Virus record (IMG/VR): IMGVR_UViG_2657245430_000003 | Direction: 5' to 3' (one strand) | Length of the DNA: 36,167 nucleotides | From: a virus | Lineage: Duplodnaviria; Heunggongvirae; Uroviricota; Caudoviricetes | Shown here: positions 1 to 36,167 of the stretch, piece after piece | How the letters are laid out: the number at the start of each line of letters is the position of its first letter | Position numbering within the stretch: the first letter of the stretch is position 1 | Program-made: the position numbers and the translations under genes | Notes under the pieces: model-generated | Database searches by the model: none | Seen by the model: only the letters and a program-made list of their open reading frames with translations | Told to the model about the DNA's origin: nothing

Positions 1-229
1 GGCAGCGGGCTTGTAATGGGTTAAGTGATAACAGATGTCTGGAAATATAGGGGCAAATCCAATCGTCGCCGTATTCCCGTATTAACAGAGACCGTAGCCC
101 GACGGGGAACTCCTTCTGCGCGAGTGTGCGGGAATAATCAAAAACGATGCACACCGGGGTTACCGGGTACACATATTTCATCATGCCAGCGAGTCCGGTT
201 CTGGCACGGAAGAAACCGGACGTTATGAT

Positions 230-640
230 TTAGTGCGGAAATATTTGTGTAGTGTTCTGTATGTTCTCAGTAAAGAGTAATGAATTATCAAAGGTATAGT
301 AATACCTTTTGTTTTCGTGGATATTTGTAATCCATCTGAAAACCCCTGCTGTAGCAAGATTTTTCCTGTATTCGTAAAATGATAACTCTCCTGATTTGAA
401 TCCTTTTAAGGTGGCTTCTATAAGGCATTTATTTTTTGAAAATCTTACATTTACAACCTTACCCTGTCCTTTTATTAAAACCGTATTATCGTTTTCAAGA
501 ACAAGATGAATATTCTCTGTGGCTAAATAGTAAATGTAATGTGAGACATTGTGACGTTTTAGTTCAGAATAAAACCAGTGATAGTTTAAATTATTTCGCA
601 CTTTATCGAATATTTGTTTAAAAATGGCAACCTGAGCCAT
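230..640 (-). CDS. hypothetical protein, AT-rich accessory (moron) gene; function unknown
   Basis: ORF track 230..655 (-), 141 aa. The second in-frame ATG at 640 has a GGAAGG Shine-Dalgarno-like motif about 8 nt upstream, the first ATG at 655 has none, so 640 is the likelier start. Composition is strongly AT-rich compared with the flanking phage genes. Same strand as and directly downstream of the RHH-like ORF. No family recognised. Confidence 0.45.
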
Positions 641-697
641 TGTAGTACCTTCCATGTGATATGAGGGGGCGTAGTCTGCACGATTATCTAAATTGCT

Positions 698-931
698 TCA
701 ATCTGGTCTAACCTGTTTTCTGAGCAATTCAGTAATGTCACTCTTTTCTTTGTTTGCTTCAGGCGAAACTCTTTTTTCTGAGCACAGTCTCCGGCGGCAG
801 GCTTCAATGACCCAGGCTGAGAAATTCCCGGACCCTTTTTGAACAAGAGCGATGTTAATTTGTTCAATCATTTGGTTAGGAAAGCGGATGTTGCGGGTTG
901 TTGTTCTGCGGGTTCTGTTCTTCGTTGACAT
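698..931 (-). CDS. putative ribbon-helix-helix (Arc/MetJ/CopG-like) DNA-binding protein
   Basis: 77-aa ORF. The N-terminus is Arg/Thr-rich, then RFPNQMIEQINIALVQKGSGNFSAWVIEA fits a beta-strand followed by helices as in RHH proteins. AGGG lies about 7 nt upstream of the ATG. Assignment is by motif recognition only. Confidence 0.4.
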   Translation of the reverse strand: MSTKNRTRRTTTRNIRFPNQMIEQINIALVQKGSGNFSAWVIEACRRRLCSEKRVSPEANKEKSDITELLRKQVRPD

Positions 932-1100
932 GAGGTTGCCCTGTATTCAGTGTCGCTGATTTGTATTGTCTGAAGTTGTTTTTACGTTAAGTTGATGCAG
1001 ATCAATTAATACGATACCTGCGTCATAATTGATTATTTGACGTGGTTTGATGGCGTAGATGCACGTTGTGACATGTAGATGATAATTATTATCATTTTGC

Positions 1101-1319
1101 GGGTCCTTTCCGGCGATCCGACAGGTTACGGGGCGGAAGGCGCGCGGGTTTTCGCTATTTATGACAATTTTCCGGTTTAAGGCGTTTCCGTTCTTCTTCG
1201 CCGTAACCTAATGTTTTTATTTAAAACACCCCCTGAAAAGAAAGGAAACGACAGGTGCTGAAAACGGGCTTTTTGGCCTCTGTCGTTTCCTTTCTCTGTT
1301 TTTGTCCGTGGAATGAACA
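1101..1319 (+). other. cos: cos region: cosQ-like sequence, cosN (about 1131-1142) and cosB upstream of nu1
   Basis: GGGTCCTTTCCGGCGATCCGACAGGTTACG at 1101-1130 matches the lambda right end as I recall it. It is followed by GGGCGG...CGCGGGTTTTCGCTATTTATG and the lambda-like cosB/IHF region up to the nu1 ATG at 1320. Confidence 0.75.
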
Positions 1320-1839
1320 ATGGAAGTCAACAAAAAGCAGCTGGCTGACATTTTCGGTGCGAGTATCCGTACCATTCAGAACTGGCAGGAACAGGGAATG
1401 CCCGTTCTGCGAGGCGGTGGCAAGGGTAATGAGGTGCTTTATGACTCTGCCGCCGTTATAAGATGGTATGCCGAAAGGGATGCTGAAATTGAGAACGAAA
1501 AGCTGCGCCGGGAAGTTGAAGAACTGCGGCAGGCCAGCGAGACAGATCTCCAGCCAGGGACTATTGAGTACGAACGCCATCGACTTACGCGTGCGCAGGC
1601 CGACGCACAGGAGCTGAAAAATGCCAGAGACTCCGCTGAAGTGGTGGAAACCGCATTCTGTACTTTCGTGCTGTCGCGGATCGCAGGTGAAATTGCCAGT
1701 ATTCTCGACGGGATCCCCCTGTCGGTGCAGCGGCGTTTTCCGGAACTGGAAAACCGACATGTTGATTTCCTGAAACGGGATATCATCAAAGCCATGAACA
1801 AAGCAGCCGCGCTGGATGAACTGATACCGGGGTTGCTGA

Positions 1840-1865
<26 letters not shown>
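1320..1865 (+). CDS. nu1: terminase small subunit Nu1
   Basis: 181 aa, MEVNKKQLADIFGASIRTIQNWQEQGMPVL..., near-identical to lambda Nu1 from memory. It sits right after cosB and overlaps A by 26 nt as in lambda. Confidence 0.95.
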
Positions 1866-5546
<3,681 letters not shown>

Positions 5547-5566
<20 letters not shown>

Positions 5567-6866
5567 TCTCCCGCATATTGCCAGCATGGCTTTTAATGAG
5601 CCGCTGATGCTTGAACCCGCCTATGCGCGGGTTTTCTTTTGTGCGCTTGCAGGCCAGCTTGGGATCAGCTGCCTGACGGATGCAGTATCCGGCGACAGCC
5701 TGACTGCCGGAGAGGCACCCGCGGCGCTGGCGTTATCCGGTGATGATGACGGACCACGACAGGCCCGCAGTTATCAGGTAATGAACGGCATCGCCGTGCT
5801 GCCGGTGTCCGGCACGCTGGTCAGCCGGACGCGGGCGCTGCAGCCGTACTCGGGGATGACCGGTTACAACGGCATTATCGCCCGTCTGCAACAGGCTGCC
5901 AGCGACCCGATGGTGGACGGCATTCTGCTCGATATGGACACACCGGGCGGAATGGTGGCGGGAGCATTTGACTGCGCTGACATCATCGCCCGTGTGCGTG
6001 ACATAAAGCCGGTATGGGCGCTGGCCAATGACATGAACTGCAGCGCAGGTCAGCTGCTTGCCAGTGCCGCCTCCCGGCGTCTGGTCACGCAGACCGCCCG
6101 GACAGGCTCCATCGGCGTCATGATGGCTCACAGTAATTACGGCGCTGCACTGGAGAAACAGGGCGTGGAAATCACGCTGATTTACAGCGGCAGCCATAAG
6201 GTGGATGGCAACCCCTACAGCCATCTACCGGATGATGTCCGGGAAACATTGCAGTCCCGGATGGATGCAACCCGCCGGATGTTTGCACAGAAGGTGTCGG
6301 CATATACCGGCCTGTCCGTGCAGGCTGTGCTGGATACCGAGGCTGCAGTGTACAGCGGTCAGGAGGCCATTGATGCCGGACTGGCTGATGAACTTGTTAA
6401 CAGTACCGATGCGATCACCGTCATGCGTGATGCACTGGATGCACGTAAATCCCGTCTCTCAGGAGGGCGAATGACCAAAGAGACTCAATCAACAACTGTT
6501 TCAGCCACTGCTTCGCAGGCTGACGTTACTGGCGTGGTGCAAGCGACGGAGGGCGAGAACGCCAGCGCGGCGCAGCCGGACGTGAACGCGCAGATCACCG
6601 CAGCGGTTGCGGCAGAAAACAGTCGCATTATGGGGATCCTCAACTGTGAGGAGGCTCACGGACGCGAAGAACAGGCACGCGTGCTGGCCGAAACCCCCGG
6701 TATGACCGTGGAAACGGCCCGCCGTATTCTGGCCGCAGCACCACAGAGTGCACAGACGCGCAGTGACACTGCGCTGGATCGTCTGATGCAGGGGGCACCG
6801 GCACCGCTGGCTGCAGGTAACCCGGCATCTGATGCCGTTAACGATTTGCTGAACACACCAGTGTAA
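5547..6866 (+). CDS. C: head maturation protease / scaffold C
   Basis: The ORF track shows a longer ORF from 5412. The lambda C N-terminus (V/M)TAELRNLPHIASMAFNEPLML begins at the GTG at 5547, overlapping the end of B. This gives 439 aa, the lambda gpC length. Confidence 0.9.
6261..6866 (+). CDS. nu3: capsid scaffolding protein Nu3 (in-frame internal start within C)
   Basis: Internal ATG at 6261 (MDATRRMFAQKVS...) in the C frame, sharing the C stop. Length 201 aa as for lambda Nu3. The nested arrangement is established for lambda. Confidence 0.8.
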   Translation: MDATRRMFAQKVSAYTGLSVQAVLDTEAAVYSGQEAIDAGLADELVNSTDAITVMRDALDARKSRLSGGRMTKETQSTTVSATASQADVTGVVQATEGENASAAQPDVNAQITAAVAAENSRIMGILNCEEAHGREEQARVLAETPGMTVETARRILAAAPQSAQTRSDTALDRLMQGAPAPLAAGNPASDAVNDLLNTPV

Positions 6867-6875
6867 GGGATGTTT

Positions 6876-7208
6876 ATGACGAGCAAAGAAACCTTTACCC
6901 ATTACCAGCCGCTGGGCAATAGTGACCCGGCTCATACCGCAACCGCGCCCGGCGGATTGAGTGCGAAAGCGCCTGCAATGACCCCGCTGATGCTGGACAC
7001 CTCCACCCGTAAGCTGGTTGCGTGGGATGGCACCACCGACGGTGCTGCCGTTGGCATTCTTGCGGTTGCTGCTGACCAGACCAGCACCACACTGACGTTC
7101 TACAAGTCCGGCACGTTCCGTTATGAGGATGTGCTCTGGCCGGAGGCTGCCAGCGACGAGACGAAAAAACGGACCGTGTTTGCCGGAACGGCAATCAGCA
7201 TCGTTTAA
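6876..7208 (+). CDS. D: head decoration protein D
   Basis: [27 protein letters not shown]..., 110 aa from the ATG at 6876, with AAGGGA upstream. The track's 6870 start adds MF. Confidence 0.93.
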
Positions 7209-7263
7209 CTTTACCCTTCATCACTAAAGGCCGCCTGTGTGGCTTTTTTTACGGGATTTTTTT

Positions 7264-8289
7264 ATGTCGATGTACACAACCGCCCAGCTGCTGGCGGCAA
7301 ATGAGCAGAAATTTAAGTTTGATCCGCTGTTTCTGCGTCTCTTTTTCCGTGAGAGCTATCCCTTCACTACGGAGAAAGTCTATCTCTCACAAATTCCGGG
7401 ACTGGTAAACATGGCGCTGTACGTTTCGCCGATTGTTTCCGGTGAGGTTATCCGTTCCCGTGGCGGCTCCACCTCTGAATTTACGCCGGGATATGTCAAA
7501 CCCAAGCATGAGGTGAATCCGCAGATGACCCTGCGTCGCCTGCCGGATGAAGATCCGCAGAATCTGGCGGACCCGGCTTACCGCCGCCGTCGCATCATCA
7601 TGCAGAACATGCGTGACGAAGAGCTGGCCATTGCTCAGGTCGAAGAGATGCAGGCAGTTTCTGCCGTGCTCAAGGGCAAATACACCATGACCGGTGAAGC
7701 CTTCGATCCGGTTGAGGTGGATATGGGCCGCAGTGCGGCGAACAACATCACACAGTCCGGCGTCACGGAGTGGAGCAAGCGTGACAAGTCCACGTATGAC
7801 CCGACCGACGATATCGAAGCCTACGCGCTGAACGCCAGCGGTGTGGTGAATATCATCGTGTTTGACCCGAAAGGCTGGGCGCTGTTCCGTTCCTTCAAAG
7901 CCGTCAAGGAGAAGCTGGATACCCGTCGCGGCTCTCATTCCGAGCTGGAGACAGCGGTAAAAGACCTGGGCAAAGCGGTGTCCTATAAGGGAATGTATGG
8001 CGATGTGGCCATCGTCGTGTATTCCGGACAGTACGTGGAAAACGGCGTCAAAAAGAACTTCCTGCCGGACAACACGATGGTGCTGGGGAACACTCAGGCT
8101 CGCGGTCTGCGCACCTATGGCTGCATTCAGGATGCGGACGCACAGCGCGAAGGCATTAACGCTTCTGCCCGTTACCCGAAAAACTGGGTGACCACCGGCG
8201 ATCCGGCGCGTGAGTTCACCATGATTCAGTCAGCACCGCTGATGCTGCTGGCTGATCCTGATGAGTTCGTGTCCGTTCAACTGGCGTAA
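7264..8289 (+). CDS. E: major capsid protein E
   Basis: MSMYTTAQLLAANEQKFKFDPLFLRLFF..., 341 aa from the ATG at 7264, matching lambda gpE. Confidence 0.95.
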   Translation: MSMYTTAQLLAANEQKFKFDPLFLRLFFRESYPFTTEKVYLSQIPGLVNMALYVSPIVSGEVIRSRGGSTSEFTPGYVKPKHEVNPQMTLRRLPDEDPQNLADPAYRRRRIIMQNMRDEELAIAQVEEMQAVSAVLKGKYTMTGEAFDPVEVDMGRSAANNITQSGVTEWSKRDKSTYDPTDDIEAYALNASGVVNIIVFDPKGWALFRSFKAVKEKLDTRRGSHSELETAVKDLGKAVSYKGMYGDVAIVVYSGQYVENGVKKNFLPDNTMVLGNTQARGLRTYGCIQDADAQREGINASARYPKNWVTTGDPAREFTMIQSAPLMLLADPDEFVSVQLA

Positions 8290-8291
8290 TC

Positions 8292-8313
8292 ATGGCCCTT
8301 CGGGGCCATTTTC
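8292..8313 (+). terminator. stem-loop immediately after E (ATGGCCC-TTCG-GGGCCAT then T-rich)
   Basis: Perfect 7-bp GC-rich stem with a TTCG loop at 8292-8309, followed by TTTCTCTCT. Probably an mRNA stability or partial-termination element between E and FI. Confidence 0.5.
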
Positions 8314-8330
8314 TCTCTGTGGAGGAGTTC

Positions 8331-8729
8331 ATGACGAAAGATGAACTGATTGCCCGTCTTCAGGAGCTGGGTGAGCAATTGAACCGCGATGTCAGTTTGA
8401 CGGGAACGAAAGAAGAACTGGCGCTTCGTGTGGCAGAGCTGGAAGAAGAGCTTGATGACACGGATGAAACTGCCGGTCAGGACACCCCTCTCAGCCGGGA
8501 AAATGTGCTGACCGGGCATGAAAATGAGGTGGTATCAGCGCAGCCGGATACCGTGATTCAGGATACGGCTGAACTGGTCACGGTCGTGGCACTGGTGACG
8601 CTGCATACTGATGCACTTCACGCCACGCGGGATAAACCTGTGGCATTTGTGCTGCCGGGAACGGCGTTTCGTGTCTCTGCCGGTGTGGCAGCCGAAATGA
8701 CAGAGCGCGGCCTGGCCAGAATGCAATAA
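8331..8729 (+). CDS. FI: DNA packaging / head assembly protein FI
   Basis: MTKDELIARLQELGEQLNRDVSLTGTKEELALRVAEL..., 132 aa from the ATG at 8331, with GGAGGA 5 nt upstream. Confidence 0.92.
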   Translation: MTKDELIARLQELGEQLNRDVSLTGTKEELALRVAELEEELDDTDETAGQDTPLSRENVLTGHENEVVSAQPDTVIQDTAELVTVVALVTLHTDALHATRDKPVAFVLPGTAFRVSAGVAAEMTERGLARMQ

Positions 8730-8740
8730 CGGGAGGCGCT

Positions 8741-9094
8741 GTGGCTGATTTCGATAACCTGTTCGATGCTGCCATTGCCCGCGCCGATGAAACGATACGC
8801 GGGTACATGGGAACGTCAGCCACCATGACATCCGGTGAGCAGTCAGGTGCGGTGATACGTGGTGTTTTTGATGACCCTGAAAATATCAGCTATGCCGGAC
8901 AGGGCGTGCGCGTTGAAGGCTCCAGCCCGTCCCTGTTTGTCCGGACTGATGAGGTGCGGCAGCTGCGGCGTGGAGACACGCTGACCATCGGTGAGGAAAA
9001 TTTCTGGGTAGATCGGGTTTCGCCGGATGATGGCGGAAGTTGTCATCTCTGGCTTGGACGGGGCGTACCGCCTGCCGTTAACCGTCGCCGCTGA
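8741..9094 (+). CDS. FII: head completion protein FII
   Basis: GTG start at 8741, (M)ADFDNLFDAAIARADETIRGYMG..., 117 aa. Confidence 0.92.
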   Translation: MADFDNLFDAAIARADETIRGYMGTSATMTSGEQSGAVIRGVFDDPENISYAGQGVRVEGSSPSLFVRTDEVRQLRRGDTLTIGEENFWVDRVSPDDGGSCHLWLGRGVPPAVNRRR

Positions 9095-9105
9095 AAGGGG
9101 GATGT

Positions 9106-9684
9106 ATGGCCATAAAAGGTCTTGAGCAGGCCGTTGAAAACCTCAGCCGTATCAGCAAAACGGCGGTGCCCGGTGCCGCCGCAATGGCCATTAACCGCGT
9201 TGCTTCATCCGCGATATCGCAGTCTGCGTCACAGGTTGCCCGTGAGACAAAGGTACGCCGGAAACTGGTAAAGGAAAGGGCCAGGCTGAAAAGGGCCACG
9301 GTCAAAAATCCGCAGGCCAGAATCAAAGTTAACCGGGGGGATTTGCCCGTAATCAAGCTGGGTAATGCGCGGGTTGTCCTGTCCCGCCGCAGGCGTCATA
9401 AAAAGGGGCAGCGTTCATCCCTGAAAGGTGGCGGCAGCGTGCTTGTGGTGGGTAACCGTCGTATTCCCGGCGCGTTTATTCAGCAACTGAAAAACGGCCG
9501 GTGGCATGTTATGCAGCGTGTGGCCGGGAAAAACCGTTACCCCATTGATGTGGTGAAAATCCCGATGGCGGTGCCGCTGACCACGGCGTTTAAACAGAAT
9601 ATTGAACGGATACGGCGTGAACGTCTTCCGAAAGAGCTGGGCTATGCGCTGCAGCATCAACTGAGAATGGTAATAAAGCGATGA
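9106..9684 (+). CDS. Z: tail completion protein Z
   Basis: MAIKGLEQAVENLSRISKTAVPGAAAMAINRV..., 192 aa. Confidence 0.93.
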   Translation: MAIKGLEQAVENLSRISKTAVPGAAAMAINRVASSAISQSASQVARETKVRRKLVKERARLKRATVKNPQARIKVNRGDLPVIKLGNARVVLSRRRRHKKGQRSSLKGGGSVLVVGNRRIPGAFIQQLKNGRWHVMQRVAGKNRYPIDVVKIPMAVPLTTAFKQNIERIRRERLPKELGYALQHQLRMVIKR

Positions 9685-10076
9685 AACATACTGAACTCCG
9701 TGCAGCCGTACTGGATGCACTGGAGAAGCATGACACCGGGGCGACGCTTTTTGATGGTCGCCCCGCTGTTTTTGATGAGGAAGATTTTCCGGCAATTGCC
9801 GTTTATCTCACCGGCGCTGAATACACGGGCGAAGAGCTGGACAGCGATACCTGGCAGGCGGAGCTGCATATTGAAGTTTTCCTGCCTGCTCAGGTGCCGG
9901 ATTCAGAGCTGGATTCGTGGATGGAGTCCCGGATTTATCCTGTGATGAGCGATATCCCGGCACTGTCAGATTTGATCACCAGTATGGTGGCCAGCGGCTA
10001 TGACTACCGGCGCGACGATGATGCGGGCCTGTGGAGTTCAGCCGATCTGACTTATGTCATTATCTATGAAATGTGA
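9681..10076 (+). CDS. U: tail terminator protein U
   Basis: [36 protein letters not shown]..., 131 aa. Start overlaps the Z stop. Confidence 0.93.
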
Positions 10077-10083
10077 GGACGCT

Positions 10084-10824
10084 ATGCCTGTACCAAATCC
10101 TACAATGCCGGTGAAAGGTGCCGGGACCACCCTGTGGGTTTATAAGGGGAGCGGTGACCCTTATGCGAACCCGCTTTCAGACGTTGACTGGTCGCGTCTG
10201 GCAAAAGTTAAAGACCTGACGCCCGGCGAACTGACCGCTGAGTCCTATGACGACAGCTATCTCGATGATGAAGATGCAGACTGGACTGCGACCGGGCAGG
10301 GGCAGAAATCTGCCGGAGATACCAGCTTCACGCTGGCGTGGATGCCCGGAGAGCAGGGGCAGCAGGCGCTGCTGGCGTGGTTTAATGAAGGTGATACCCG
10401 TGCCTATAAAATCCGCTTCCCGAACGGCACGGTCGATGTGTTCCGTGGCTGGGTCAGCAGTATCGGTAAGGCGGTGACGGCGAAGGAGGTGATTACCCGC
10501 ACGGTGAAGGTCACCAATGTGGGACGTCCGTCGATGGCAGAAGATCGCAGCACGGTGACGGCGACGACCGGCATGACGGTGACACCCGCCAGTGCTTCCG
10601 TAGTGAAAGGGCAGAGCACCACGCTGACCGTGGCATTCCAGCCGGATGGCGCAACCGACAAGAGCTTCCGTGCGGTGTCTGCGGATAAAACAAAAGCCAC
10701 CGTGTCGGTCAGTGGTATGACCATCACCGTGAAAGGTGTTGCTGCAGGCAAGGTCAACATTCCGGTCGTATCTGGTAATGGTGAGTTTGCTGCGGTTGCA
10801 GAAATCAACGTCACCGCCAGTTAA
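10084..10824 (+). CDS. V: major tail tube protein V
   Basis: [31 protein letters not shown]..., 246 aa from the ATG at 10084. The track's 10054 start is an upstream extension. Confidence 0.95.
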
Positions 10825-10839
10825 TCCGGAGAGTCAGCG

Positions 10840-11262
10840 ATGTTCCTGAAAACCGAATCATTTGAACATAACGGTGTGACCGTCACGCTTTCTGAACTGT
10901 CAGCCCTGCAGCGTATTGAGCATCTCGACCTGATGAAACGGCAGGCAGAACAGGCGGAGTCAGACAGCAACCGGAAGTTTACTGTGGAAGACGCCATCAG
11001 AACCGGCGCTTTTGTGGTTGCGATGTCCCTGTGGCATAACCATCCGAAGAAGACGCAGATGCCGTCCATGAATGAAGCCGTTAAACAGATTGAGCAGGAA
11101 GTGCTTACCACCTGGCCCACAGAGGCAATTTCTCATGCTGAAAACGTGGTGTACCGGCTGTCCGGTATGTATGAGTTTGTGGTGAATGATGCTCCTGAAC
11201 AGGCAGAGGACGCCGGGCCTGCAGAGCCTGTTTCTGCGGGAAAGTGTTCGACGGTGAGCTGA
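10840..11262 (+). CDS. G: tail assembly chaperone G
   Basis: MFLKTESFEHNGVTVTLSELSALQRIEHLDLMKRQAEQ..., 140 aa. Confidence 0.93.
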   Translation: MFLKTESFEHNGVTVTLSELSALQRIEHLDLMKRQAEQAESDSNRKFTVEDAIRTGAFVVAMSLWHNHPKKTQMPSMNEAVKQIEQEVLTTWPTEAISHAENVVYRLSGMYEFVVNDAPEQAEDAGPAEPVSAGKCSTVS

Positions 11263-11678
11263 GTTTTGCCCTGAAACTGGCGCGTGAGATGGGGCGACCC
11301 GACTGGCGCGCCATGCTTGCCGGGATGTCATCCACGGAGTATGCCGACTGGCACCGCTTTTACAGTACCCATTATTTTCATGATGTTCTGCTGGATATGC
11401 ACTTTTCCGGGCTGACGTACACCGTGCTCAGCCTGTTTTTCAGCGATCCGGAGATGCATCCGCTGGATTTCAGTCTGCTGAACCGGCGCGAGGCTGACGA
11501 AGAGCCTGAAGATGATGTGCTGATGCAGAAAGCGGCAGGGCTTGCCGGAGGTGTCCGCTTTGGCCCGGACGGGAATGAAGTTATCCCCGCTTCCCCGGAT
11601 GTGGCGGACATGACGGAGGATGACGTAATGCTGATGACAGTATCAGAAGGGATCGCAGGAGGAGTCCGGTATGGCTGA
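10840..11678 (+). CDS. T: tail assembly protein G-T, made by -1 programmed ribosomal frameshift
   Basis: The T reading frame (11244..11678) is -1 relative to G and has no start of its own. The slippery heptamer GGGAAAG sits at 11238-11244 near the end of G. The G-T frameshift is established for lambda. Confidence 0.85.
11238..11244 (+). promoter_or_regulatory. -1 frameshift slippery site G GGA AAG for G to G-T
   Basis: Heptamer GGGAAAG read directly at the G/T frame overlap. Confidence 0.8.
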
Positions 11679-14232
11679 ACCGGTAGGCGATCTGGTCGTT
11701 GATTTGAGTCTGGATGCGGCCAGATTTGACGAGCAGATGGCCAGAGTCAGGCGTCATTTTTCCGGTACGGAAAGTGATGCGAAAAAAACAGCGGCAGTCG
11801 TTGAACAGTCGCTGAGCCGACAGGCGCTGGCTGCACAGAAAGCGGGGATTTCCGTCGGGCAGTATAAAGCCGCCATGCGTATGCTGCCTGCACAGTTCAC
11901 CGACGTGGCCACGCAGCTTGCAGGGGGGCAGAATCCCTGGCTGATCCTGCTGCAACAGGGTGGTCAGGTTAAGGACTCCTTCGGCGGGATGATCCCCATG
12001 TTCAGGGGGCTTGCCGGCGCGATCACCCTGCCGATGGTGGGGGCCACCTCGCTGGCGGTGGCGACCGGTGCGCTGGCGTATGCCTGGTATCAGGGCAACT
12101 CAACCCTGTCCGATTTCAACAAAACGCTGGTCCTTTCCGGTAATCAGGCGGGACTGACGGCAGATCGTATGCTGGTCCTGTCCAGAGCCGGGCAGGCGGC
12201 AGGGCTGACGTTTAACCAGACCAGCGAGTCACTCAGCGCACTGGTTAAGGCGGGGGTAAGCGGTGAGGCTCAGATTGCGTCCATCAGCCAGAGTGTGGCG
12301 CGTTTCTCCTATGCATCCGGCGTGGAGGTGGACAAGGTCGCTGAAGCCTTCGGGAAGCTGACCACAGACCCGACGTCGGGGCTGACGGCGATGGCACGCC
12401 AGTTCCATAACGTGACGGCGGAGCAGATTGCGTATGTTGCTCAGTTGCAGCGTTCCGGCGATGAAGCCGGGGCATTGCAGGCGGCGAACGAGGCCGCAAC
12501 GAAAGGGTTTGATGACCAGACCCGCCGCCTGAAAGAGAACATGGGCACGCTGGAGACCTGGGCAGACAGGACTGCACGTGCATTCAAATCCATGTGGGAT
12601 GCGGTGCTGGATATTGGTCGTCCTGATACCGCGCAGGAGATGCTGATTAAGGCAGAGGCTGCGTTTAAGAAAGCAGACGACATCTGGAATCTGCGCAAGG
12701 ATGATTATTTCGTTAACGATGAAGCACGGGCGCGTTACTGGGATGATCGTGAAAAAAAACGCCTGGAGCGGGATGCAGCCCAAAAGAGGGTAGATCAACA
12801 GCGTCAACAGGACAAAAATGCGCAGCAGCAGAGCGATACCGAAGCGTCACGGCTGAAATATACCGAAGAGGCGCAGAAGGCTTACGAACGGCTGCAGACG
12901 CCGCTGGAGAAATATACCGCCCGTCAGGAAGAACTGAACAAGGCACTGAAAGACGGAAAAATCCTGCAGGCAGATTACAACACGCTGATGGCGGCGGCGA
13001 AAAAGGATTATGAAGCGACGCTGAAAAAGCCGAAACAGTCCGGCGTGAAGGTGTATGCGGGCGATCGTCAGGAAGACAGTGCTCATGCGGCCCTGCTGAC
13101 GCTTCAGGCAGAACTCCGGACGCTGGAGAAGCATGCCGGAGCGAATGAGAAAATCAGCCAGCAGCGCCGGGATTTGTGGAAGGCAGAAAGTCAGTTCGCG
13201 GTACTGGAGGAGGCGGCACAACGTCGCCAGCTGTCCGCACAGGAGAAATCCCTGCTGGCGCATAAAGACGAGACGCTGGAGTACAAACGCCAGCTGGCTG
13301 CACTTGGTGACAAGGTTACGTATCAGGAGCACCTGAATGCGCTGGCGCAGCAGGCGGATAAATTCGCACAGCAGCAACGGGCAAAACGGGCAGCCATTGA
13401 TGCGAAAAACCGGGGGCTGACTGACCGGCAGGCAGCGCGGGAAGCCACGGAACAGCGCCTGAAGGAACAGTATGGCGATAATCCTCTGGCGCTGAATAAC
13501 GTCATGTCAGAGCAGAAAAAGACCTGGGCGGCTGAAGACCAGCTTCGCGGGAGCTGGATGGCAGGCCTGAAGTCCGGCTGGAGTGAGTGGGAAGAGAGCG
13601 CCACGGACAGTATGTCACAGGTTAAAAGTGCAGCCACGCAGACCTTTGATGGTATTGCACAGAATATGGCGGCGATGCTGACCGGCAGTGAACAGAACTG
13701 GCGCAGCTTCACCCGCTCCGTGCTGTCCATGATGACAGAAATTCTGCTTAAGCAGGCAATGGTGGGGATTGTCGGGAGTATCGGCAGGGCCATTGGCGGG
13801 GCTGTTGGTGGCGGCGCATCCGCGTCAGGTGGTACAGCCATTCAGGCCGCTGCGGTGAAATTCCATTTTGCAACCGGGGGATTTACGGGAACCGGCGGCA
13901 AATATGAGCCAGCGGGGATTGTTCACCGTGGTGAATTTGTCTTCACGAAGGAGGCAACCAGCCGGATTGGCGTGGGGAATCTCTACCGGCTGATGCGCGG
14001 CTATGCGGAAGGTGGTTATGTGGGCGGTGCCGGAAGTCCGGCGCAGATGCGGCGGGCTGAAGGCATTAATTTTAATCAGAACAATCACGTGGTGATTCAG
14101 AACGACGGTACGAATGGTCTGCCAGGTCCACAGATGATGAAGGCCGTGTATGACATGGCCCGCAAGGGTGCCCGTGATGAAATTCAGACACAGATGCGTG
14201 ATGGTGGCCTGTTCTCCGGAGGTGGACGATGA
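11671..14232 (+). CDS. H: tail tape measure protein H
   Basis: 853 aa, MAEPVGDLVVDLSLDAARFDEQMARVRRHF..., the lambda gpH length. Long helical Q/A/K/E-rich centre and Gly-rich C-terminal part. Confidence 0.95.
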   Translation: MAEPVGDLVVDLSLDAARFDEQMARVRRHFSGTESDAKKTAAVVEQSLSRQALAAQKAGISVGQYKAAMRMLPAQFTDVATQLAGGQNPWLILLQQGGQVKDSFGGMIPMFRGLAGAITLPMVGATSLAVATGALAYAWYQGNSTLSDFNKTLVLSGNQAGLTADRMLVLSRAGQAAGLTFNQTSESLSALVKAGVSGEAQIASISQSVARFSYASGVEVDKVAEAFGKLTTDPTSGLTAMARQFHNVTAEQIAYVAQLQRSGDEAGALQAANEAATKGFDDQTRRLKENMGTLETWADRTARAFKSMWDAVLDIGRPDTAQEMLIKAEAAFKKADDIWNLRKDDYFVNDEARARYWDDREKKRLERDAAQKRVDQQRQQDKNAQQQSDTEASRLKYTEEAQKAYERLQTPLEKYTARQEELNKALKDGKILQADYNTLMAAAKKDYEATLKKPKQSGVKVYAGDRQEDSAHAALLTLQAELRTLEKHAGANEKISQQRRDLWKAESQFAVLEEAAQRRQLSAQEKSLLAHKDETLEYKRQLAALGDKVTYQEHLNALAQQADKFAQQQRAKRAAIDAKNRGLTDRQAAREATEQRLKEQYGDNPLALNNVMSEQKKTWAAEDQLRGSWMAGLKSGWSEWEESATDSMSQVKSAATQTFDGIAQNMAAMLTGSEQNWRSFTRSVLSMMTEILLKQAMVGIVGSIGRAIGGAVGGGASASGGTAIQAAAVKFHFATGGFTGTGGKYEPAGIVHRGEFVFTKEATSRIGVGNLYRLMRGYAEGGYVGGAGSPAQMRRAEGINFNQNNHVVIQNDGTNGLPGPQMMKAVYDMARKGARDEIQTQMRDGGLFSGGGR

Positions 14233-14558
14233 AAACCTTCCGCTGGAAAGTGAAACCCGGTATGGATGTGGCTTCGGCCCCTTCTGTAAGAAAGGTGCGC
14301 TTTGGTGATGGCTATTCCCAGCGAGCGCCTGCCGGGCTGAATGCCAACCTGAAAACGTACAGCGTGACGCTTTCTGTCCCCCGTGAGGAGGCCATGGTAC
14401 TGGAGTCGTTTCTGGAAGAGCACGGGGGCTGGAAAGCCTTTCTGTGGACGCCGCCTTATGAGTGGCGGCAGATAAAGGTGACCTGCGCAAAATGGTCGTC
14501 GCGGGTCAGTATGCTGCGTGTTGAGTTCAGCGCAGAGTTTGAACAGGTGGTGAACTGA
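14229..14558 (+). CDS. M: tail tip protein M
   Basis: 109 aa, MKTFRWKVKPGMDVASAPSVRKVRFGDGYSQRAP.... Confidence 0.93.
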   Translation: MKTFRWKVKPGMDVASAPSVRKVRFGDGYSQRAPAGLNANLKTYSVTLSVPREEAMVLESFLEEHGGWKAFLWTPPYEWRQIKVTCAKWSSRVSMLRVEFSAEFEQVVN

Positions 14559-15256
14559 TGCAGGATATCCGGCAGGAAACACTGAATGAATGCACCCGTG
14601 CGGAGCAGTCGGCCAGCGTGGTGCTCTGGGAAATCGATCTGACAGAGGTCGGTGGTGAACGTTATTTTTTCTGTAATGAGCAGAACGAAAAAGGTGAGCC
14701 GGTCACCTGGCAGGGGCGACAGTATCAGCCGTATCCCATTCAGGGGAGTGGTTTTGAACTGAATGGCAAAGGCACCAGTACGCGCCCCACGCTGATGGTT
14801 TCTAACCTGTACGGTATGGTCACCGGGATGGCGGAAGATCTACAGAGTCTGGTCGGCGGAACGGTGGTCCGGCGTAAGGTTTACGCCCGTTTTCTGGATG
14901 CGGTGAACTTCGTCAACGGAAACAGTGACGCCGATCCGGAGCAGGAGGTGATCAGCCGCTGGCGCATTGAGCAGTGCAGCGAACTGAGCGCGGTGAGTGC
15001 CTCTTTTGTACTGTCCACGCCGACGGAAACAGATGGCGCTGTTTTTCCGGGACGTATCATGCTGGCCAACACCTGCACCTGGACCTATCGCGGCGATGAG
15101 TGCGGTTATCACGGTCCGGCGGTCGCGGATGAATATGACCAGCCAACGTCCGACATCACGAAGGATAAATGCAGCAAATGCCTGAGTGGCTGTAAGTTTC
15201 GCAATAACGTCGGCAACTTTGGCGGCTTCCTTTCCATTAACAAACTTTCGCAGTAA
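14558..15256 (+). CDS. L: tail tip protein L
   Basis: 232 aa, MQDIRQETLNECTRAEQSASVVLWEIDLTEVGGERYFFCNEQ.... Start overlaps the M stop (TGATG). Confidence 0.93.
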   Translation: MQDIRQETLNECTRAEQSASVVLWEIDLTEVGGERYFFCNEQNEKGEPVTWQGRQYQPYPIQGSGFELNGKGTSTRPTLMVSNLYGMVTGMAEDLQSLVGGTVVRRKVYARFLDAVNFVNGNSDADPEQEVISRWRIEQCSELSAVSASFVLSTPTETDGAVFPGRIMLANTCTWTYRGDECGYHGPAVADEYDQPTSDITKDKCSKCLSGCKFRNNVGNFGGFLSINKLSQ

Positions 15257-15261
15257 ATCCC

Positions 15262-16005
15262 ATGACAGAGACAGAATCAGCGATTCTGGCGCACGCCCGG
15301 CGATGTGCTCCAGCGGAGTCGTGCGGCTTCGTGGTAAGAACGCCGGAGGGGGAAAGATATTTCCCCTGCGTGAATATCTCCGGTGAGCCGGAGGCGTATT
15401 TCCGTATGTCGCCGGAAGACTGGCTGCAGGCAGAGATGCAGGGTGAGATTGTGGCACTGGTCCACAGCCACCCCGGTGGTCTGCCCTGGCTGAGTGAGGC
15501 CGACCGGCGGCTGCAGGTGCAGAGTGATTTGCCGTGGTGGCTGGTCTGCCGGGGGGCGATTCACAAGTTCCGCTGTGTGCCACATCTTACCGGGCGGCGC
15601 TTTGAGCACGGGGTGACGGACTGTTACACGCTGTTCCGGGATGCTTACCATCTGGCGGGGATTGAGATGCCGGATTTTCATCGTGAGGATGACTGGTGGC
15701 GTCACGGTCAGAATCTCTATCTGGATAATCTGGAGGCCACAGGGCTGTATCAGGTGCCGTTGTCAGCGGCGCAGCCGGGCGATGTGCTGCTGTGCTGTTT
15801 TGGTTCATCGGTGCCGAATCATGCCGCCATTTACTGTGGTGACGGCGAGCTGCTGCACCATATTCCTGAACAACTGAGCAAACGAGAGAGGTATACCGAC
15901 AAATGGCAGCGACGCACACACTCCCTCTGGCGTCACCGGGCATGGCACGCATCTGCCTTTACGGGGATTTGCAACGATTTGGCCGCCGCATCGACCTTCG
16001 TGTGA
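15262..16005 (+). CDS. K: tail tip assembly protein K (MPN/JAMM and NlpC/P60 domains)
   Basis: 247-aa ORF with an HSHPGG...SEAD JAMM-like motif and a C-terminal Cys/His region. The C-terminus matches lambda K. Confidence 0.9.
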   Translation: MTETESAILAHARRCAPAESCGFVVRTPEGERYFPCVNISGEPEAYFRMSPEDWLQAEMQGEIVALVHSHPGGLPWLSEADRRLQVQSDLPWWLVCRGAIHKFRCVPHLTGRRFEHGVTDCYTLFRDAYHLAGIEMPDFHREDDWWRHGQNLYLDNLEATGLYQVPLSAAQPGDVLLCCFGSSVPNHAAIYCGDGELLHHIPEQLSKRERYTDKWQRRTHSLWRHRAWHASAFTGICNDLAAASTFV

Positions 16006-16253
16006 AAACGGGTGCCGAAGCCATCCGGGCGATGGCCACACAGCTCCCTGCGTTTCGTCAGAAGCTGAGCGACGGCTGGTATCAGGTGCGTATTGCCGGG
16101 CAGGATGTTAGCACGTCCGGATTAACGGCACAGTTACATGAGGCTCTGCCTGACGGCGCTGTGATTCATATTGTTCCCAGAGTCGCCGGGGCCAAGTCAG
16201 GTGGTGTATTCCAGATTGTCCTGGGAGCAGCCGCCATTGCCGGATCATTCTTT
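15903..16253 (+). CDS. I: tail tip assembly protein I, 3'-truncated at the N at 16254
   Basis: MAATHTLPLASPGMARICLYGDLQRFGRRIDLRVKTGAEAIRAMATQ..., overlapping the K 3' end as in lambda. The reading frame is cut by the scaffold join at 16254. Confidence 0.8.
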
Positions 16254-16254
16254 N

Positions 16255-16944
16255 ATTCCACAGGAAACACATCATGAGACGACACGCCTCACTCAGTCAG
16301 CCCAGGTGGTGCTCTGGGAAATCGATCTGACAGAGGTCGGTGGTGAACGTTATTTTTTCTGTAATGAGCAGAACGAAAAAGGTGAGCCGGTTACCTGGCA
16401 GGGGCGGCAGTATCAGGCATACCCCATTCAGGGGACGGGATTTGAACTGAACGGCAAGGGCAGTGCTGCCCGTCCGACACTGACGGTTTCTAACCTGCAC
16501 GGAATGGTCACCGGGATGGCGGAAGACCTGCAGAGTCTGGTCGGCGGAACGGTGGTCAGGCGTAAGGTTTACGCCCGTTTTCTGGATGCGGTGAACTTCG
16601 TCAACGGAAACAGCGACGCCGATCCGGAACAGGAGGTGATCAGCCGCTGGCGCATCGAGCAGTGCAGCGAACTGAGCGCGGTCAGTGCCTCTTTTGTGCT
16701 GGCCACACCAACGGAGACGGATGGCGCGGTTTTCCCGGGGCGTATCATGCTGGCGAATACCTGTATGTGGACTTACCGTTCTGATGAGTGTGGTTACACG
16801 GGCAGGGCAGTGGCTGACGAGTTCGACAAACCAACGACGGATATCCGGAAGGACAAATGCAGCAAGTGTATGCGCGGGTGTGAGTTGCGCAACAATACCG
16901 GTAATTTCGGCGGTTTCCTTTCCATCAATAAACTTTCTCAGTAA
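16255..16944 (+). CDS. L: tail tip protein L, second diverged copy, 5'-partial (contig starts near codon 5)
   Basis: ..QETHHETTRLTQSAQVVLWEIDLTEVGGERYFFCNEQ..., with scattered substitutions relative to the first L at 14558-15256. Begins immediately after the N at 16254. Confidence 0.8.
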   Translation: MPQETHHETTRLTQSAQVVLWEIDLTEVGGERYFFCNEQNEKGEPVTWQGRQYQAYPIQGTGFELNGKGSAARPTLTVSNLHGMVTGMAEDLQSLVGGTVVRRKVYARFLDAVNFVNGNSDADPEQEVISRWRIEQCSELSAVSASFVLATPTETDGAVFPGRIMLANTCMWTYRSDECGYTGRAVADEFDKPTTDIRKDKCSKCMRGCELRNNTGNFGGFLSINKLSQ

Positions 16945-16948
16945 ATCC

Positions 16949-17692
16949 ATGACACAGACAGAATCAGCGATTCTGGCGCACGCCCGGCGATGTGCGCCAG
17001 CGGAGTCGTGTGGCTTCGTGGTAAGAACGCCGGAGGGAGACAGGTATCTTCCCAGCGAGAATATCTCCGGTGAGCCGGAGGAACGGTTCCGGATGGCTCC
17101 GGAGGACTGGCTGCGGGCACAAATGCAGGGTGAGATTGTGGCGCTGGTCCACAGTCATCCCGGTGGTCTGCCCTGGCTGAGTGAGGCTGACCGGCGGCTG
17201 CAGGTGCAGAGTGATTTGCCGTGGTGGCTGGTCTGCCGGGGGGCGATTCACAAGTTCCGCTGTGTGCCACATCTTACCGGGCGGCGCTTTGAGCACGGGG
17301 TGACGGACTGTTACACGCTGTTCCGGGATGCTTACCATCTGGCGGGGATTGAGATGCCGGATTTTCATCGTGAGGATGACTGGTGGCGTCACGGTCAGAA
17401 TCTCTATCTGGATAATCTGGAGGCCACAGGGCTGTATCAGGTGCCGTTGTCAGCGGCGCAGCCGGGCGATGTGCTGCTGTGCTGTTTTGGTTCATCGGTG
17501 CCGAATCATGCCGCCATTTACTGTGGTGACGGCGAGCTGCTGCACCATATTCCTGAACAACTGAGCAAACGAGAGAGGTATACCGACAAATGGCAGCGAC
17601 GCACACACTCCCTCTGGCGTCACCGGGCATGGCACGCATCTGCCTTTACGGGGATTTGCAACGATTTGGCCGCCGCATCGACCTTCGTGTGA
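16949..17692 (+). CDS. K: tail tip assembly protein K, second copy
   Basis: MTQTESAILAHARRCAPAESCGFVVRTPEGDRYLPSENISGEPEERF..., 247 aa, start ATG at 16949. Confidence 0.85.
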   Translation: MTQTESAILAHARRCAPAESCGFVVRTPEGDRYLPSENISGEPEERFRMAPEDWLRAQMQGEIVALVHSHPGGLPWLSEADRRLQVQSDLPWWLVCRGAIHKFRCVPHLTGRRFEHGVTDCYTLFRDAYHLAGIEMPDFHREDDWWRHGQNLYLDNLEATGLYQVPLSAAQPGDVLLCCFGSSVPNHAAIYCGDGELLHHIPEQLSKRERYTDKWQRRTHSLWRHRAWHASAFTGICNDLAAASTFV

Positions 17693-18261
17693 AAACGGGT
17701 GCCGAAGCCATCCGGGCGATGGCCACACAGCTCCCTGCGTTTCGTCAGAAGCTGAGCGACGGCTGGTATCAGGTGCGTATTGCCGGGCAGGATGTTAGCA
17801 CGTCCGGATTAACGGCACAGTTACATGAGGCTCTGCCTGACGGCGCTGTGATTCATATTGTTCCCAGAGTCGCCGGGGCCAAGTCAGGTGGTGTATTCCA
17901 GATTGTCCTGGGAGCAGCCGCCATTGCCGGATCATTCTTTACCGCCGGAGCCACCCTTGCAGCATGGGGGGCTGCCATTGGTGCCGGTGGTATGACCGGC
18001 ATTCTGTTTTCTCTCGGTGCCAGTATGGTGCTCGGCGGTGTGGCTCAGATGCTGGCACCGAAAGCCAGAACTCCCCGCACACAGACAACGGATAACGGTA
18101 AGCAGAACACCTATTTCTCCTCACTGGATAACATGGTTGCCCAGGGCAATGTTATGCCTGTTCTGTATGGTGAAATGCGCGTGGGGTCACGTGTGGTATC
18201 TCAGGAGATCAGCACGGCAGACGAAGGGGACGGTGGTCAGGTTGTGGTGATTGGTCGCTGA
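17590..18261 (+). CDS. I: tail tip assembly protein I, second copy, full length
   Basis: 223 aa, the lambda gpI length. Gly/Ala-rich hydrophobic centre and conserved C-terminus ...VVSQEISTADEGDGGQVVVIGR. Confidence 0.88.
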   Translation: MAATHTLPLASPGMARICLYGDLQRFGRRIDLRVKTGAEAIRAMATQLPAFRQKLSDGWYQVRIAGQDVSTSGLTAQLHEALPDGAVIHIVPRVAGAKSGGVFQIVLGAAAIAGSFFTAGATLAAWGAAIGAGGMTGILFSLGASMVLGGVAQMLAPKARTPRTQTTDNGKQNTYFSSLDNMVAQGNVMPVLYGEMRVGSRVVSQEISTADEGDGGQVVVIGR

Positions 18262-18321
18262 TGCAAAATGTTTTATGTGAAATCGCCTCCGGGCGGTTTT
18301 ATCGTTTATGGAGCATGACGA

Positions 18322-18722
18322 ATGGGTAAAGGCAGCAGTAAGGGGCATACCCCGCGCGAAGCGAAGGACAACCTGAAGTCCACGCAGCTGCTGAGTGTGA
18401 TCGATGCCATCAGCGAAGGGCCGGTTGAAGGTCCGGTGGATGGATTAAAAAGCGTGCTGCTGAACAGTACGCCGGTGCTGGACAGTGAGGGGAATACCAA
18501 CATCTCCGGCGTCACGGTGGTGTTCCGGGCAGGTGAGCAGGAGCAGTCACCGCCGGAGGGATTTGAATCCTCCGGCTCCGAGACGGTGCTGGGTACGGAA
18601 GTGAAATATGACACGCCGATCACCCGGACCATCACGTCGGCAAACATTGACCGACTGCGTTTTACCTTCGGTGTACAGGCACTGGTGGAAACCACCTCAA
18701 AGGGAGACAGGAATCCGTCTGA
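18322..18722 (+). CDS. J: tail tip / host-specificity protein J, N-terminal fragment, truncated at the N at 18723
   Basis: [48 protein letters not shown].... After the N the frame continues into K sequence (EIVALVHSHPGG), which is a join artefact. Confidence 0.8.
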
Positions 18723-18723
18723 N

Positions 18724-19284
18724 GAGATTGTGGCGCTGGTCCACAGTCATCCCGGTGGTCTGCCCTGGCTGAGTGAGGCCGACCGGCGGCTGCAGGTGCA
18801 GAGTGATTTGCCGTGGTGGCTGGTCTGCCGGGGGGCGATTCACAAGTTCCGCTGTGTGCCGCATCTCACCGGGCGGCGCTTTGAGCACGGGGTGACGGAC
18901 TGTTACACGCTGTTCCGGGATGCTTATCATCTGGCAGGGATTGAGATGCCGGATTTTCATCGCGGGGATGACTGGTGGCGTAACGGTCAGAATCTCTATC
19001 TTGACAATATGGAGGTGACGGGTTTTTACCGTGTCGCACTGACAGAGGCACAGCCGGGCGATGTGCTGCTGTGCTGTTTTGGTTCATCGGTGCCGAATCA
19101 TGCCGCCATTTACTGTGGTGACGGCGAGCTGCTGCACCATATTCCTGAACAACTGAGCAAACGAGAGAGGTATACCGACAAATGGCAGCGACGCACACAC
19201 TCCCTCTGGCGTCACCGGGCATGGCACGCATCTGCCTTTACGGGGATTTGCAACGATTTGGCCGCCGCATCGACCTTCGTGTGA
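18724..19284 (+). CDS. K: tail tip assembly protein K, 5'-truncated fragment (residues about 62-247)
   Basis: EIVALVHSHPGGLPWLSEADRRLQVQSDLPWWLVCRG... to the stop at 19284. Starts right after the N. Confidence 0.8.
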   Translation, partial: EIVALVHSHPGGLPWLSEADRRLQVQSDLPWWLVCRGAIHKFRCVPHLTGRRFEHGVTDCYTLFRDAYHLAGIEMPDFHRGDDWWRNGQNLYLDNMEVTGFYRVALTEAQPGDVLLCCFGSSVPNHAAIYCGDGELLHHIPEQLSKRERYTDKWQRRTHSLWRHRAWHASAFTGICNDLAAASTFV

Positions 19285-19853
19285 AAACGGGTGCCGAAGC
19301 CATCCGGGCGATGGCCACACAGCTCCCTGCGTTTCGTCAGAAGCTGAGCGACGGCTGGTATCAGGTGCGTATTGCCGGGCAGGATGTTAGCACGTCCGGA
19401 TTAACGGCACAGTTACATGAGGCTCTGCCTGACGGCGCTGTGATTCATATTGTTCCCAGAGTCGCCGGGGCCAAGTCAGGTGGTGTATTCCAGATTGTCC
19501 TGGGAGCAGCCGCCATTGCCGGATCATTCTTTACCGCCGGAGCCACCCTTGCAGCATGGGGGGCTGCCATTGGTGCCGGTGGTATGACCGGCATTCTGTT
19601 TTCTCTCGGTGCCAGTATGGTGCTCGGCGGTGTGGCTCAGATGCTGGCACCGAAAGCCAGAACTCCCCGTACACAGACAACGGATAACGGTAAGCAGAAC
19701 ACCTATTTCTCCTCACTGGATAACATGGTTGCCCAGGGCAATGTTATGCCTGTTCTGTATGGTGAAATGCGCGTGGGGTCACGTGTGGTATCTCAGGAGA
19801 TCAGCACGGCAGACGAAGGGGACGGTGGTCAGGTTGTGGTGATTGGTCGCTGA
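19182..19853 (+). CDS. I: tail tip assembly protein I, third copy
   Basis: 223 aa, almost identical to the copy at 17590-18261. Confidence 0.85.
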   Translation: MAATHTLPLASPGMARICLYGDLQRFGRRIDLRVKTGAEAIRAMATQLPAFRQKLSDGWYQVRIAGQDVSTSGLTAQLHEALPDGAVIHIVPRVAGAKSGGVFQIVLGAAAIAGSFFTAGATLAAWGAAIGAGGMTGILFSLGASMVLGGVAQMLAPKARTPRTQTTDNGKQNTYFSSLDNMVAQGNVMPVLYGEMRVGSRVVSQEISTADEGDGGQVVVIGR

Positions 19854-19913
19854 TGCAAAATGTTTTATGTGAAATCGCCTCCGGGCGGTTTTATCGTTTA
19901 TGGAGCATGACGA

Positions 19914-21286
19914 ATGGGTAAAGGCAGCAGTAAGGGGCATACCCCGCGCGAAGCGAAGGACAACCTGAAGTCCACGCAGCTGCTGAGTGTGATCGATGCC
20001 ATCAGCGAAGGGCCGGTTGAAGGTCCGGTGGATGGATTAAAAAGCGTGCTGCTGAACAGTACGCCGGTGCTGGACAGTGAGGGGAATACCAACATCTCCG
20101 GCGTCACGGTGGTGTTCCGGGCAGGTGAGCAGGAGCAGTCACCGCCGGAGGGATTTGAATCCTCCGGCTCCGAGACGGTGCTGGGTACGGAAGTGAAATA
20201 TGACACGCCGATCACCCGGACCATCACGTCGGCAAACATTGACCGACTGCGTTTTACCTTCGGTGTACAGGCACTGGTGGAAACCACCTCAAAGGGAGAC
20301 AGGAATCCGTCTGAAGTTCGCCTGCTGGTTCAGATACAGCGTAACGGTGGCTGGGTGACGGAAAAAGACATCACCATTAAGGGCAAAACCACCTCGCAGT
20401 ATCTGGCCTCGGTGGTGGTGGATAACCTGCCGCCGCGCCCGTTTAATATCCGGATGCGCAGAATGACGCCGGACAGCACCACAGACCAGCTGCAGAACAA
20501 AACGCTCTGGTCGTCATACACCGAAATCATCGATGTGAAACAGTGCTACCCGAACACGGCACTGGTCGGCGTACAGGTGGATTCGGAGCAGTTCGGCAGC
20601 CAGCAGGTGAGCCGTAATTATCATCTTCGCGGGCGCATTCTGCAGGTGCCGTCGAACTATAACCCGCAGACGCGGCAATACAGCGGTATCTGGGACGGAA
20701 CGCTTAAGCCAGCATACAGCAACAACATGGCCTGGTGTCTGTGGGATATGCTGACCCATCCGCGCTATGGCATGGGGAAACGTCTTGGTGCGGCAGATGT
20801 GGATAAATGGGCGCTGTATGTCATCGGCCAGTACTGTGACCAGTCGGTGCCGGACGGCTTTGGCAGCACGGAGCCGCGCATCACCTGTAATGCCTGGCTG
20901 ACCACACAGCGCAAGGCGTGGGATGTGCTCAGTGATTTCTGCTCGGCGATGCGCTGTATGCCGGTATGGAACGGGCAGACGCTGACGTTCGTGCAGGACC
21001 GACAGTCGGATAAGGTGTGGGCCTATAACCGCAGTAATGTGGTGATGCCGGATGATGGCGCGCCGTTCCGCTACAGTTTCAGCGCCCTGAAAGACCGCCA
21101 TAATGCCGTTGAGGTGAACTGGATTGACCCGGATAACGGCTGGGAGACGGCGACAGAGCTTGTGGAGGATACGCAGGCCATTGCCCGTTACGGTCGTAAT
21201 GTCACGAAGATGGATGCCTTTGGCTGTACCAGCCGGGGGCAGGCACACCGCGCCGGGCTGTGGCTGATTAAAACGGAACTGCTGGA
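19914..21286 (+). CDS. J: J protein, N-terminal about 458 aa, truncated at the N-run 21287-21297
   Basis: Lambda-like J N-terminus through ...[11 protein letters not shown], then 11 Ns. Confidence 0.8.
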
Positions 21287-21297
21287 NNNNNNNNNNN

Positions 21298-21821
21298 TGC
21301 CCTGGCTGAGTGAGGCCGACCGGCGGCTGCAGGTGCAGAGTGATTTGCCGTGGTGGCTGGTCTGCCGGGGGGCGATTCACAAGTTCCGCTGTGTGCCGCA
21401 TCTCACCGGGCGGCGCTTTGAGCACGGGGTGACGGACTGTTACACGCTGTTCCGGGATGCTTATCATCTGGCAGGGATTGAGATGCCGGATTTTCATCGC
21501 GGGGATGACTGGTGGCGTAACGGTCAGAATCTCTATCTTGACAATATGGAGGTGACGGGTTTTTACCGTGTCGCACTGACAGAGGCACAGCCGGGCGATG
21601 TGCTGCTGTGCTGTTTTGGTTCATCGGTGCCGAATCATGCCGCCATTTACTGCGGTGACGGCGGGCTGCTGCACCATATTCCTGAACAACTGAGCAAACG
21701 AGAGAGGTACACCGACAAATGGCAGCGACGCACACACTCCCTCTGGCGTCACCGGGCATGGCGCGCATCTGCCTTTACGGGGATTTACAACGATTTGGTC
21801 GCCGCATCGACCTTCGTGTGA
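21298..21821 (+). CDS. K: tail tip assembly protein K, 5'-truncated fragment
   Basis: (L)PWLSEADRRLQVQ... to the stop. The C-terminus has RASAFTGIYNDLVAASTFV, as in lambda, unlike the other copies (HASAFTGICNDLAAASTFV). Confidence 0.8.
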
Positions 21822-22360
21822 AAACGGGGGCTGAAGCCATCCGGGCACTGGCCACACAGCTCCCGGCGTTTCGTCAGAAACTGAGTGACGGCTGGTATCA
21901 GGTGCGCATTGCCGGGCGTGATGCAGGTGAAACCGAATTGTCTGCCCGTCTTAATGAGCCGCTGGCAAATGGTGCAGTGATCCACATAGTACCGCGTCTG
22001 GTGGGAGCTAAAAGTGGCGGTGTGTTTCAGGCGGTGCTGGGGGCGGCTGTTATGGCGGTTGCTATATGGATGCCGGGGGTAGGAATTATGGCGAGTAATC
22101 TGCTGTTTTCTCTCGGTGCCAGTATGACGCTTGGCGGTGTTGCACAGATGCTGGCACCGAAAGCCAGAACTCCCCGTACACAGACAACGGATAACGGTAA
22201 GCAGAACACCTATTTCTCCTCACTGGATAACATGGTTGCCCAGGGCAATGTTCTGCCCGTTCTGTACGGTGAAATGCGCGTGGGGTCACGTGTGGTTTCT
22301 CAGGAGATCAGCACGGCAGACGAAGGGGACGGTGGTCAGGTTGTGGTGATTGGTCGCTGA
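21719..22360 (+). CDS. I: tail tip assembly protein I, variant 213-aa allele
   Basis: N- and C-termini conserved. The central segment (AGRDAGETELSARLNEPLANGAVIHIVPRLVGAKSGGVFQAVLGAAVMAVAIWMPGVGIMASNLL) differs from the other I copies, a mosaic pattern. Confidence 0.85.
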   Translation: MAATHTLPLASPGMARICLYGDLQRFGRRIDLRVKTGAEAIRALATQLPAFRQKLSDGWYQVRIAGRDAGETELSARLNEPLANGAVIHIVPRLVGAKSGGVFQAVLGAAVMAVAIWMPGVGIMASNLLFSLGASMTLGGVAQMLAPKARTPRTQTTDNGKQNTYFSSLDNMVAQGNVLPVLYGEMRVGSRVVSQEISTADEGDGGQVVVIGR

Positions 22361-22420
22361 TGCAAAATGTTTTATGTGAAACCGCCTGCGGGCGGTTTTG
22401 TCGTTTATGGAGCGTGAGGA

Positions 22421-24985
22421 ATGGGTAAAGGCAGCAGTAAGGGGCATACCCCGCGCGAAGCGAAGGACAACCTGAAATCCACGCAGTTGCTGAGTGTGAT
22501 TGATGCCATCAGCGAAGGGCCGGTTGACGGTCCGGTGGATGGATTAAAAAGCGTGCTGCTGAACGGTACGCCGGTCCTGGACAGCGAGGGGAAGACAAAC
22601 TTTTCCGGTGTTACGGTGGTGTTCCGTGCAGGTGAGCAGGAGCAGACACCGCCGGAGGGTTTTGAATCCTCCGGCTCCGAGACGGTGCTGGGTACGGAAG
22701 TGAAATATGACACGCCGATCACCCGGACCATCACGTCGGCAAACATCGACCGTCTGCGCCTGACCTTCGGTGTGCAGGCACTGGTGGAAACCACCTCAAA
22801 GGGTGACCGGAATCCGTCGGAAGTCCGCCTGCTGGTTCAGATACAGCGTAACGGTGGCTGGGTGACGGAAAAAGACATCACCATTAAGGGCAAAACCACC
22901 TCGCAGTATCTGGCCTCGGTGGTGGTGGATAACCTGCCGCCGCGCCCGTTTAATATCCGGATGCGCAGAATGACGCCGGACAGCACCACAGACCAGCTGC
23001 AGAACAAAACGCTCTGGTCGTCATACACCGAAATCATCGATGTGAAACAGTGCTACCCGAACACGGCGCTGGTCGGCGTGCAGGTGGATTCAGAGCAGTT
23101 CGGTAACCAGCAGGTGAGTCGCAATTATCATCTTCGCGGGCGCATTCTGCAGGTGCCGTCGAACTATAACCCGCAGACGCGGCAATACAGCGGTATCTGG
23201 GACGGAACGCTTAAGCCAGCATACAGCAACAACATGGCCTGGTGTCTGTGGGACATGCTCACTCATCCGCGCTACGGCATGGGGAAACGTCTTGGTGCGG
23301 CAGATGTGGATAAATGGGCGCTGTATGTCATCGGCCAGTACTGCGACCAGTCAGTGACGGACGGATTTGGCGGCACGGAGCCGCGCATCACCTGTAACTC
23401 TTACCTGACCACACAGCGTAAGGCGTGGGATGTTCTCAGTGATTTCTGCTCGGCGATGCGCTGTATGCCGGTATGGAACGGACAGATGCTGACGTTCGTG
23501 CAGGACCGACCGTCGGATAAGGTGTGGACCTATAACCGCAGTAATGTGGTGATGCCGGATGATGGCGCGCCGTTCCGCTACAGTTTCAGCGCCCTGAAAG
23601 ACCGCCATAATGCCGTTGAGGTGAACTGGATTGACCCAGATAACGGCTGGGAGACGGCGACAGAGCTTGTGGAGGATACGCAGGCCATTGCCCGTTACGG
23701 TCGTAATGTCACGAAGATGGATGCCTTTGGCTGTACCAGCCGGGGGCAGGCACACCGAGCCGGGCTGTGGCTGATTAAAACGGAACTGCTGGAAACGCAG
23801 ACCGTGGACTTCAGCGTGGGCGCAGAAGGGCTTCGCCATGTACCGGGTGATGTCATTGAAATCTGCGATGATGATTATGCCGGTATCAGCACCGGTGGTC
23901 GCGTACTGGCGGTGAACAGCCAGACCCGGACGCTGACGCTCGACCGTGAAATCACGCTGCCGTCCTCCGGTACCACGCTGATAAGCCTGGTTGACGGAAG
24001 TGGCAATCCGGTCAGCGTGGAGGTCCAGTCCGTCACCGACGGCGTGAAGGTGAAAGTGAGCCGGGTTCCTGACGGCGTTGCAGAATACAGCGTGTGGGGG
24101 CTGAAGCTGCCGACGCTGCGCCAGCGTCTGTTCCGCTGCGTGAGTATCCGTGAGAACGACGACGGCACGTATGCCATCACCGCCGTGCAGCATGTGCCGG
24201 AAAAAGAGGCCATCGTGGATAACGGGGCACACTTTGACGGTGACCGGCGCGGCACGGTGAATGGTGTCACGCCGCCAGCGGTGCAGCATCTGACCGCCGA
24301 AGTCACCGCAGACAGCGGGGAATATCAGGTGCTGGCGCGATGGGACACGCCGAAGGTGGTGAAGGGTGTGAGCTTCCTGCTTCGCCTGACCGTGGCAGCG
24401 GACGACGGCAGTGAGCGGCTGGTCAGCACAGCCAGGACGACGGAAACCACATACCGCTTCAGGCAGCTGGCGCTGGGGAATTACAGTCTGACAGTCCGGG
24501 CGGTAAATGCCCGGGGGCAGCAGGGCGATCCGGCGTCGGTATCGTTCCGGATTGCGGCACCGGCAGCGCCTGTCACTATTGAACTGATACCGGGGTATTT
24601 TCAGATAACGGCGGTCCCGAAACTGGCTGTATATGACCCGACGGTGCAGTTTGAGTTCTGGTTTTCGGAAAAGCGGATTGCGGATATCAGGCAGGTTGAA
24701 ACCAGCGCCCGCTATCTTGGCACGGCGCTGTACTGGATAGCCGCCAGTATCAATATCAGGCCGGGCCATGATTATTATTTTTACGTTCGCAGTGTGAACA
24801 CCGTTGGCAAATCGGCATTTGTGGAGGCCATCGGTCGGGCGAGCGATGATGCAGAAGGTTATCTGAATTTTTATAAAGGGTTGATCAATAAAACGCATCT
24901 CGGCAAGGAGTTGTGGACGCAGATTGATAACGGTCAGCTTGCGCCGGACCTGACTGAAATCAGGACGTCCATTACGAATGTCAGC
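22421..24985 (+). CDS. J: J protein, N-terminal about 855 aa, truncated at the N at 24986
   Basis: Longest continuous J segment. Ends ...[12 protein letters not shown] at the join. Confidence 0.85.
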
Positions 24986-24986
24986 N

Positions 24987-26424
24987 GGCTGGGAGACGGC
25001 GACAGAGCTTGTGGAGGATACGCAGGCCATTGTCCGTTACGGTCGTAACGTCACGAAGATGGATGCCTTTGGCTGTACCAGCCGGGGGCAGGCACACCGC
25101 GCCGGGCTGTGGCTGATTAAAACGGAACTGCTGGAGACGCAGACCGTGGATTTCAGCGTGGGTGCTGAAGGGCTTCGTCATGTACCGGGCGATGTCATTG
25201 AAATCTGCGATGATGACTATGCCGGTATCCGCACCGGCGGGCGCGTGCTGGCGGTGAACAGCCAGACCCGGACGCTGACGCTCGACCGTGAAATCACGCT
25301 GCCGTCCTCCGGTACCACGCTGATAAGCCTGGTTGACGGAAGTGGCAATCCGGTCAGCGTGGAGGTCCAGTCCGTCACCGACGGCGTGAAGGTGAAAGTG
25401 AGCCGGGTTCCTGACGGCGTTGCAGAATACAGCGTGTGGGGGCTGAAGCTGCCGACGCTGCACCAGCGATTGTTCCGCTGCGTGAGTATCCGTGAGAACG
25501 ACGACGGCACGTATGCCATCACCGCCGTGCAGCATGTGCCGGAAAAAGAAGCCATCGTGGATAACGGGGCGCACTTTGACGGCGACCAGAGCGGCACGGT
25601 GAATGGTGTCACGCCGCCAGCGGTGCAGCACCTGACTGCCGAAGTCACCGCAGACAGCGGGGAATATCAGGTGCTGGCGCGATGGGACACGCCGAAGGTG
25701 GTGAAGGGTGTGAGCTTCCTGCTTCGCCTGACCGTGGCAGCGGACGACGGCAGTGAGCGGCTGGTCAGCACAGCCAGGACGACGGAAACCACATACCGCT
25801 TCAGGCAGCTGGCGCTGGGGAATTACAGTCTGACAGTCCGGGCGGTAAATGCCCGGGGGCAGCAGGGCGATCCGGCGTCGGTATCGTTCCGGATTGCCGC
25901 ACCGGCAGCGCTGTCGCGGATTGAGCTGACGCCGGGCTATTTTCAGATAACCGCCACGCCGCATCTTGCGGTTTATGATCCGACGGTACAGTTTGAGTTC
26001 TGGTTCTCGGAAAAGCGGATTGCGGATATCAGGCAGGTTGAAACCACAGCACGCTATCTTGGCACGGCGCTGTACTGGATAGCCGCCAGTATCAATATCA
26101 AACCGGGCCATGATTATTACTTTTATATCCGCAGTGTGAACACCGTTGGCAAATCGGCATTCGTGGAGGCTGTTGGTCAGCCGAGTGATGATGCATCCGG
26201 TTATCTGGATTTTTTCAAAGGCGAGATAGGGAAAACCCATCTGGCTCAGGAGCTGTGGACGCAGATTGATAACGGTCAGCTTGCGCCTGACCTGGCTGAA
26301 ATCAGGACGTCCATTACGGATGTCAGCAATGAAATCACGCAGACCGTCAATAAGAAACTGGAAGACCAGAGTGCGGCAATTCAGCAGATACAGAAGGTTC
26401 AGGTTGATACAAATAATAACCTGA
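24987..26424 (+). CDS. J: J protein internal fragment (lambda J about residue 405 to 880), bounded by Ns on both sides
   Basis: [29 protein letters not shown] ... [11 protein letters not shown]. It re-covers J sequence already present at 23640-24985, with substitutions. Confidence 0.75.
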
Positions 26425-26425
26425 N

Positions 26426-27902
26426 CAGCACGGCCCGGACGACGGAAACCACTTACCGCTTCACACAACTGGCGCTGGGGAACTACAGGCTGACAGTCCG
26501 GGCAGTAAATGCGTGGGGGCAGCAGGGCGATCCGGCGTCGGTATCGTTCCGGATTGCGGCACCGGCAGCGCCTGTCACTATTGAACTGATACCGGGGTAT
26601 TTTCAGATAACGGCGGTCCCGAAACTGGCTGTATATGACCCGACGGTGCAGTTTGAGTTCTGGTTTTCGGAAAAGCGGATTGCGGATATCAGGCAGGTTG
26701 AAACCACAGCACGCTATCTTGGCACGGCGCTGTACTGGATAGCCGCCAGTATCAATATCAAACCGGGCCATGATTATTACTTTTATATCCGCAGTGTGAA
26801 CACCGTTGGCAAATCGGCATTCGTGGAGGCTGTTGGTCAGCCGAGTGATGATGCATCCGGTTATCTGGATTTTTTCAAAGGCGAGATAGGGAAAACCCAT
26901 CTGGCTCAGGAGCTGTGGACGCAGATTGATAACGGTCAGCTTGCGCCGGACCTGACTGAAATCAGGACGTCCATTACGAATGTCAGCAATGAAATCACGC
27001 AAACCGTCAATAAAAAACTGGAAAATCAGAGTGCTGCAATCCAGCAGATACAGAAAGTTCAGGTTGATACAAATAATAACCTGAACAGCATGTGGGCTGT
27101 GAAGCTGCAACAGATGAAGGACGGACGCCTTTATATTGCGGGTATCGGTGCCGGTATTGAGAATACGCCAGCAGGAATGCAGAGTCAGGTGCTGCTGGCG
27201 GCAGACAGGATTGCGATGATTAATCCTGCGAATGGCAACACAAAGCCGATGTTTGTTGGTCAGGGCGATCAGATATTCATGAACGACGTGTTCCTGAAAT
27301 GCCTGACGGCTCCGACCATTACCAGCGGCGGTAATCCTCCGGCATTTTCCCTGACACCTGGCGGACGGCTGACGGCGAAAAATGCCGATATCAGCGGTAA
27401 CGTGAACGCGAACTCCGGGACGCTCAACAACGTCACGATTAATAAGAACTGTCGGGTTCTGGGAAAATTGTCCGCGAACCAGATTGAAGGCGATCTCGTT
27501 AAAACAGTGGGCAAACCTTTCCCACGGGACTCCCGGGCACCGGAGAGGTGGCCATCAGGGACCATTACCGTCAGGGTTTATGACGATCAGCCGTTTGATC
27601 GGCAAATTGTTATTCCCGCGGTGGCGTTTCGCGGTGCTAAACATGAGCGGAAGAATAACAATATTTATTCGTCATGCCGCCTGATAGTGAAGAAAAACGG
27701 TGCTGAAATTTATAACCGAACGACCCTGGATAATACGCTGATATATACGGGTGTTATTGATATGCCTGCCGGTCACGGTCACATGACGCTGGAGTTTTCT
27801 GTATCGGCATGGCTGGTAAATGGCTGGTATCCCACAGCAAGTATCAGCGATTTGCTGGTTGTGGTGATGAAGAAAGCCACTGCAGGCATCACGATTAGCT
27901 GA
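26426..27902 (+). CDS. J: J protein C-terminal fragment (receptor-binding region, variant 1) ending at the native stop
   Basis: [33 protein letters not shown]... to ...[14 protein letters not shown]. The C-terminal roughly 150 aa differ from the variant at 29191-31040 and from lambda. Confidence 0.8.
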
Positions 27903-27921
27903 ATTTTATAACCCAGATACG

Positions 27922-27948
27922 GGCACCAGAAATGGTGCCTTTTTTATT
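27922..27948 (+). terminator. intrinsic terminator after J (variant 1)
   Basis: GGCACC-AGAAAT-GGTGCC stem-loop followed by TTTTTTATT. Confidence 0.7.
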
Positions 27949-27969
27949 GCAGAAAAGCGAGAGGTAATT

Positions 27970-28569
27970 ATGCGTAAAGTTTGTGCAGCCATTTTGTCCG
28001 CAGCCATTTGCCTGGCCGTATCCGGTGCGCCTGCATGGGCGTCTGAACATCAGTCCACGCTGAGCGCCGGGTATCTTCAGACCCATACTGATATGCCAGG
28101 CAGCGATGACCTGAAGGGCATTAACGTGAAATACCGTTATGAGTTTACGGACACGCTGGGGCTGATTACGTCATTCAGTTATGCCAACGCTGAAGATGAG
28201 CAAAAAACGCATTACAGCGATACCCGCTGGCATGAGGATTCCGTGCGTAACCGCTGGTTCAGCGTGATGGCGGGGCCGTCTGTGCGCGTGAATGAATGGT
28301 TCAGCGCGTATGCGATGGCGGGCGTGGCTTACAGCCGTGTGTCGACCTTCTCCGGGGATTATCTCCGCGTAACTGACAACAAGGGGAAAACGCACGATGT
28401 GCTGACCGGAAGTGATGGCGGTCGCCACAGCAACACGTCTCTGGCGTGGGGGGCTGGCGTGCAGTTTAACCCGACCGAATCCGTGGCCATTGACCTTGCT
28501 TATGAAGGTTCCGGCAGTGGTGACTGGCGCACTGACGGTTTCATCGTGGGTGTCGGTTATAAATTCTGA
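27970..28569 (+). CDS. lom: Lom-family (Ail/Lom/OmpX) outer-membrane beta-barrel protein
   Basis: 199 aa with a signal peptide (MRKVCAAILSAAICLAVSGAPAWA). The C-terminus ...AYEGSGSGDWRTDGFIVGVGYKF is identical to the lambda Lom C-terminus from memory. Position after J is as in lambda. Confidence 0.9.
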   Translation: MRKVCAAILSAAICLAVSGAPAWASEHQSTLSAGYLQTHTDMPGSDDLKGINVKYRYEFTDTLGLITSFSYANAEDEQKTHYSDTRWHEDSVRNRWFSVMAGPSVRVNEWFSAYAMAGVAYSRVSTFSGDYLRVTDNKGKTHDVLTGSDGGRHSNTSLAWGAGVQFNPTESVAIDLAYEGSGSGDWRTDGFIVGVGYKF

Positions 28570-28595
28570 TTAGCCAGGTAACACAGTGTTATGAC

Positions 28596-28622
28596 AGCCC
28601 GCCGGTTCAGGCGGGCTTTTTT
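28596..28622 (+). terminator. intrinsic terminator after lom
   Basis: AGCCCGCC-GGTTCA-GGCGGGCT stem followed by a run of 6 T. Confidence 0.8.
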
Positions 28623-28633
28623 GTGGGGTGAAT

Positions 28634-28960
28634 ATGGCAGTAAAGATTTCAGGTGTACTGAAAGATGGGGCGGGTAAACCTGTCGTAAATTGTGCGATTG
28701 AACTGCGGGCCAGAAGAACCAGTCCGACCGTTGTGGCACACGTTGTTGCCACTTGCGTGACGGACAATAACGGTGCTTATGTGATTGAGGCTGAGCCGGG
28801 GTATTACGAGGTTGCGCTTCACTGTAACGGCTGGCAGCCAACCCGTGTCGGGGATATTGATGTGGCACCGACTGATGCACCGGGGACACTGAACGCGTTT
28901 CTGAATGCACCAAAGGATGGTGATTTACGTCCGGAGGTGATGAAGTGTCAGCGCCAGTGA
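28634..28960 (+). CDS. short protein with a side-tail-fibre (Stf) N-terminal-like start, 108 aa, not followed by a fibre shaft
   Basis: [12 protein letters not shown](A/T)GKPV.NC.I.L.A.R matches the Stf N-terminus at 31692. It diverges in the middle and only ends with a different reading at the C-terminus (RPEVMKCQRQ*), the DNA match to stf breaking off after CGTCCGGAGG. An IS21-family transposase start lies 87 nt downstream. Confidence 0.6.
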   Translation: MAVKISGVLKDGAGKPVVNCAIELRARRTSPTVVAHVVATCVTDNNGAYVIEAEPGYYEVALHCNGWQPTRVGDIDVAPTDAPGTLNAFLNAPKDGDLRPEVMKCQRQ

Positions 28961-29046
28961 TATAAGACGGTAATTCGCCATTTGGATTGTCCGCTCCACC
29001 CAACATGTTGTTTCCTTAAGGTTCTCACACCAGAAAGGACATCAAC

Positions 29047-29189
29047 ATGCTGAGCAGAGAGGACTTTTACATGATAAAGCAAATGCGCCAGCAGGGCGCG
29101 TACATCGTCGATATTGCGACTCAGATTGGTTGCTCTGAACGGACGGTCAGACGCTACCTCAAATACCCTGAACCGCCAGCCAGAAAGAC
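29047..29189 (+). mobile_element. IS21-family transposase (IstA) 5' fragment, cut by the N at 29190
   Basis: MLSREDFYMIKQMRQQGAYIVDIATQIGCSERTVRRYLKYPEPPARK, the helix-turn-helix N-terminus typical of IS21-family IstA. The IS left end probably lies between 28961 and 29046 but I cannot place the terminal inverted repeat. Confidence 0.7.
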
Positions 29190-29190
29190 N

Positions 29191-31040
29191 CTGACGGCGT
29201 TGCAGAATACAGCGTGTGGGGGCTGAAGCTGCCGACGCTGCGCCAGCGTCTGTTCCGCTGCGTGAGTATCCGTGAGAACGACGACGGCACGTATGCCATC
29301 ACCGCCGTGCAGCATGTGCCGGAAAAAGAGGCCATCGTGGATAACGGGGCACACTTTGACGGTGACCGGCGCGGCACGGTGAATGGTGTCACGCCGCCAG
29401 CGGTGCAGCATCTGACCGCCGAAGTCACCGCAGACAGCGGGGAATATCAGGTGCTGGCGCGATGGGACACGCCGAAGGTGGTGAAGGGTGTGAGCTTCCT
29501 GCTTCGCCTGACCGTGGCAGCGGACGACGGCAGTGAGCGGCTGGTCAGCACAGCCAGGACGACGGAAACCACATACCGCTTCAGGCAGCTGGCGCTGGGG
29601 AATTACAGTCTGACAGTCCGGGCGGTAAATGCCCGGGGGCAGCAGGGCGATCCGGCGTCGGTATCGTTCCGGATTGCGGCACCGGCAGCGCCTGTCACTA
29701 TTGAACTGATACCGGGGTATTTTCAGATAACGGCGGTCCCGAAACTGGCTGTATATGACCCGACGGTGCAGTTTGAGTTCTGGTTTTCGGAAAAGCGGAT
29801 TGCGGATATCAGGCAGGTTGAAACCAGCGCCCGCTATCTTGGCACGGCGCTGTACTGGATAGCCGCCAGTATCAATATCAGGCCGGGCCATGATTATTAT
29901 TTTTACGTTCGCAGTGTGAACACCGTTGGCAAATCGGCATTTGTGGAGGCCATCGGTCGGGCGAGCGATGATGCAGAAGGTTATCTGAATTTTTATAAAG
30001 GGTTGATCAATAAAACGCATCTCGGCAAGGAGTTGTGGACGCAGATTGATAACGGTCAGCTTGCGCCTGACCTGGCTGAAATCAGGACGTCCATTACGGA
30101 TGTCAGCAATGAAATCACGCAGACCGTCAATAAGAAACTGGAAGACCAGAGTGCGGCAATTCAGCAGATACAGAAGGTTCAGGTTGATACAAATAATAAC
30201 CTGAACAGCATGTGGGCTGTGAAGCTGCAGCAGATGCAGGACGGACGCCTTTATATCGCGGGTATTGGTGCCGGTATTGAGAACACCCCTGACGGCATGC
30301 AGAGTCAGGTGCTGCTGGCGGCGGACAGGATTGCGATGGTTAATCCTGCGAATGGCAACACAAAACCGATGTTTGTTGGTCAGGGCGATCAGATATTCAT
30401 GAACGACGTGTTCCTGAAACGCCTGACGGCCCCCACCATTACCAGCGGTGGAAATCCATCGGCATTTTCCCTGACTCCGGACGGAAAGCTGACCGCTAAA
30501 AATGCGGATATCAGTGGCAGTGTGAATGCGAACGCCGGGACGCTCAACAATGTCACGGTAAATGAAAACTGTACGATTAAGGGCATGCTGGAGGCGACTC
30601 AGGTCAGAGGTGACTTCGTTAAAGCTGTATCCAAATCATTTCCGAAACAGGCTGGTACGTGGGGTAACACGGAAACACCAAACGGGACGGTTACAGTCAC
30701 CATAAGCGATGATCATAACTTTGACCGCCAGATTATTATTCCGCCCATTATTTTTAACGGTATAGCGTATGACGATCCGGGGAGCGGAAATAACCCAGGA
30801 GGCACGCGATACACGGGTTATGGTTTTGAAGTTCGCAAAAACGGCGTATTAATCGCATCCAGAGAAACTAAAGGTGCCATTCCCGGTAGTTACAGTGCAG
30901 TTATTGATATGCCTAGTGGTGGTGGTAGCGTCACTCTGGAGTTTAAGATTTTCCAGAAAGGCAATCAGGGGGCAGGCAATATCACCGACTGTACGGTGAT
31001 TGTGACCAAAAAAGCGGCTTCCGGCATCAGTATTCGTTGA
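29191..31040 (+). CDS. J: J protein C-terminal fragment (lambda J about residue 545 to end; receptor-binding region, variant 2)
   Basis: ..[29 protein letters not shown]... to ...[15 protein letters not shown]. The C-terminal domain differs from variant 1 (26426-27902) and from lambda. Confidence 0.85.
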
Positions 31041-31062
31041 AATATTTATAACCCCAATAAAT

Positions 31063-31088
31063 GGCGTCAGGAATGACGCCTTTTTTAT
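31063..31088 (+). terminator. intrinsic terminator after J (variant 2)
   Basis: GGCGTCA-GGAA-TGACGCC stem followed by TTTTTTATT. Confidence 0.75.
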
Positions 31089-31110
31089 TGCAGAAAAGCG
31101 AGAGGTAATT

Positions 31111-31626
31111 ATGCGTAAAGTTTGTGCAGCCATTTTGTCCGCAGCCATTTGCCTGGCCGTATCCGGTGCGCCTGCATGGGCGTCTGAACATCAGTCCACG
31201 CTGAGCGCGGGGTATCTTCATGCCCGGACCAACGTTCCCGGCAGTGATGATCTGAACGGGATTAACGTGAAATACCGTTATGAGTTTACGGATACGCTGG
31301 GGCTGGTGACGTCATTCAGCTATGCAGGAGACAAGAATCGCCAGCTGACCCGTTACAGCGATACCCGCTGGCATGAAGATTCCGTGCGTAACCGCTGGTT
31401 CAGCGTGATGGCGGGGCCGTCTGTGCGCGTGAATGAATGGTTCAGCGCGTATGCGATGGCGGGTGTGGCTTACAGCCGTGTGTCGACTTTTTCCGGGGAT
31501 TATATCCGCGTAACTGACAATAAGGGGAAAACGCACGATGTGCTGACCGGAAGTGATGACGGTCGCCACAGCAACACGTCTCTGGCGCACTGACGGTTTC
31601 ATCGTGGGTGTCGGTTATAAATTCTG
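31111..31626 (+). pseudogene. lom: lom, disrupted by an 83-bp internal deletion causing frameshift and a premature stop at 31593
   Basis: Matches the intact lom at 27970-28569 up to ...HSNTSLA, then jumps to the last 37 bp. The missing 83 bp are flanked in the intact copy by the direct repeat CTGGCG. Confidence 0.8.
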
Positions 31627-31653
31627 ATTAGCCAGGTAACACAGTGTTATGAC

Positions 31654-31680
31654 AGCCCGCCGGTTCAGGCGGGCTTTTTT
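31654..31680 (+). terminator. intrinsic terminator after lom (second copy)
   Basis: Same AGCCCGCC-GGTTCA-GGCGGGCT hairpin plus T-run as at 28596. Confidence 0.8.
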
Positions 31681-31691
31681 GTGGGGTGAAT

Positions 31692-34600
31692 ATGGCAGTA
31701 AAGATTTCAGGTGTACTGAAAGACGGCACAGGAAAACCGGTACAGAACTGCACAATCCAGCTGAAAGCAAAACGTAACAGCACCACGGTGGTGGTGAACA
31801 CGCTGGCCTCAGAAAATCCGGATGAAGCCGGGCGTTACAGCATGGACGTTGAGTACGGTCAGTACAGCGTTATTCTGTTGGTGGAAGGATTCCCGCCGTC
31901 ACATGCCGGGACCATCACCGTGTATGAAGATTCCCGACCCGGTACGCTGAATGATTTTCTCGGTGCCATGACGGAGGATGATGCCCGTCCGGAGGCACTG
32001 CGCCGTTTTGAGCTGATGGTGGAAGAGGTGGCGCGTAACGCGTCCGCGGTGGCACAGAACACGGCAGCCGCGAAGAAATCAGCCAGCGATGCCAGCACAT
32101 CAGCCCGTGAGGCGGCAACCCATGCGACTGATGCTGCAGATTCAGCACGTGCAGCCAGCACGTCAGCCGGACAGGCCGCTTCGTCGGCTCAGTCAGCGTC
32201 TTCCAGCGCAGGAACGGCATCAACAAAGGCCACTGAAGCCTCAAAAAGTGCTGCCGCTGCAGAGTCCTCAAAAAGCGCGGCGGCTACCAGTGCCGGTGCG
32301 GCGAAAACGTTAGAAACGAATGCGGCAGCGTCACAACAATCAGCAGCCACTTCTGCATCCACCGCGACCACGAAAGCGTCAGAAGCTGCCACCTCAGCCC
32401 GGGATGCGTCGGCTTCAAAAGAGGCGGCAAAATCATCAGAAACGAACGCATCATCAAGCGCCAGTAGCGCAGCTTCCTCGGCGACGGCGGCTGCAAATTC
32501 TGCGAAGGCGGCCAAAACGTCCGAGACGAACGCCAGGTCTTCTGAAACGGCAGCGGGACAGAGTGCCTCAGCTGCGGCAGGCTCAAAAACAGCGGCTGCG
32601 TCGTCTGCCAGCGCCGCGTCAACAAGTGCCGGGCAGGCCTCAGCCAGTGCCACCGCCGCCGGAAAATCGGCAGAAAGCGCCGCATCATCCGCTTCAACAG
32701 CCACAACGAAGGCTGGCGAAGCCACTGAGCAGGCCACGGCAGCAGCGAGGTCAGCTTCCGCAGCGAAGACATCCGAAACGAACGCGAAAGCGTCGGAAAC
32801 CCGTGCAGAATCCTCAAAAACGGCTGCCGCATCGTCCGCCAGTTCGGCGGCGTCATCGGCATCATCGGCGTCTGCTTCAAAAGATGAGGCGACCAGACAG
32901 GCGTCAGCAGCGAAGGGCAGCGCCACGACGGCATCCACGAAGGCGACAGAGGCTGCTGGTAGTGCGACGGCAGCAGCTCAGAGCAAAAGTACGGCGGAAT
33001 CTGCAGCAACGCGCGCTGAGACAGCGGCAAAACGGGCAGAGGATATTGCATCCGCCGTGGCGCTTGAGGATGCGAGCACGACGAAAAAGGGGATAGTACA
33101 GCTCAGTAGTGCGACTAACAGCACTTCCGAGTCACTGGCGGCAACACCAAAAGCCGTTAAGGCCGCGTATGACCTGGCTAACGGGAAATACACCGCACAG
33201 GATGCAACGACAGCACAGAAAGGGATAATCCAGCTAAGCAGCGCGACCAACAGCACGTCTGAAACGCTGGCGGCAACGCCAAAGGCAGTAAAAGCAGCCA
33301 ATGACAATGCTGAGAAACGTCTGCAGAAAGATCAGAACGGTGCGGATATCCCTGGCAAAGACACCTTTACGAAAAATATTGGTGCCTGCCGTGCCTTCGG
33401 TGGGTCAGTAAGCACAACAACAGGAAACTGGACGACTGCACAGTTTATCGAGTGGCTGGATTCTCAGGGAGCATTTAACCATCCATACTGGATGTGCAAG
33501 GGTTCCTGGTCTTATGGCAATAATAAAATCATTACTGATACTGGCTGCGGTAATATTCATCTCGCCGGAGCTGTCATTGAAGTAATGGGGATAAAGTCAG
33601 CGATGACGATCCGCATTACCACTCCGACCACATCCAGCGGTGGCGGAACAACCAACGCCCAGTTTACCTATATTAATCACGGAACAGATTATTCACCTGG
33701 CTGGCGAAGGGACTATAACTCCAGAAATAAGCCAACGGCATCAGAGATCGGGGCGCTACCGTCAGGTGGAACAGCAGTATCATCAGTTAATCTGGCTTCA
33801 AAAGGTCGGGTAGCCGCGCTGACAGACAATACGCAGGGGGCAGCAGGTCTTGAGTTATACGAGGTGTATAACAACGGATATCCAACAGCGTATGGAAATA
33901 TCATTCACCTGAAAGGGATGACAGCCGTTGGCGAAGGTGAGTTACTCATCGGCTGGAGTGGTACAAGCGGTGCTCATGCTCCGGCATTTATTCGTTCACG
34001 ACGGGATACGACCGACGCAAACTGGTCGCCGTGGGCGCAGCTTTACACCTCGGCTCATCCTCCTGCAGAGTTTTATCCAGTCGGTGCACCAATCCCGTGG
34101 CCATCAGATACCGTTCCGTCTGGTTATGCCCTGATGCAGGGGCAGACTTTTGACAAATCTGCTTACCCGAAACTTGCAGCCGCTTATCCGTCAGGCGTGA
34201 TCCCTGATATGCGTGGCTGGACGATTAAGGGCAAGCCCGCCAGTGGTCGTGCCGTATTGTCTCAGGAACAGGATGGCATTAAATCGCACACCCACAGCGC
34301 CAGCGCATCCAGTACGGATTTGGGGACGAAAACCACATCGTCGTTTGATTACGGCACTAAATCCACGAATAACACCGGGGCGCATACGCACAGTCTGAGC
34401 GGCTCTACAAGTTCAGCTGGGGCCCACCAACATAGTCAGACTGGGCCCAGAACGAATAGCGGGAGTCAACCTACTGGAATGTTTCCGGCAGGGAGTACTC
34501 AAGTTAGCGGGACTAATCAGGTTGGTATCAGTGGCTCATTAACCAGTGGCACCTCCCAATGGGTAGGTAAATCATCTTCAGAAGGAAACCATACACACTC

Positions 34601-34775
34601 ACTGTCCGGCACAGCAGCATCTGCGGGTGCACACGCGCATACTGTCGGTATTGGTGCTCATACGCACTCTGTTGCGATTGGTTCACATGGACACACCATC
34701 ACCGTTAACGCTGCTGGTAACGCGGAAAACACCGTCAAAAACATCGCATTTAACTATATTGTGAGGCTCGCATAA
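31692..34775 (+). CDS. stf: side tail fibre protein Stf (mosaic)
   Basis: 1027 aa from the ATG at 31692. Lambda-like N-terminus [36 protein letters not shown], a long Ala/Ser/Thr low-complexity shaft, and a C-terminus with GAHTHSLSG / [15 protein letters not shown] His-rich repeats ending ...[18 protein letters not shown] as in lambda Stf. Confidence 0.9.
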
Positions 34776-35356
34776 TGGCATTCAGAATGAGTGAACAAGC
34801 ACGGACCATAAAAATTTATAACCTGCTGGCCGGAACTAATGAATTTATTGGTGAAGGTGACGCATATATTCCGCCTCATACAGGTCTGCCTGCAAACAGT
34901 ACCGATATTGCACCGCCAGATATTCCGGCTGGTTTCGTGGCTGTTTTCAACAGTGATGAGTCATCGTGGCATCTCGTTGAAGATCATCGGGGTAAAACGG
35001 TTTATGACGTGGCTTCCGGCGACGCGTTATTTATTTCTGAACTCGGCTCATTACCGGAAAATGTCACCTGGTTATCCCCGGAAGGGGAGTTTCAGAAGTG
35101 GAACGGCACAGCCTGGGTGAAGGATACGGAAGCAGAAAAACTGTTCCGGATCCGGGAGGCGGAAGAAACAAAAAACAGCCTGATGCAGGTAGCCAGTGAG
35201 CATATAGCGCCGCTTCAGGATGCTGTGGATCTGGAGATCGCAACGGAGAAAGAAACCTTGTTGCTGGAAGCTTGGAAAAAGTATCGGGTGTTGCTGAACC
35301 GTGTTGATACATCAACTGCACCGGATATTGAATGGCCAGTAGCACCTATAGGGTAA
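34775..35356 (+). CDS. tfa: tail fibre assembly protein Tfa
   Basis: 193 aa, [51 protein letters not shown].... Start overlaps the stf stop (TAATG). Confidence 0.9.
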
Positions 35357-35440
35357 ATTCGTAATGATTACCTAAATACGTTATTCTTTTGTTAAAAAAG
35401 TGATTTTGCTATAGGTAGGGAGTATGTTCTTGGATTAAGA

Positions 35441-35473
35441 ATAAAAAATCGCCATGAAAGAGCTTCATGGCGA
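35441..35473 (-). terminator. candidate minus-strand intrinsic terminator
   Basis: Perfect 9-bp inverted repeat CGCCATGAA-AGAGC-TTCATGGCG at 35450-35472. On the minus strand it is followed by ATTTTTTAT. There is no T-run on the plus strand. Confidence 0.45.
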
Positions 35474-36105
35474 GTACATAAACGTACAAAATGTGATGAA
35501 AGTAGAGTGGCGTAAGCCACTATATTAAGATATGACAATAGCGAAGAAAAGTAAATAACATTTTATGGACGTTTAATTGTTAATTATAAAAACTAGAGTG
35601 CCCGATATTGTTTATCTTGCTTTAAAATAATGTACTCAAACCAAATTTTTGAGCTAAAAGCTCAAATAATATAAATGCAATAATAATGTTTAATAAGACA
35701 ATTAGCTTGCTTTGTATTTTCATTTCGGAATACTGTTAAGTAACTTTGATGACCCTAACAATAGATCGGAATTTTCTTAGAGTCAATGGTCACTGTTTTT
35801 GCTTGCAAAGCAAATGTTTTGGTGGTTATAAGTCGTCTTAATATAGTCACGCATGCAACTTGTTCCATGCGGAGATTAAAGATTGGAATATAACGCGAAG
35901 ATGGAATTAAATTACATTTGCAATAATTAATTTATTATTACTCAATAATTACCGATATTATTATTGTAAATTAATCATTAGAATGCAAAAAGAAATGTAA
36001 CGGCAAAATAAGAGGACGATAGCTGAGAAAAAAGCGTGCTTTCCCAATCTGGGGCAAATCACGTCTGAATGACACCTGAAAACAGGTGGTAGCCTCAAGA
36101 AGGCT

Positions 36106-36167
36106 GGTGATGCTGCCAACTTACTGATTTAGTGTATGATGGTGTTTTTGAGGTGCTCCAGTGGCTT
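36106..36167 (+). mobile_element. IS1 left end (terminal inverted repeat and first nucleotides of insA), truncated by the window edge
   Basis: GGTGATGCTGCCAACTTACTGATTTAGTGTATGATGGTGTTTTTGAGGTGCTCCAGTGGCTT matches the IS1 left terminus from memory. The GTG at 36161 would be the insA start. Confidence 0.8.

What the first reader, a model, noticed from the sequence alone, without database searches (positions are those of the whole stretch)
230..931. Two-gene accessory insertion next to cos: RHH-like regulator plus AT-rich unknown protein
The region from about 940 to 1320 matches the lambda right end and cos, but 230-931 carries two minus-strand genes transcribed against the late operon. The first is a 77-aa protein with a ribbon-helix-helix-like pattern. 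The second is a 136-141 aa protein with much lower GC than the surrounding phage DNA, which suggests separate horizontal acquisition. A small RHH regulator followed by an unrelated effector is the layout of many type II toxin-antitoxin, abortive-infection and exclusion modules. I do not recognise the larger protein. This is the strongest candidate here for something undescribed, but it is a hypothesis.
Basis: partly seen in the sequence, partly recalled or inferred. Interest (0 to 1): 0.65.

Follow-up and report, generated by a model that had tools for sequence, protein, structure and literature searches.

The report
Known lambdoid ylcI–ybcV gene pair
The two reverse-strand genes next to cos are the ordinary, already catalogued lambdoid prophage genes of the YlcI/YnfO (DUF3950) and YbcV/YdfO (DUF1398) families. 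Phage lambda itself and about half of complete E. coli genomes carry them, and they do not form a new toxin–antitoxin or defence module.

Summary
Both ORFs are real: 698-931(-), 77 aa, and 230-655(-), which more likely starts at 640 (136 aa). The DUF1398 gene has 31% GC against 55% for the window.

Neither gene is new:
- The larger protein is DUF1398 (Pfam E 3e-43). It matches E. coli K-12 Qin YdfO (NMR structure PDB 2HH8) at E 1e-69 over its full length.
- The smaller protein is DUF3950, the YlcI/YnfO family.

This is not an insertion relative to lambda. Lambda has orthologues of both genes plus about 560 bp more (ybcW/lambdap79) between them. A homologous region covers at least 80% of the query in 2634 of 5426 complete E. 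coli genomes.

The pair is not obligate:
- YlcI occurs in 153 phage records and DUF1398 in 43.
- Stx phages have YlcI beside an unrelated HNH-TerS-TerL module and no DUF1398.
- Divergent DUF1398 genes stand alone in chromosomes.

The YlcI N-domain is under purifying selection (pN/pS 0.1-0.2). Its RHH fold is plausible but unproven. DUF1398 appears to have its own promoter with a PdhR-box-like palindrome.

Function remains unknown. A toxin–antitoxin or abortive-infection reading is unsupported.

The parts
230..640 (-). DUF1398 (YbcV/YdfO/lambdap78 family) gene, 136 aa. The ORF also opens at an ATG at 655 (141 aa).
   Evidence: Pfam PF07166, E 3.3e-43, full-length. phmmer against PDB 2HH8 (YdfO), E 1.4e-69. 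76% identical to lambda and Qin alleles by tblastn. GGAAGG lies 7 nt before the ATG at 640, and RefSeq aa. GC is 0.314.
698..931 (-). YlcI/YnfO-family (DUF3950) gene, 77 aa. It has a conserved N-domain (codons 1-52, window 776-931) and a variable C-terminal tail (698-775).
   Evidence: PF13132, E 2e-20; NF041551, E 9e-9. pN/pS is 0.10-0.22 over the first 52 codons. The tails are unrelated between alleles. AF2 gives helices 19-32 and 34-52.
683..710 (-). Sigma-70 promoter-like site (TAGACC, 16 nt, GATAAT) directly upstream of the DUF1398 gene, inside the 3' end of ylcI and the spacer.
   Evidence: Consensus scan only; the count of such sites in the region does not exceed shuffles. The block is conserved in lambda up to the point where the lambda-specific 560 bp begins. 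Function is inferred.
701..717 (.). PdhR-box-like palindrome ATCTGGTCTAACCTGTT. It overlaps the -35 hexamer and the ylcI stop codon.
   Evidence: Read from the sequence. PMC7660256 lists the same sites at ybcV/ybcW (AtcTGGTctgACCtcTT) and ynfO/ydfO (AAcaGGTcagACCAgaT) as PdhR gSELEX peaks. ybcV mRNA fell 10-fold in a pdhR mutant.
656..697 (-). 42-nt spacer, in frame with both ORFs and free of stop codons after the ylcI TGA.
   Evidence: All 71 compact loci fetched keep TGA here. The database 'fusion' protein P0013 is a gene-caller artefact.
1001..1033 (.). Inverted repeat ATCAATTAATACG / CGTCATAATTGAT, 70-100 bp upstream of the ylcI start. It is a candidate operator.
   Evidence: the repeat finder I1: 13-nt arms, 85% complementary. 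Identical in lambda. Function is not tested.
1131..1142 (+). cosN position (context). The 12-nt cohesive-end sequence here is GGGCGGAAGGCG instead of lambda's GGGCGGCGACCT.
   Evidence: Alignment with lambda. The variant is found in 12 fetched loci and the canonical form in 118.
1320..1865 (+). Nu1 small terminase gene (context): the start of the late packaging and head operon.
   Evidence: ORF list and lambda annotation.

Best explanation
These are two independent accessory genes of the lambdoid right arm. They are not one functional module.

(1) ylcI/ynfO (DUF3950). This is a real protein-coding gene. It is fixed at the boundary between the lysis genes and the packaging genes and is transcribed away from the terminase genes. 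Its conserved 50-residue basic N-domain most likely forms a ribbon-helix-helix-type dimer that binds DNA, so it would be a small transcription regulator (inferred).

(2) ybcV/ydfO (DUF1398). This is an AT-rich moron that is optionally present between ylcI and the lysis/bor region. It most likely has its own sigma-70 promoter carrying a PdhR-box-like palindrome. It would therefore be expressed from the prophage under host control (PdhR, and probably H-NS silencing) rather than from the late operon, and would act on host physiology (inferred).

Neither gene is needed for lytic growth. The window carries the compact arrangement found in Qin (ynfO-ydfO) and in active phages such as PhiR49_1. Lambda and DLP12 carry the same genes with ybcW in between.
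For: - Identity: family hits; PDB 2HH8; alignment to lambda; annotations in lambda, O276, E. coli IH5 and PhiR49_1.
- Ubiquity: 2634 of 5426 complete E. coli genomes.
- Independence of the two genes: the YlcI N-domain is in 153 phage records and DUF1398 in 43. Stx phages have DUF3950 41 bp from HNH-terS-terL and no DUF1398. Lambda_ev203 has YlcI then bor, with no DUF1398. DUF1398 relatives of 37-53% identity, and 80 metagenome loci of a divergent branch, have no YlcI within 4 kb.
- ylcI is coding: pN/pS is 0.10-0.22, and homology with Stx alleles starts exactly at the ATG.
- Own promoter and PdhR.
- H-NS link: ybcV and ybcW rose more than 1000-fold when T4 MotB, which alters H-NS repression, was overexpressed (PMC7827196).
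- Dispensable: lambdap78 knock-down gave an EOP of 1.3-1.9.
Against: - No function is demonstrated for either protein.
- The promoter is only a consensus match in a region where such matches do not exceed shuffles.
- The PdhR evidence comes from K-12 DLP12 and Qin, not from this allele.
- In the compact arrangement the genes share a strand, lie 42 nt apart and have no predicted terminator between them. Co-transcription and regulation of DUF1398 by YlcI are therefore not excluded.
- The DUF1398 AF2 model was poor (pLDDT 53), so the fold search was uninformative.
Confidence: 0.6

Rival explanations
1. In the compact arrangement, YlcI is the dedicated (auto)regulator of a ylcI-DUF1398 operon. It is a regulator-effector cassette but not a toxin-antitoxin pair.
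For: The genes share a strand, have a 42-nt gap and have no terminator-like site between them. The arrangement is identical in Qin and in many active phages. An inverted repeat lies upstream of ylcI.
Against: Lambda and DLP12 keep both genes but split them with the oppositely oriented ybcW. The DUF1398 upstream block, with its promoter-like site and PdhR box, travels with DUF1398. At least 110 phage records have YlcI and no DUF1398.
Confidence: 0.2
2. One reading: a type II toxin-antitoxin, abortive-infection or exclusion module, with YlcI as an RHH antitoxin and DUF1398 as the toxin or effector.
Against: - There are no significant PADLOC hits.
- DUF1398 genes stand alone in chromosomes without any YlcI.
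- YlcI is widespread without DUF1398.
- In lambda and DLP12 the pair is not co-oriented and adjacent.
- The ASKA ybcV overexpression clone is viable and was scored only for a glycogen phenotype (PMC2853380).
- TraDIS flagged ydfO, not ynfO, as insertion-poor. A TA pair predicts the opposite.
- The database 'fusion' is an artefact, so it gives no evidence of linkage.
Confidence: 0.06
3. DUF1398 is a virion 'head protein' or 'envelope protein', as labelled by PHROG 413, RefSeq and old lambda annotation.
For: Only annotation labels support this.
Against: The gene lies on the strand opposite the late operon. It is absent from many related phages with the same head genes. Its knock-down has no effect on plating. 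Stand-alone chromosomal homologues exist outside prophages. I saw no signal peptide or transmembrane segment in the sequence, but I did not run a predictor.
Confidence: 0.02
4. The 77-aa ORF is not a gene. Its conservation would reflect DNA-level constraints near cos, or a recombination linker.
For: The DNA is nearly identical to lambda over 800-1130. The classic lambda record does not annotate it (H24).
Against: Synonymous differences reach 45-64% of sites while non-synonymous differences stay at 7-10%. Stx-phage alleles lie next to an unrelated packaging module, with an unrelated upstream sequence.
Confidence: 0.03

Closest known systems
E. coli K-12 Qin prophage ynfO-ydfO (next to nohQ)
   Same: It has the same compact arrangement, the same 77-aa YlcI/YnfO type with the same C-terminal tail, the same 42-nt in-frame spacer after TGA, and the same PdhR-box palindrome. 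The DUF1398 protein is 76% identical by tblastn, and the YdfO structure is solved (2HH8; phmmer E 1.4e-69).
   Different: The DUF1398 allele differs by about 24%. Here the module sits in an apparently complete lambda-like late region rather than in a decayed prophage.
Phage lambda right end (lambdap78, lambdap79, unannotated 64-aa ORF) and DLP12 ybcV-ybcW-ylcI-nohD
   Same: The genes are orthologous, lie in the same position between the lysis genes and cos, and are on the same strand. The DNA from ylcI codon 1 through cos is nearly identical.
   Different: Lambda and DLP12 have about 560 bp more, holding ybcW on the opposite strand. They also have a different YlcI C-terminal tail (64 aa) and bor downstream.
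Lambda morons bor and lom (lysogenic-conversion genes with their own promoters inside late regions)
   Same: These are AT-rich, dispensable genes. bor lies antisense to late transcription. They are optionally present between conserved flanks and probably have their own promoters.
   Different: Bor and Lom are envelope proteins with known phenotypes. DUF1398 has no known activity, and I saw no export signal in its sequence (no predictor was run).
Arc/Mnt/CopG ribbon-helix-helix repressors and RHH antitoxins (ParD, RelB, mycobacterial MazE)
   Same: Size, a basic N-terminal arm, an 'NIRFP' strand-like segment followed by two helices with a G-x-x-x-S turn, and low-Z structural matches.
   Different: There is no significant sequence-profile match. 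Dimerisation and DNA binding are untested. There is no cognate toxin.

Membership tests
Pfam PF07166 DUF1398 (YbcV/YdfO/YcgX) | Full-length match to the family HMM above the gathering score | tested here: met
   147 bits against a cutoff of 22; profile positions 1-119 of 119.
Pfam PF07166 DUF1398 (YbcV/YdfO/YcgX) | Close homology to the structurally solved member YdfO (PDB 2HH8) | tested here: met
DUF3950 / NCBIfam YlcI_YnfO_N | Match to the family HMMs above their cutoffs | tested here: met
   PF13132: 72.8 bits against 25. NF041551: 35.2 bits against 30.
DUF3950 / NCBIfam YlcI_YnfO_N | Protein-level purifying selection, i.e. a real gene | tested here: met
   pN/pS of 0.10-0.22 between lambda-type and Stx-type alleles.
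Ribbon-helix-helix (Arc/MetJ/CopG) superfamily | A beta-strand followed by helix-turn-helix, recognisable by sequence profile | tested here: not met
   No RHH Pfam family hit at E <= 10 for 19 members. A PDB profile search returned nothing.
Ribbon-helix-helix (Arc/MetJ/CopG) superfamily | RHH three-dimensional fold | tested here: inconclusive
Ribbon-helix-helix (Arc/MetJ/CopG) superfamily | Dimerisation through the strand, and operator binding | not testable with these tools
   This needs biochemistry. A candidate operator is the inverted repeat at 1001-1033.
Type II toxin-antitoxin module | Obligate co-occurrence and co-transcription of antitoxin and toxin | tested here: not met
   Each gene is common without the other. 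In lambda and DLP12 they are split by an opposite-strand gene.
Type II toxin-antitoxin module | The toxin belongs to a known toxin or defence family | tested here: not met
   PADLOC's best hit is Csx23 at E 0.025. Pfam HEPN_AbiA_CTD scores 15.8 bits against a cutoff of 27.
Type II toxin-antitoxin module | Growth arrest by the toxin, neutralised by the antitoxin | not testable with these tools
   Indirect evidence only: the ASKA ybcV clone is viable.
Moron (independently expressed accessory gene in a prophage late region) | Presence/absence polymorphism between conserved flanks, with deviant base composition | tested here: met
   DUF1398 is present or absent between ylcI and the lysis/bor genes. 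Its GC is 0.31 against 0.55 for the window.
Moron (independently expressed accessory gene in a prophage late region) | Own promoter and terminator, and expression in the lysogen | tested here: inconclusive
   There is a promoter-like site plus a PdhR box, and K-12 literature supports regulation. No terminator was found downstream of the gene, and there are no expression data for this element.

The most novel reading that the evidence does not exclude
In the compact (Qin/window-type) arrangement, the RHH-like YlcI and the DUF1398 protein might work together as a pyruvate-responsive (PdhR-controlled) prophage cassette. Such a cassette would alter host carbon metabolism or exclude other phages, making it a so far uncharacterised kind of lysogenic-conversion or defence system. 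A lower-probability extra is occasional read-through of the single in-frame TGA, which would give a YlcI-DUF1398 fusion.
Probability: 0.08. Interest if true: 0.5.

Novelty: already known. Interest (0 to 1): 0.12.

Why it matters
It matters little as a discovery. The genes are named in E. coli K-12 (ylcI/ynfO, ybcV/ydfO), are present in lambda itself and occur in roughly half of complete E. coli genomes.

The residual interest is that two extremely widespread lambdoid genes, one with a solved structure, still have no known function. The data here give three points that would help anyone designing a test:
- The two genes are independent.
- The YlcI N-domain is under purifying selection across two unrelated packaging systems.
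- The PdhR-box promoter block travels with DUF1398.

The work also flags wrong labels in databases: 'head protein', 'envelope protein' and a false fusion protein.

Tried and rejected
- **Rosetta-stone fusion.** P0013 and P0014 (DUF3950+DUF1398, 761 member sequences) looked like natural fusions. The DNA has TGA at the junction, so the 'W' comes from a gene caller using a TGA-recoding table. All 71 compact loci keep TGA.
- **Foldseek of the YlcI model against PDB.** Nothing was found at E < 1.
- **Sequence-profile tests for RHH.** These gave nothing.
- **Third homologous-protein search, with a diverse profile.** It listed only close relatives again and gave no new context.
- **The search for related loci with the 18-sequence alignment.** It failed because no stretch was conserved enough. 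The single divergent members P0277 and P0271 are not in viral contigs.
- **'YdfO overexpression protects against oxidative stress' (PMC4077768).** The cited paper, as far as I could search its main text, names YfdK, YfdO and YfdS of CPS-53 and never YdfO. I treated the statement as a name confusion.
- **The Pasteurella phage 'transcriptional repressor' hit to YlcI.** It lies on the strand opposite the annotated gene, so it is spurious.
- **Lambda lysogen ribosome-profiling data for lambdap78.** I did not find them in the papers I could search.

Full report
**Observation**

One is 698-931 (77 aa). The other is 230-655 (141 aa), with an internal ATG at 640 giving 136 aa. The ATG at 640 is preceded by GGAAGG at a proper distance and is the start RefSeq uses. 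The ATG at 655 has no Shine-Dalgarno.

GC content is 0.314 for the larger gene and 0.444 for the smaller. The window as a whole is 0.551, and Nu1 and A are 0.53-0.54. From about 800 to 1320 the sequence is nearly identical to the lambda right end, cos and the start of Nu1. The descriptive part of the finding therefore holds.

**Identity**

The larger protein is a full-length member of Pfam DUF1398 (E 3.3e-43). It matches E. coli K-12 YdfO of the Qin prophage over residues 1-140 at phmmer E 1.4e-69, and the YdfO NMR structure is PDB 2HH8. It is 76% identical to the lambda and Qin alleles by tblastn.

The smaller protein is DUF3950 / NCBIfam YlcI_YnfO_N.

PHROGs places the two proteins in phrog_413, labelled 'head protein', and phrog_949, function unknown. 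PADLOC gives nothing significant.

**Not an insertion**

Aligning window 1-1330 with lambda shows that homology runs from window 62 through both genes to cos. Lambda has lambdap78/YbcV, then about 560 bp more carrying lambdap79/YbcW on the other strand, then a 64-aa YlcI/YnfO ORF. That ORF is annotated in several newer records but not in J02459.

The lambda-specific segment begins immediately after the conserved block upstream of DUF1398 and ends inside the 3' part of ylcI. The two YlcI proteins therefore share residues 1-50 and have unrelated tails.

The compact arrangement of the window occurs in:
- Qin (ynfO-ydfO);
- many E. coli chromosomes, annotated 'DUF1398 domain-containing protein | YlcI/YnfO family protein | nohD';
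- active phages such as PhiR49_1, Kati, Chlobot and ev099.

A region covering at least 80% of window 1-1320 is present in 2634 of 5426 complete E. coli genomes.

**Is it a two-gene module?**

The distribution says no.
- By tblastn in the phage collection, the YlcI N-domain is in 153 records and DUF1398 in only 43.
- Stx-converting phages and relatives (phage 2851, Stx2a_1447, Stx1_699, 783R2) carry the DUF3950 gene 41 bp from, and divergent to, an HNH-TerS-TerL packaging module. That module is unrelated to lambda Nu1/A. These phages have no DUF1398.
- Lambda_ev203 has YlcI followed by bor, with no DUF1398.
- Conversely, DUF1398 relatives of 37-53% identity (the YcgX type, in Escherichia, Shigella, Citrobacter and Raoultella) have no YlcI within 4 kb.
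- Eighty metagenome loci of a more divergent branch also have no YlcI within 4 kb. Many of these lie on contigs of hundreds of kilobases, in varied chromosomal contexts.

The whole family is small: 196 representative clusters at E <= 1e-3 among 1.84 billion.

An apparent natural fusion of the two domains (P0013, 233 aa, 761 member sequences) turned out to be a gene-calling artefact. The DNA has TGA at the junction, as do all 71 compact loci fetched.

**Is ylcI a real gene?**

Yes. Between lambda-type and Stx-type alleles, the first 52 codons differ at 45-64% of synonymous sites but at only 7-10% of non-synonymous sites, giving a ratio of 0.10-0.22. The homology starts exactly at the ATG, and the upstream DNA is unrelated. 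Conservation is therefore at the protein level and is not a by-product of cos.

**RHH?**

The AF2 monomer model has pLDDT 67. It shows an extended basic N-terminus followed by helices 19-32 and 34-52. This is what an RHH monomer looks like.

Sequence-level tests gave little:
- Foldseek finds nothing.
- Pfam RHH families do not hit even at E <= 10.
- A PDB profile search is empty.
- hhalign against Arc and Mnt aligns the expected register (NIRFP with NLRWP and NFRMP), but at E 0.019 and E 0.23.

**Expression and regulation (partly from the literature)**

A sigma-70-like site (TAGACC, 16 nt, GATAAT; 710-683, minus strand) lies just upstream of DUF1398. It overlaps the palindrome ATCTGGTCTAACCTGTT at 701-717.

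The same palindrome at ybcV/ybcW and at ynfO/ydfO was recovered as a PdhR genomic-SELEX site. ybcV mRNA fell 10-fold in a pdhR mutant (PMC7660256). This block stays with DUF1398 in lambda, where ylcI is 560 bp away. That argues that DUF1398 has its own host-controlled promoter.

Overexpression of T4 MotB, which perturbs H-NS repression, raised ybcV and ybcW more than 1000-fold (PMC7827196). This fits silencing of an AT-rich gene.

CRISPRi knock-down of lambdap78 does not reduce lambda plating (PMC10695390). An ASKA ybcV clone is viable and was scored only as glycogen-deficient (PMC2853380).

A statement that YdfO overexpression protects against oxidative stress (PMC4077768) appears to confuse it with YfdO of CPS-53. 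No paper I could search assigns a function to either family.

**Interpretation**

The best reading is that two independent accessory genes happen to be adjacent in this variant.
- The first is a backbone gene for a small, probably RHH-type DNA-binding protein at the junction of the lysis and packaging genes.
- The second is an optional AT-rich moron (DUF1398) with its own host-regulated promoter.

The toxin-antitoxin, abortive-infection or exclusion reading fails on distribution, on arrangement in lambda and DLP12, on the lack of any defence-family signal and on tolerance of overexpression. An operon or regulator-effector relation in the compact variant is not excluded. A structural 'head' or 'envelope' role has only annotation labels behind it.

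**Novelty**

This is already known. Both families are curated, the genes have K-12 names, one has a PDB structure, and the same locus is in lambda. Only the function is open.

Noticed in passing
window 1131-1142: The 12-nt cohesive-end sequence at cosN is GGGCGGAAGGCG, not lambda's GGGCGGCGACCT. Five of the last six positions differ, while the flanks are conserved. The variant recurs in 12 fetched viral loci, and the canonical form is in 118. A different sticky end would make these phages' cos ends unable to anneal with lambda's.
   Followed up: partly
window 14600-27000: The tail-tip region is scrambled and repeated. There are four copies of a K-I block (300-nt segments at 15482, 17169, 18761 and 21298, 91-100% identical), a second copy of L (16171-16944), and ORFs in which the gpJ N-terminal domains run into a K-type NlpC/P60 domain (18322-19284, 19914-21821). 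A full-length J-like ORF follows, and further J-internal repeats lie at 23.6-26.9 kb. This is either a mis-assembly of several lambdoid prophages or a real recombinational array.
   Followed up: partly
L170-L206 (genome-contig hits): Contigs of about 3.5 kb or about 48.5 kb that are identical to the lambda right end (bor-ybcV-ybcW-ylcI) appear in assemblies labelled Pseudomonas, Kitasatospora, Brevibacillus, Flavobacterium, Shewanella and others. They look like lambda control-DNA contamination. From my own knowledge, the 3.5-kb size matches the nanopore control strand. They also inflate the protein database with frameshifted DUF1398 and DUF3950 variants from 3.5-kb ENA contigs.
   Followed up: partly
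P0013/P0014; L216:1274-1975: The protein database holds a 233-aa 'DUF3950+DUF1398 fusion' cluster with 761 member sequences. It exists only because a gene caller read the in-frame TGA as Trp. The DNA has a stop codon there.
   Followed up: yes
window 230-655 (annotation labels): PHROG 413 and RefSeq phage records label DUF1398 as 'head protein', and older lambda records label it 'putative envelope protein'. I found no evidence for either label, and the gene is dispensable and sits on the strand opposite the late operon.
   Followed up: partly
window 1001-1033: There is a 13-nt inverted repeat, ATCAATTAATACG / CGTCATAATTGAT, 70-100 bp upstream of ylcI. It is identical in lambda. It may be an operator for YlcI or a host-factor site near cos.
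   Followed up: no
window 1-61: The first 61 bases are not homologous to lambda. In E. coli IH5 they match a remnant next to a 'chaperone of endosialidase' pseudogene downstream of nohD. What lies downstream of the DUF1398 gene in the source genome is therefore cut off by the window edge, and no bor gene is visible here.
   Followed up: no
literature (PMC4077768 versus PMC3105296): The statement that 'YdfO overexpression increases oxidative-stress resistance' cites a paper that names YfdK, YfdO and YfdS of prophage CPS-53. This is probably a gene-name mix-up that has been copied into later tables.
   Followed up: yes
L224, L227, L229 (3538-3768, minus strand): Several divergent chromosomal DUF1398 genes have a conserved, divergently oriented 74-aa ORF (MLEGYFDLD...AVQAALEISKASV...) about 240 bp upstream. 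I did not identify it. It could be a different partner for that branch of the family.
   Followed up: no

What the first reader, a model, noticed from the sequence alone, without database searches (positions are those of the whole stretch)
16254..29190. Apparent repeats of L-K-I-J are scaffold joins between paralogous prophage contigs, not a biological amplification
Each N (16254, 18723, 21287-21297, 24986, 26425, 29190) coincides with a non-collinear jump: I into L, J into mid-K, J into mid-K, J into earlier J, J into earlier J, IS21 transposase into mid-J. The copies differ by scattered substitutions and by mosaic blocks (for example HASAFTGICNDLAAASTFV versus RASAFTGIYNDLVAASTFV at the K C-terminus). 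That is the pattern expected when several related lambdoid prophages in one genome are collapsed and chained by an assembler. It is a warning against reading any novel fusion protein or multi-copy tail-tip array here, and it tells us the source genome carries at least three or four lambdoid prophages.
Basis: seen in the sequence. Interest (0 to 1): 0.55.

Follow-up and report, generated by a model that had tools for sequence, protein, structure and literature searches.

The report
Assembly artefact in prophage tail genes
The apparent stack of repeated phage tail-tip genes is not biology: a short-read scaffolder and gap-filler chained and blended pieces of two similar prophages that lie about 690 kb apart in finished chromosomes carrying the same prophages, so no gene fusion or gene array here should be believed.

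Summary
Ns sit exactly at 16254, 18723, 21287-21297, 24986, 26425 and 29190, and each marks a backward jump in the lambda-type L-K-I-J-lom-stf order. The window is the whole of NCBI record CXFN01000043.1 (GCA_001256275.1), a draft scaffold that is almost certainly Shigella sonnei. In finished chromosomes the same genes form two single-copy modules about 690 kb apart: P1 (intact) and P2 (an IS-riddled remnant). None of the six junctions occurs in 5,426 complete E. coli genomes. Block B is 100% identical to an N-free contig from another assembly with the normal gene order. At all 2,421 calls at sites that tell P1 from P2, blocks B-G carry one of those two alleles, with no third allele and no private change. 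So the "copies" are P1/P2 mosaics, not three or four prophages. All 33 allele switches lie in stretches of at least 29 identical bases (0/60 crossings of 20-28-nt stretches, 15/62 of 29-39-nt stretches). That equals GapFiller's default overlap. This is a quality-control result of low biological interest.

The parts
1..16253 (+). Block A: ordinary lambda-like morphogenesis module (DUF1398 gene on the minus strand, Nu1, terminase A, portal, protease C, capsid E, tail tube V, tape measure H 853 aa, M, L, K, and I cut at codon 117). Pure P1.
   Evidence: Pfam/PHROG hits. 99.96-99.97% identical to complete-chromosome loci L010/L012/L013 up to its last base. 409 of 410 discriminating sites carry the P1 allele. 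The last 752 nt are identical to block B 17189-17940.
16254..16254 (.). Junction 1 (1 N): tail assembly gene I, codon 117, abuts L codon 4, out of frame.
   Evidence: 0 of 20,274 matching places in 5,426 complete E. coli genomes span it. The junction pattern is absent from genome contigs and viral contigs.
16255..18722 (+). Block B: L (lacking 3 codons)-K-I-J' (first 134 aa). P2 alleles at 16257-17188 (141 sites), P1 alleles at 17269-18720 (205 sites).
   Evidence: 100.000% identical over all 2,468 nt to N-free contig L026 (RTUZ01000132.1), where it lies inside a normal H'-M-L-K-I-J-stf-tfa module.
17189..17268 (+). 80-nt stretch identical in P1 and P2, inside gene K, where block B switches from P2 to P1. 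Block D carries the reciprocal switch (P1 to P2) in the same stretch, although only one discriminating site of D lies upstream of it.
18723..18723 (.). Junction 2 (1 N): J codon 134 abuts mid-K.
   Evidence: In complete genomes the two halves occur only in natural K-then-J order. E. coli FY26 has an analogous adjacency with different breakpoints.
18724..21286 (+). Block C: K' (C-terminal 186 aa)-I-J' (458 aa). A P2/P1 mosaic: 37 P2 and 218 P1 alleles in 10 runs.
   Evidence: B's last 644 nt are identical to C 19671-20314.
21287..21297 (.). Junction 3 (11 N): J codon 458 abuts mid-K.
21298..24985 (+). Block D: K' (173 aa)-I (213 aa)-J' (856 aa). Essentially P2: 353 of 366 sites.
   Evidence: 99.65% identical to the P2 locus L016 in CP023645.1 at ~1.955 Mb. 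Its I protein is encoded exactly there. Allele typing.
24986..24986 (.). Junction 4 (1 N): J jumps back 1,341 nt within J.
   Evidence: In complete genomes the two halves are always two pieces spanning ~1,341 nt in natural order.
24987..26424 (+). Block E: internal J fragment (479 aa, no start or stop). Alternates P1/P2/P1/P2/P1 (95 P1 and 29 P2 sites).
26425..26425 (.). Junction 5 (1 N): J jumps back ~659 nt within J.
26426..29189 (+). Block F: J C-terminus (491 aa)-lom (199 aa)-stf N-terminal 108 aa interrupted by IS21. The left ~500 nt is a P1/P2 mosaic and the rest is P2.
   Evidence: Aligns end to end with P2 locus L016 12706-15468, including the IS21 piece. Its lom protein is encoded exactly at the P2 locus.
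28957..29189 (+). Left end of an IS21-type element with istA codons 1-47 (ATG at 29047), inserted in the tail-fibre gene. The block ends here.
   Evidence: Sequence read; HTH domain hits. The E. coli match to block F stops at the insertion. In the complete genome istA continues (…GAAAGAC|CCGCCACAAA…) and a 1.27-kb multi-copy IS starts ~180 nt later.
29190..29190 (.). Junction 6 (1 N): istA codon 47 abuts mid-J.
   Evidence: The only candidate (L005) has J upstream of an intact IS21-like element, which is the opposite order.
29191..36167 (+). Block G: J C-terminus (615 aa)-lom' (160 aa)-stf (1,029 aa)-tfa (193 aa). P2 alleles at 29198-30033 (91 sites, first 877 nt identical to D), P1 alleles from 30068 on.
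   Evidence: The stf protein is encoded exactly in S. sonnei Ss046 CP000038.1, in an intact single-copy module.

Best explanation
The window is one draft scaffold (CXFN01000043.1). The source genome, almost certainly Shigella sonnei, carries two paralogous lambda-type tail modules. P1 is an intact prophage. P2 is an IS-flanked M-L-K-I-J-lom-stf'::IS21 remnant. In finished chromosomes they lie ~690 kb apart. They share many stretches of identical sequence, so short-read contigs break there and read pairs link contigs of one copy to contigs of the other. A scaffolder therefore laid P1 and P2 contigs one after another, ordered by where they end along the module. A k-mer gap filler then extended each contig edge into the supposed gaps. 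With only ~29 nt of context, the extension hopped between P1 and P2 wherever the two are identical for at least 29 nt. The two extensions never merged, so each gap shrank to a residual N (11 N in one case), leaving overlapping, slightly different 'copies' on either side. Shown here: the source record; the two parental loci and their separation; absence of the junctions from the complete genomes searched; the two-parent composition; the 29-nt threshold. Inferred: the particular programs (Velvet, SSPACE, GapFiller), based on the accession series and published defaults. An approximately single-copy P1 reading of the window is A 1-16253, B 17941-18722, C 20315-21286, E 25136-26424, G 30205-36167.
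For: (1) Every collinearity break is an N and every N is a break. (2) The window is a draft WGS record: L023 from CXFN01000043.1, length 36,167, is identical to window 6949-27692. (3) Complete chromosomes hold the same genes as single-copy modules. P1 is in CP000038.1, CP023645.1, CP022459.1 and CP104423.1; P2 is in CP023645.1 and CP104423.1, ~690 kb from P1. Block A's K protein lies in 99 index blocks whose contigs exceed 1 Mb, and in a single-copy module in all ten places listed. (4) No window junction exists in 5,426 complete E. coli genomes; candidates have the halves in natural, opposite order. (5) Block B is 100% identical to an N-free contig with natural context on both sides. (6) The difference maps show each 100-nt bin matching P1 or P2 with ~0 differences. 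There are 2,421 discriminating site calls with 0 third alleles and 0 private changes. (7) All 33 switches lie in identical zones of at least 29 nt: 0/60 crossings for 20-28 nt against 15/62 for 29-39 nt, Fisher p = 2.4e-5, with a flat rate above the threshold. GapFiller's default is a 29-nt overlap, extension from both edges, and closure only if the extensions overlap (PMC3446322). (8) The Sanger pipeline paper describes Velvet + SSPACE + 120 GapFiller iterations, warns of false joins, and lists 299 S. sonnei assemblies (PMC5320598). Neighbouring CXB* accessions are Holt et al. 2012 S. sonnei. (9) Sister scaffold CWTP01000056.1 has 250-274-N gaps at equivalent places. Three of its inter-gap pieces are pure P1 or P2 and one carries only the B-type switch; one piece (p2) could not be typed. 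(10) Block ends lie inside long exact repeats shared with neighbouring blocks (752, 644, 355 and 877 nt) or in IS21. (11) All genes at junctions are truncated and out of frame.
Against: No reads were available, so no junction was tested directly. The assembly programs are inferred, not documented for this record; a de Bruijn k of 27-29 would give the same threshold, and only three zone crossings of 27-28 nt exist, so the threshold is bracketed as 27-29 rather than proven to be 29. Block B's P2-to-P1 switch is reproduced in N-free contigs of at least six other assemblies, so that one hybrid may be real rather than in silico. Overlaps of 660-2,500 nt exceed what gap filling alone would add, so most of the duplication must come from the scaffolder placing paralogous contigs side by side. 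Zone crossings from overlapping blocks are not fully independent. The organism name of CP023645.1 could not be confirmed in the literature.
Confidence: 0.96

Rival explanations
1. One reading: each block is a clean contig from a different lambdoid prophage, so the genome holds at least three or four such prophages, chained by the assembler.
For: Up to four blocks overlap at some positions (A, B, C, D over K-I; D, E, F, G over mid-J) and differ from one another. Many E. coli genomes do carry several such modules: median 3-4, maximum 14-18 places per genome.
Against: 0 of 2,421 discriminating site calls carry a third allele, and there are no private substitutions. Independent paralogues at the usual 2-8% divergence would add hundreds. 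Blocks alternate between the two parental sequences. Only P1 and P2 contexts were recovered from complete chromosomes.
Confidence: 0.05
2. The Ns are false joins, but the P1/P2 mosaics inside the blocks are real products of recombination or gene conversion between the two prophages in this lineage. In particular, B (P2 left, P1 right) and D (P1 left, P2 right) would be the reciprocal products of one crossover in the 80-nt stretch.
For: B's switch is found unchanged in N-free contigs of six or more other assemblies, one of them shared by 17 samples, and in sister scaffold L024. B and D switch in the same zone in opposite senses. RecA-type recombination also needs a minimum length of identity (my own knowledge).
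Against: The step at 29 nt with a flat rate above it fits a fixed-k algorithm better than recombination, whose frequency rises with length. E and F flip 4-7 times within 0.5-1.4 kb. The sister scaffold with unfilled gaps lacks these patches. The hybrid K protein is in no contig over 50 kb, although only ~1.2 would be expected. D's P1 side rests on a single site 20 nt from its start.
Confidence: 0.2
3. It is an artefact from a different pipeline, for example contigs ordered against a reference genome and concatenated with placeholder Ns, with the mosaics produced by bubble-collapsing in a de Bruijn assembler with k of about 29.
For: The blocks are in strictly ascending order of their end coordinates on P1, as reference ordering would give. 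E. coli FY26 shows the same geometry without any Ns. A k of 27-29 fits the threshold equally well.
Against: Sister records in neighbouring accession series have 250-274-N gaps typical of read-pair gap estimates. The published pipeline for such S. sonnei assemblies uses SSPACE and GapFiller, and GapFiller's default of 29 matches exactly.
Confidence: 0.15
4. It is a real tandem amplification, or a cassette array of tail-tip genes used to vary host range, within one prophage.
For: Tail-tip and fibre genes are known targets of diversification (my own knowledge). FY26 and S. sonnei 75/02 show N-free repeats of these genes in records labelled complete.
Against: All six junctions differ, each carries an N, and all truncate genes out of frame. 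None is found in 5,426 complete genomes. There is no invertase or reverse transcriptase and no inverted repeat. The units have no common boundaries. 75/02 was itself assembled from short reads with SSPACE, and FY26 has the same staggered geometry.
Confidence: 0.01
5. The variants come from a mixed culture or strain heterogeneity rather than from two loci in one genome.
For: Overlapping near-identical blocks could in principle be alleles from two strains.
Against: Both parental sequences coexist in single finished chromosomes at distinct sites (CP023645.1, CP104423.1). P1 and P2 differ by up to 50% locally and have different flanks (IS elements against head genes), so they are paralogues, not alleles.
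Confidence: 0.02

Closest known systems
False joins and duplicated flanks around residual gaps in scaffolded, gap-filled short-read assemblies (Velvet + SSPACE + GapFiller; Page et al. 2016, PMC5320598; Boetzer & Pirovano 2012, PMC3446322)
   Same: Ns at every join. Contigs of paralogous repeats are linked by read pairs. Edges are extended from both sides with a 29-nt overlap. Gaps are left open when the extensions fail to merge. The authors themselves warn of false joins and of repeats as the hard cases.
   Different: The use of this pipeline for this record is inferred, not documented. The step-like 29-nt signature in the chimeras is something I derived here and did not find described in those papers.
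Phage lambda tail-tip and side-fibre module (M-L-K-I-J-lom-stf-tfa)
   Same: Each block taken alone has the canonical order and domains: Phage_min_tail, Phage_tail_L, JAB/NlpC-P60 K, Lambda_tail_I, J with FNIII/Ig/tip/receptor-binding domains, Ail/Lom, phage_tail_N fibre, Caudo_TAP.
   Different: In the window the module is cut and restarted six times. The natural loci have exactly one copy of each gene.
Multiple near-identical lambdoid prophages in Shigella/E. coli chromosomes as an obstacle to short-read assembly
   Same: Two paralogous modules with long identical stretches. IS elements at contig ends. Many complete E. coli genomes hold 3-18 such places.
   Different: Only two parental sequences are needed here, not the many of, for example, O157-type genomes.
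Genuine tail-fibre variation systems (invertible G/C segments of Mu/P1, diversity-generating retroelements)
   Same: They also involve extra partial copies of receptor-binding gene segments.
   Different: They need inverted repeats plus an invertase, or a template repeat plus a reverse transcriptase. None is present, and all repeats here are direct, staggered and bounded by Ns.

Membership tests
Scaffolding / gap-closure artefact | Every non-collinear junction coincides with an unresolved base (N), and vice versa | tested here: met
   Six N sites and six breaks, with alignment ends falling on the Ns.
Scaffolding / gap-closure artefact | The sequence comes from a scaffolded draft assembly | tested here: met
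   The window is WGS record CXFN01000043.1 of GCA_001256275.1. Sister records carry 250-274-N gaps.
Scaffolding / gap-closure artefact | Junctions are absent from gap-free genomes, while each block alone is collinear with natural loci | tested here: met
   junctions; blocks; B is 100% identical to an N-free contig.
Scaffolding / gap-closure artefact | The extra copies contain no sequence beyond that of the true paralogues | tested here: met
   2,421 of 2,421 discriminating site calls are P1 or P2 alleles, with 0 private changes.
Scaffolding / gap-closure artefact | The specific programs used (SSPACE/GapFiller) | tested here: inconclusive
   The switch threshold is bracketed at 27-29 nt and matches GapFiller's default m = 29. 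The pipeline is inferred from the accession series and PMC5320598. No metadata for this record was available.
Scaffolding / gap-closure artefact | No reads or read pairs of normal geometry span the junctions; depth is consistent with two copies | not testable with these tools
Tandem gene amplification | Units share the same boundaries, so one novel junction recurs between units | tested here: not met
   Six different junctions, and units of 1.4-3.7 kb with staggered starts and ends.
Tandem gene amplification | Uninterrupted sequence across the unit junctions | tested here: not met
   Every junction is an N.
Invertible-segment or DGR tail-fibre variation | Site-specific invertase with inverted repeats, or reverse transcriptase with template/variable repeats | tested here: not met
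   No minus-strand self-matches. Only one weak 25-nt inverted repeat, far from the genes. No recombinase or RT domain among the main ORFs searched directly or in the precomputed Pfam lists of the matching natural loci. Not every small ORF in the window was scanned.
Lambda-type tail-tip module (per block) | Gene order M-L-K-I-J-lom-stf-tfa with the corresponding domains | tested here: met
   PHROG and Pfam hits. Identical order in the natural loci.

The most novel reading that the evidence does not exclude
The single P2-to-P1 switch in block B (window 17189-17268), and its reciprocal at the start of block D, are not in silico. They would then record a real crossover between the two prophages, ~690 kb apart, in a Shigella sonnei sublineage. 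That would imply a large chromosomal rearrangement or duplication and a genuine hybrid K (tail-tip peptidase) gene, seen so far only in draft assemblies.
Probability: 0.2. Interest if true: 0.2.

Novelty: not a real feature. Interest (0 to 1): 0.1.

Why it matters
The result matters as a warning, not as biology. The record is public, and gene callers have already turned its junctions into "proteins": ORFs of 320, 635, 875 and 963 aa running across the Ns appear in the gene list of the public collection, with no Pfam entry on record. Hybrid K and J sequences that may never have existed can therefore seed protein clusters, inflate prophage counts, and suggest false tail-tip fusions or host-range cassettes. 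The work also gives a practical way to diagnose such cases without reads. Type every site against the two parental paralogues and look for (a) no third alleles and (b) a hard minimum length of identity at the switches equal to an assembler's k. Similar scrambles occur in sister draft records, and at least one record labelled "complete" (E. coli FY26) shows the same geometry.

Tried and rejected
(1) Exact-pattern scans for junction 1 in genome contigs and viral contigs, and for the stf::IS21 insertion junction in genome contigs, found nothing. The source lineage is not among the species representatives, and it is unclear whether a pattern N matches a target N.

(2) Whole-block searches against complete E. 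coli genomes gave only 94-97% identity. That collection excludes Shigella, so it could test the junctions but could not identify the parents.

(3) Records with both junction halves close together (H47-H50, H53, H54, H75) looked like possible natural junctions. Local alignment showed the natural, opposite order or deletion remnants.

(4) E. coli FY26 ("complete genome", no Ns) at first looked like independent support for a real K-I-J array. I rejected it because it has the same staggered-overlap geometry, includes M-L'-M-L' and a second phage's head genes in the chain, and its breakpoints differ from the window's.

(5) I considered the tandem P2 duplication in S. sonnei 75/02 as a positive control for real amplification. 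I dropped it because that genome was built from Illumina mate pairs with SSPACE.

(6) I tried to decide whether the hybrid K of block B is real from its absence in complete genomes. This has no power: about 1.2 would be expected and 0 were observed.

(7) A literature look-up of CP023645 found nothing.

(8) The --keeplength alignment of piece p2 of L024 misaligned, so I ignored it and that piece remains untyped.

Full report
OBSERVATION. The window contains 16 Ns: single Ns at 16254, 18723, 24986, 26425 and 29190, and a run of 11 at 21287-21297. They divide it into seven blocks: A 1-16253, B 16255-18722, C 18724-21286, D 21298-24985, E 24987-26424, F 26426-29189 and G 29191-36167. A self-BLAST shows that all repeated segments are direct and that their alignments stop or start exactly at the Ns. 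Each block begins at a point homologous to somewhere upstream of the previous block's end and then runs beyond that end. The overlaps are 660-2,500 nt at 91-99.7% identity.

Gene content is the lambda tail-tip module:
- A ends with M, L, K and the first 117 codons of I.
- B is L (minus 3 codons)-K-I-J'(134 aa).
- C is K'(186 aa)-I-J'(458 aa).
- D is K'(173 aa)-I-J'(856 aa).
- E is an internal 479-aa piece of J.
- F is the J C-terminus-lom-stf', interrupted by an IS21-type element whose istA is cut at codon 47.
- G is the J C-terminus-lom'-stf-tfa.

Every junction truncates genes and breaks the frame.

SOURCE AND NATURAL COUNTERPARTS. Exact-protein look-ups found the record itself. L023, from NCBI GCA_001256275.1 record CXFN01000043.1 (length 36,167), is identical to window 6949-27692, Ns included. 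G's 1,029-aa tail fibre is encoded exactly in CP000038.1, which is Shigella sonnei Ss046 (PMC5447701). There it lies in an intact H-M-L-K-I-J(1,165 aa)-lom(160 aa)-stf module. Block A matches that module in CP000038.1, CP023645.1 and CP022459.1 at 99.96-99.97% up to its last base. I call this locus P1. D's I protein (213 aa) and F's Lom (199 aa) are encoded at a second locus of the same chromosome CP023645.1, near 1.955 Mb against 1.27 Mb for P1, and likewise in CP104423.1. I call this locus P2. It is an IS-flanked M-L-K-I-J(1,159 aa)-lom-stf'::IS21' remnant. So in finished chromosomes these genes form two single-copy modules about 690 kb apart. Block A's K protein is in 5,044 index blocks, 99 of them on contigs over 1 Mb, and it sits in a single-copy module in all ten places listed.

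JUNCTION TESTS. I searched 601-611-nt queries centred on each N against 5,426 complete E. coli genomes.
- Junction 1 is spanned by 0 of 20,274 places.
- For junctions 2, 3 and 6, only 4, 2 and 1 records have both halves within reach.
- For junctions 4 and 5, thousands do, but always as two pieces spanning ~1,341 and ~665 nt, the natural distances within J.

Local alignment of the candidates shows the right half upstream of the left half in every ordinary genome, which is the natural order or a deletion remnant. The one exception, E. coli FY26 (NZ_CP101741.1), has an analogous adjacency with different breakpoints. It is discussed below. Block B is 100.000% identical over its whole length to an N-free 11.3-kb contig from another assembly (L026), where it is flanked by M upstream and the rest of J downstream. 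Both ends of B are therefore arbitrary cuts in continuous natural sequence. F's natural continuation in P2 is more istA sequence, followed ~180 nt later by a multi-copy 1.27-kb IS, not mid-J.

TWO PARENTS ONLY. Difference maps in 100-nt bins show that each bin of each block matches P1 or P2 with essentially no differences. I then typed every site at which P1 and P2 (both from CP023645.1) differ:

| Block | P1 alleles | P2 alleles | Pattern |
|---|---|---|---|
| A | 409 | 1 | pure P1 |
| B | 205 | 141 | P2 then P1, one switch |
| C | 218 | 37 | 10 runs |
| D | 13 | 353 | essentially P2 |
| E | 95 | 29 | 5 alternating runs |
| F | 52 | 749 | 8 runs |
| G | 438 | 91 | P2 then P1, one switch |

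In B-G there are 2,421 site calls in all. None carries a third allele, and there are no private substitutions where P1 and P2 agree. Independent paralogues would carry many private differences. A P1-like single-copy path can be threaded through the window: A, then B from 17941, C from 20315, E from 25136, G from 30205. E still contains P2 patches.

HOW THE CHIMERAS AROSE. Block ends lie inside long exact repeats shared with neighbouring blocks: A's last 752 nt equal B; B's last 644 nt equal C; D's first 355 nt equal C; G's first 877 nt equal D. One block ends in an IS. These are the places where short-read contigs fork.

All 33 allele switches lie in stretches where P1 and P2 are identical for at least 29 nt. 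None lies among the 2,275 shorter stretches crossed, although those hold 56% of the identical bases. The threshold is sharp. Crossings of 20-28-nt stretches give 0 switches in 60, and crossings of 29-39-nt stretches give 15 in 62 (Fisher p = 2.4e-5). The rate above 29 nt is flat at about 0.15-0.33, regardless of length. With 0/21 at 26 nt, only three crossings at 27-28 nt, and 1/11 at 29 nt, the threshold is bracketed at 27-29 nt.

The GapFiller paper states a default overlap of 29 nt (k = 30), extension from both gap edges one base at a time by majority vote, and closure only if the two extensions overlap and the length fits the estimate (PMC3446322). The Sanger high-throughput pipeline runs Velvet, then SSPACE, then 120 iterations of GapFiller. 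Its paper calls these greedy algorithms that can make false joins, and lists 299 public S. sonnei assemblies (PMC5320598). S. sonnei records in the neighbouring CXB* accession series are attributed to Holt et al. 2012.

A sister scaffold, CWTP01000056.1 (L024), still has 250-274-N gaps at the equivalent places. Three of its inter-gap pieces are pure P1 or pure P2, and one carries only the B-type switch. One piece could not be typed. The fine mosaics appear only in the record whose gaps were shrunk to one N.

I therefore infer the following, without documentation for this record. Read pairs linked P1 and P2 contigs. The scaffolder ordered them along the module. Gap filling then extended the edges with 29-nt context, hopping between the paralogues and never merging. 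The size of the overlaps shows that most of the duplication comes from the false side-by-side placement of paralogous contigs, and gap filling added the patchwork.

WHAT REMAINS OPEN. B's single switch (P2 to P1, in the 80-nt identical stretch at window 17189-17268) is reproduced in N-free contigs of at least six other assemblies and in L024. D starts with the reciprocal configuration, although this rests on one discriminating site 20 nt from D's start. This hybrid could be a real inter-prophage crossover in a sublineage. Its K protein occurs in 60 index blocks and in no contig over 50 kb, but only ~1.2 would be expected, so that test has no power. This does not affect the verdict on the Ns.

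RIVALS.
- A real tandem array or variation cassette is excluded for practical purposes. The six junctions are all different, N-bounded and frame-breaking. The units have no shared boundaries. There are no inverted repeats and no invertase or reverse transcriptase. No junction is found in the complete genomes searched.
- A mixed culture is unlikely, because both parents coexist, with different flanks, in single finished chromosomes.
- Reference-guided contig ordering or a k of about 29 in the assembler is a possible alternative route to the same artefact.

COMPARISON AND NOVELTY. Each block is an ordinary piece of a lambda-type tail module in a Shigella prophage. The arrangement is a known class of assembly error. 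Nothing here is a new biological feature. The only mildly new element is methodological: the gap filler's overlap length can be read back from the chimeras. Interest is low. The value is as a warning, because ORFs spanning the Ns have already been called as genes in public collections.

Noticed in passing
L004 (E. coli FY26, NZ_CP101741.1 4125000-4172000), breaks near 5223, 5968, 24305, 27392, 29134 and 32156: A record labelled 'complete genome', with no Ns, shows the same staggered scramble: H-M-L'-M-L', then another phage's lysis and head genes to J', then M-L-K-I-J', K-I-J', K'-I-hyp-J', J'-lom-stf'-transposase'. It is probably a pseudo-molecule of concatenated contigs. Its many 'partial in the middle of a contig' pseudogenes fit that reading.
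   Followed up: partly
L017/L018/L035/L036 (S. sonnei 75/02, CP019689.1 ~4.617-4.652 Mb); L017 6232-11225 against 15649-20642: The IS-flanked P2 module (H'-M-L-K-I-J-lom) is present twice in tandem (period 9,417 nt, 99.96% identical) in a 'complete' genome. That genome was assembled from Illumina mate pairs with CLC + SSPACE + gap closure (PMC5447701), so the duplication may be IS-mediated and real, or another assembly product.
   Followed up: partly
L024 (CWTP01000056.1) N runs 8494-8743, 10890-11154, 12242-12514, 13468-13741; L011 (CXFU01000079.1, 32 Ns): Sister draft scaffolds from neighbouring accession series chain P1 and P2 pieces in the same way (L024), or repeat tail-fibre fragments of 359, 357, 1,029 and 715 aa (L011). 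The artefact is systematic in this set of assemblies.
   Followed up: partly
window 18322-19284, 19914-21821, 22421-25048, 24978-27902 (in L023: 11374-12336, 12966-14873, 15473-18100, 18063-20744): ORFs that run across the Ns (320, 635, 875 and 963-974 aa J-K or J-J 'fusions') are present as called genes in the public gene collection, with no Pfam entry on record. These are spurious proteins propagated from this scaffold.
   Followed up: partly
window 16949-17692 (K of block B); L025-L030: A hybrid K protein (P2 N-terminal third, P1 remainder) is found in 60 index blocks, all draft contigs of at most 50 kb. One 11.3-kb contig is shared by 17 samples. It is either a real recombinant in a sublineage or a reproducible chimera.
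   Followed up: partly
window 28634-29189; L016 14881-15649: The P2 side-fibre gene is cut after ~108 codons by an IS21-type element. That element is itself truncated ~180 nt further on by a 1.27-kb IS present in three or more copies around P2. P2 is a heavily IS-eroded prophage remnant, and the same insertion is conserved in complete chromosomes.
   Followed up: yes
window 31111-31593: The lom gene of block G / P1 encodes 160 aa instead of 199 aa (premature stop). Genes of the same 160-aa size are called at this position in S. sonnei Ss046 and another complete chromosome, so this appears to be a real, conserved truncation.
   Followed up: partly
window 14656: A single site in block A carries the P2 allele amid 409 P1 alleles. 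It is either a strain SNP that happens to match P2 or a one-site conversion.
   Followed up: no
window 230-655 (minus strand): A DUF1398-family gene lies upstream of the terminase genes on the opposite strand. It is an ordinary lambdoid accessory gene.
   Followed up: no

Follow-up and report, generated by a model that had tools for sequence, protein, structure and literature searches.

Organization of the window

The window, i.e. the whole stretch of 36,167 nucleotides analysed here, begins with a lambda-like late operon (positions 1–16253) comprising the terminase, portal, and head genes, the tape measure gene H (11671–14232), M, L, K, and the start of I. Beyond position 16253, parts of L, K, I, and J are repeated several times. 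N characters are present at positions 16254, 18723, 21287–21297, 24986, 26425, and 29190, and the window was cut at these positions into pieces A to G. The pieces were placed on the single L-K-I-J-lom-stf module of a prophage annotated in E. coli CFSAN029787 (locus L001). Pieces B, C, D, E, and F correspond to positions 14986–17384, 15824–18356, 15861–19548, 18208–19645, and 18987–21505 of this reference, respectively, and piece G to position 18632 onwards. All six N joins are thus backward jumps on the reference module, and the mapped pieces overlap. The pieces flanking a join show end-to-start homology, with an identity of only 92–98%. The combination of backward jumps and this level of flank homology indicates that a scaffolder chained repeat contigs of different prophages and wrote the negative gap as a single N.

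The single N at position 26425 (E/F) is located inside an apparent 974-aa J ORF; the last 659 bases of piece E and the first 659 bases of piece F share only 93.5% identity and are therefore derived from different J genes. At the F/G join, also a single N at position 29190, piece F ends in an IS21-like element within stf and piece G restarts in the middle of J, which corresponds to a step from 21505 back to 18632 on the reference.

Four distinct versions of the K/I region, 93–98% identical to one another, occur in pieces A to D (15262–22360). The middle part of J was found in three versions: pieces D and G are 99.7% identical there, and pieces E and F each differ. These numbers of versions imply that at least three or four lambdoid prophages in the source genome share this tail module. 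Since no more than two J 3' ends are present in the window, at least one further J tip is located elsewhere or has been collapsed in the assembly.

Several ORFs cross N joins and are artefacts (16171–16944, 18322–19284, 19914–21821, 22421–25048, and 24978–27902); the ORF at 18322–19284, for example, fuses the N-terminus of J to the C-terminus of K. The most useful outcome of this analysis is the warning that the region from 16.2 to 29.2 kb is a scaffold pile-up of repeat contigs, whose ORFs, apparent duplications, and fusions should not be taken as biology.

Two gene J 3' ends with divergent tips

Both J 3' ends are encoded on the plus strand and terminate in a variable segment, which we delimit from the residues NVT to the stop codon. 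Variant 1 (27429–27902; 157 aa) is of the type found in O157 prophages and in the chimera '1A2', and variant 2 (30549–31040; 163 aa) is of the type found in phage 434. An earlier note on this DNA, made from the sequence alone, had described two different J C-termini that are nearly identical up to NNVT and then diverge. This description was borne out, and the positions given in that note were essentially right, being placed about 11 nt late (the NVT codons begin at 27429 and 30549).

In a BLASTP comparison, the last 491 residues of the two J ends were 74% identical overall, with a near-perfect match up to ...NADISG(N/S)VNAN(S/A)GTLNNVT and a weak one beyond. MAFFT alignment of the region from NVT to the end gave 66 identical positions out of 166 (40%), compared with 74% in the 43 columns just upstream of NVT; a longer upstream stretch was about 90% identical as judged by eye. 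The same pattern was seen at the DNA level in 60-nt windows, where identity is 82–100% up to positions 27445/30565, 38–65% across 27446–27898/30566–31036, and again 98–100% at the start of lom. Conserved sequence borders the divergent tip on both sides, which makes it a discrete cassette of about 0.45 kb.

Upstream of variant 1, the conserved J shaft (26426–27428, plus strand) belongs to the continuous part of piece F. PF24421 is matched in part here, at the end of the first Ig-like domain, and is followed by the second Ig-like domain (PF24489) and the tail-tip fibre domain (PF09327). At the DNA level, this shaft shows 90.9% identity to 29546–30572. The ORF in which variant 1 resides (24978–27902; 974 aa) reads in frame through the Ns at 24986 and 26425 and repeats about 220 J residues. 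These features mark the 974-aa ORF as an assembly chimera, in which only 26426–27902 is continuous sequence. Shortly before the tip, the shaft of the variant 1 J carries a Cys codon at 27300–27302 (FLKCLTAPT). The same residue is Arg in the J of CFSAN029787, in variant 2 (FLKRLTAPT), and in the J of the O157 phage Stx2a_1447 (FLKRLFAVS), and the Cys may reflect either a sequencing error or a substitution private to this J.

Upstream of variant 2, the conserved middle and shaft of J (29191–30548, plus strand; reference positions 18632–20013 of L001) form the start of piece G. The N-terminal 855 codons of this J gene were found in piece D (22421–24985, plus strand). Pieces D and G overlap by 917 bases (24069–24985 and the first 917 bases of G) with three mismatches (99.7% identity), and merging them through this overlap yields an intact J of 1,165 aa. 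The merged J is colinear with the J of the second CFSAN029787 prophage (L005), which is integrated at potAB/pepT and has a J tip identical to variant 2 at 161 of 170 residues.

Domain family

In a Pfam search, the receptor-binding domain profile PF12421 (Ig_GpJ_C; gathering cut-off, 26.2 bits) matched variant 1 with 126.3 bits over profile positions 2–135 of 135 and variant 2 with 89.1 bits over positions 1–134. By profile, both segments are C-terminal receptor-binding domains of J. The J rebuilt from pieces D and G contains PF24801, PF13550, PF24421, PF24489, PF09327, and PF12421, all above their cut-offs; these correspond to an FNIII-A domain, the Phage-tail_3 hub, a pair of Ig-like domains, the tail-tip fibre domain, and the receptor-binding domain at the C-terminus. 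In the J end of piece F, the four from PF24421 to PF12421 were found. The position of J in the gene order, after K and I and before lom and stf, is colinear with that in annotated prophages and in phages 434 and lambda.

Searches of the PDB with the last 200 residues, which cover the end of the shaft and the domain, gave matches with E values between 1e-46 and 1e-81. A8 gpJ (9wca) was matched with E = 1e-81 by variant 1 and 5e-56 by variant 2, and lambda J (8xcj, 8iyk) with E = 8e-59 and 3e-47. In lambda, the J tip is an Ig-like module on the trimeric central fibre; four loops at its bottom enter trimeric LamB, and binding to LamB makes the domain spread and the tail tip open (PMC11101478). 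The two domains in the window presumably adopt the same trimeric Ig-like fold, with loops that would enter a trimeric porin as in lambda J. Single-sequence AlphaFold2 models of both domains were all-beta and of low confidence (pLDDT 42.3 and 46.9), which makes them too poor for placing the variable positions on receptor-contact loops.

The lambda J domain itself (residues ~975–1132; PDB 8iyk, and 8xcj/8xck with LamB) shares with both variants the PF12421 family, the upstream shaft, and a short C-terminal motif, V.V.KK...GI. Its identity to variants 1 and 2 is only 41 and 37%, respectively, and neither variant shows close similarity to the tip of lambda J, the receptor of which is LamB. From these low identities, neither variant is of the LamB type, in agreement with the earlier note.

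Relatives of the two tips

Variant 1 is identical in protein sequence (157/157) to the J domain encoded by the prophage next to yehI/btsSR in CFSAN029787, and its DNA is 99.8% identical to sequences in eight complete genomes, including that of this enteroinvasive (EIEC) strain. Related DNA was found in 3,378 of 5,426 complete E. coli genomes (62%). Tips of O157:H7 Stx2a phages, PPompW prophages, and vB_EcoS-640R1 are 91–94% identical to variant 1. The J domain of Stx2a_1447 (BAT32439.1), for instance, is of equal length, without indels, and identical at 144 of 157 residues (92%). Four of the 13 substitutions (among 157 residues) that distinguish variant 1 from the O157/1A2 type cluster in one stretch, HERKNNNIY in variant 1 versus HEREHTDIY (RKNNN for REHTD), which is rich in indels and variable in length across all J types. 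This stretch could be a contact loop in variant 1, and its alteration might change specificity.

The 1A2 gpJ (PMC11338833) belongs to the same type, as the readable frames of its DNA translate to the O157 type in two stretches of 109 and 21 residues; because the sequence was taken from recoded supplement DNA that was machine-read with dropped bases, its identity to variant 1 is approximate. Among solved structures, A8 gpJ (PDB 9wca/9wcb, 'A8 gpJ 713') is the best match for both variants, with 61% identity to variant 1 and 43% to variant 2. It represents a domain type of its own: residues are missing after FPR, and an insertion of 5 residues (NNQQSYWY) is present. A search of the available literature library found no publication behind the two PDB entries. 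To the J domain of phage 434, variant 1 is only 40% identical.

Variant 2, in contrast, is 94% identical to the phage 434 J (UMO75286.1, OL657226) from NVT to the end (154 of 163 residues, nine substitutions) and shares with it characteristic insertions and the same J-lom-stf gene order. The two systems differ in the length of J (1,137 aa in 434 and 1,165 aa in the rebuilt variant 2 J) and in the truncation of the lom gene downstream of variant 2. Identities of 96–99% were found to the tips of phages Evi, cdtI, mEp460_ev081, and ev099 and of many Stx1/Stx2c phages, with a value of 99.4% for phage Evi and for several complete genomes. Variant 2-related DNA is present in 2,113 of the 5,426 complete genomes (39%).

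Genes downstream of J

Both J ends are followed by a lom gene on the plus strand, encoding an Ail/Lom outer-membrane protein. The copy downstream of variant 1 (27970–28569; 199 aa) is of full length and covers positions 1–199 of 199 in PF06316. The copy downstream of variant 2 (31111–31593; 160 aa) covers positions 1–159 of 199 and has been truncated by the loss of about 83 bp that correspond to 28436–28520 of the intact copy.

The last 244 bases of piece F (28946–29189) represent the left end of an IS21-like element of the ISEc62 family (88.5% identity). The match extends from upstream of istA into this gene, and the element interrupts stf downstream of the variant 1 J and lom. The variant 1 prophage may therefore be defective or lack a functional side tail fibre; alternatively, the IS repeat may be no more than the point at which the contig ends. 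In piece G, a long stretch in the middle of the side tail fibre gene (31686–34775; 1,029 aa), at about 32.0–33.1 kb, is of low complexity and rich in Ala, Ser, and Thr (GC, 0.62; AT skew, 0.35), and a tail fibre assembly gene (34775–35356) follows. Compared over its full length, piece G reaches only about 95% identity to the closest loci in complete genomes.

Probable explanation: two exchangeable J tip alleles from separate prophages

We consider it most probable, at roughly 0.78, that the window is a draft scaffold of contigs from separate prophages and that it carries two exchangeable J tip alleles, both of which would be of the OmpC type by homology. The contigs would be short-read contigs of at least three lambdoid prophages from one E. 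coli (or EIEC-like) genome, chained through the L-K-I-J-lom repeats. Two of them bear the 3' end of gene J, each of which would specify the trimeric, Ig-like domain with which the tip of the central tail fibre binds the receptor.

Starting from the observed sequences and scaffold structure, we infer a recombination history in which the two tips are alternative alleles of one swappable cassette of about 0.45 kb. The conserved J shaft on the left and the conserved J end and lom on the right would allow swapping by homologous recombination between prophages. The presence of two very different tips in one genome fits the known mosaic exchange of cassettes through conserved flanks. On the virion of its own prophage, each tip would bind trimeric OmpC rather than LamB, and the conserved shaft would pass on an opening signal that leads to opening of the tail tip, as in lambda J on LamB. 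The two tips are ordinary mosaic cassette variation: neither domain is new, and both are common, annotated, and close to J tips that have already been studied. The finding carries little biological weight, given that exchange of J tip cassettes among lambdoid prophages is well documented.

Predicted receptor

Replacement of lambda J by the J of phage 434 redirects the phage to OmpC, the 434 receptor (PMC3509688, PMC11101478). In the work of Brödel et al. (Nature 2024, PMC11338833), J tips from natural prophages were joined to lambda J at residue 964, which gave the chimeras A8 and 1A2; the divergence point of the two tips in the window, at lambda/434 J residue 975, is a few residues past this fusion point. 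Lambda particles with the 1A2 tip enter via the OmpC of EDL933, among other alleles, and not via that of K-12, as shown in a lamB ompC double-deletion host with plasmid-borne OmpC variants, whereas the A8 chimera uses the OmpC of both K-12 and EDL933. Together, A8 and 1A2 cover 21 of 23 OmpC variants (PMC11338833). Phage phi330, the J tip of which is 35–40% identical to those of lambda and 434, also requires OmpC (PMC12502783).

From the observed domain family and nearest relatives, we infer that both tips probably use the same receptor protein, OmpC. This assignment is based on their 92–94% identity to characterised domains. The earlier note had instead proposed that the two prophages use different outer-membrane receptors. 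That proposal holds relative to lambda and its LamB receptor, and is not supported between the two prophages, since the nearest studied relatives of both tips use OmpC. Each tip is close to a known J with a defined receptor (94% to 434 for variant 2 and 92% to the O157/1A2 type for variant 1).

The strongest competing explanation, which we regard as unlikely, is that the two domains target two different outer-membrane proteins, e.g. OmpC in one case and FhuA, BtuB, OmpF, or LamB in the other. The two domains are indeed only 40% identical, a single J mutation was enough for a new receptor in experiments with phi21, and the hypervariable stretch of variant 1 is altered relative to the 1A2/O157 type. 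Against this, the closest characterised relatives on both sides use OmpC, and so does A8, in spite of its identity of 61% to variant 1 and 43% to variant 2; the requirement of phi330 for OmpC points in the same direction. The OmpC-using types 434, A8, and 1A2/O157 are 40–61% identical to one another, judging by the alignment identities given above. Together with the case of phi330, this range indicates that a different receptor cannot be predicted from low tip identity alone.

With OmpC as the probable common receptor, variants 1 and 2 may still differ in the OmpC alleles or in the OmpC surface that they use. It is a tentative suggestion, and a rather unlikely one, that the variant 1 sub-allele, having RKNNN for REHTD, would recognise another set of OmpC alleles or even another porin. 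If such differences were real, the co-resident prophages would divide the OmpC allele space rather than being redundant. For host-range prediction or the engineering of lambda particles, both tips can provisionally be labelled as OmpC-type, with variant 1 as a slightly different allele. A 2026 preprint on receptor prediction deals with J tips of Drexlerviridae and not with lambdoid J tips.

Apparent adjacency of the two J ends

The alternative that a single prophage carries both J ends next to each other, whether duplicated in tandem or as two tips between which it could switch, is highly improbable. The ends lie 3.1 kb apart in the window, on the same strand, and each is followed by lom, as such an arrangement would have it; the N at 29190, however, stands exactly at the discontinuity, piece F ends inside the IS21-like element, and the five other N joins have the same backward-jump pattern. 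When a 901-nt query across this N was compared with the 5,426 complete E. coli genomes, each half matched well on its own, but no place covered at least 80% of the query, i.e. the junction was found in none of these genomes. A true tandem duplication was ruled out, as it is at odds with the N joins, with the colinearity, and with the fact that no complete genome searched has the junction. An invertible or shufflon-like tip switch was likewise ruled out, since no inverted repeats linking the two J ends were found in the window and both tips are on the same strand.

The spacing of about 3 kb between the two J ends is a scaffold join and not biology. In CFSAN029787, a variant 1 J (at yehI/btsSR) and a variant 2-type J (at potAB/pepT) reside in two prophages about 370 kb apart. 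The assignment of the two J ends to different prophages, which the earlier note had assumed, is thus supported. The further explanation that one or both divergent tips are themselves an assembly chimera or a sequencing error, which might be suspected from the collapsed repeat in a draft assembly and from the chimeric ORF further upstream of variant 1, is scarcely credible, as variant 1 matches eight complete genomes (157/157 in protein, 99.8% in DNA), variant 2 matches phage Evi and several complete genomes at 99.4%, and no N is located inside either domain. Assembly chimerism accounts for the adjacency of the tips, not for their sequences, which match finished genomes.

Both ends of the window are low in GC (0.40 at 1–1000 and 0.36 at 35400–36167) and may be cargo or junction DNA of the prophage. 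The right end is free of ORFs of at least 60 aa and contains a 25-nt imperfect inverted repeat (35506–35530/35836–35860).

Follow-up and report, generated by a model that had tools for sequence, protein, structure and literature searches.

The window analysed here, a stretch of 36,167 nucleotides from the Caudoviricetes record IMGVR_UViG_2657245430_000003, contains an open reading frame (ORF) of 108 amino acids that starts like a side tail fibre protein (Stf) and is followed directly by the start of an IS21-family istA gene. The locus raises the question of whether this ORF is a small tail protein in its own right or what is left of a fibre gene and, in the second case, how the rest was lost. 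A sequence-only reading had offered two answers: either the fibre gene was replaced or truncated by recombination linked to the insertion sequence (IS), or the ORF is a stand-alone J-proximal adaptor protein. The answer that we favour, with a probability of roughly nine in ten, is that the ORF would be a pseudogene of stf in a lambda-type prophage, made by simple transposition of IS21.

The truncated fibre gene and its breakpoint

The ORF runs from an ATG at 28634 to a stop codon at 28958-28960. Its residues 1-104 match the Pfam family PF08400 (phage_tail_N, the prophage tail fibre N-terminal family) with an E-value of 1e-36, over profile positions 1-104 of 134. The domain at the start of the protein and the lom gene immediately upstream are those of a side tail fibre gene; the shaft and the C-terminal receptor-binding region are missing, since the ORF ends at residue 108. 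As with Stf of phage lambda, the remnant lies directly after J and lom, has the same protein start and matches PF08400, but it is cut inside the N-terminal domain and lacks the shaft repeats, the collar and the receptor-binding domain, and neither a tfa nor a DUF4376 gene was found after it within the window. Without shaft, collar and receptor-binding part the product therefore cannot form a fibre and, with 30 positions of the N-terminal domain also gone, stf is a pseudogene. We read the ORF as a remnant of stf and not as a functional member of the side tail fibres.

The window also carries an intact-looking lambda-type stf, at 31686-34775, and comparison with its product gives identity at 18 of the first 20 residues, 23 of the first 30 and 52 of the first 104. 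The likeness that had been noticed in the first 30 or so residues is thus present, but it is not confined to them and continues as far as residue 104. At the DNA level, identity to this second gene is perfect only across 28524-28665, and drops to 41-59% per 39-nt block beyond. The motif CGTCCGGAGG, after which the identity had been said to end, is a small conserved island, and the breakpoint lies 8 nt further on.

The breakpoint is best measured against the true orthologue of the remnant. When the region 27900-29189 was compared by megablast with 5,426 complete E. coli genomes, 30 of them matched from the first base to 28945 and no further, and in all 30 the gene at this place bears the annotation “prophage tail fibre N-terminal domain-containing protein”. 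The best match is enteroinvasive E. coli (EIEC) CFSAN029787 (NZ_CP011416.1, here L001), with 98.5% DNA identity to the window up to 28945, identical residues 1-104 and divergence after ...GTGATGAAG. This places the breakpoint between 28945 and 28946 (...GTGATGAAG|TGTCAGCGCC...). The CFSAN029787 gene (L001 6734-8146) encodes 470 residues, a different and shorter fibre type than the 1028-residue Stf at 31692-34775 of the window. In the four E. coli orthologues examined the protein is 470, 532, 696 or 801 residues long, and each gene is followed by a DUF4376 gene, which we interpret as the gene for tail fibre assembly. Just downstream of the latter, CFSAN029787 carries a frameshifted gene for the type III secretion effector E3 ligase ipaH (L001 8900-10542), a region missing from the corresponding place in the Shigella sonnei genome described below.

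What follows the breakpoint is the left end of IS21, the istA/istB insertion sequence originally reported from plasmid R68.45. All 244 nucleotides of 28946-29189 are identical to copies that carry the annotation “IS21-like element IS21 family transposase” (244/244, E=6e-124), which, together with the PF08400 match, bears out the original description of a short ORF resembling the Stf N-terminus and then an IS21 istA start. Three IS21 copies in mutually unrelated surroundings (L002, L003 and L004; two chromosomes and one virulence plasmid) match the window from exactly base 28946 (TGTCAGCGCCAGTG...), while the DNA upstream of them is unrelated. These full copies are 2130 bp long, encode a 390-residue IstA and a 265-residue IstB, terminate on the right in ...TGGCGTTGACA and are flanked by 4-bp target duplications (CATC, TATA and GTTA). 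The search for terminal inverted repeats that had been suggested as a check was rewarded: the boundary defined by the independent copies begins with 5'-TG, the left repeat TGTCAGCGCCA stands at 28946, and the left and right repeats of the full copies agree at 10 of 11 bases. The ATG of istA, at 29047, is 86 nt past the stop codon of the ORF and 101 nt after the IS end. Codons 1-47 of istA are recognised by DNA identity and by helix-turn-helix hits, the part encoding the DDE domain lying beyond the contig end. The window thus shares with IS21 the left terminus, including TGTCAGCGCCA, and 47 istA codons, but it holds only the left 11% of the element; istB, present in the three full copies, lies outside a contig that ends at IS21 nt 244. 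A minus-strand terminator-like hairpin inside istA (29099-29085) was taken as a chance match to the consensus. As the left terminus begins exactly at 28946, the last four codons of the ORF (CQRQ) and its stop codon are IS DNA.

The same junction in Shigella sonnei

An exact-sequence look-up found the identical 108-residue protein on eight contigs, namely the finished chromosome CP010829.1 and seven contigs of draft assemblies under CX... accessions, and all eight assemblies carry the same stf/IS21 junction. CP010829.1 is the chromosome of S. sonnei FORC_011, and the CX... accession series is attributed to the S. sonnei collection of Holt et al. (PMC5447701), to which we infer that the seven draft contigs belong. 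One of the drafts is 100% identical to the window across its full 618 nt; between the window and FORC_011 there are 5 base differences and one indel within 27900-28998. Most probably, the prophage is of the S. sonnei type and the window comes from S. sonnei. The left junction had no match in the GTDB representative genomes, in which Shigella is probably represented only by E. coli. The seven drafts (L006-L012) stop 31-53 nt into IS21, as expected, since assemblies break at repeats. The contig in the window reaches 244 nt into the element, which probably reflects another assembler or read length.

The eight assemblies bear on the idea of a stand-alone adaptor, consisting of the Stf N-terminal domain alone and placed next to J. 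The ORF is open, its start is plausible, a recognised domain is matched and the sequence is exactly conserved in all eight. Conservation, however, points here to shared ancestry and not to selection, because every one of these assemblies carries the same IS junction. Moreover, the domain breaks off after position 104 of the 134 in the profile, and the IS-free orthologues examined are full fibres of 470-801 residues. An adaptor whose final four codons and stop come from the terminal repeat of IS21 has next to no chance of being the right description, and we reject it on account of this 3' end.

The finished chromosome also shows what lies beyond the point at which the other contigs stop (Table 1, positions in L005). 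IS21 is interrupted after nt 428 by a complete IS600, resumes at the duplicated GTT and ends at nt 1098, where a second, inverted IS600 begins, and the 3' part of stf follows this, with the DUF4376 gene after it at L005 10476-11099. Lost from the locus are IS21 nt 1099-2130, and with them istB, and stf codons 105-248. Unlike a functional IS21, this copy is dead, as its istA is broken by IS600, the element is cut at nt 1098 and istB is absent. Neither end of the deletion is an IS terminus. The sequence-only reading would have been overturned by a finished sequence with an intact stf at this place; the finished S. sonnei FORC_011 genome has the same junction instead.

Contig joins and neighbouring tail genes

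The window does not represent a contiguous genome segment; it consists of seven contig pieces with Ns at the seams. Alignment of a reference prophage to it shows that one lambdoid tail region (L, K, I and J) recurs from piece to piece in overlapping copies. As judged from this alignment, the window is made up of repeat-derived contigs in series, and gene order across the N joins is to be regarded as non-native. Downstream context of the remnant is indeed lost at the N at 29190, as had been stated: the sequence beyond it (29191-30572) aligns to J of CFSAN029787 (L001 4172-5553) and not to IS21 or stf. A search for the native continuation elsewhere in the window found no 3' part of stf, no further IS21 and no IS600. 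Two J-like ORFs, 22421-25048 (875 residues) and 24978-27902 (974 residues), cross the single-N joins at 24986 and 26425, respectively. By their position on the joins, these two ORFs are taken to be assembly chimeras of different J copies and not real genes. ORFs that span N joins in this record should be treated as artefacts in annotation, with the window understood as repeat contigs linked in series.

Such joins, and the chimeric ORFs across them, invite the suspicion that the stf/IS21 junction is itself a misassembly and that the gene is intact in the real genome. However, there is no N within 28634-29189, and the break coincides precisely with base 1 of the IS, unlike that of a random chimera. 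We give this explanation hardly any credence and have rejected it, as the junction recurs in a finished chromosome and in seven independent drafts.

Table 1. Features of the window and, where marked L005, of the corresponding S. sonnei FORC_011 locus
Feature	Position	Strand	Basis or remark
Single Ns	16254, 18723, 24986, 26425, 29190		N positions in the window
Run of 11 Ns	21287-21297		N positions in the window
Piece carrying the stf remnant	26426-29189		3' end of J, lom, hairpin, 108-residue ORF and cut istA frame
lom (Ail/Lom outer-membrane beta-barrel protein, 199 aa)	27970-28569	+	PF06316, E=4e-129, full length; Ail/Lom annotation in orthologous loci
Putative terminator-like GC-rich hairpin and T run, between lom and stf	28596-28617	+	Consensus scan
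stf remnant, codons 1-104, incomplete N-terminal domain	28634-28945	+	PF08400 1-104/134; residues 1-104 as in the CFSAN029787 orthologue; DNA match ends at 28945
IS-encoded ORF tail, codons 105-108 (CQRQ) and TGA stop	28946-28960	+	Overlaps the IS21 left inverted repeat TGTCAGCGCCA (28946-28956)
IS21 left end, nt 1-244 of 2130 bp, cut at the contig end	28946-29189	+	100% identity to annotated IS21
istA codons 1-47 (transposase helix-turn-helix part), incomplete	29047-29189	+	Pfam HTH_23 and HTH_7; annotated istA start in L002-L004
Single N between two unrelated contigs	29190		3' side is a mid-J fragment of another prophage copy
FORC_011 stf codons 1-104	L005 6001-6312		
FORC_011 IS21 nt 1-428	L005 6313-6740		
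FORC_011 complete IS600, 1262 bp	L005 6741-8002		GTT duplication on its flanks
FORC_011 IS21 to nt 1098	L005 8003-8677		Picks up again near nt 426, at the GTT duplication
FORC_011 second IS600, inverted	L005 8678-9854		Without 85 nt at its inner end
FORC_011 stf 3' remnant and DUF4376 gene	L005 9855 onward		stf continues from codon 249 of the 470-residue orthologue

The arrangement with lom upstream of stf is common to lambda and the window locus, and the hairpin between the two genes is identical in sequence to 31654-31675, 5' of the intact stf. A second copy of lom, at 31111-31593, has lost 83 nt internally, between direct repeats of CTGGCG (the segment that occupies 28441-28523 in the first copy), and its frameshifted ORF is 160 residues long instead of 199. 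The intact-looking Stf that follows (1029 residues from a GTG, or 1028 from the ATG at 31692) carries PF08400, fibre-repeat and collar domains and is succeeded by a tail fibre assembly ORF of 193 residues, the module extending over 31686-35356. With this Stf apparently intact and its assembly ORF in place, one prophage copy in the source genome therefore appears to keep its side fibre module.

Route of the inactivation and its significance

The events at the locus can be reconstructed as follows. The starting point would have been a lambda-type prophage with the usual J-lom-stf-tfa tail module, in which IS21 would have inserted by transposition just behind codon 104 of stf, its left end facing the start of the gene. 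Translation from the stf start would then run 13 nt into the left terminal repeat of the IS, add Cys-Gln-Arg-Gln and stop, yielding a 108-residue fragment with an incomplete N-terminal domain. The seeming IS21 fragment in the window is a product of assembly, in which the contig halts within a repetitive element and an N then connects it with an unrelated piece of J. In the FORC_011 relative, IS600 would later have hit IS21 at nt 428, and further IS600 activity and deletion would have eroded the site. Of the earlier proposal that the fibre gene was replaced or truncated by IS-linked recombination, truncation linked to the IS therefore stands; transposition is favoured over recombination or gene replacement because the left terminal repeat of IS21 starts exactly at the break. 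The event itself is thus likely to have been a simple, one-step transposition into stf.

Simple transposition predicts a right junction of the form ...GTGGCGTTGACA-GAAG-CGCTTTGAGG, that is, the IS21 end, the 4-bp duplication and the continuation of stf. This junction and its GAAG duplication are absent from the window, and the region is deleted in FORC_011. With the GAAG duplication fixed, no place covering the junction was found in the complete E. coli genomes, and with a target duplication of 0-8 nt allowed there was no match in the GTDB representatives or the JGI metagenomes. These are the sequences that would distinguish a direct insertion from a longer route, in which IS21 first inserted further downstream in or beyond stf and an adjacent deletion, by intramolecular transposition, then brought its left terminus to codon 104. 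Such a deletion would likewise leave the junction exactly at the IS terminus, and FORC_011 does show further deletions at the stf locus. However, the route needs an extra step that no observation requires, and the resumption of stf at codon 249 past the second IS600 is also what a simple insertion with IS600-associated loss would give. We consider this route unlikely; were it correct, it would lead to the same pseudogene by a different path.

Returning to simple transposition, the loss of stf can be compared with two known situations. Side tail fibres are dispensable for lambda, as in lambda PaPa, the laboratory strain in which, as Hendrix and Duda are said to have described in 1992, a frameshift splits stf into two ORFs. 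The two cases are alike in that a lesion behind the N-terminal part inactivates the side tail fibre gene and leaves a short 5' ORF, but they differ in that lambda PaPa has a single-base frameshift in a viable phage, whereas the present locus has an IS insertion and a deletion in a resident prophage. Shigella genomes, in turn, are known for IS expansion (IS1, IS2, IS600, IS21 and others like them) and for IS-driven pseudogenes. The locus resembles these in its IS within a coding gene, its nested IS600 and the adjacent deletion in S. sonnei, and nothing sets the stf/IS21 case apart from this general pattern. Given the dispensability of side tail fibres in lambda and the IS expansion of Shigella, the natural reading is that the loss was probably selectively neutral decay of a cryptic prophage.

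It is conceivable, though very unlikely, that the 108-residue fragment may be made from the prophage late operon and bind the J tail tip or the tail of a co-resident phage. If so, the fragment would act as a decoy or, in a dominant-negative manner, prevent side fibres from attaching to other lambdoid phages in the same cell.

The stf/IS21 junction is already known, in the sense that it is present in public finished and draft genomes of S. sonnei. For annotation, the 108-residue ORF should be labelled an IS21-disrupted stf pseudogene and not a small tail protein. As it is common to all eight assemblies found, the junction might serve as a lineage marker. Biologically, the finding carries little weight: it would be ordinary prophage decay, one more case of insertion sequences eroding the cryptic prophages of Shigella.

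Follow-up and report, generated by a model that had tools for sequence, protein, structure and literature searches.

The window, a stretch of 36,167 nucleotides, covers the late/tail region of a lambdoid prophage, in which stf (31686–34775) is followed on the plus strand by tfa (34775–35356), the tail fibre assembly gene, annotated as a tail fiber assembly protein in relatives and forming the left border of the module described here. The sole above-threshold Rfam match, IS009 at 35118–35316, lies inside the 3' end of tfa. The 749 bp that follow (35357–36105) recur at 98.5–99.6% identity in 280 complete Escherichia coli genomes and are also found in the viable phages mEp332, PhiR70_1, and ev099. 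Related genomes carry this lambda-like prophage at att-lambda, and in relatives tfa is followed in order by some 1.5 kb of AT-rich DNA without annotation, a gene for a 247-aa YdeO/GadX-like regulator of the AraC family, IS remnants, and attR adjoining ybhB-bioA; in the genomes of mEp332, PhiR70_1, and ev099 the final part is attP-int-xis instead of attR. Because the gene order continues to the AraC gene, the IS remnants, and attR, the stretch is the start of the b (cargo) region and not the prophage end. An earlier note on this DNA had offered an accessory region or the distal junction of the prophage among its options. The first is supported by gene order and by the related genomes, which place the stretch in the b/moron region of a lambda-like prophage. 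The second fails for the present prophage, which runs on to the AraC gene, IS remnants, and attR by ybhB, but applies to positions 36021–36105, the arm of an older, fossil serU junction that is treated below.

Base composition changes abruptly behind tfa. GC content is 0.50–0.64 across stf and tfa (0.50–0.52 in tfa), versus 0.27–0.35 in the module, and a composition scan of the window gives only 0.27–0.36 beyond 35300. The ORF listing contains no frame of 60 aa or more within 35357–36105, the longest having 52 and 48 aa, so that both the compositional drop and the absence of larger ORFs described in the earlier note are borne out. The same is true of its four inverted repeats, all of which are present after small corrections of their coordinates. 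The first, TCGCCATGAA/TTCATGGCGA (35449–35458/35464–35473), has perfect 10-nt arms and a 5-nt loop. The second, TTTGAGCT/AGCTCAAA (35648–35655/35659–35666), is a perfect 8-bp repeat within a 33-codon ORF (codons F20–K26). The third, CGCATGCAAC/GTTCCATGCG (35850–35859/35862–35871), is an imperfect hairpin with arms that are 90% complementary, situated upstream of the predicted promoter of the peptide gene, and the fourth, CACCTG/CAGGTG (36073–36078/36083–36088), lies close to the right border of the stretch. An additional hairpin, AGTGGC/GCCACT (35506–35521), was absent from that list. Such elements are enriched: counting perfect hairpins with stems of 6 or more and loops of 3–12 gives 11 against 3.2 ± 1.8 expected, a count reached by none of 500 dinucleotide shuffles, and five hairpins carry at least three G/C per arm against 0.26 expected, a number likewise reached by 0/500 shuffles.

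Matches in other genomes place breakpoints at 35356/35357, 35934/35935, and 36020/36021, and on this evidence the stretch is a mosaic of three pieces, here called Segment A (35357–35934), Segment B (35935–36020), and Segment C (36021–36105). Segment A, an AT-rich module of 578 bp, begins precisely at the stop codon of tfa. At least 815 of 5426 complete E. coli genomes have a homologue immediately behind tfa, and the tfa alleles that it accompanies differ; its prophage contexts number three, namely att-lambda, the Qin/ydfJ site, and a position adjacent to sit. Most copies are 96–100% identical, and four lineages can be told apart, at about 99, 96, 91, and 78.5% identity. The 96% lineage is a remnant at the Qin/ydfJ site, the 91% lineage is found in viral contigs, and the 78.5% lineage is a remnant adjoining a Bcr/CflA gene and sitABCD. 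A second 3' fragment of tfa, in direct orientation, comes after Segment A in the versions at the Qin and sit sites; we read this arrangement as a recombination scar. Recombination inside the module is also evident from the alignment, the Qin-site copies being of hybrid type; part of what looks like a conservation peak in the 3' block considered below could thus stem from a patch of gene conversion. With only four lineages, all of them E. coli prophages, few independent changes underlie the statistics on selection and covariation.

The module behaves as a unit of its own. It is present or absent independently of adjacent genes, is kept in prophage remnants stripped of nearly everything else, and also occurs in contexts without the AraC gene. 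Searches for it outside E. coli with a 19-mer of the conserved block gave one chance match among 185,579 species genomes, and a metagenome search with such a 19-mer returned the same four lineages and one further chance match. K-12 (at the Qin end) and E. coli B REL606 (at att-lambda) were examined as possible carriers and both are without the module. Two of the inverted repeats were rejected as conserved pairings on the basis of the lineage alignment. The hairpin at 35648–35666 has two A-C mismatches in the minus-strand pairing of the 78.5% lineage and, judged from the alignment, is probably incidental to the ORF in which it lies. At 35850–35871 the Qin-site and sit-site variants alter both arms with no compensation, the sequence block itself being conserved.

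The 33-codon ORF runs on the minus strand from 35723 down to 35622 and its translation, MKIQSKLIVLLNIIIAFILFELLAQKFGLSTLF, is as first described; the sequence upstream of its start (...AACAGUAUUCCGAAAUG) likewise bears out the lack of a Shine–Dalgarno motif remarked on at the time. The frame is intact in all 30 unique variants of Segment A, which together encode only four protein variants, and is kept in each of the 20 metagenome loci that span it. Compared with the 78.5% lineage, it shows 18 differences, 11 of them synonymous (over 19.7 sites) and 7 non-synonymous (over 79.3 sites), which corresponds to a pN/pS of 0.16; the comparison with the 91% lineage yields four synonymous changes and one non-synonymous change (pN/pS 0.06). 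Among the six frames, that of the ORF has the lowest pN/pS and is the sole one free of stops, and random mutation sets with the same mix of transitions and transversions equalled it in 0.15% of trials (permutation P 0.0015). A 5-bp indel lies directly 3' of the stop codon in the alignment, with zero indels within the ORF. The product is a peptide of 33 aa with a GRAVY of 1.51 and one predicted hydrophobic helix, the best 18-aa hydropathy window scoring 2.87. Taken together, the substitution and indel patterns identify the ORF as a real gene under purifying selection at the protein level. The caution that it could be a chance frame in AT-rich DNA is not sustained, given its intactness in all variants, the purifying selection, and the homology to YncL set out below.

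Other reading frames in the module did not behave in this way. ORFs of 37, 48, 35, 31, and 26 aa were rejected as genes on account of stops or frameshifts in several lineages among the 30 variants; the 37-aa and 52-aa minus-strand ORFs called by phage annotators were both rejected. A 24-aa plus-strand ORF in the conserved block is open in 29/30 variants, but all four of its four changes are non-synonymous. The 33-codon gene itself has gone unannotated by gene callers and curators in every genome and phage record examined. Its exact peptide occurs twice, unnamed, in a collection of 15 billion proteins. A phmmer search against 1.84 billion representatives recovered the peptide itself and one frameshift variant and nothing else, and comparison with Pfam, PHROGs, and PADLOC gave zero matches. 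A full-text search of the literature for a peptide or small RNA at this position found nothing.

These observations bear on the possibility that the locus has no dedicated function and consists of AT-rich filler, or of H-NS-silenced DNA upstream of the AraC gene, together with recombination scars, in which case its conservation would stem from recent spread and gene conversion. A GC content of 27–35%, three mosaic breakpoints, and the 96–100% identity of most copies are what such DNA might show, and in relatives without IS1 the stretch does lie 1.5 kb upstream of the regulator. However, conservation is uneven, unlike that of filler, and the ORF combines a synonymous excess with 30/30 intactness at an overall identity of 78.5%, while other ORFs break. 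The survival of the module in stripped-down remnants and in contexts without the AraC gene argues in the same direction, and we consider an absence of function distinctly improbable. Decayed DNA, a further suggestion of the earlier note, is wrong for 35357–35934, a piece that shows conservation and selection.

The only family that matched the peptide was NCBIfam YncL (NF000537), with E = 1.3e-5 and 3.7e-5 (25.0 and 23.5 bits) for two independent variants. Both scores are below the equivalog cut-off of 35 bits, with an alignment covering profile positions 1–28 of 30, which at the level of sequence indicates a relative of YncL and not an equivalog. BLASTP against K-12 YncL gave a gapless alignment with 39% identity and 64% positives over 28 aa (E = 2e-7), and ten controls, the reversed sequence and nine shuffles, produced zero YncL matches. 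The peptide and YncL each have a single strongly hydrophobic window of 18 residues. Heat shock and minimal medium induce YncL, an inner-membrane protein of 31 aa whose production leads to sublethal depolarisation of the membrane, condensation of the nucleoid, and sensitivity to pore-forming peptides (PMC12542507). In vivo, it also serves as an RseP substrate (PMC10470546). Expression of yncL is further linked to stationary phase/sigma-S; in Salmonella, the gene is sigma-S dependent and was first catalogued as the non-coding small RNA STnc1110 (PMC5437024); there is thus precedent for an sRNA-like short transcript that encodes such a peptide. We accordingly describe the product of 35622–35723 as a YncL-like, putatively single-pass membrane peptide, its topology being a prediction.

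The signals around the gene are those of a compact transcription unit. A sigma-70-like promoter is predicted on the minus strand at 35786–35758 (TTGACT at 35786–35781, a 17-nt spacer, and TATTGT at 35763–35758), from which a transcript would start near 35751 and carry roughly 28 nt of 5' UTR. Five aligned sequences have the same −35 hexamer, which reads TTGATT in one close variant (L019); the −10 hexamer is TATCGT in the 78.5% lineage. At the other end, an intrinsic terminator was found on the minus strand at 35473–35441, built on the first inverted repeat: a stem scored by the scan as 11 bp (10 perfect and one G-U), with five G-C pairs, is followed by a U6 run encoded by A6 at 35443–35448. 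The terminator scan found two terminator-like sites against 0.4 expected and scores this repeat as a minus-strand terminator, as had been proposed. Its stem is invariant in all variants, and its U-run is interrupted (GCUUUCUUAUU) in the 91% and 78.5% lineages.

Between the stop codon and the terminator lies a second conserved element. Identity to the 78.5% lineage drops to 50–65% downstream of the stop and then rises to 93–97% over 35447–35530, against 50–70% in the regions flanking the block, which ends in the terminator; this 3' block also has the fewest polymorphic columns among close variants. By conservation and predicted fold, we delimit a structured 3' RNA of about 135 nt on the minus strand at 35576–35441. 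The minus-strand RNA 35438–35625 has a fold z-score of −4.7, and the consensus fold consists of a long-range helix (35558–35566 with 35486–35494), a GUGGC/GCCAC hairpin (35506–35521), and the terminator. One pair of the helix, 35559/35493, is G-C, G-U, or A-U depending on the lineage, which amounts to one compensatory change. A C-to-U change in the internal hairpin gives U-G on the minus strand and A-C on the plus strand, and the remaining changes in the 3' block fall in loops. On the aligned lineages, the substitutions in the block are structure-neutral on the minus strand only, a statement that rests on few independent changes. There is a candidate −10 of its own, TATAAT at 35588–35583 (TACAAT in the 78.5% lineage), with a poor −35 and a putative start near 35576. 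Two permissive Rfam scans gave nothing above threshold inside 35357–36105; the sub-threshold resemblances to MicC (22.8 bits against 90), Aar, and Esr41 (15.6 against 102) are driven by the terminator. Pairing of the 3' RNA with the region of the peptide start was considered as a form of self-regulation and rejected, being no better than in shuffled controls. The terminator and the approximately 130 nt before it are the best conserved part and have a stable predicted fold, and a small RNA arising from the 3' block is possible.

Could the locus be purely non-coding, with a minus-strand transcript that acts as a small RNA and an ORF that is never translated? Nucleotide conservation does peak in the 3' block and not in the ORF, the fold is stable with limited covariation, the ORF is without a Shine–Dalgarno motif, and the 3' end resembles the Hfq-binding type in its hairpin, A/U-rich stretch, and terminator with a U-run. 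Yet the substitution pattern of the ORF is that of a translated gene, indels avoid it, and the peptide is homologous to a known protein. Coding and small RNA functions are moreover not mutually exclusive. An exclusively RNA-based role consequently appears unlikely to us, and the presence of a translated YncL-like gene remains the preferred reading.

The peptide had been likened in the earlier note to type I toxins, and a locus of that kind would pair a membrane toxin with a control exerted by an antisense plus-strand RNA, by read-through of the late operon, or by the conserved 3' structure. Several features invite the comparison. The product is a hydrophobic single-helix peptide of 33 aa; production of its relative YncL depolarises the membrane and reduces viability (PMC12542507); and the missing Shine–Dalgarno motif and structured mRNA are reminiscent of toxin mRNAs under translational repression. 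From a weak promoter-like site on the plus strand (35532–35561), an antisense transcript would cross the ORF, and read-through from tfa would likewise run antisense to it. Against this, the searches of Pfam, NCBIfam, PHROGs, and PADLOC matched none of Hok, Ldr, Ibs, Sho, TisB, Zor, or DinQ, YncL being the only hit, and Rfam shows no antitoxin RNA. The sole plus-strand terminator candidate (35798–35814) is AT-only and not conserved, and the complementarity of the 3' RNA to the translation start region is within the range of shuffled controls. To our knowledge, no antitoxin is known for YncL either. The resemblance thus stands as regards a small hydrophobic peptide and falls as regards family membership, with no toxin family matched and no antisense RNA evident. 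Because YncL depolarises the membrane when produced (PMC12542507), a type I-like way of working is conceivable for the prophage peptide; a complete toxin–antitoxin-like locus seems to us an unlikely description, and that of a YncL-like gene with its own transcription signals is retained.

The remainder of the stretch records recombination. Segment B (35935–36020) is an AT-rich linker that contains two copies of CAATAATTA and AT-only inverted repeats and is found in the att-lambda phage group only. Segment C (36021–36105), which includes the CACCTG/CAGGTG hairpin, is what IS1 has left of the phage-side arm belonging to a fossil serU attachment site, namely the first 85 bp. Where relatives lack IS1, the arm extends for a further 190 bp or so to the 3' 62 nt of tRNA-Ser(CGA), and beyond the tRNA piece lie 278 bp matching the K-12 chromosome downstream of serU at 97% identity; because these relatives continue into the 3' part of the tRNA gene and the serU flank, Segment C is assigned to the phage-side serU arm. 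EC958 has this arm at its genuine serU prophage, an O157 prophage carries it as well, and Segment C is widespread at prophage ends in O157, O26, O111, ST131, and APEC O1. The combination of a fossil serU arm with a piece of host DNA is, in our reading of these sequences, the signature of aberrant excision by an ancestor. On its minus strand, Segment C is predicted to fold into three hairpins, the last of which (imperfect, at about 36065–36026) is followed by U6. The right border is the left end of IS1 (GGTGATGCTGCCAACTTACTG...), which occupies 36106–36167 on the plus strand and runs off the window. Strain 2009C-3133 has the identical IS1 junction with an annotated IS1A transposase, and IS1 replaces 550 bp there.

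Overall, we consider it probable, with some reserve, that the stretch after tfa is a prophage cargo cassette made up of a promoter, a gene for a YncL-like peptide, a structured 3' RNA, and a terminator, joined to DNA that reflects recombination history. The features expected of a moron are found here: a putative promoter and terminator of its own, deviant composition, and a location between conserved phage modules. The cassette would be transcribed in the direction opposite to the late operon, towards tfa, from the sigma-70-like promoter at 35786–35758, and the transcript would encode a single-pass inner-membrane peptide distantly related to the stress-induced YncL. Translation would have to proceed without a Shine–Dalgarno motif. 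In the 3' tail of the message, some 180 nt long, the terminal stretch of roughly 135 nt could double as a separate or processed small RNA, and the intrinsic terminator at 35473–35441 would end the message some 90 bp short of the tfa stop codon. If YncL is a guide, the peptide would insert in the inner membrane of the lysogen and there lower the membrane potential or modulate stress physiology. The serU arm at 36021–36105 would have been acquired with chromosomal DNA by an ancestor and is cut here by IS1. Transcription in lysogens, translation, membrane insertion, a physiological effect, and small RNA activity of the cassette are what we infer from these features.

A more elaborate possibility is a dual-function RNA, in which a depolarising YncL-like peptide would be combined with an Hfq-dependent 3' small RNA acting on host genes, the whole being silenced by antisense read-through from the late operon during lytic growth. 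We hold this to be rather unlikely; if true, the peptide would affect stress tolerance of the lysogen, persistence-like silencing, or exclusion of superinfecting phages.

The finding is a modest one, a small membrane protein or moron of a known sort, and neither a new system nor a new principle. Even so, a conserved small-protein gene that annotation pipelines do not call is found in about 15% of complete E. coli genomes and in no fewer than three viable lambdoid phages. Among relatives of YncL, a small membrane protein lately found to depolarise the membrane and silence metabolism, its product would be the first to be mobile and borne by a prophage. The role of such peptides in the lysogen could be studied in a simple system, K-12 lysogenic for mEp332 or ev099 with the 33 codons present or removed. 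The conserved 3' RNA is a candidate prophage small RNA, and the fossil serU junction documents the assembly of b-region cargo through aberrant excision and IS1 activity.

Compared with known systems, the prophage gene is closest to yncL itself (E. coli K-12 b4598; Salmonella STM14_1932). Both products have about 31–33 aa and one transmembrane helix (predicted for the prophage peptide), and the alignment is gapless and colinear with 11/31 positions identical, the matches being M1, S5, V9-L10, N12, A16, L19-F20, L22, and [KR]26-F27-G28. A short transcript the size of a small RNA is known for yncL (PMC5437024) and predicted for the prophage gene. The two differ in location, the K-12 gene sitting at the patD-ortT locus and ours on a prophage; in the Shine–Dalgarno motif, which K-12 yncL has and the prophage gene is without; and in the long conserved 3' tail of the prophage gene, which shares no DNA similarity with the yncL locus. 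The type I toxins Hok, Ldr, Ibs, ShoB, TisB, ZorO, and DinQ are likewise small hydrophobic membrane peptides, as predicted here, but the prophage locus is without a sequence match to them, an evident antisense RNA, or a long structured 5' UTR. YnfT/YdfK, at the ydfJ end of Qin in K-12, represent another gene for a small hydrophobic protein at the prophage end and chromosomal site that the module occupies in its Qin-site copies; the sequences are not similar, and K-12 is without the module.

At the RNA level, small RNAs of the Hfq type that derive from 3' UTRs, such as CpxQ and SroC, share with the prophage 3' RNA an A/U-rich single strand and an internal hairpin ahead of a terminal hairpin with a U-run; the prophage RNA differs in reaching no Rfam family. 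For Segment C, the counterpart is the tI/sib region in the P arm of lambda. Segment C likewise belongs to the phage side of the att core, about 190–230 bp away from it, and, read in the sense of an int transcript, has hairpins with a U-run behind them, so that by analogy its hairpin with U6 appears to resemble tI/sib in position. It differs in deriving from serU-integrating phages and in being, at this locus, a fossil that is uncoupled from int and truncated by IS1.

As a unit, the cassette compares best with the morons of lambdoid phages. Lambda lom and bor are exchangeable cargo loci between the tail-fibre genes and att. The present cassette differs from them in being read against the late operon, in its product of only 33 aa, and in having escaped annotation. 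Like them, it forms a self-contained unit of promoter, gene, and terminator (predicted here), has a composition unlike that of the late genes, and lies between the tail-fibre genes and the attachment site, where it is shuffled among phages.

The left end of IS1 begins at position 36106 of the window and occupies the last stretch of it (36106-36167), and an identical junction is found in strain 2009C-3133 (L002 6750-7517), where IS1 stands in place of 550 bp that IS1-free relatives keep (L001 6750-7299). The DNA lost at IS1 in 2009C-3133 includes a fragment of serU, so the junction is an IS1-associated adjacent deletion. The fragment itself can be read in the IS1-free relative, outside the window (L001 6860-7199), as the 3' 62 nt of the tRNA-Ser(CGA) gene serU followed by 278 bp of the E. 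coli chromosome downstream of serU, the serU-containing stretch being 97% identical to K-12 2043529-2043190. The stretch belongs to this phage group's b region and is the fossil of a serU-integrated ancestor left after aberrant excision. In O157:H7 MB41-1 (L008 3834-4260), a 55-aa “capsid protein” annotated in RefSeq lies directly before the serU-type arm, the phage-side arm of the serU attachment site, and its sequence occurs again about 400 bp downstream. The annotated sequence appears to be a duplicated piece of att or chromosomal DNA and not a capsid gene.

Two prophage remnants that carry Segment A, the AT-rich module following tfa (35357-35934), show both of its borders. In the Qin-site and sit-site copies (L006 5580-5640; L007 5546-5645) the module is bounded on the left by a tfa stop codon, and on the right some 100 bp of the 3' part of tfa occur a second time, in direct orientation. 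The Qin-site copy is a hybrid, similar to the window in its left part and, from about 35845 onward, to the sit-site lineage. An Rfam scan matched the family IS009 at 35118-35316 on the plus strand (218 bits; gathering score 117), wholly within the 3' coding end of tfa. Other prophages carry this same end of tfa as an orphan copy following Segment A. The “RNA family” therefore looks like a conserved stretch of tfa coding sequence instead of an independent RNA.

Repetition of another kind was observed among the tail-tip genes (about 14600-27000), which are crossed by several families of long direct repeats of at least 300 nt, 85-100% identical, present in three to four copies at a spacing of ~1.3-2.5 kb; ORFs of 223, 121 and 129 aa are repeated there. 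They could stem from tandem amplification, from a repeated tail gene of an unusual kind, or from a fault in the assembly.

The 33-aa YncL-like peptide encoded on the minus strand of Segment A (35723 to 35622) has a rare 43-aa form, MKIQSKLIVLLNIIIAFILFELLAQKIWFEYIILKQDKQYRAL, found on just two short Logan contigs (L057 and L058). The two forms differ only after residue 26, and the longer one looks like a frameshift. At the equivalent prophage end by ydfJ, the K-12 Qin end (L009 10891-11306), other small genes are present, ynfT and ydfK, the former with a hydrophobic product of 37 aa. Lambdoid prophages may repeatedly encode small hydrophobic peptides at this end.

Beyond the AT-rich spacer and outside the window, the first gene encodes a 247-aa YdeO/GadX-like regulator of the AraC family (L001 7506-8249; L003 6506-7249), and in the window's lineage IS1 lies ~200 bp upstream of this gene. 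The protein scores 148.9 bits against the YdeO model, far under the model's cut-off, and is similar to AppY, PatE and Psr, which are prophage-borne regulators of acid resistance.
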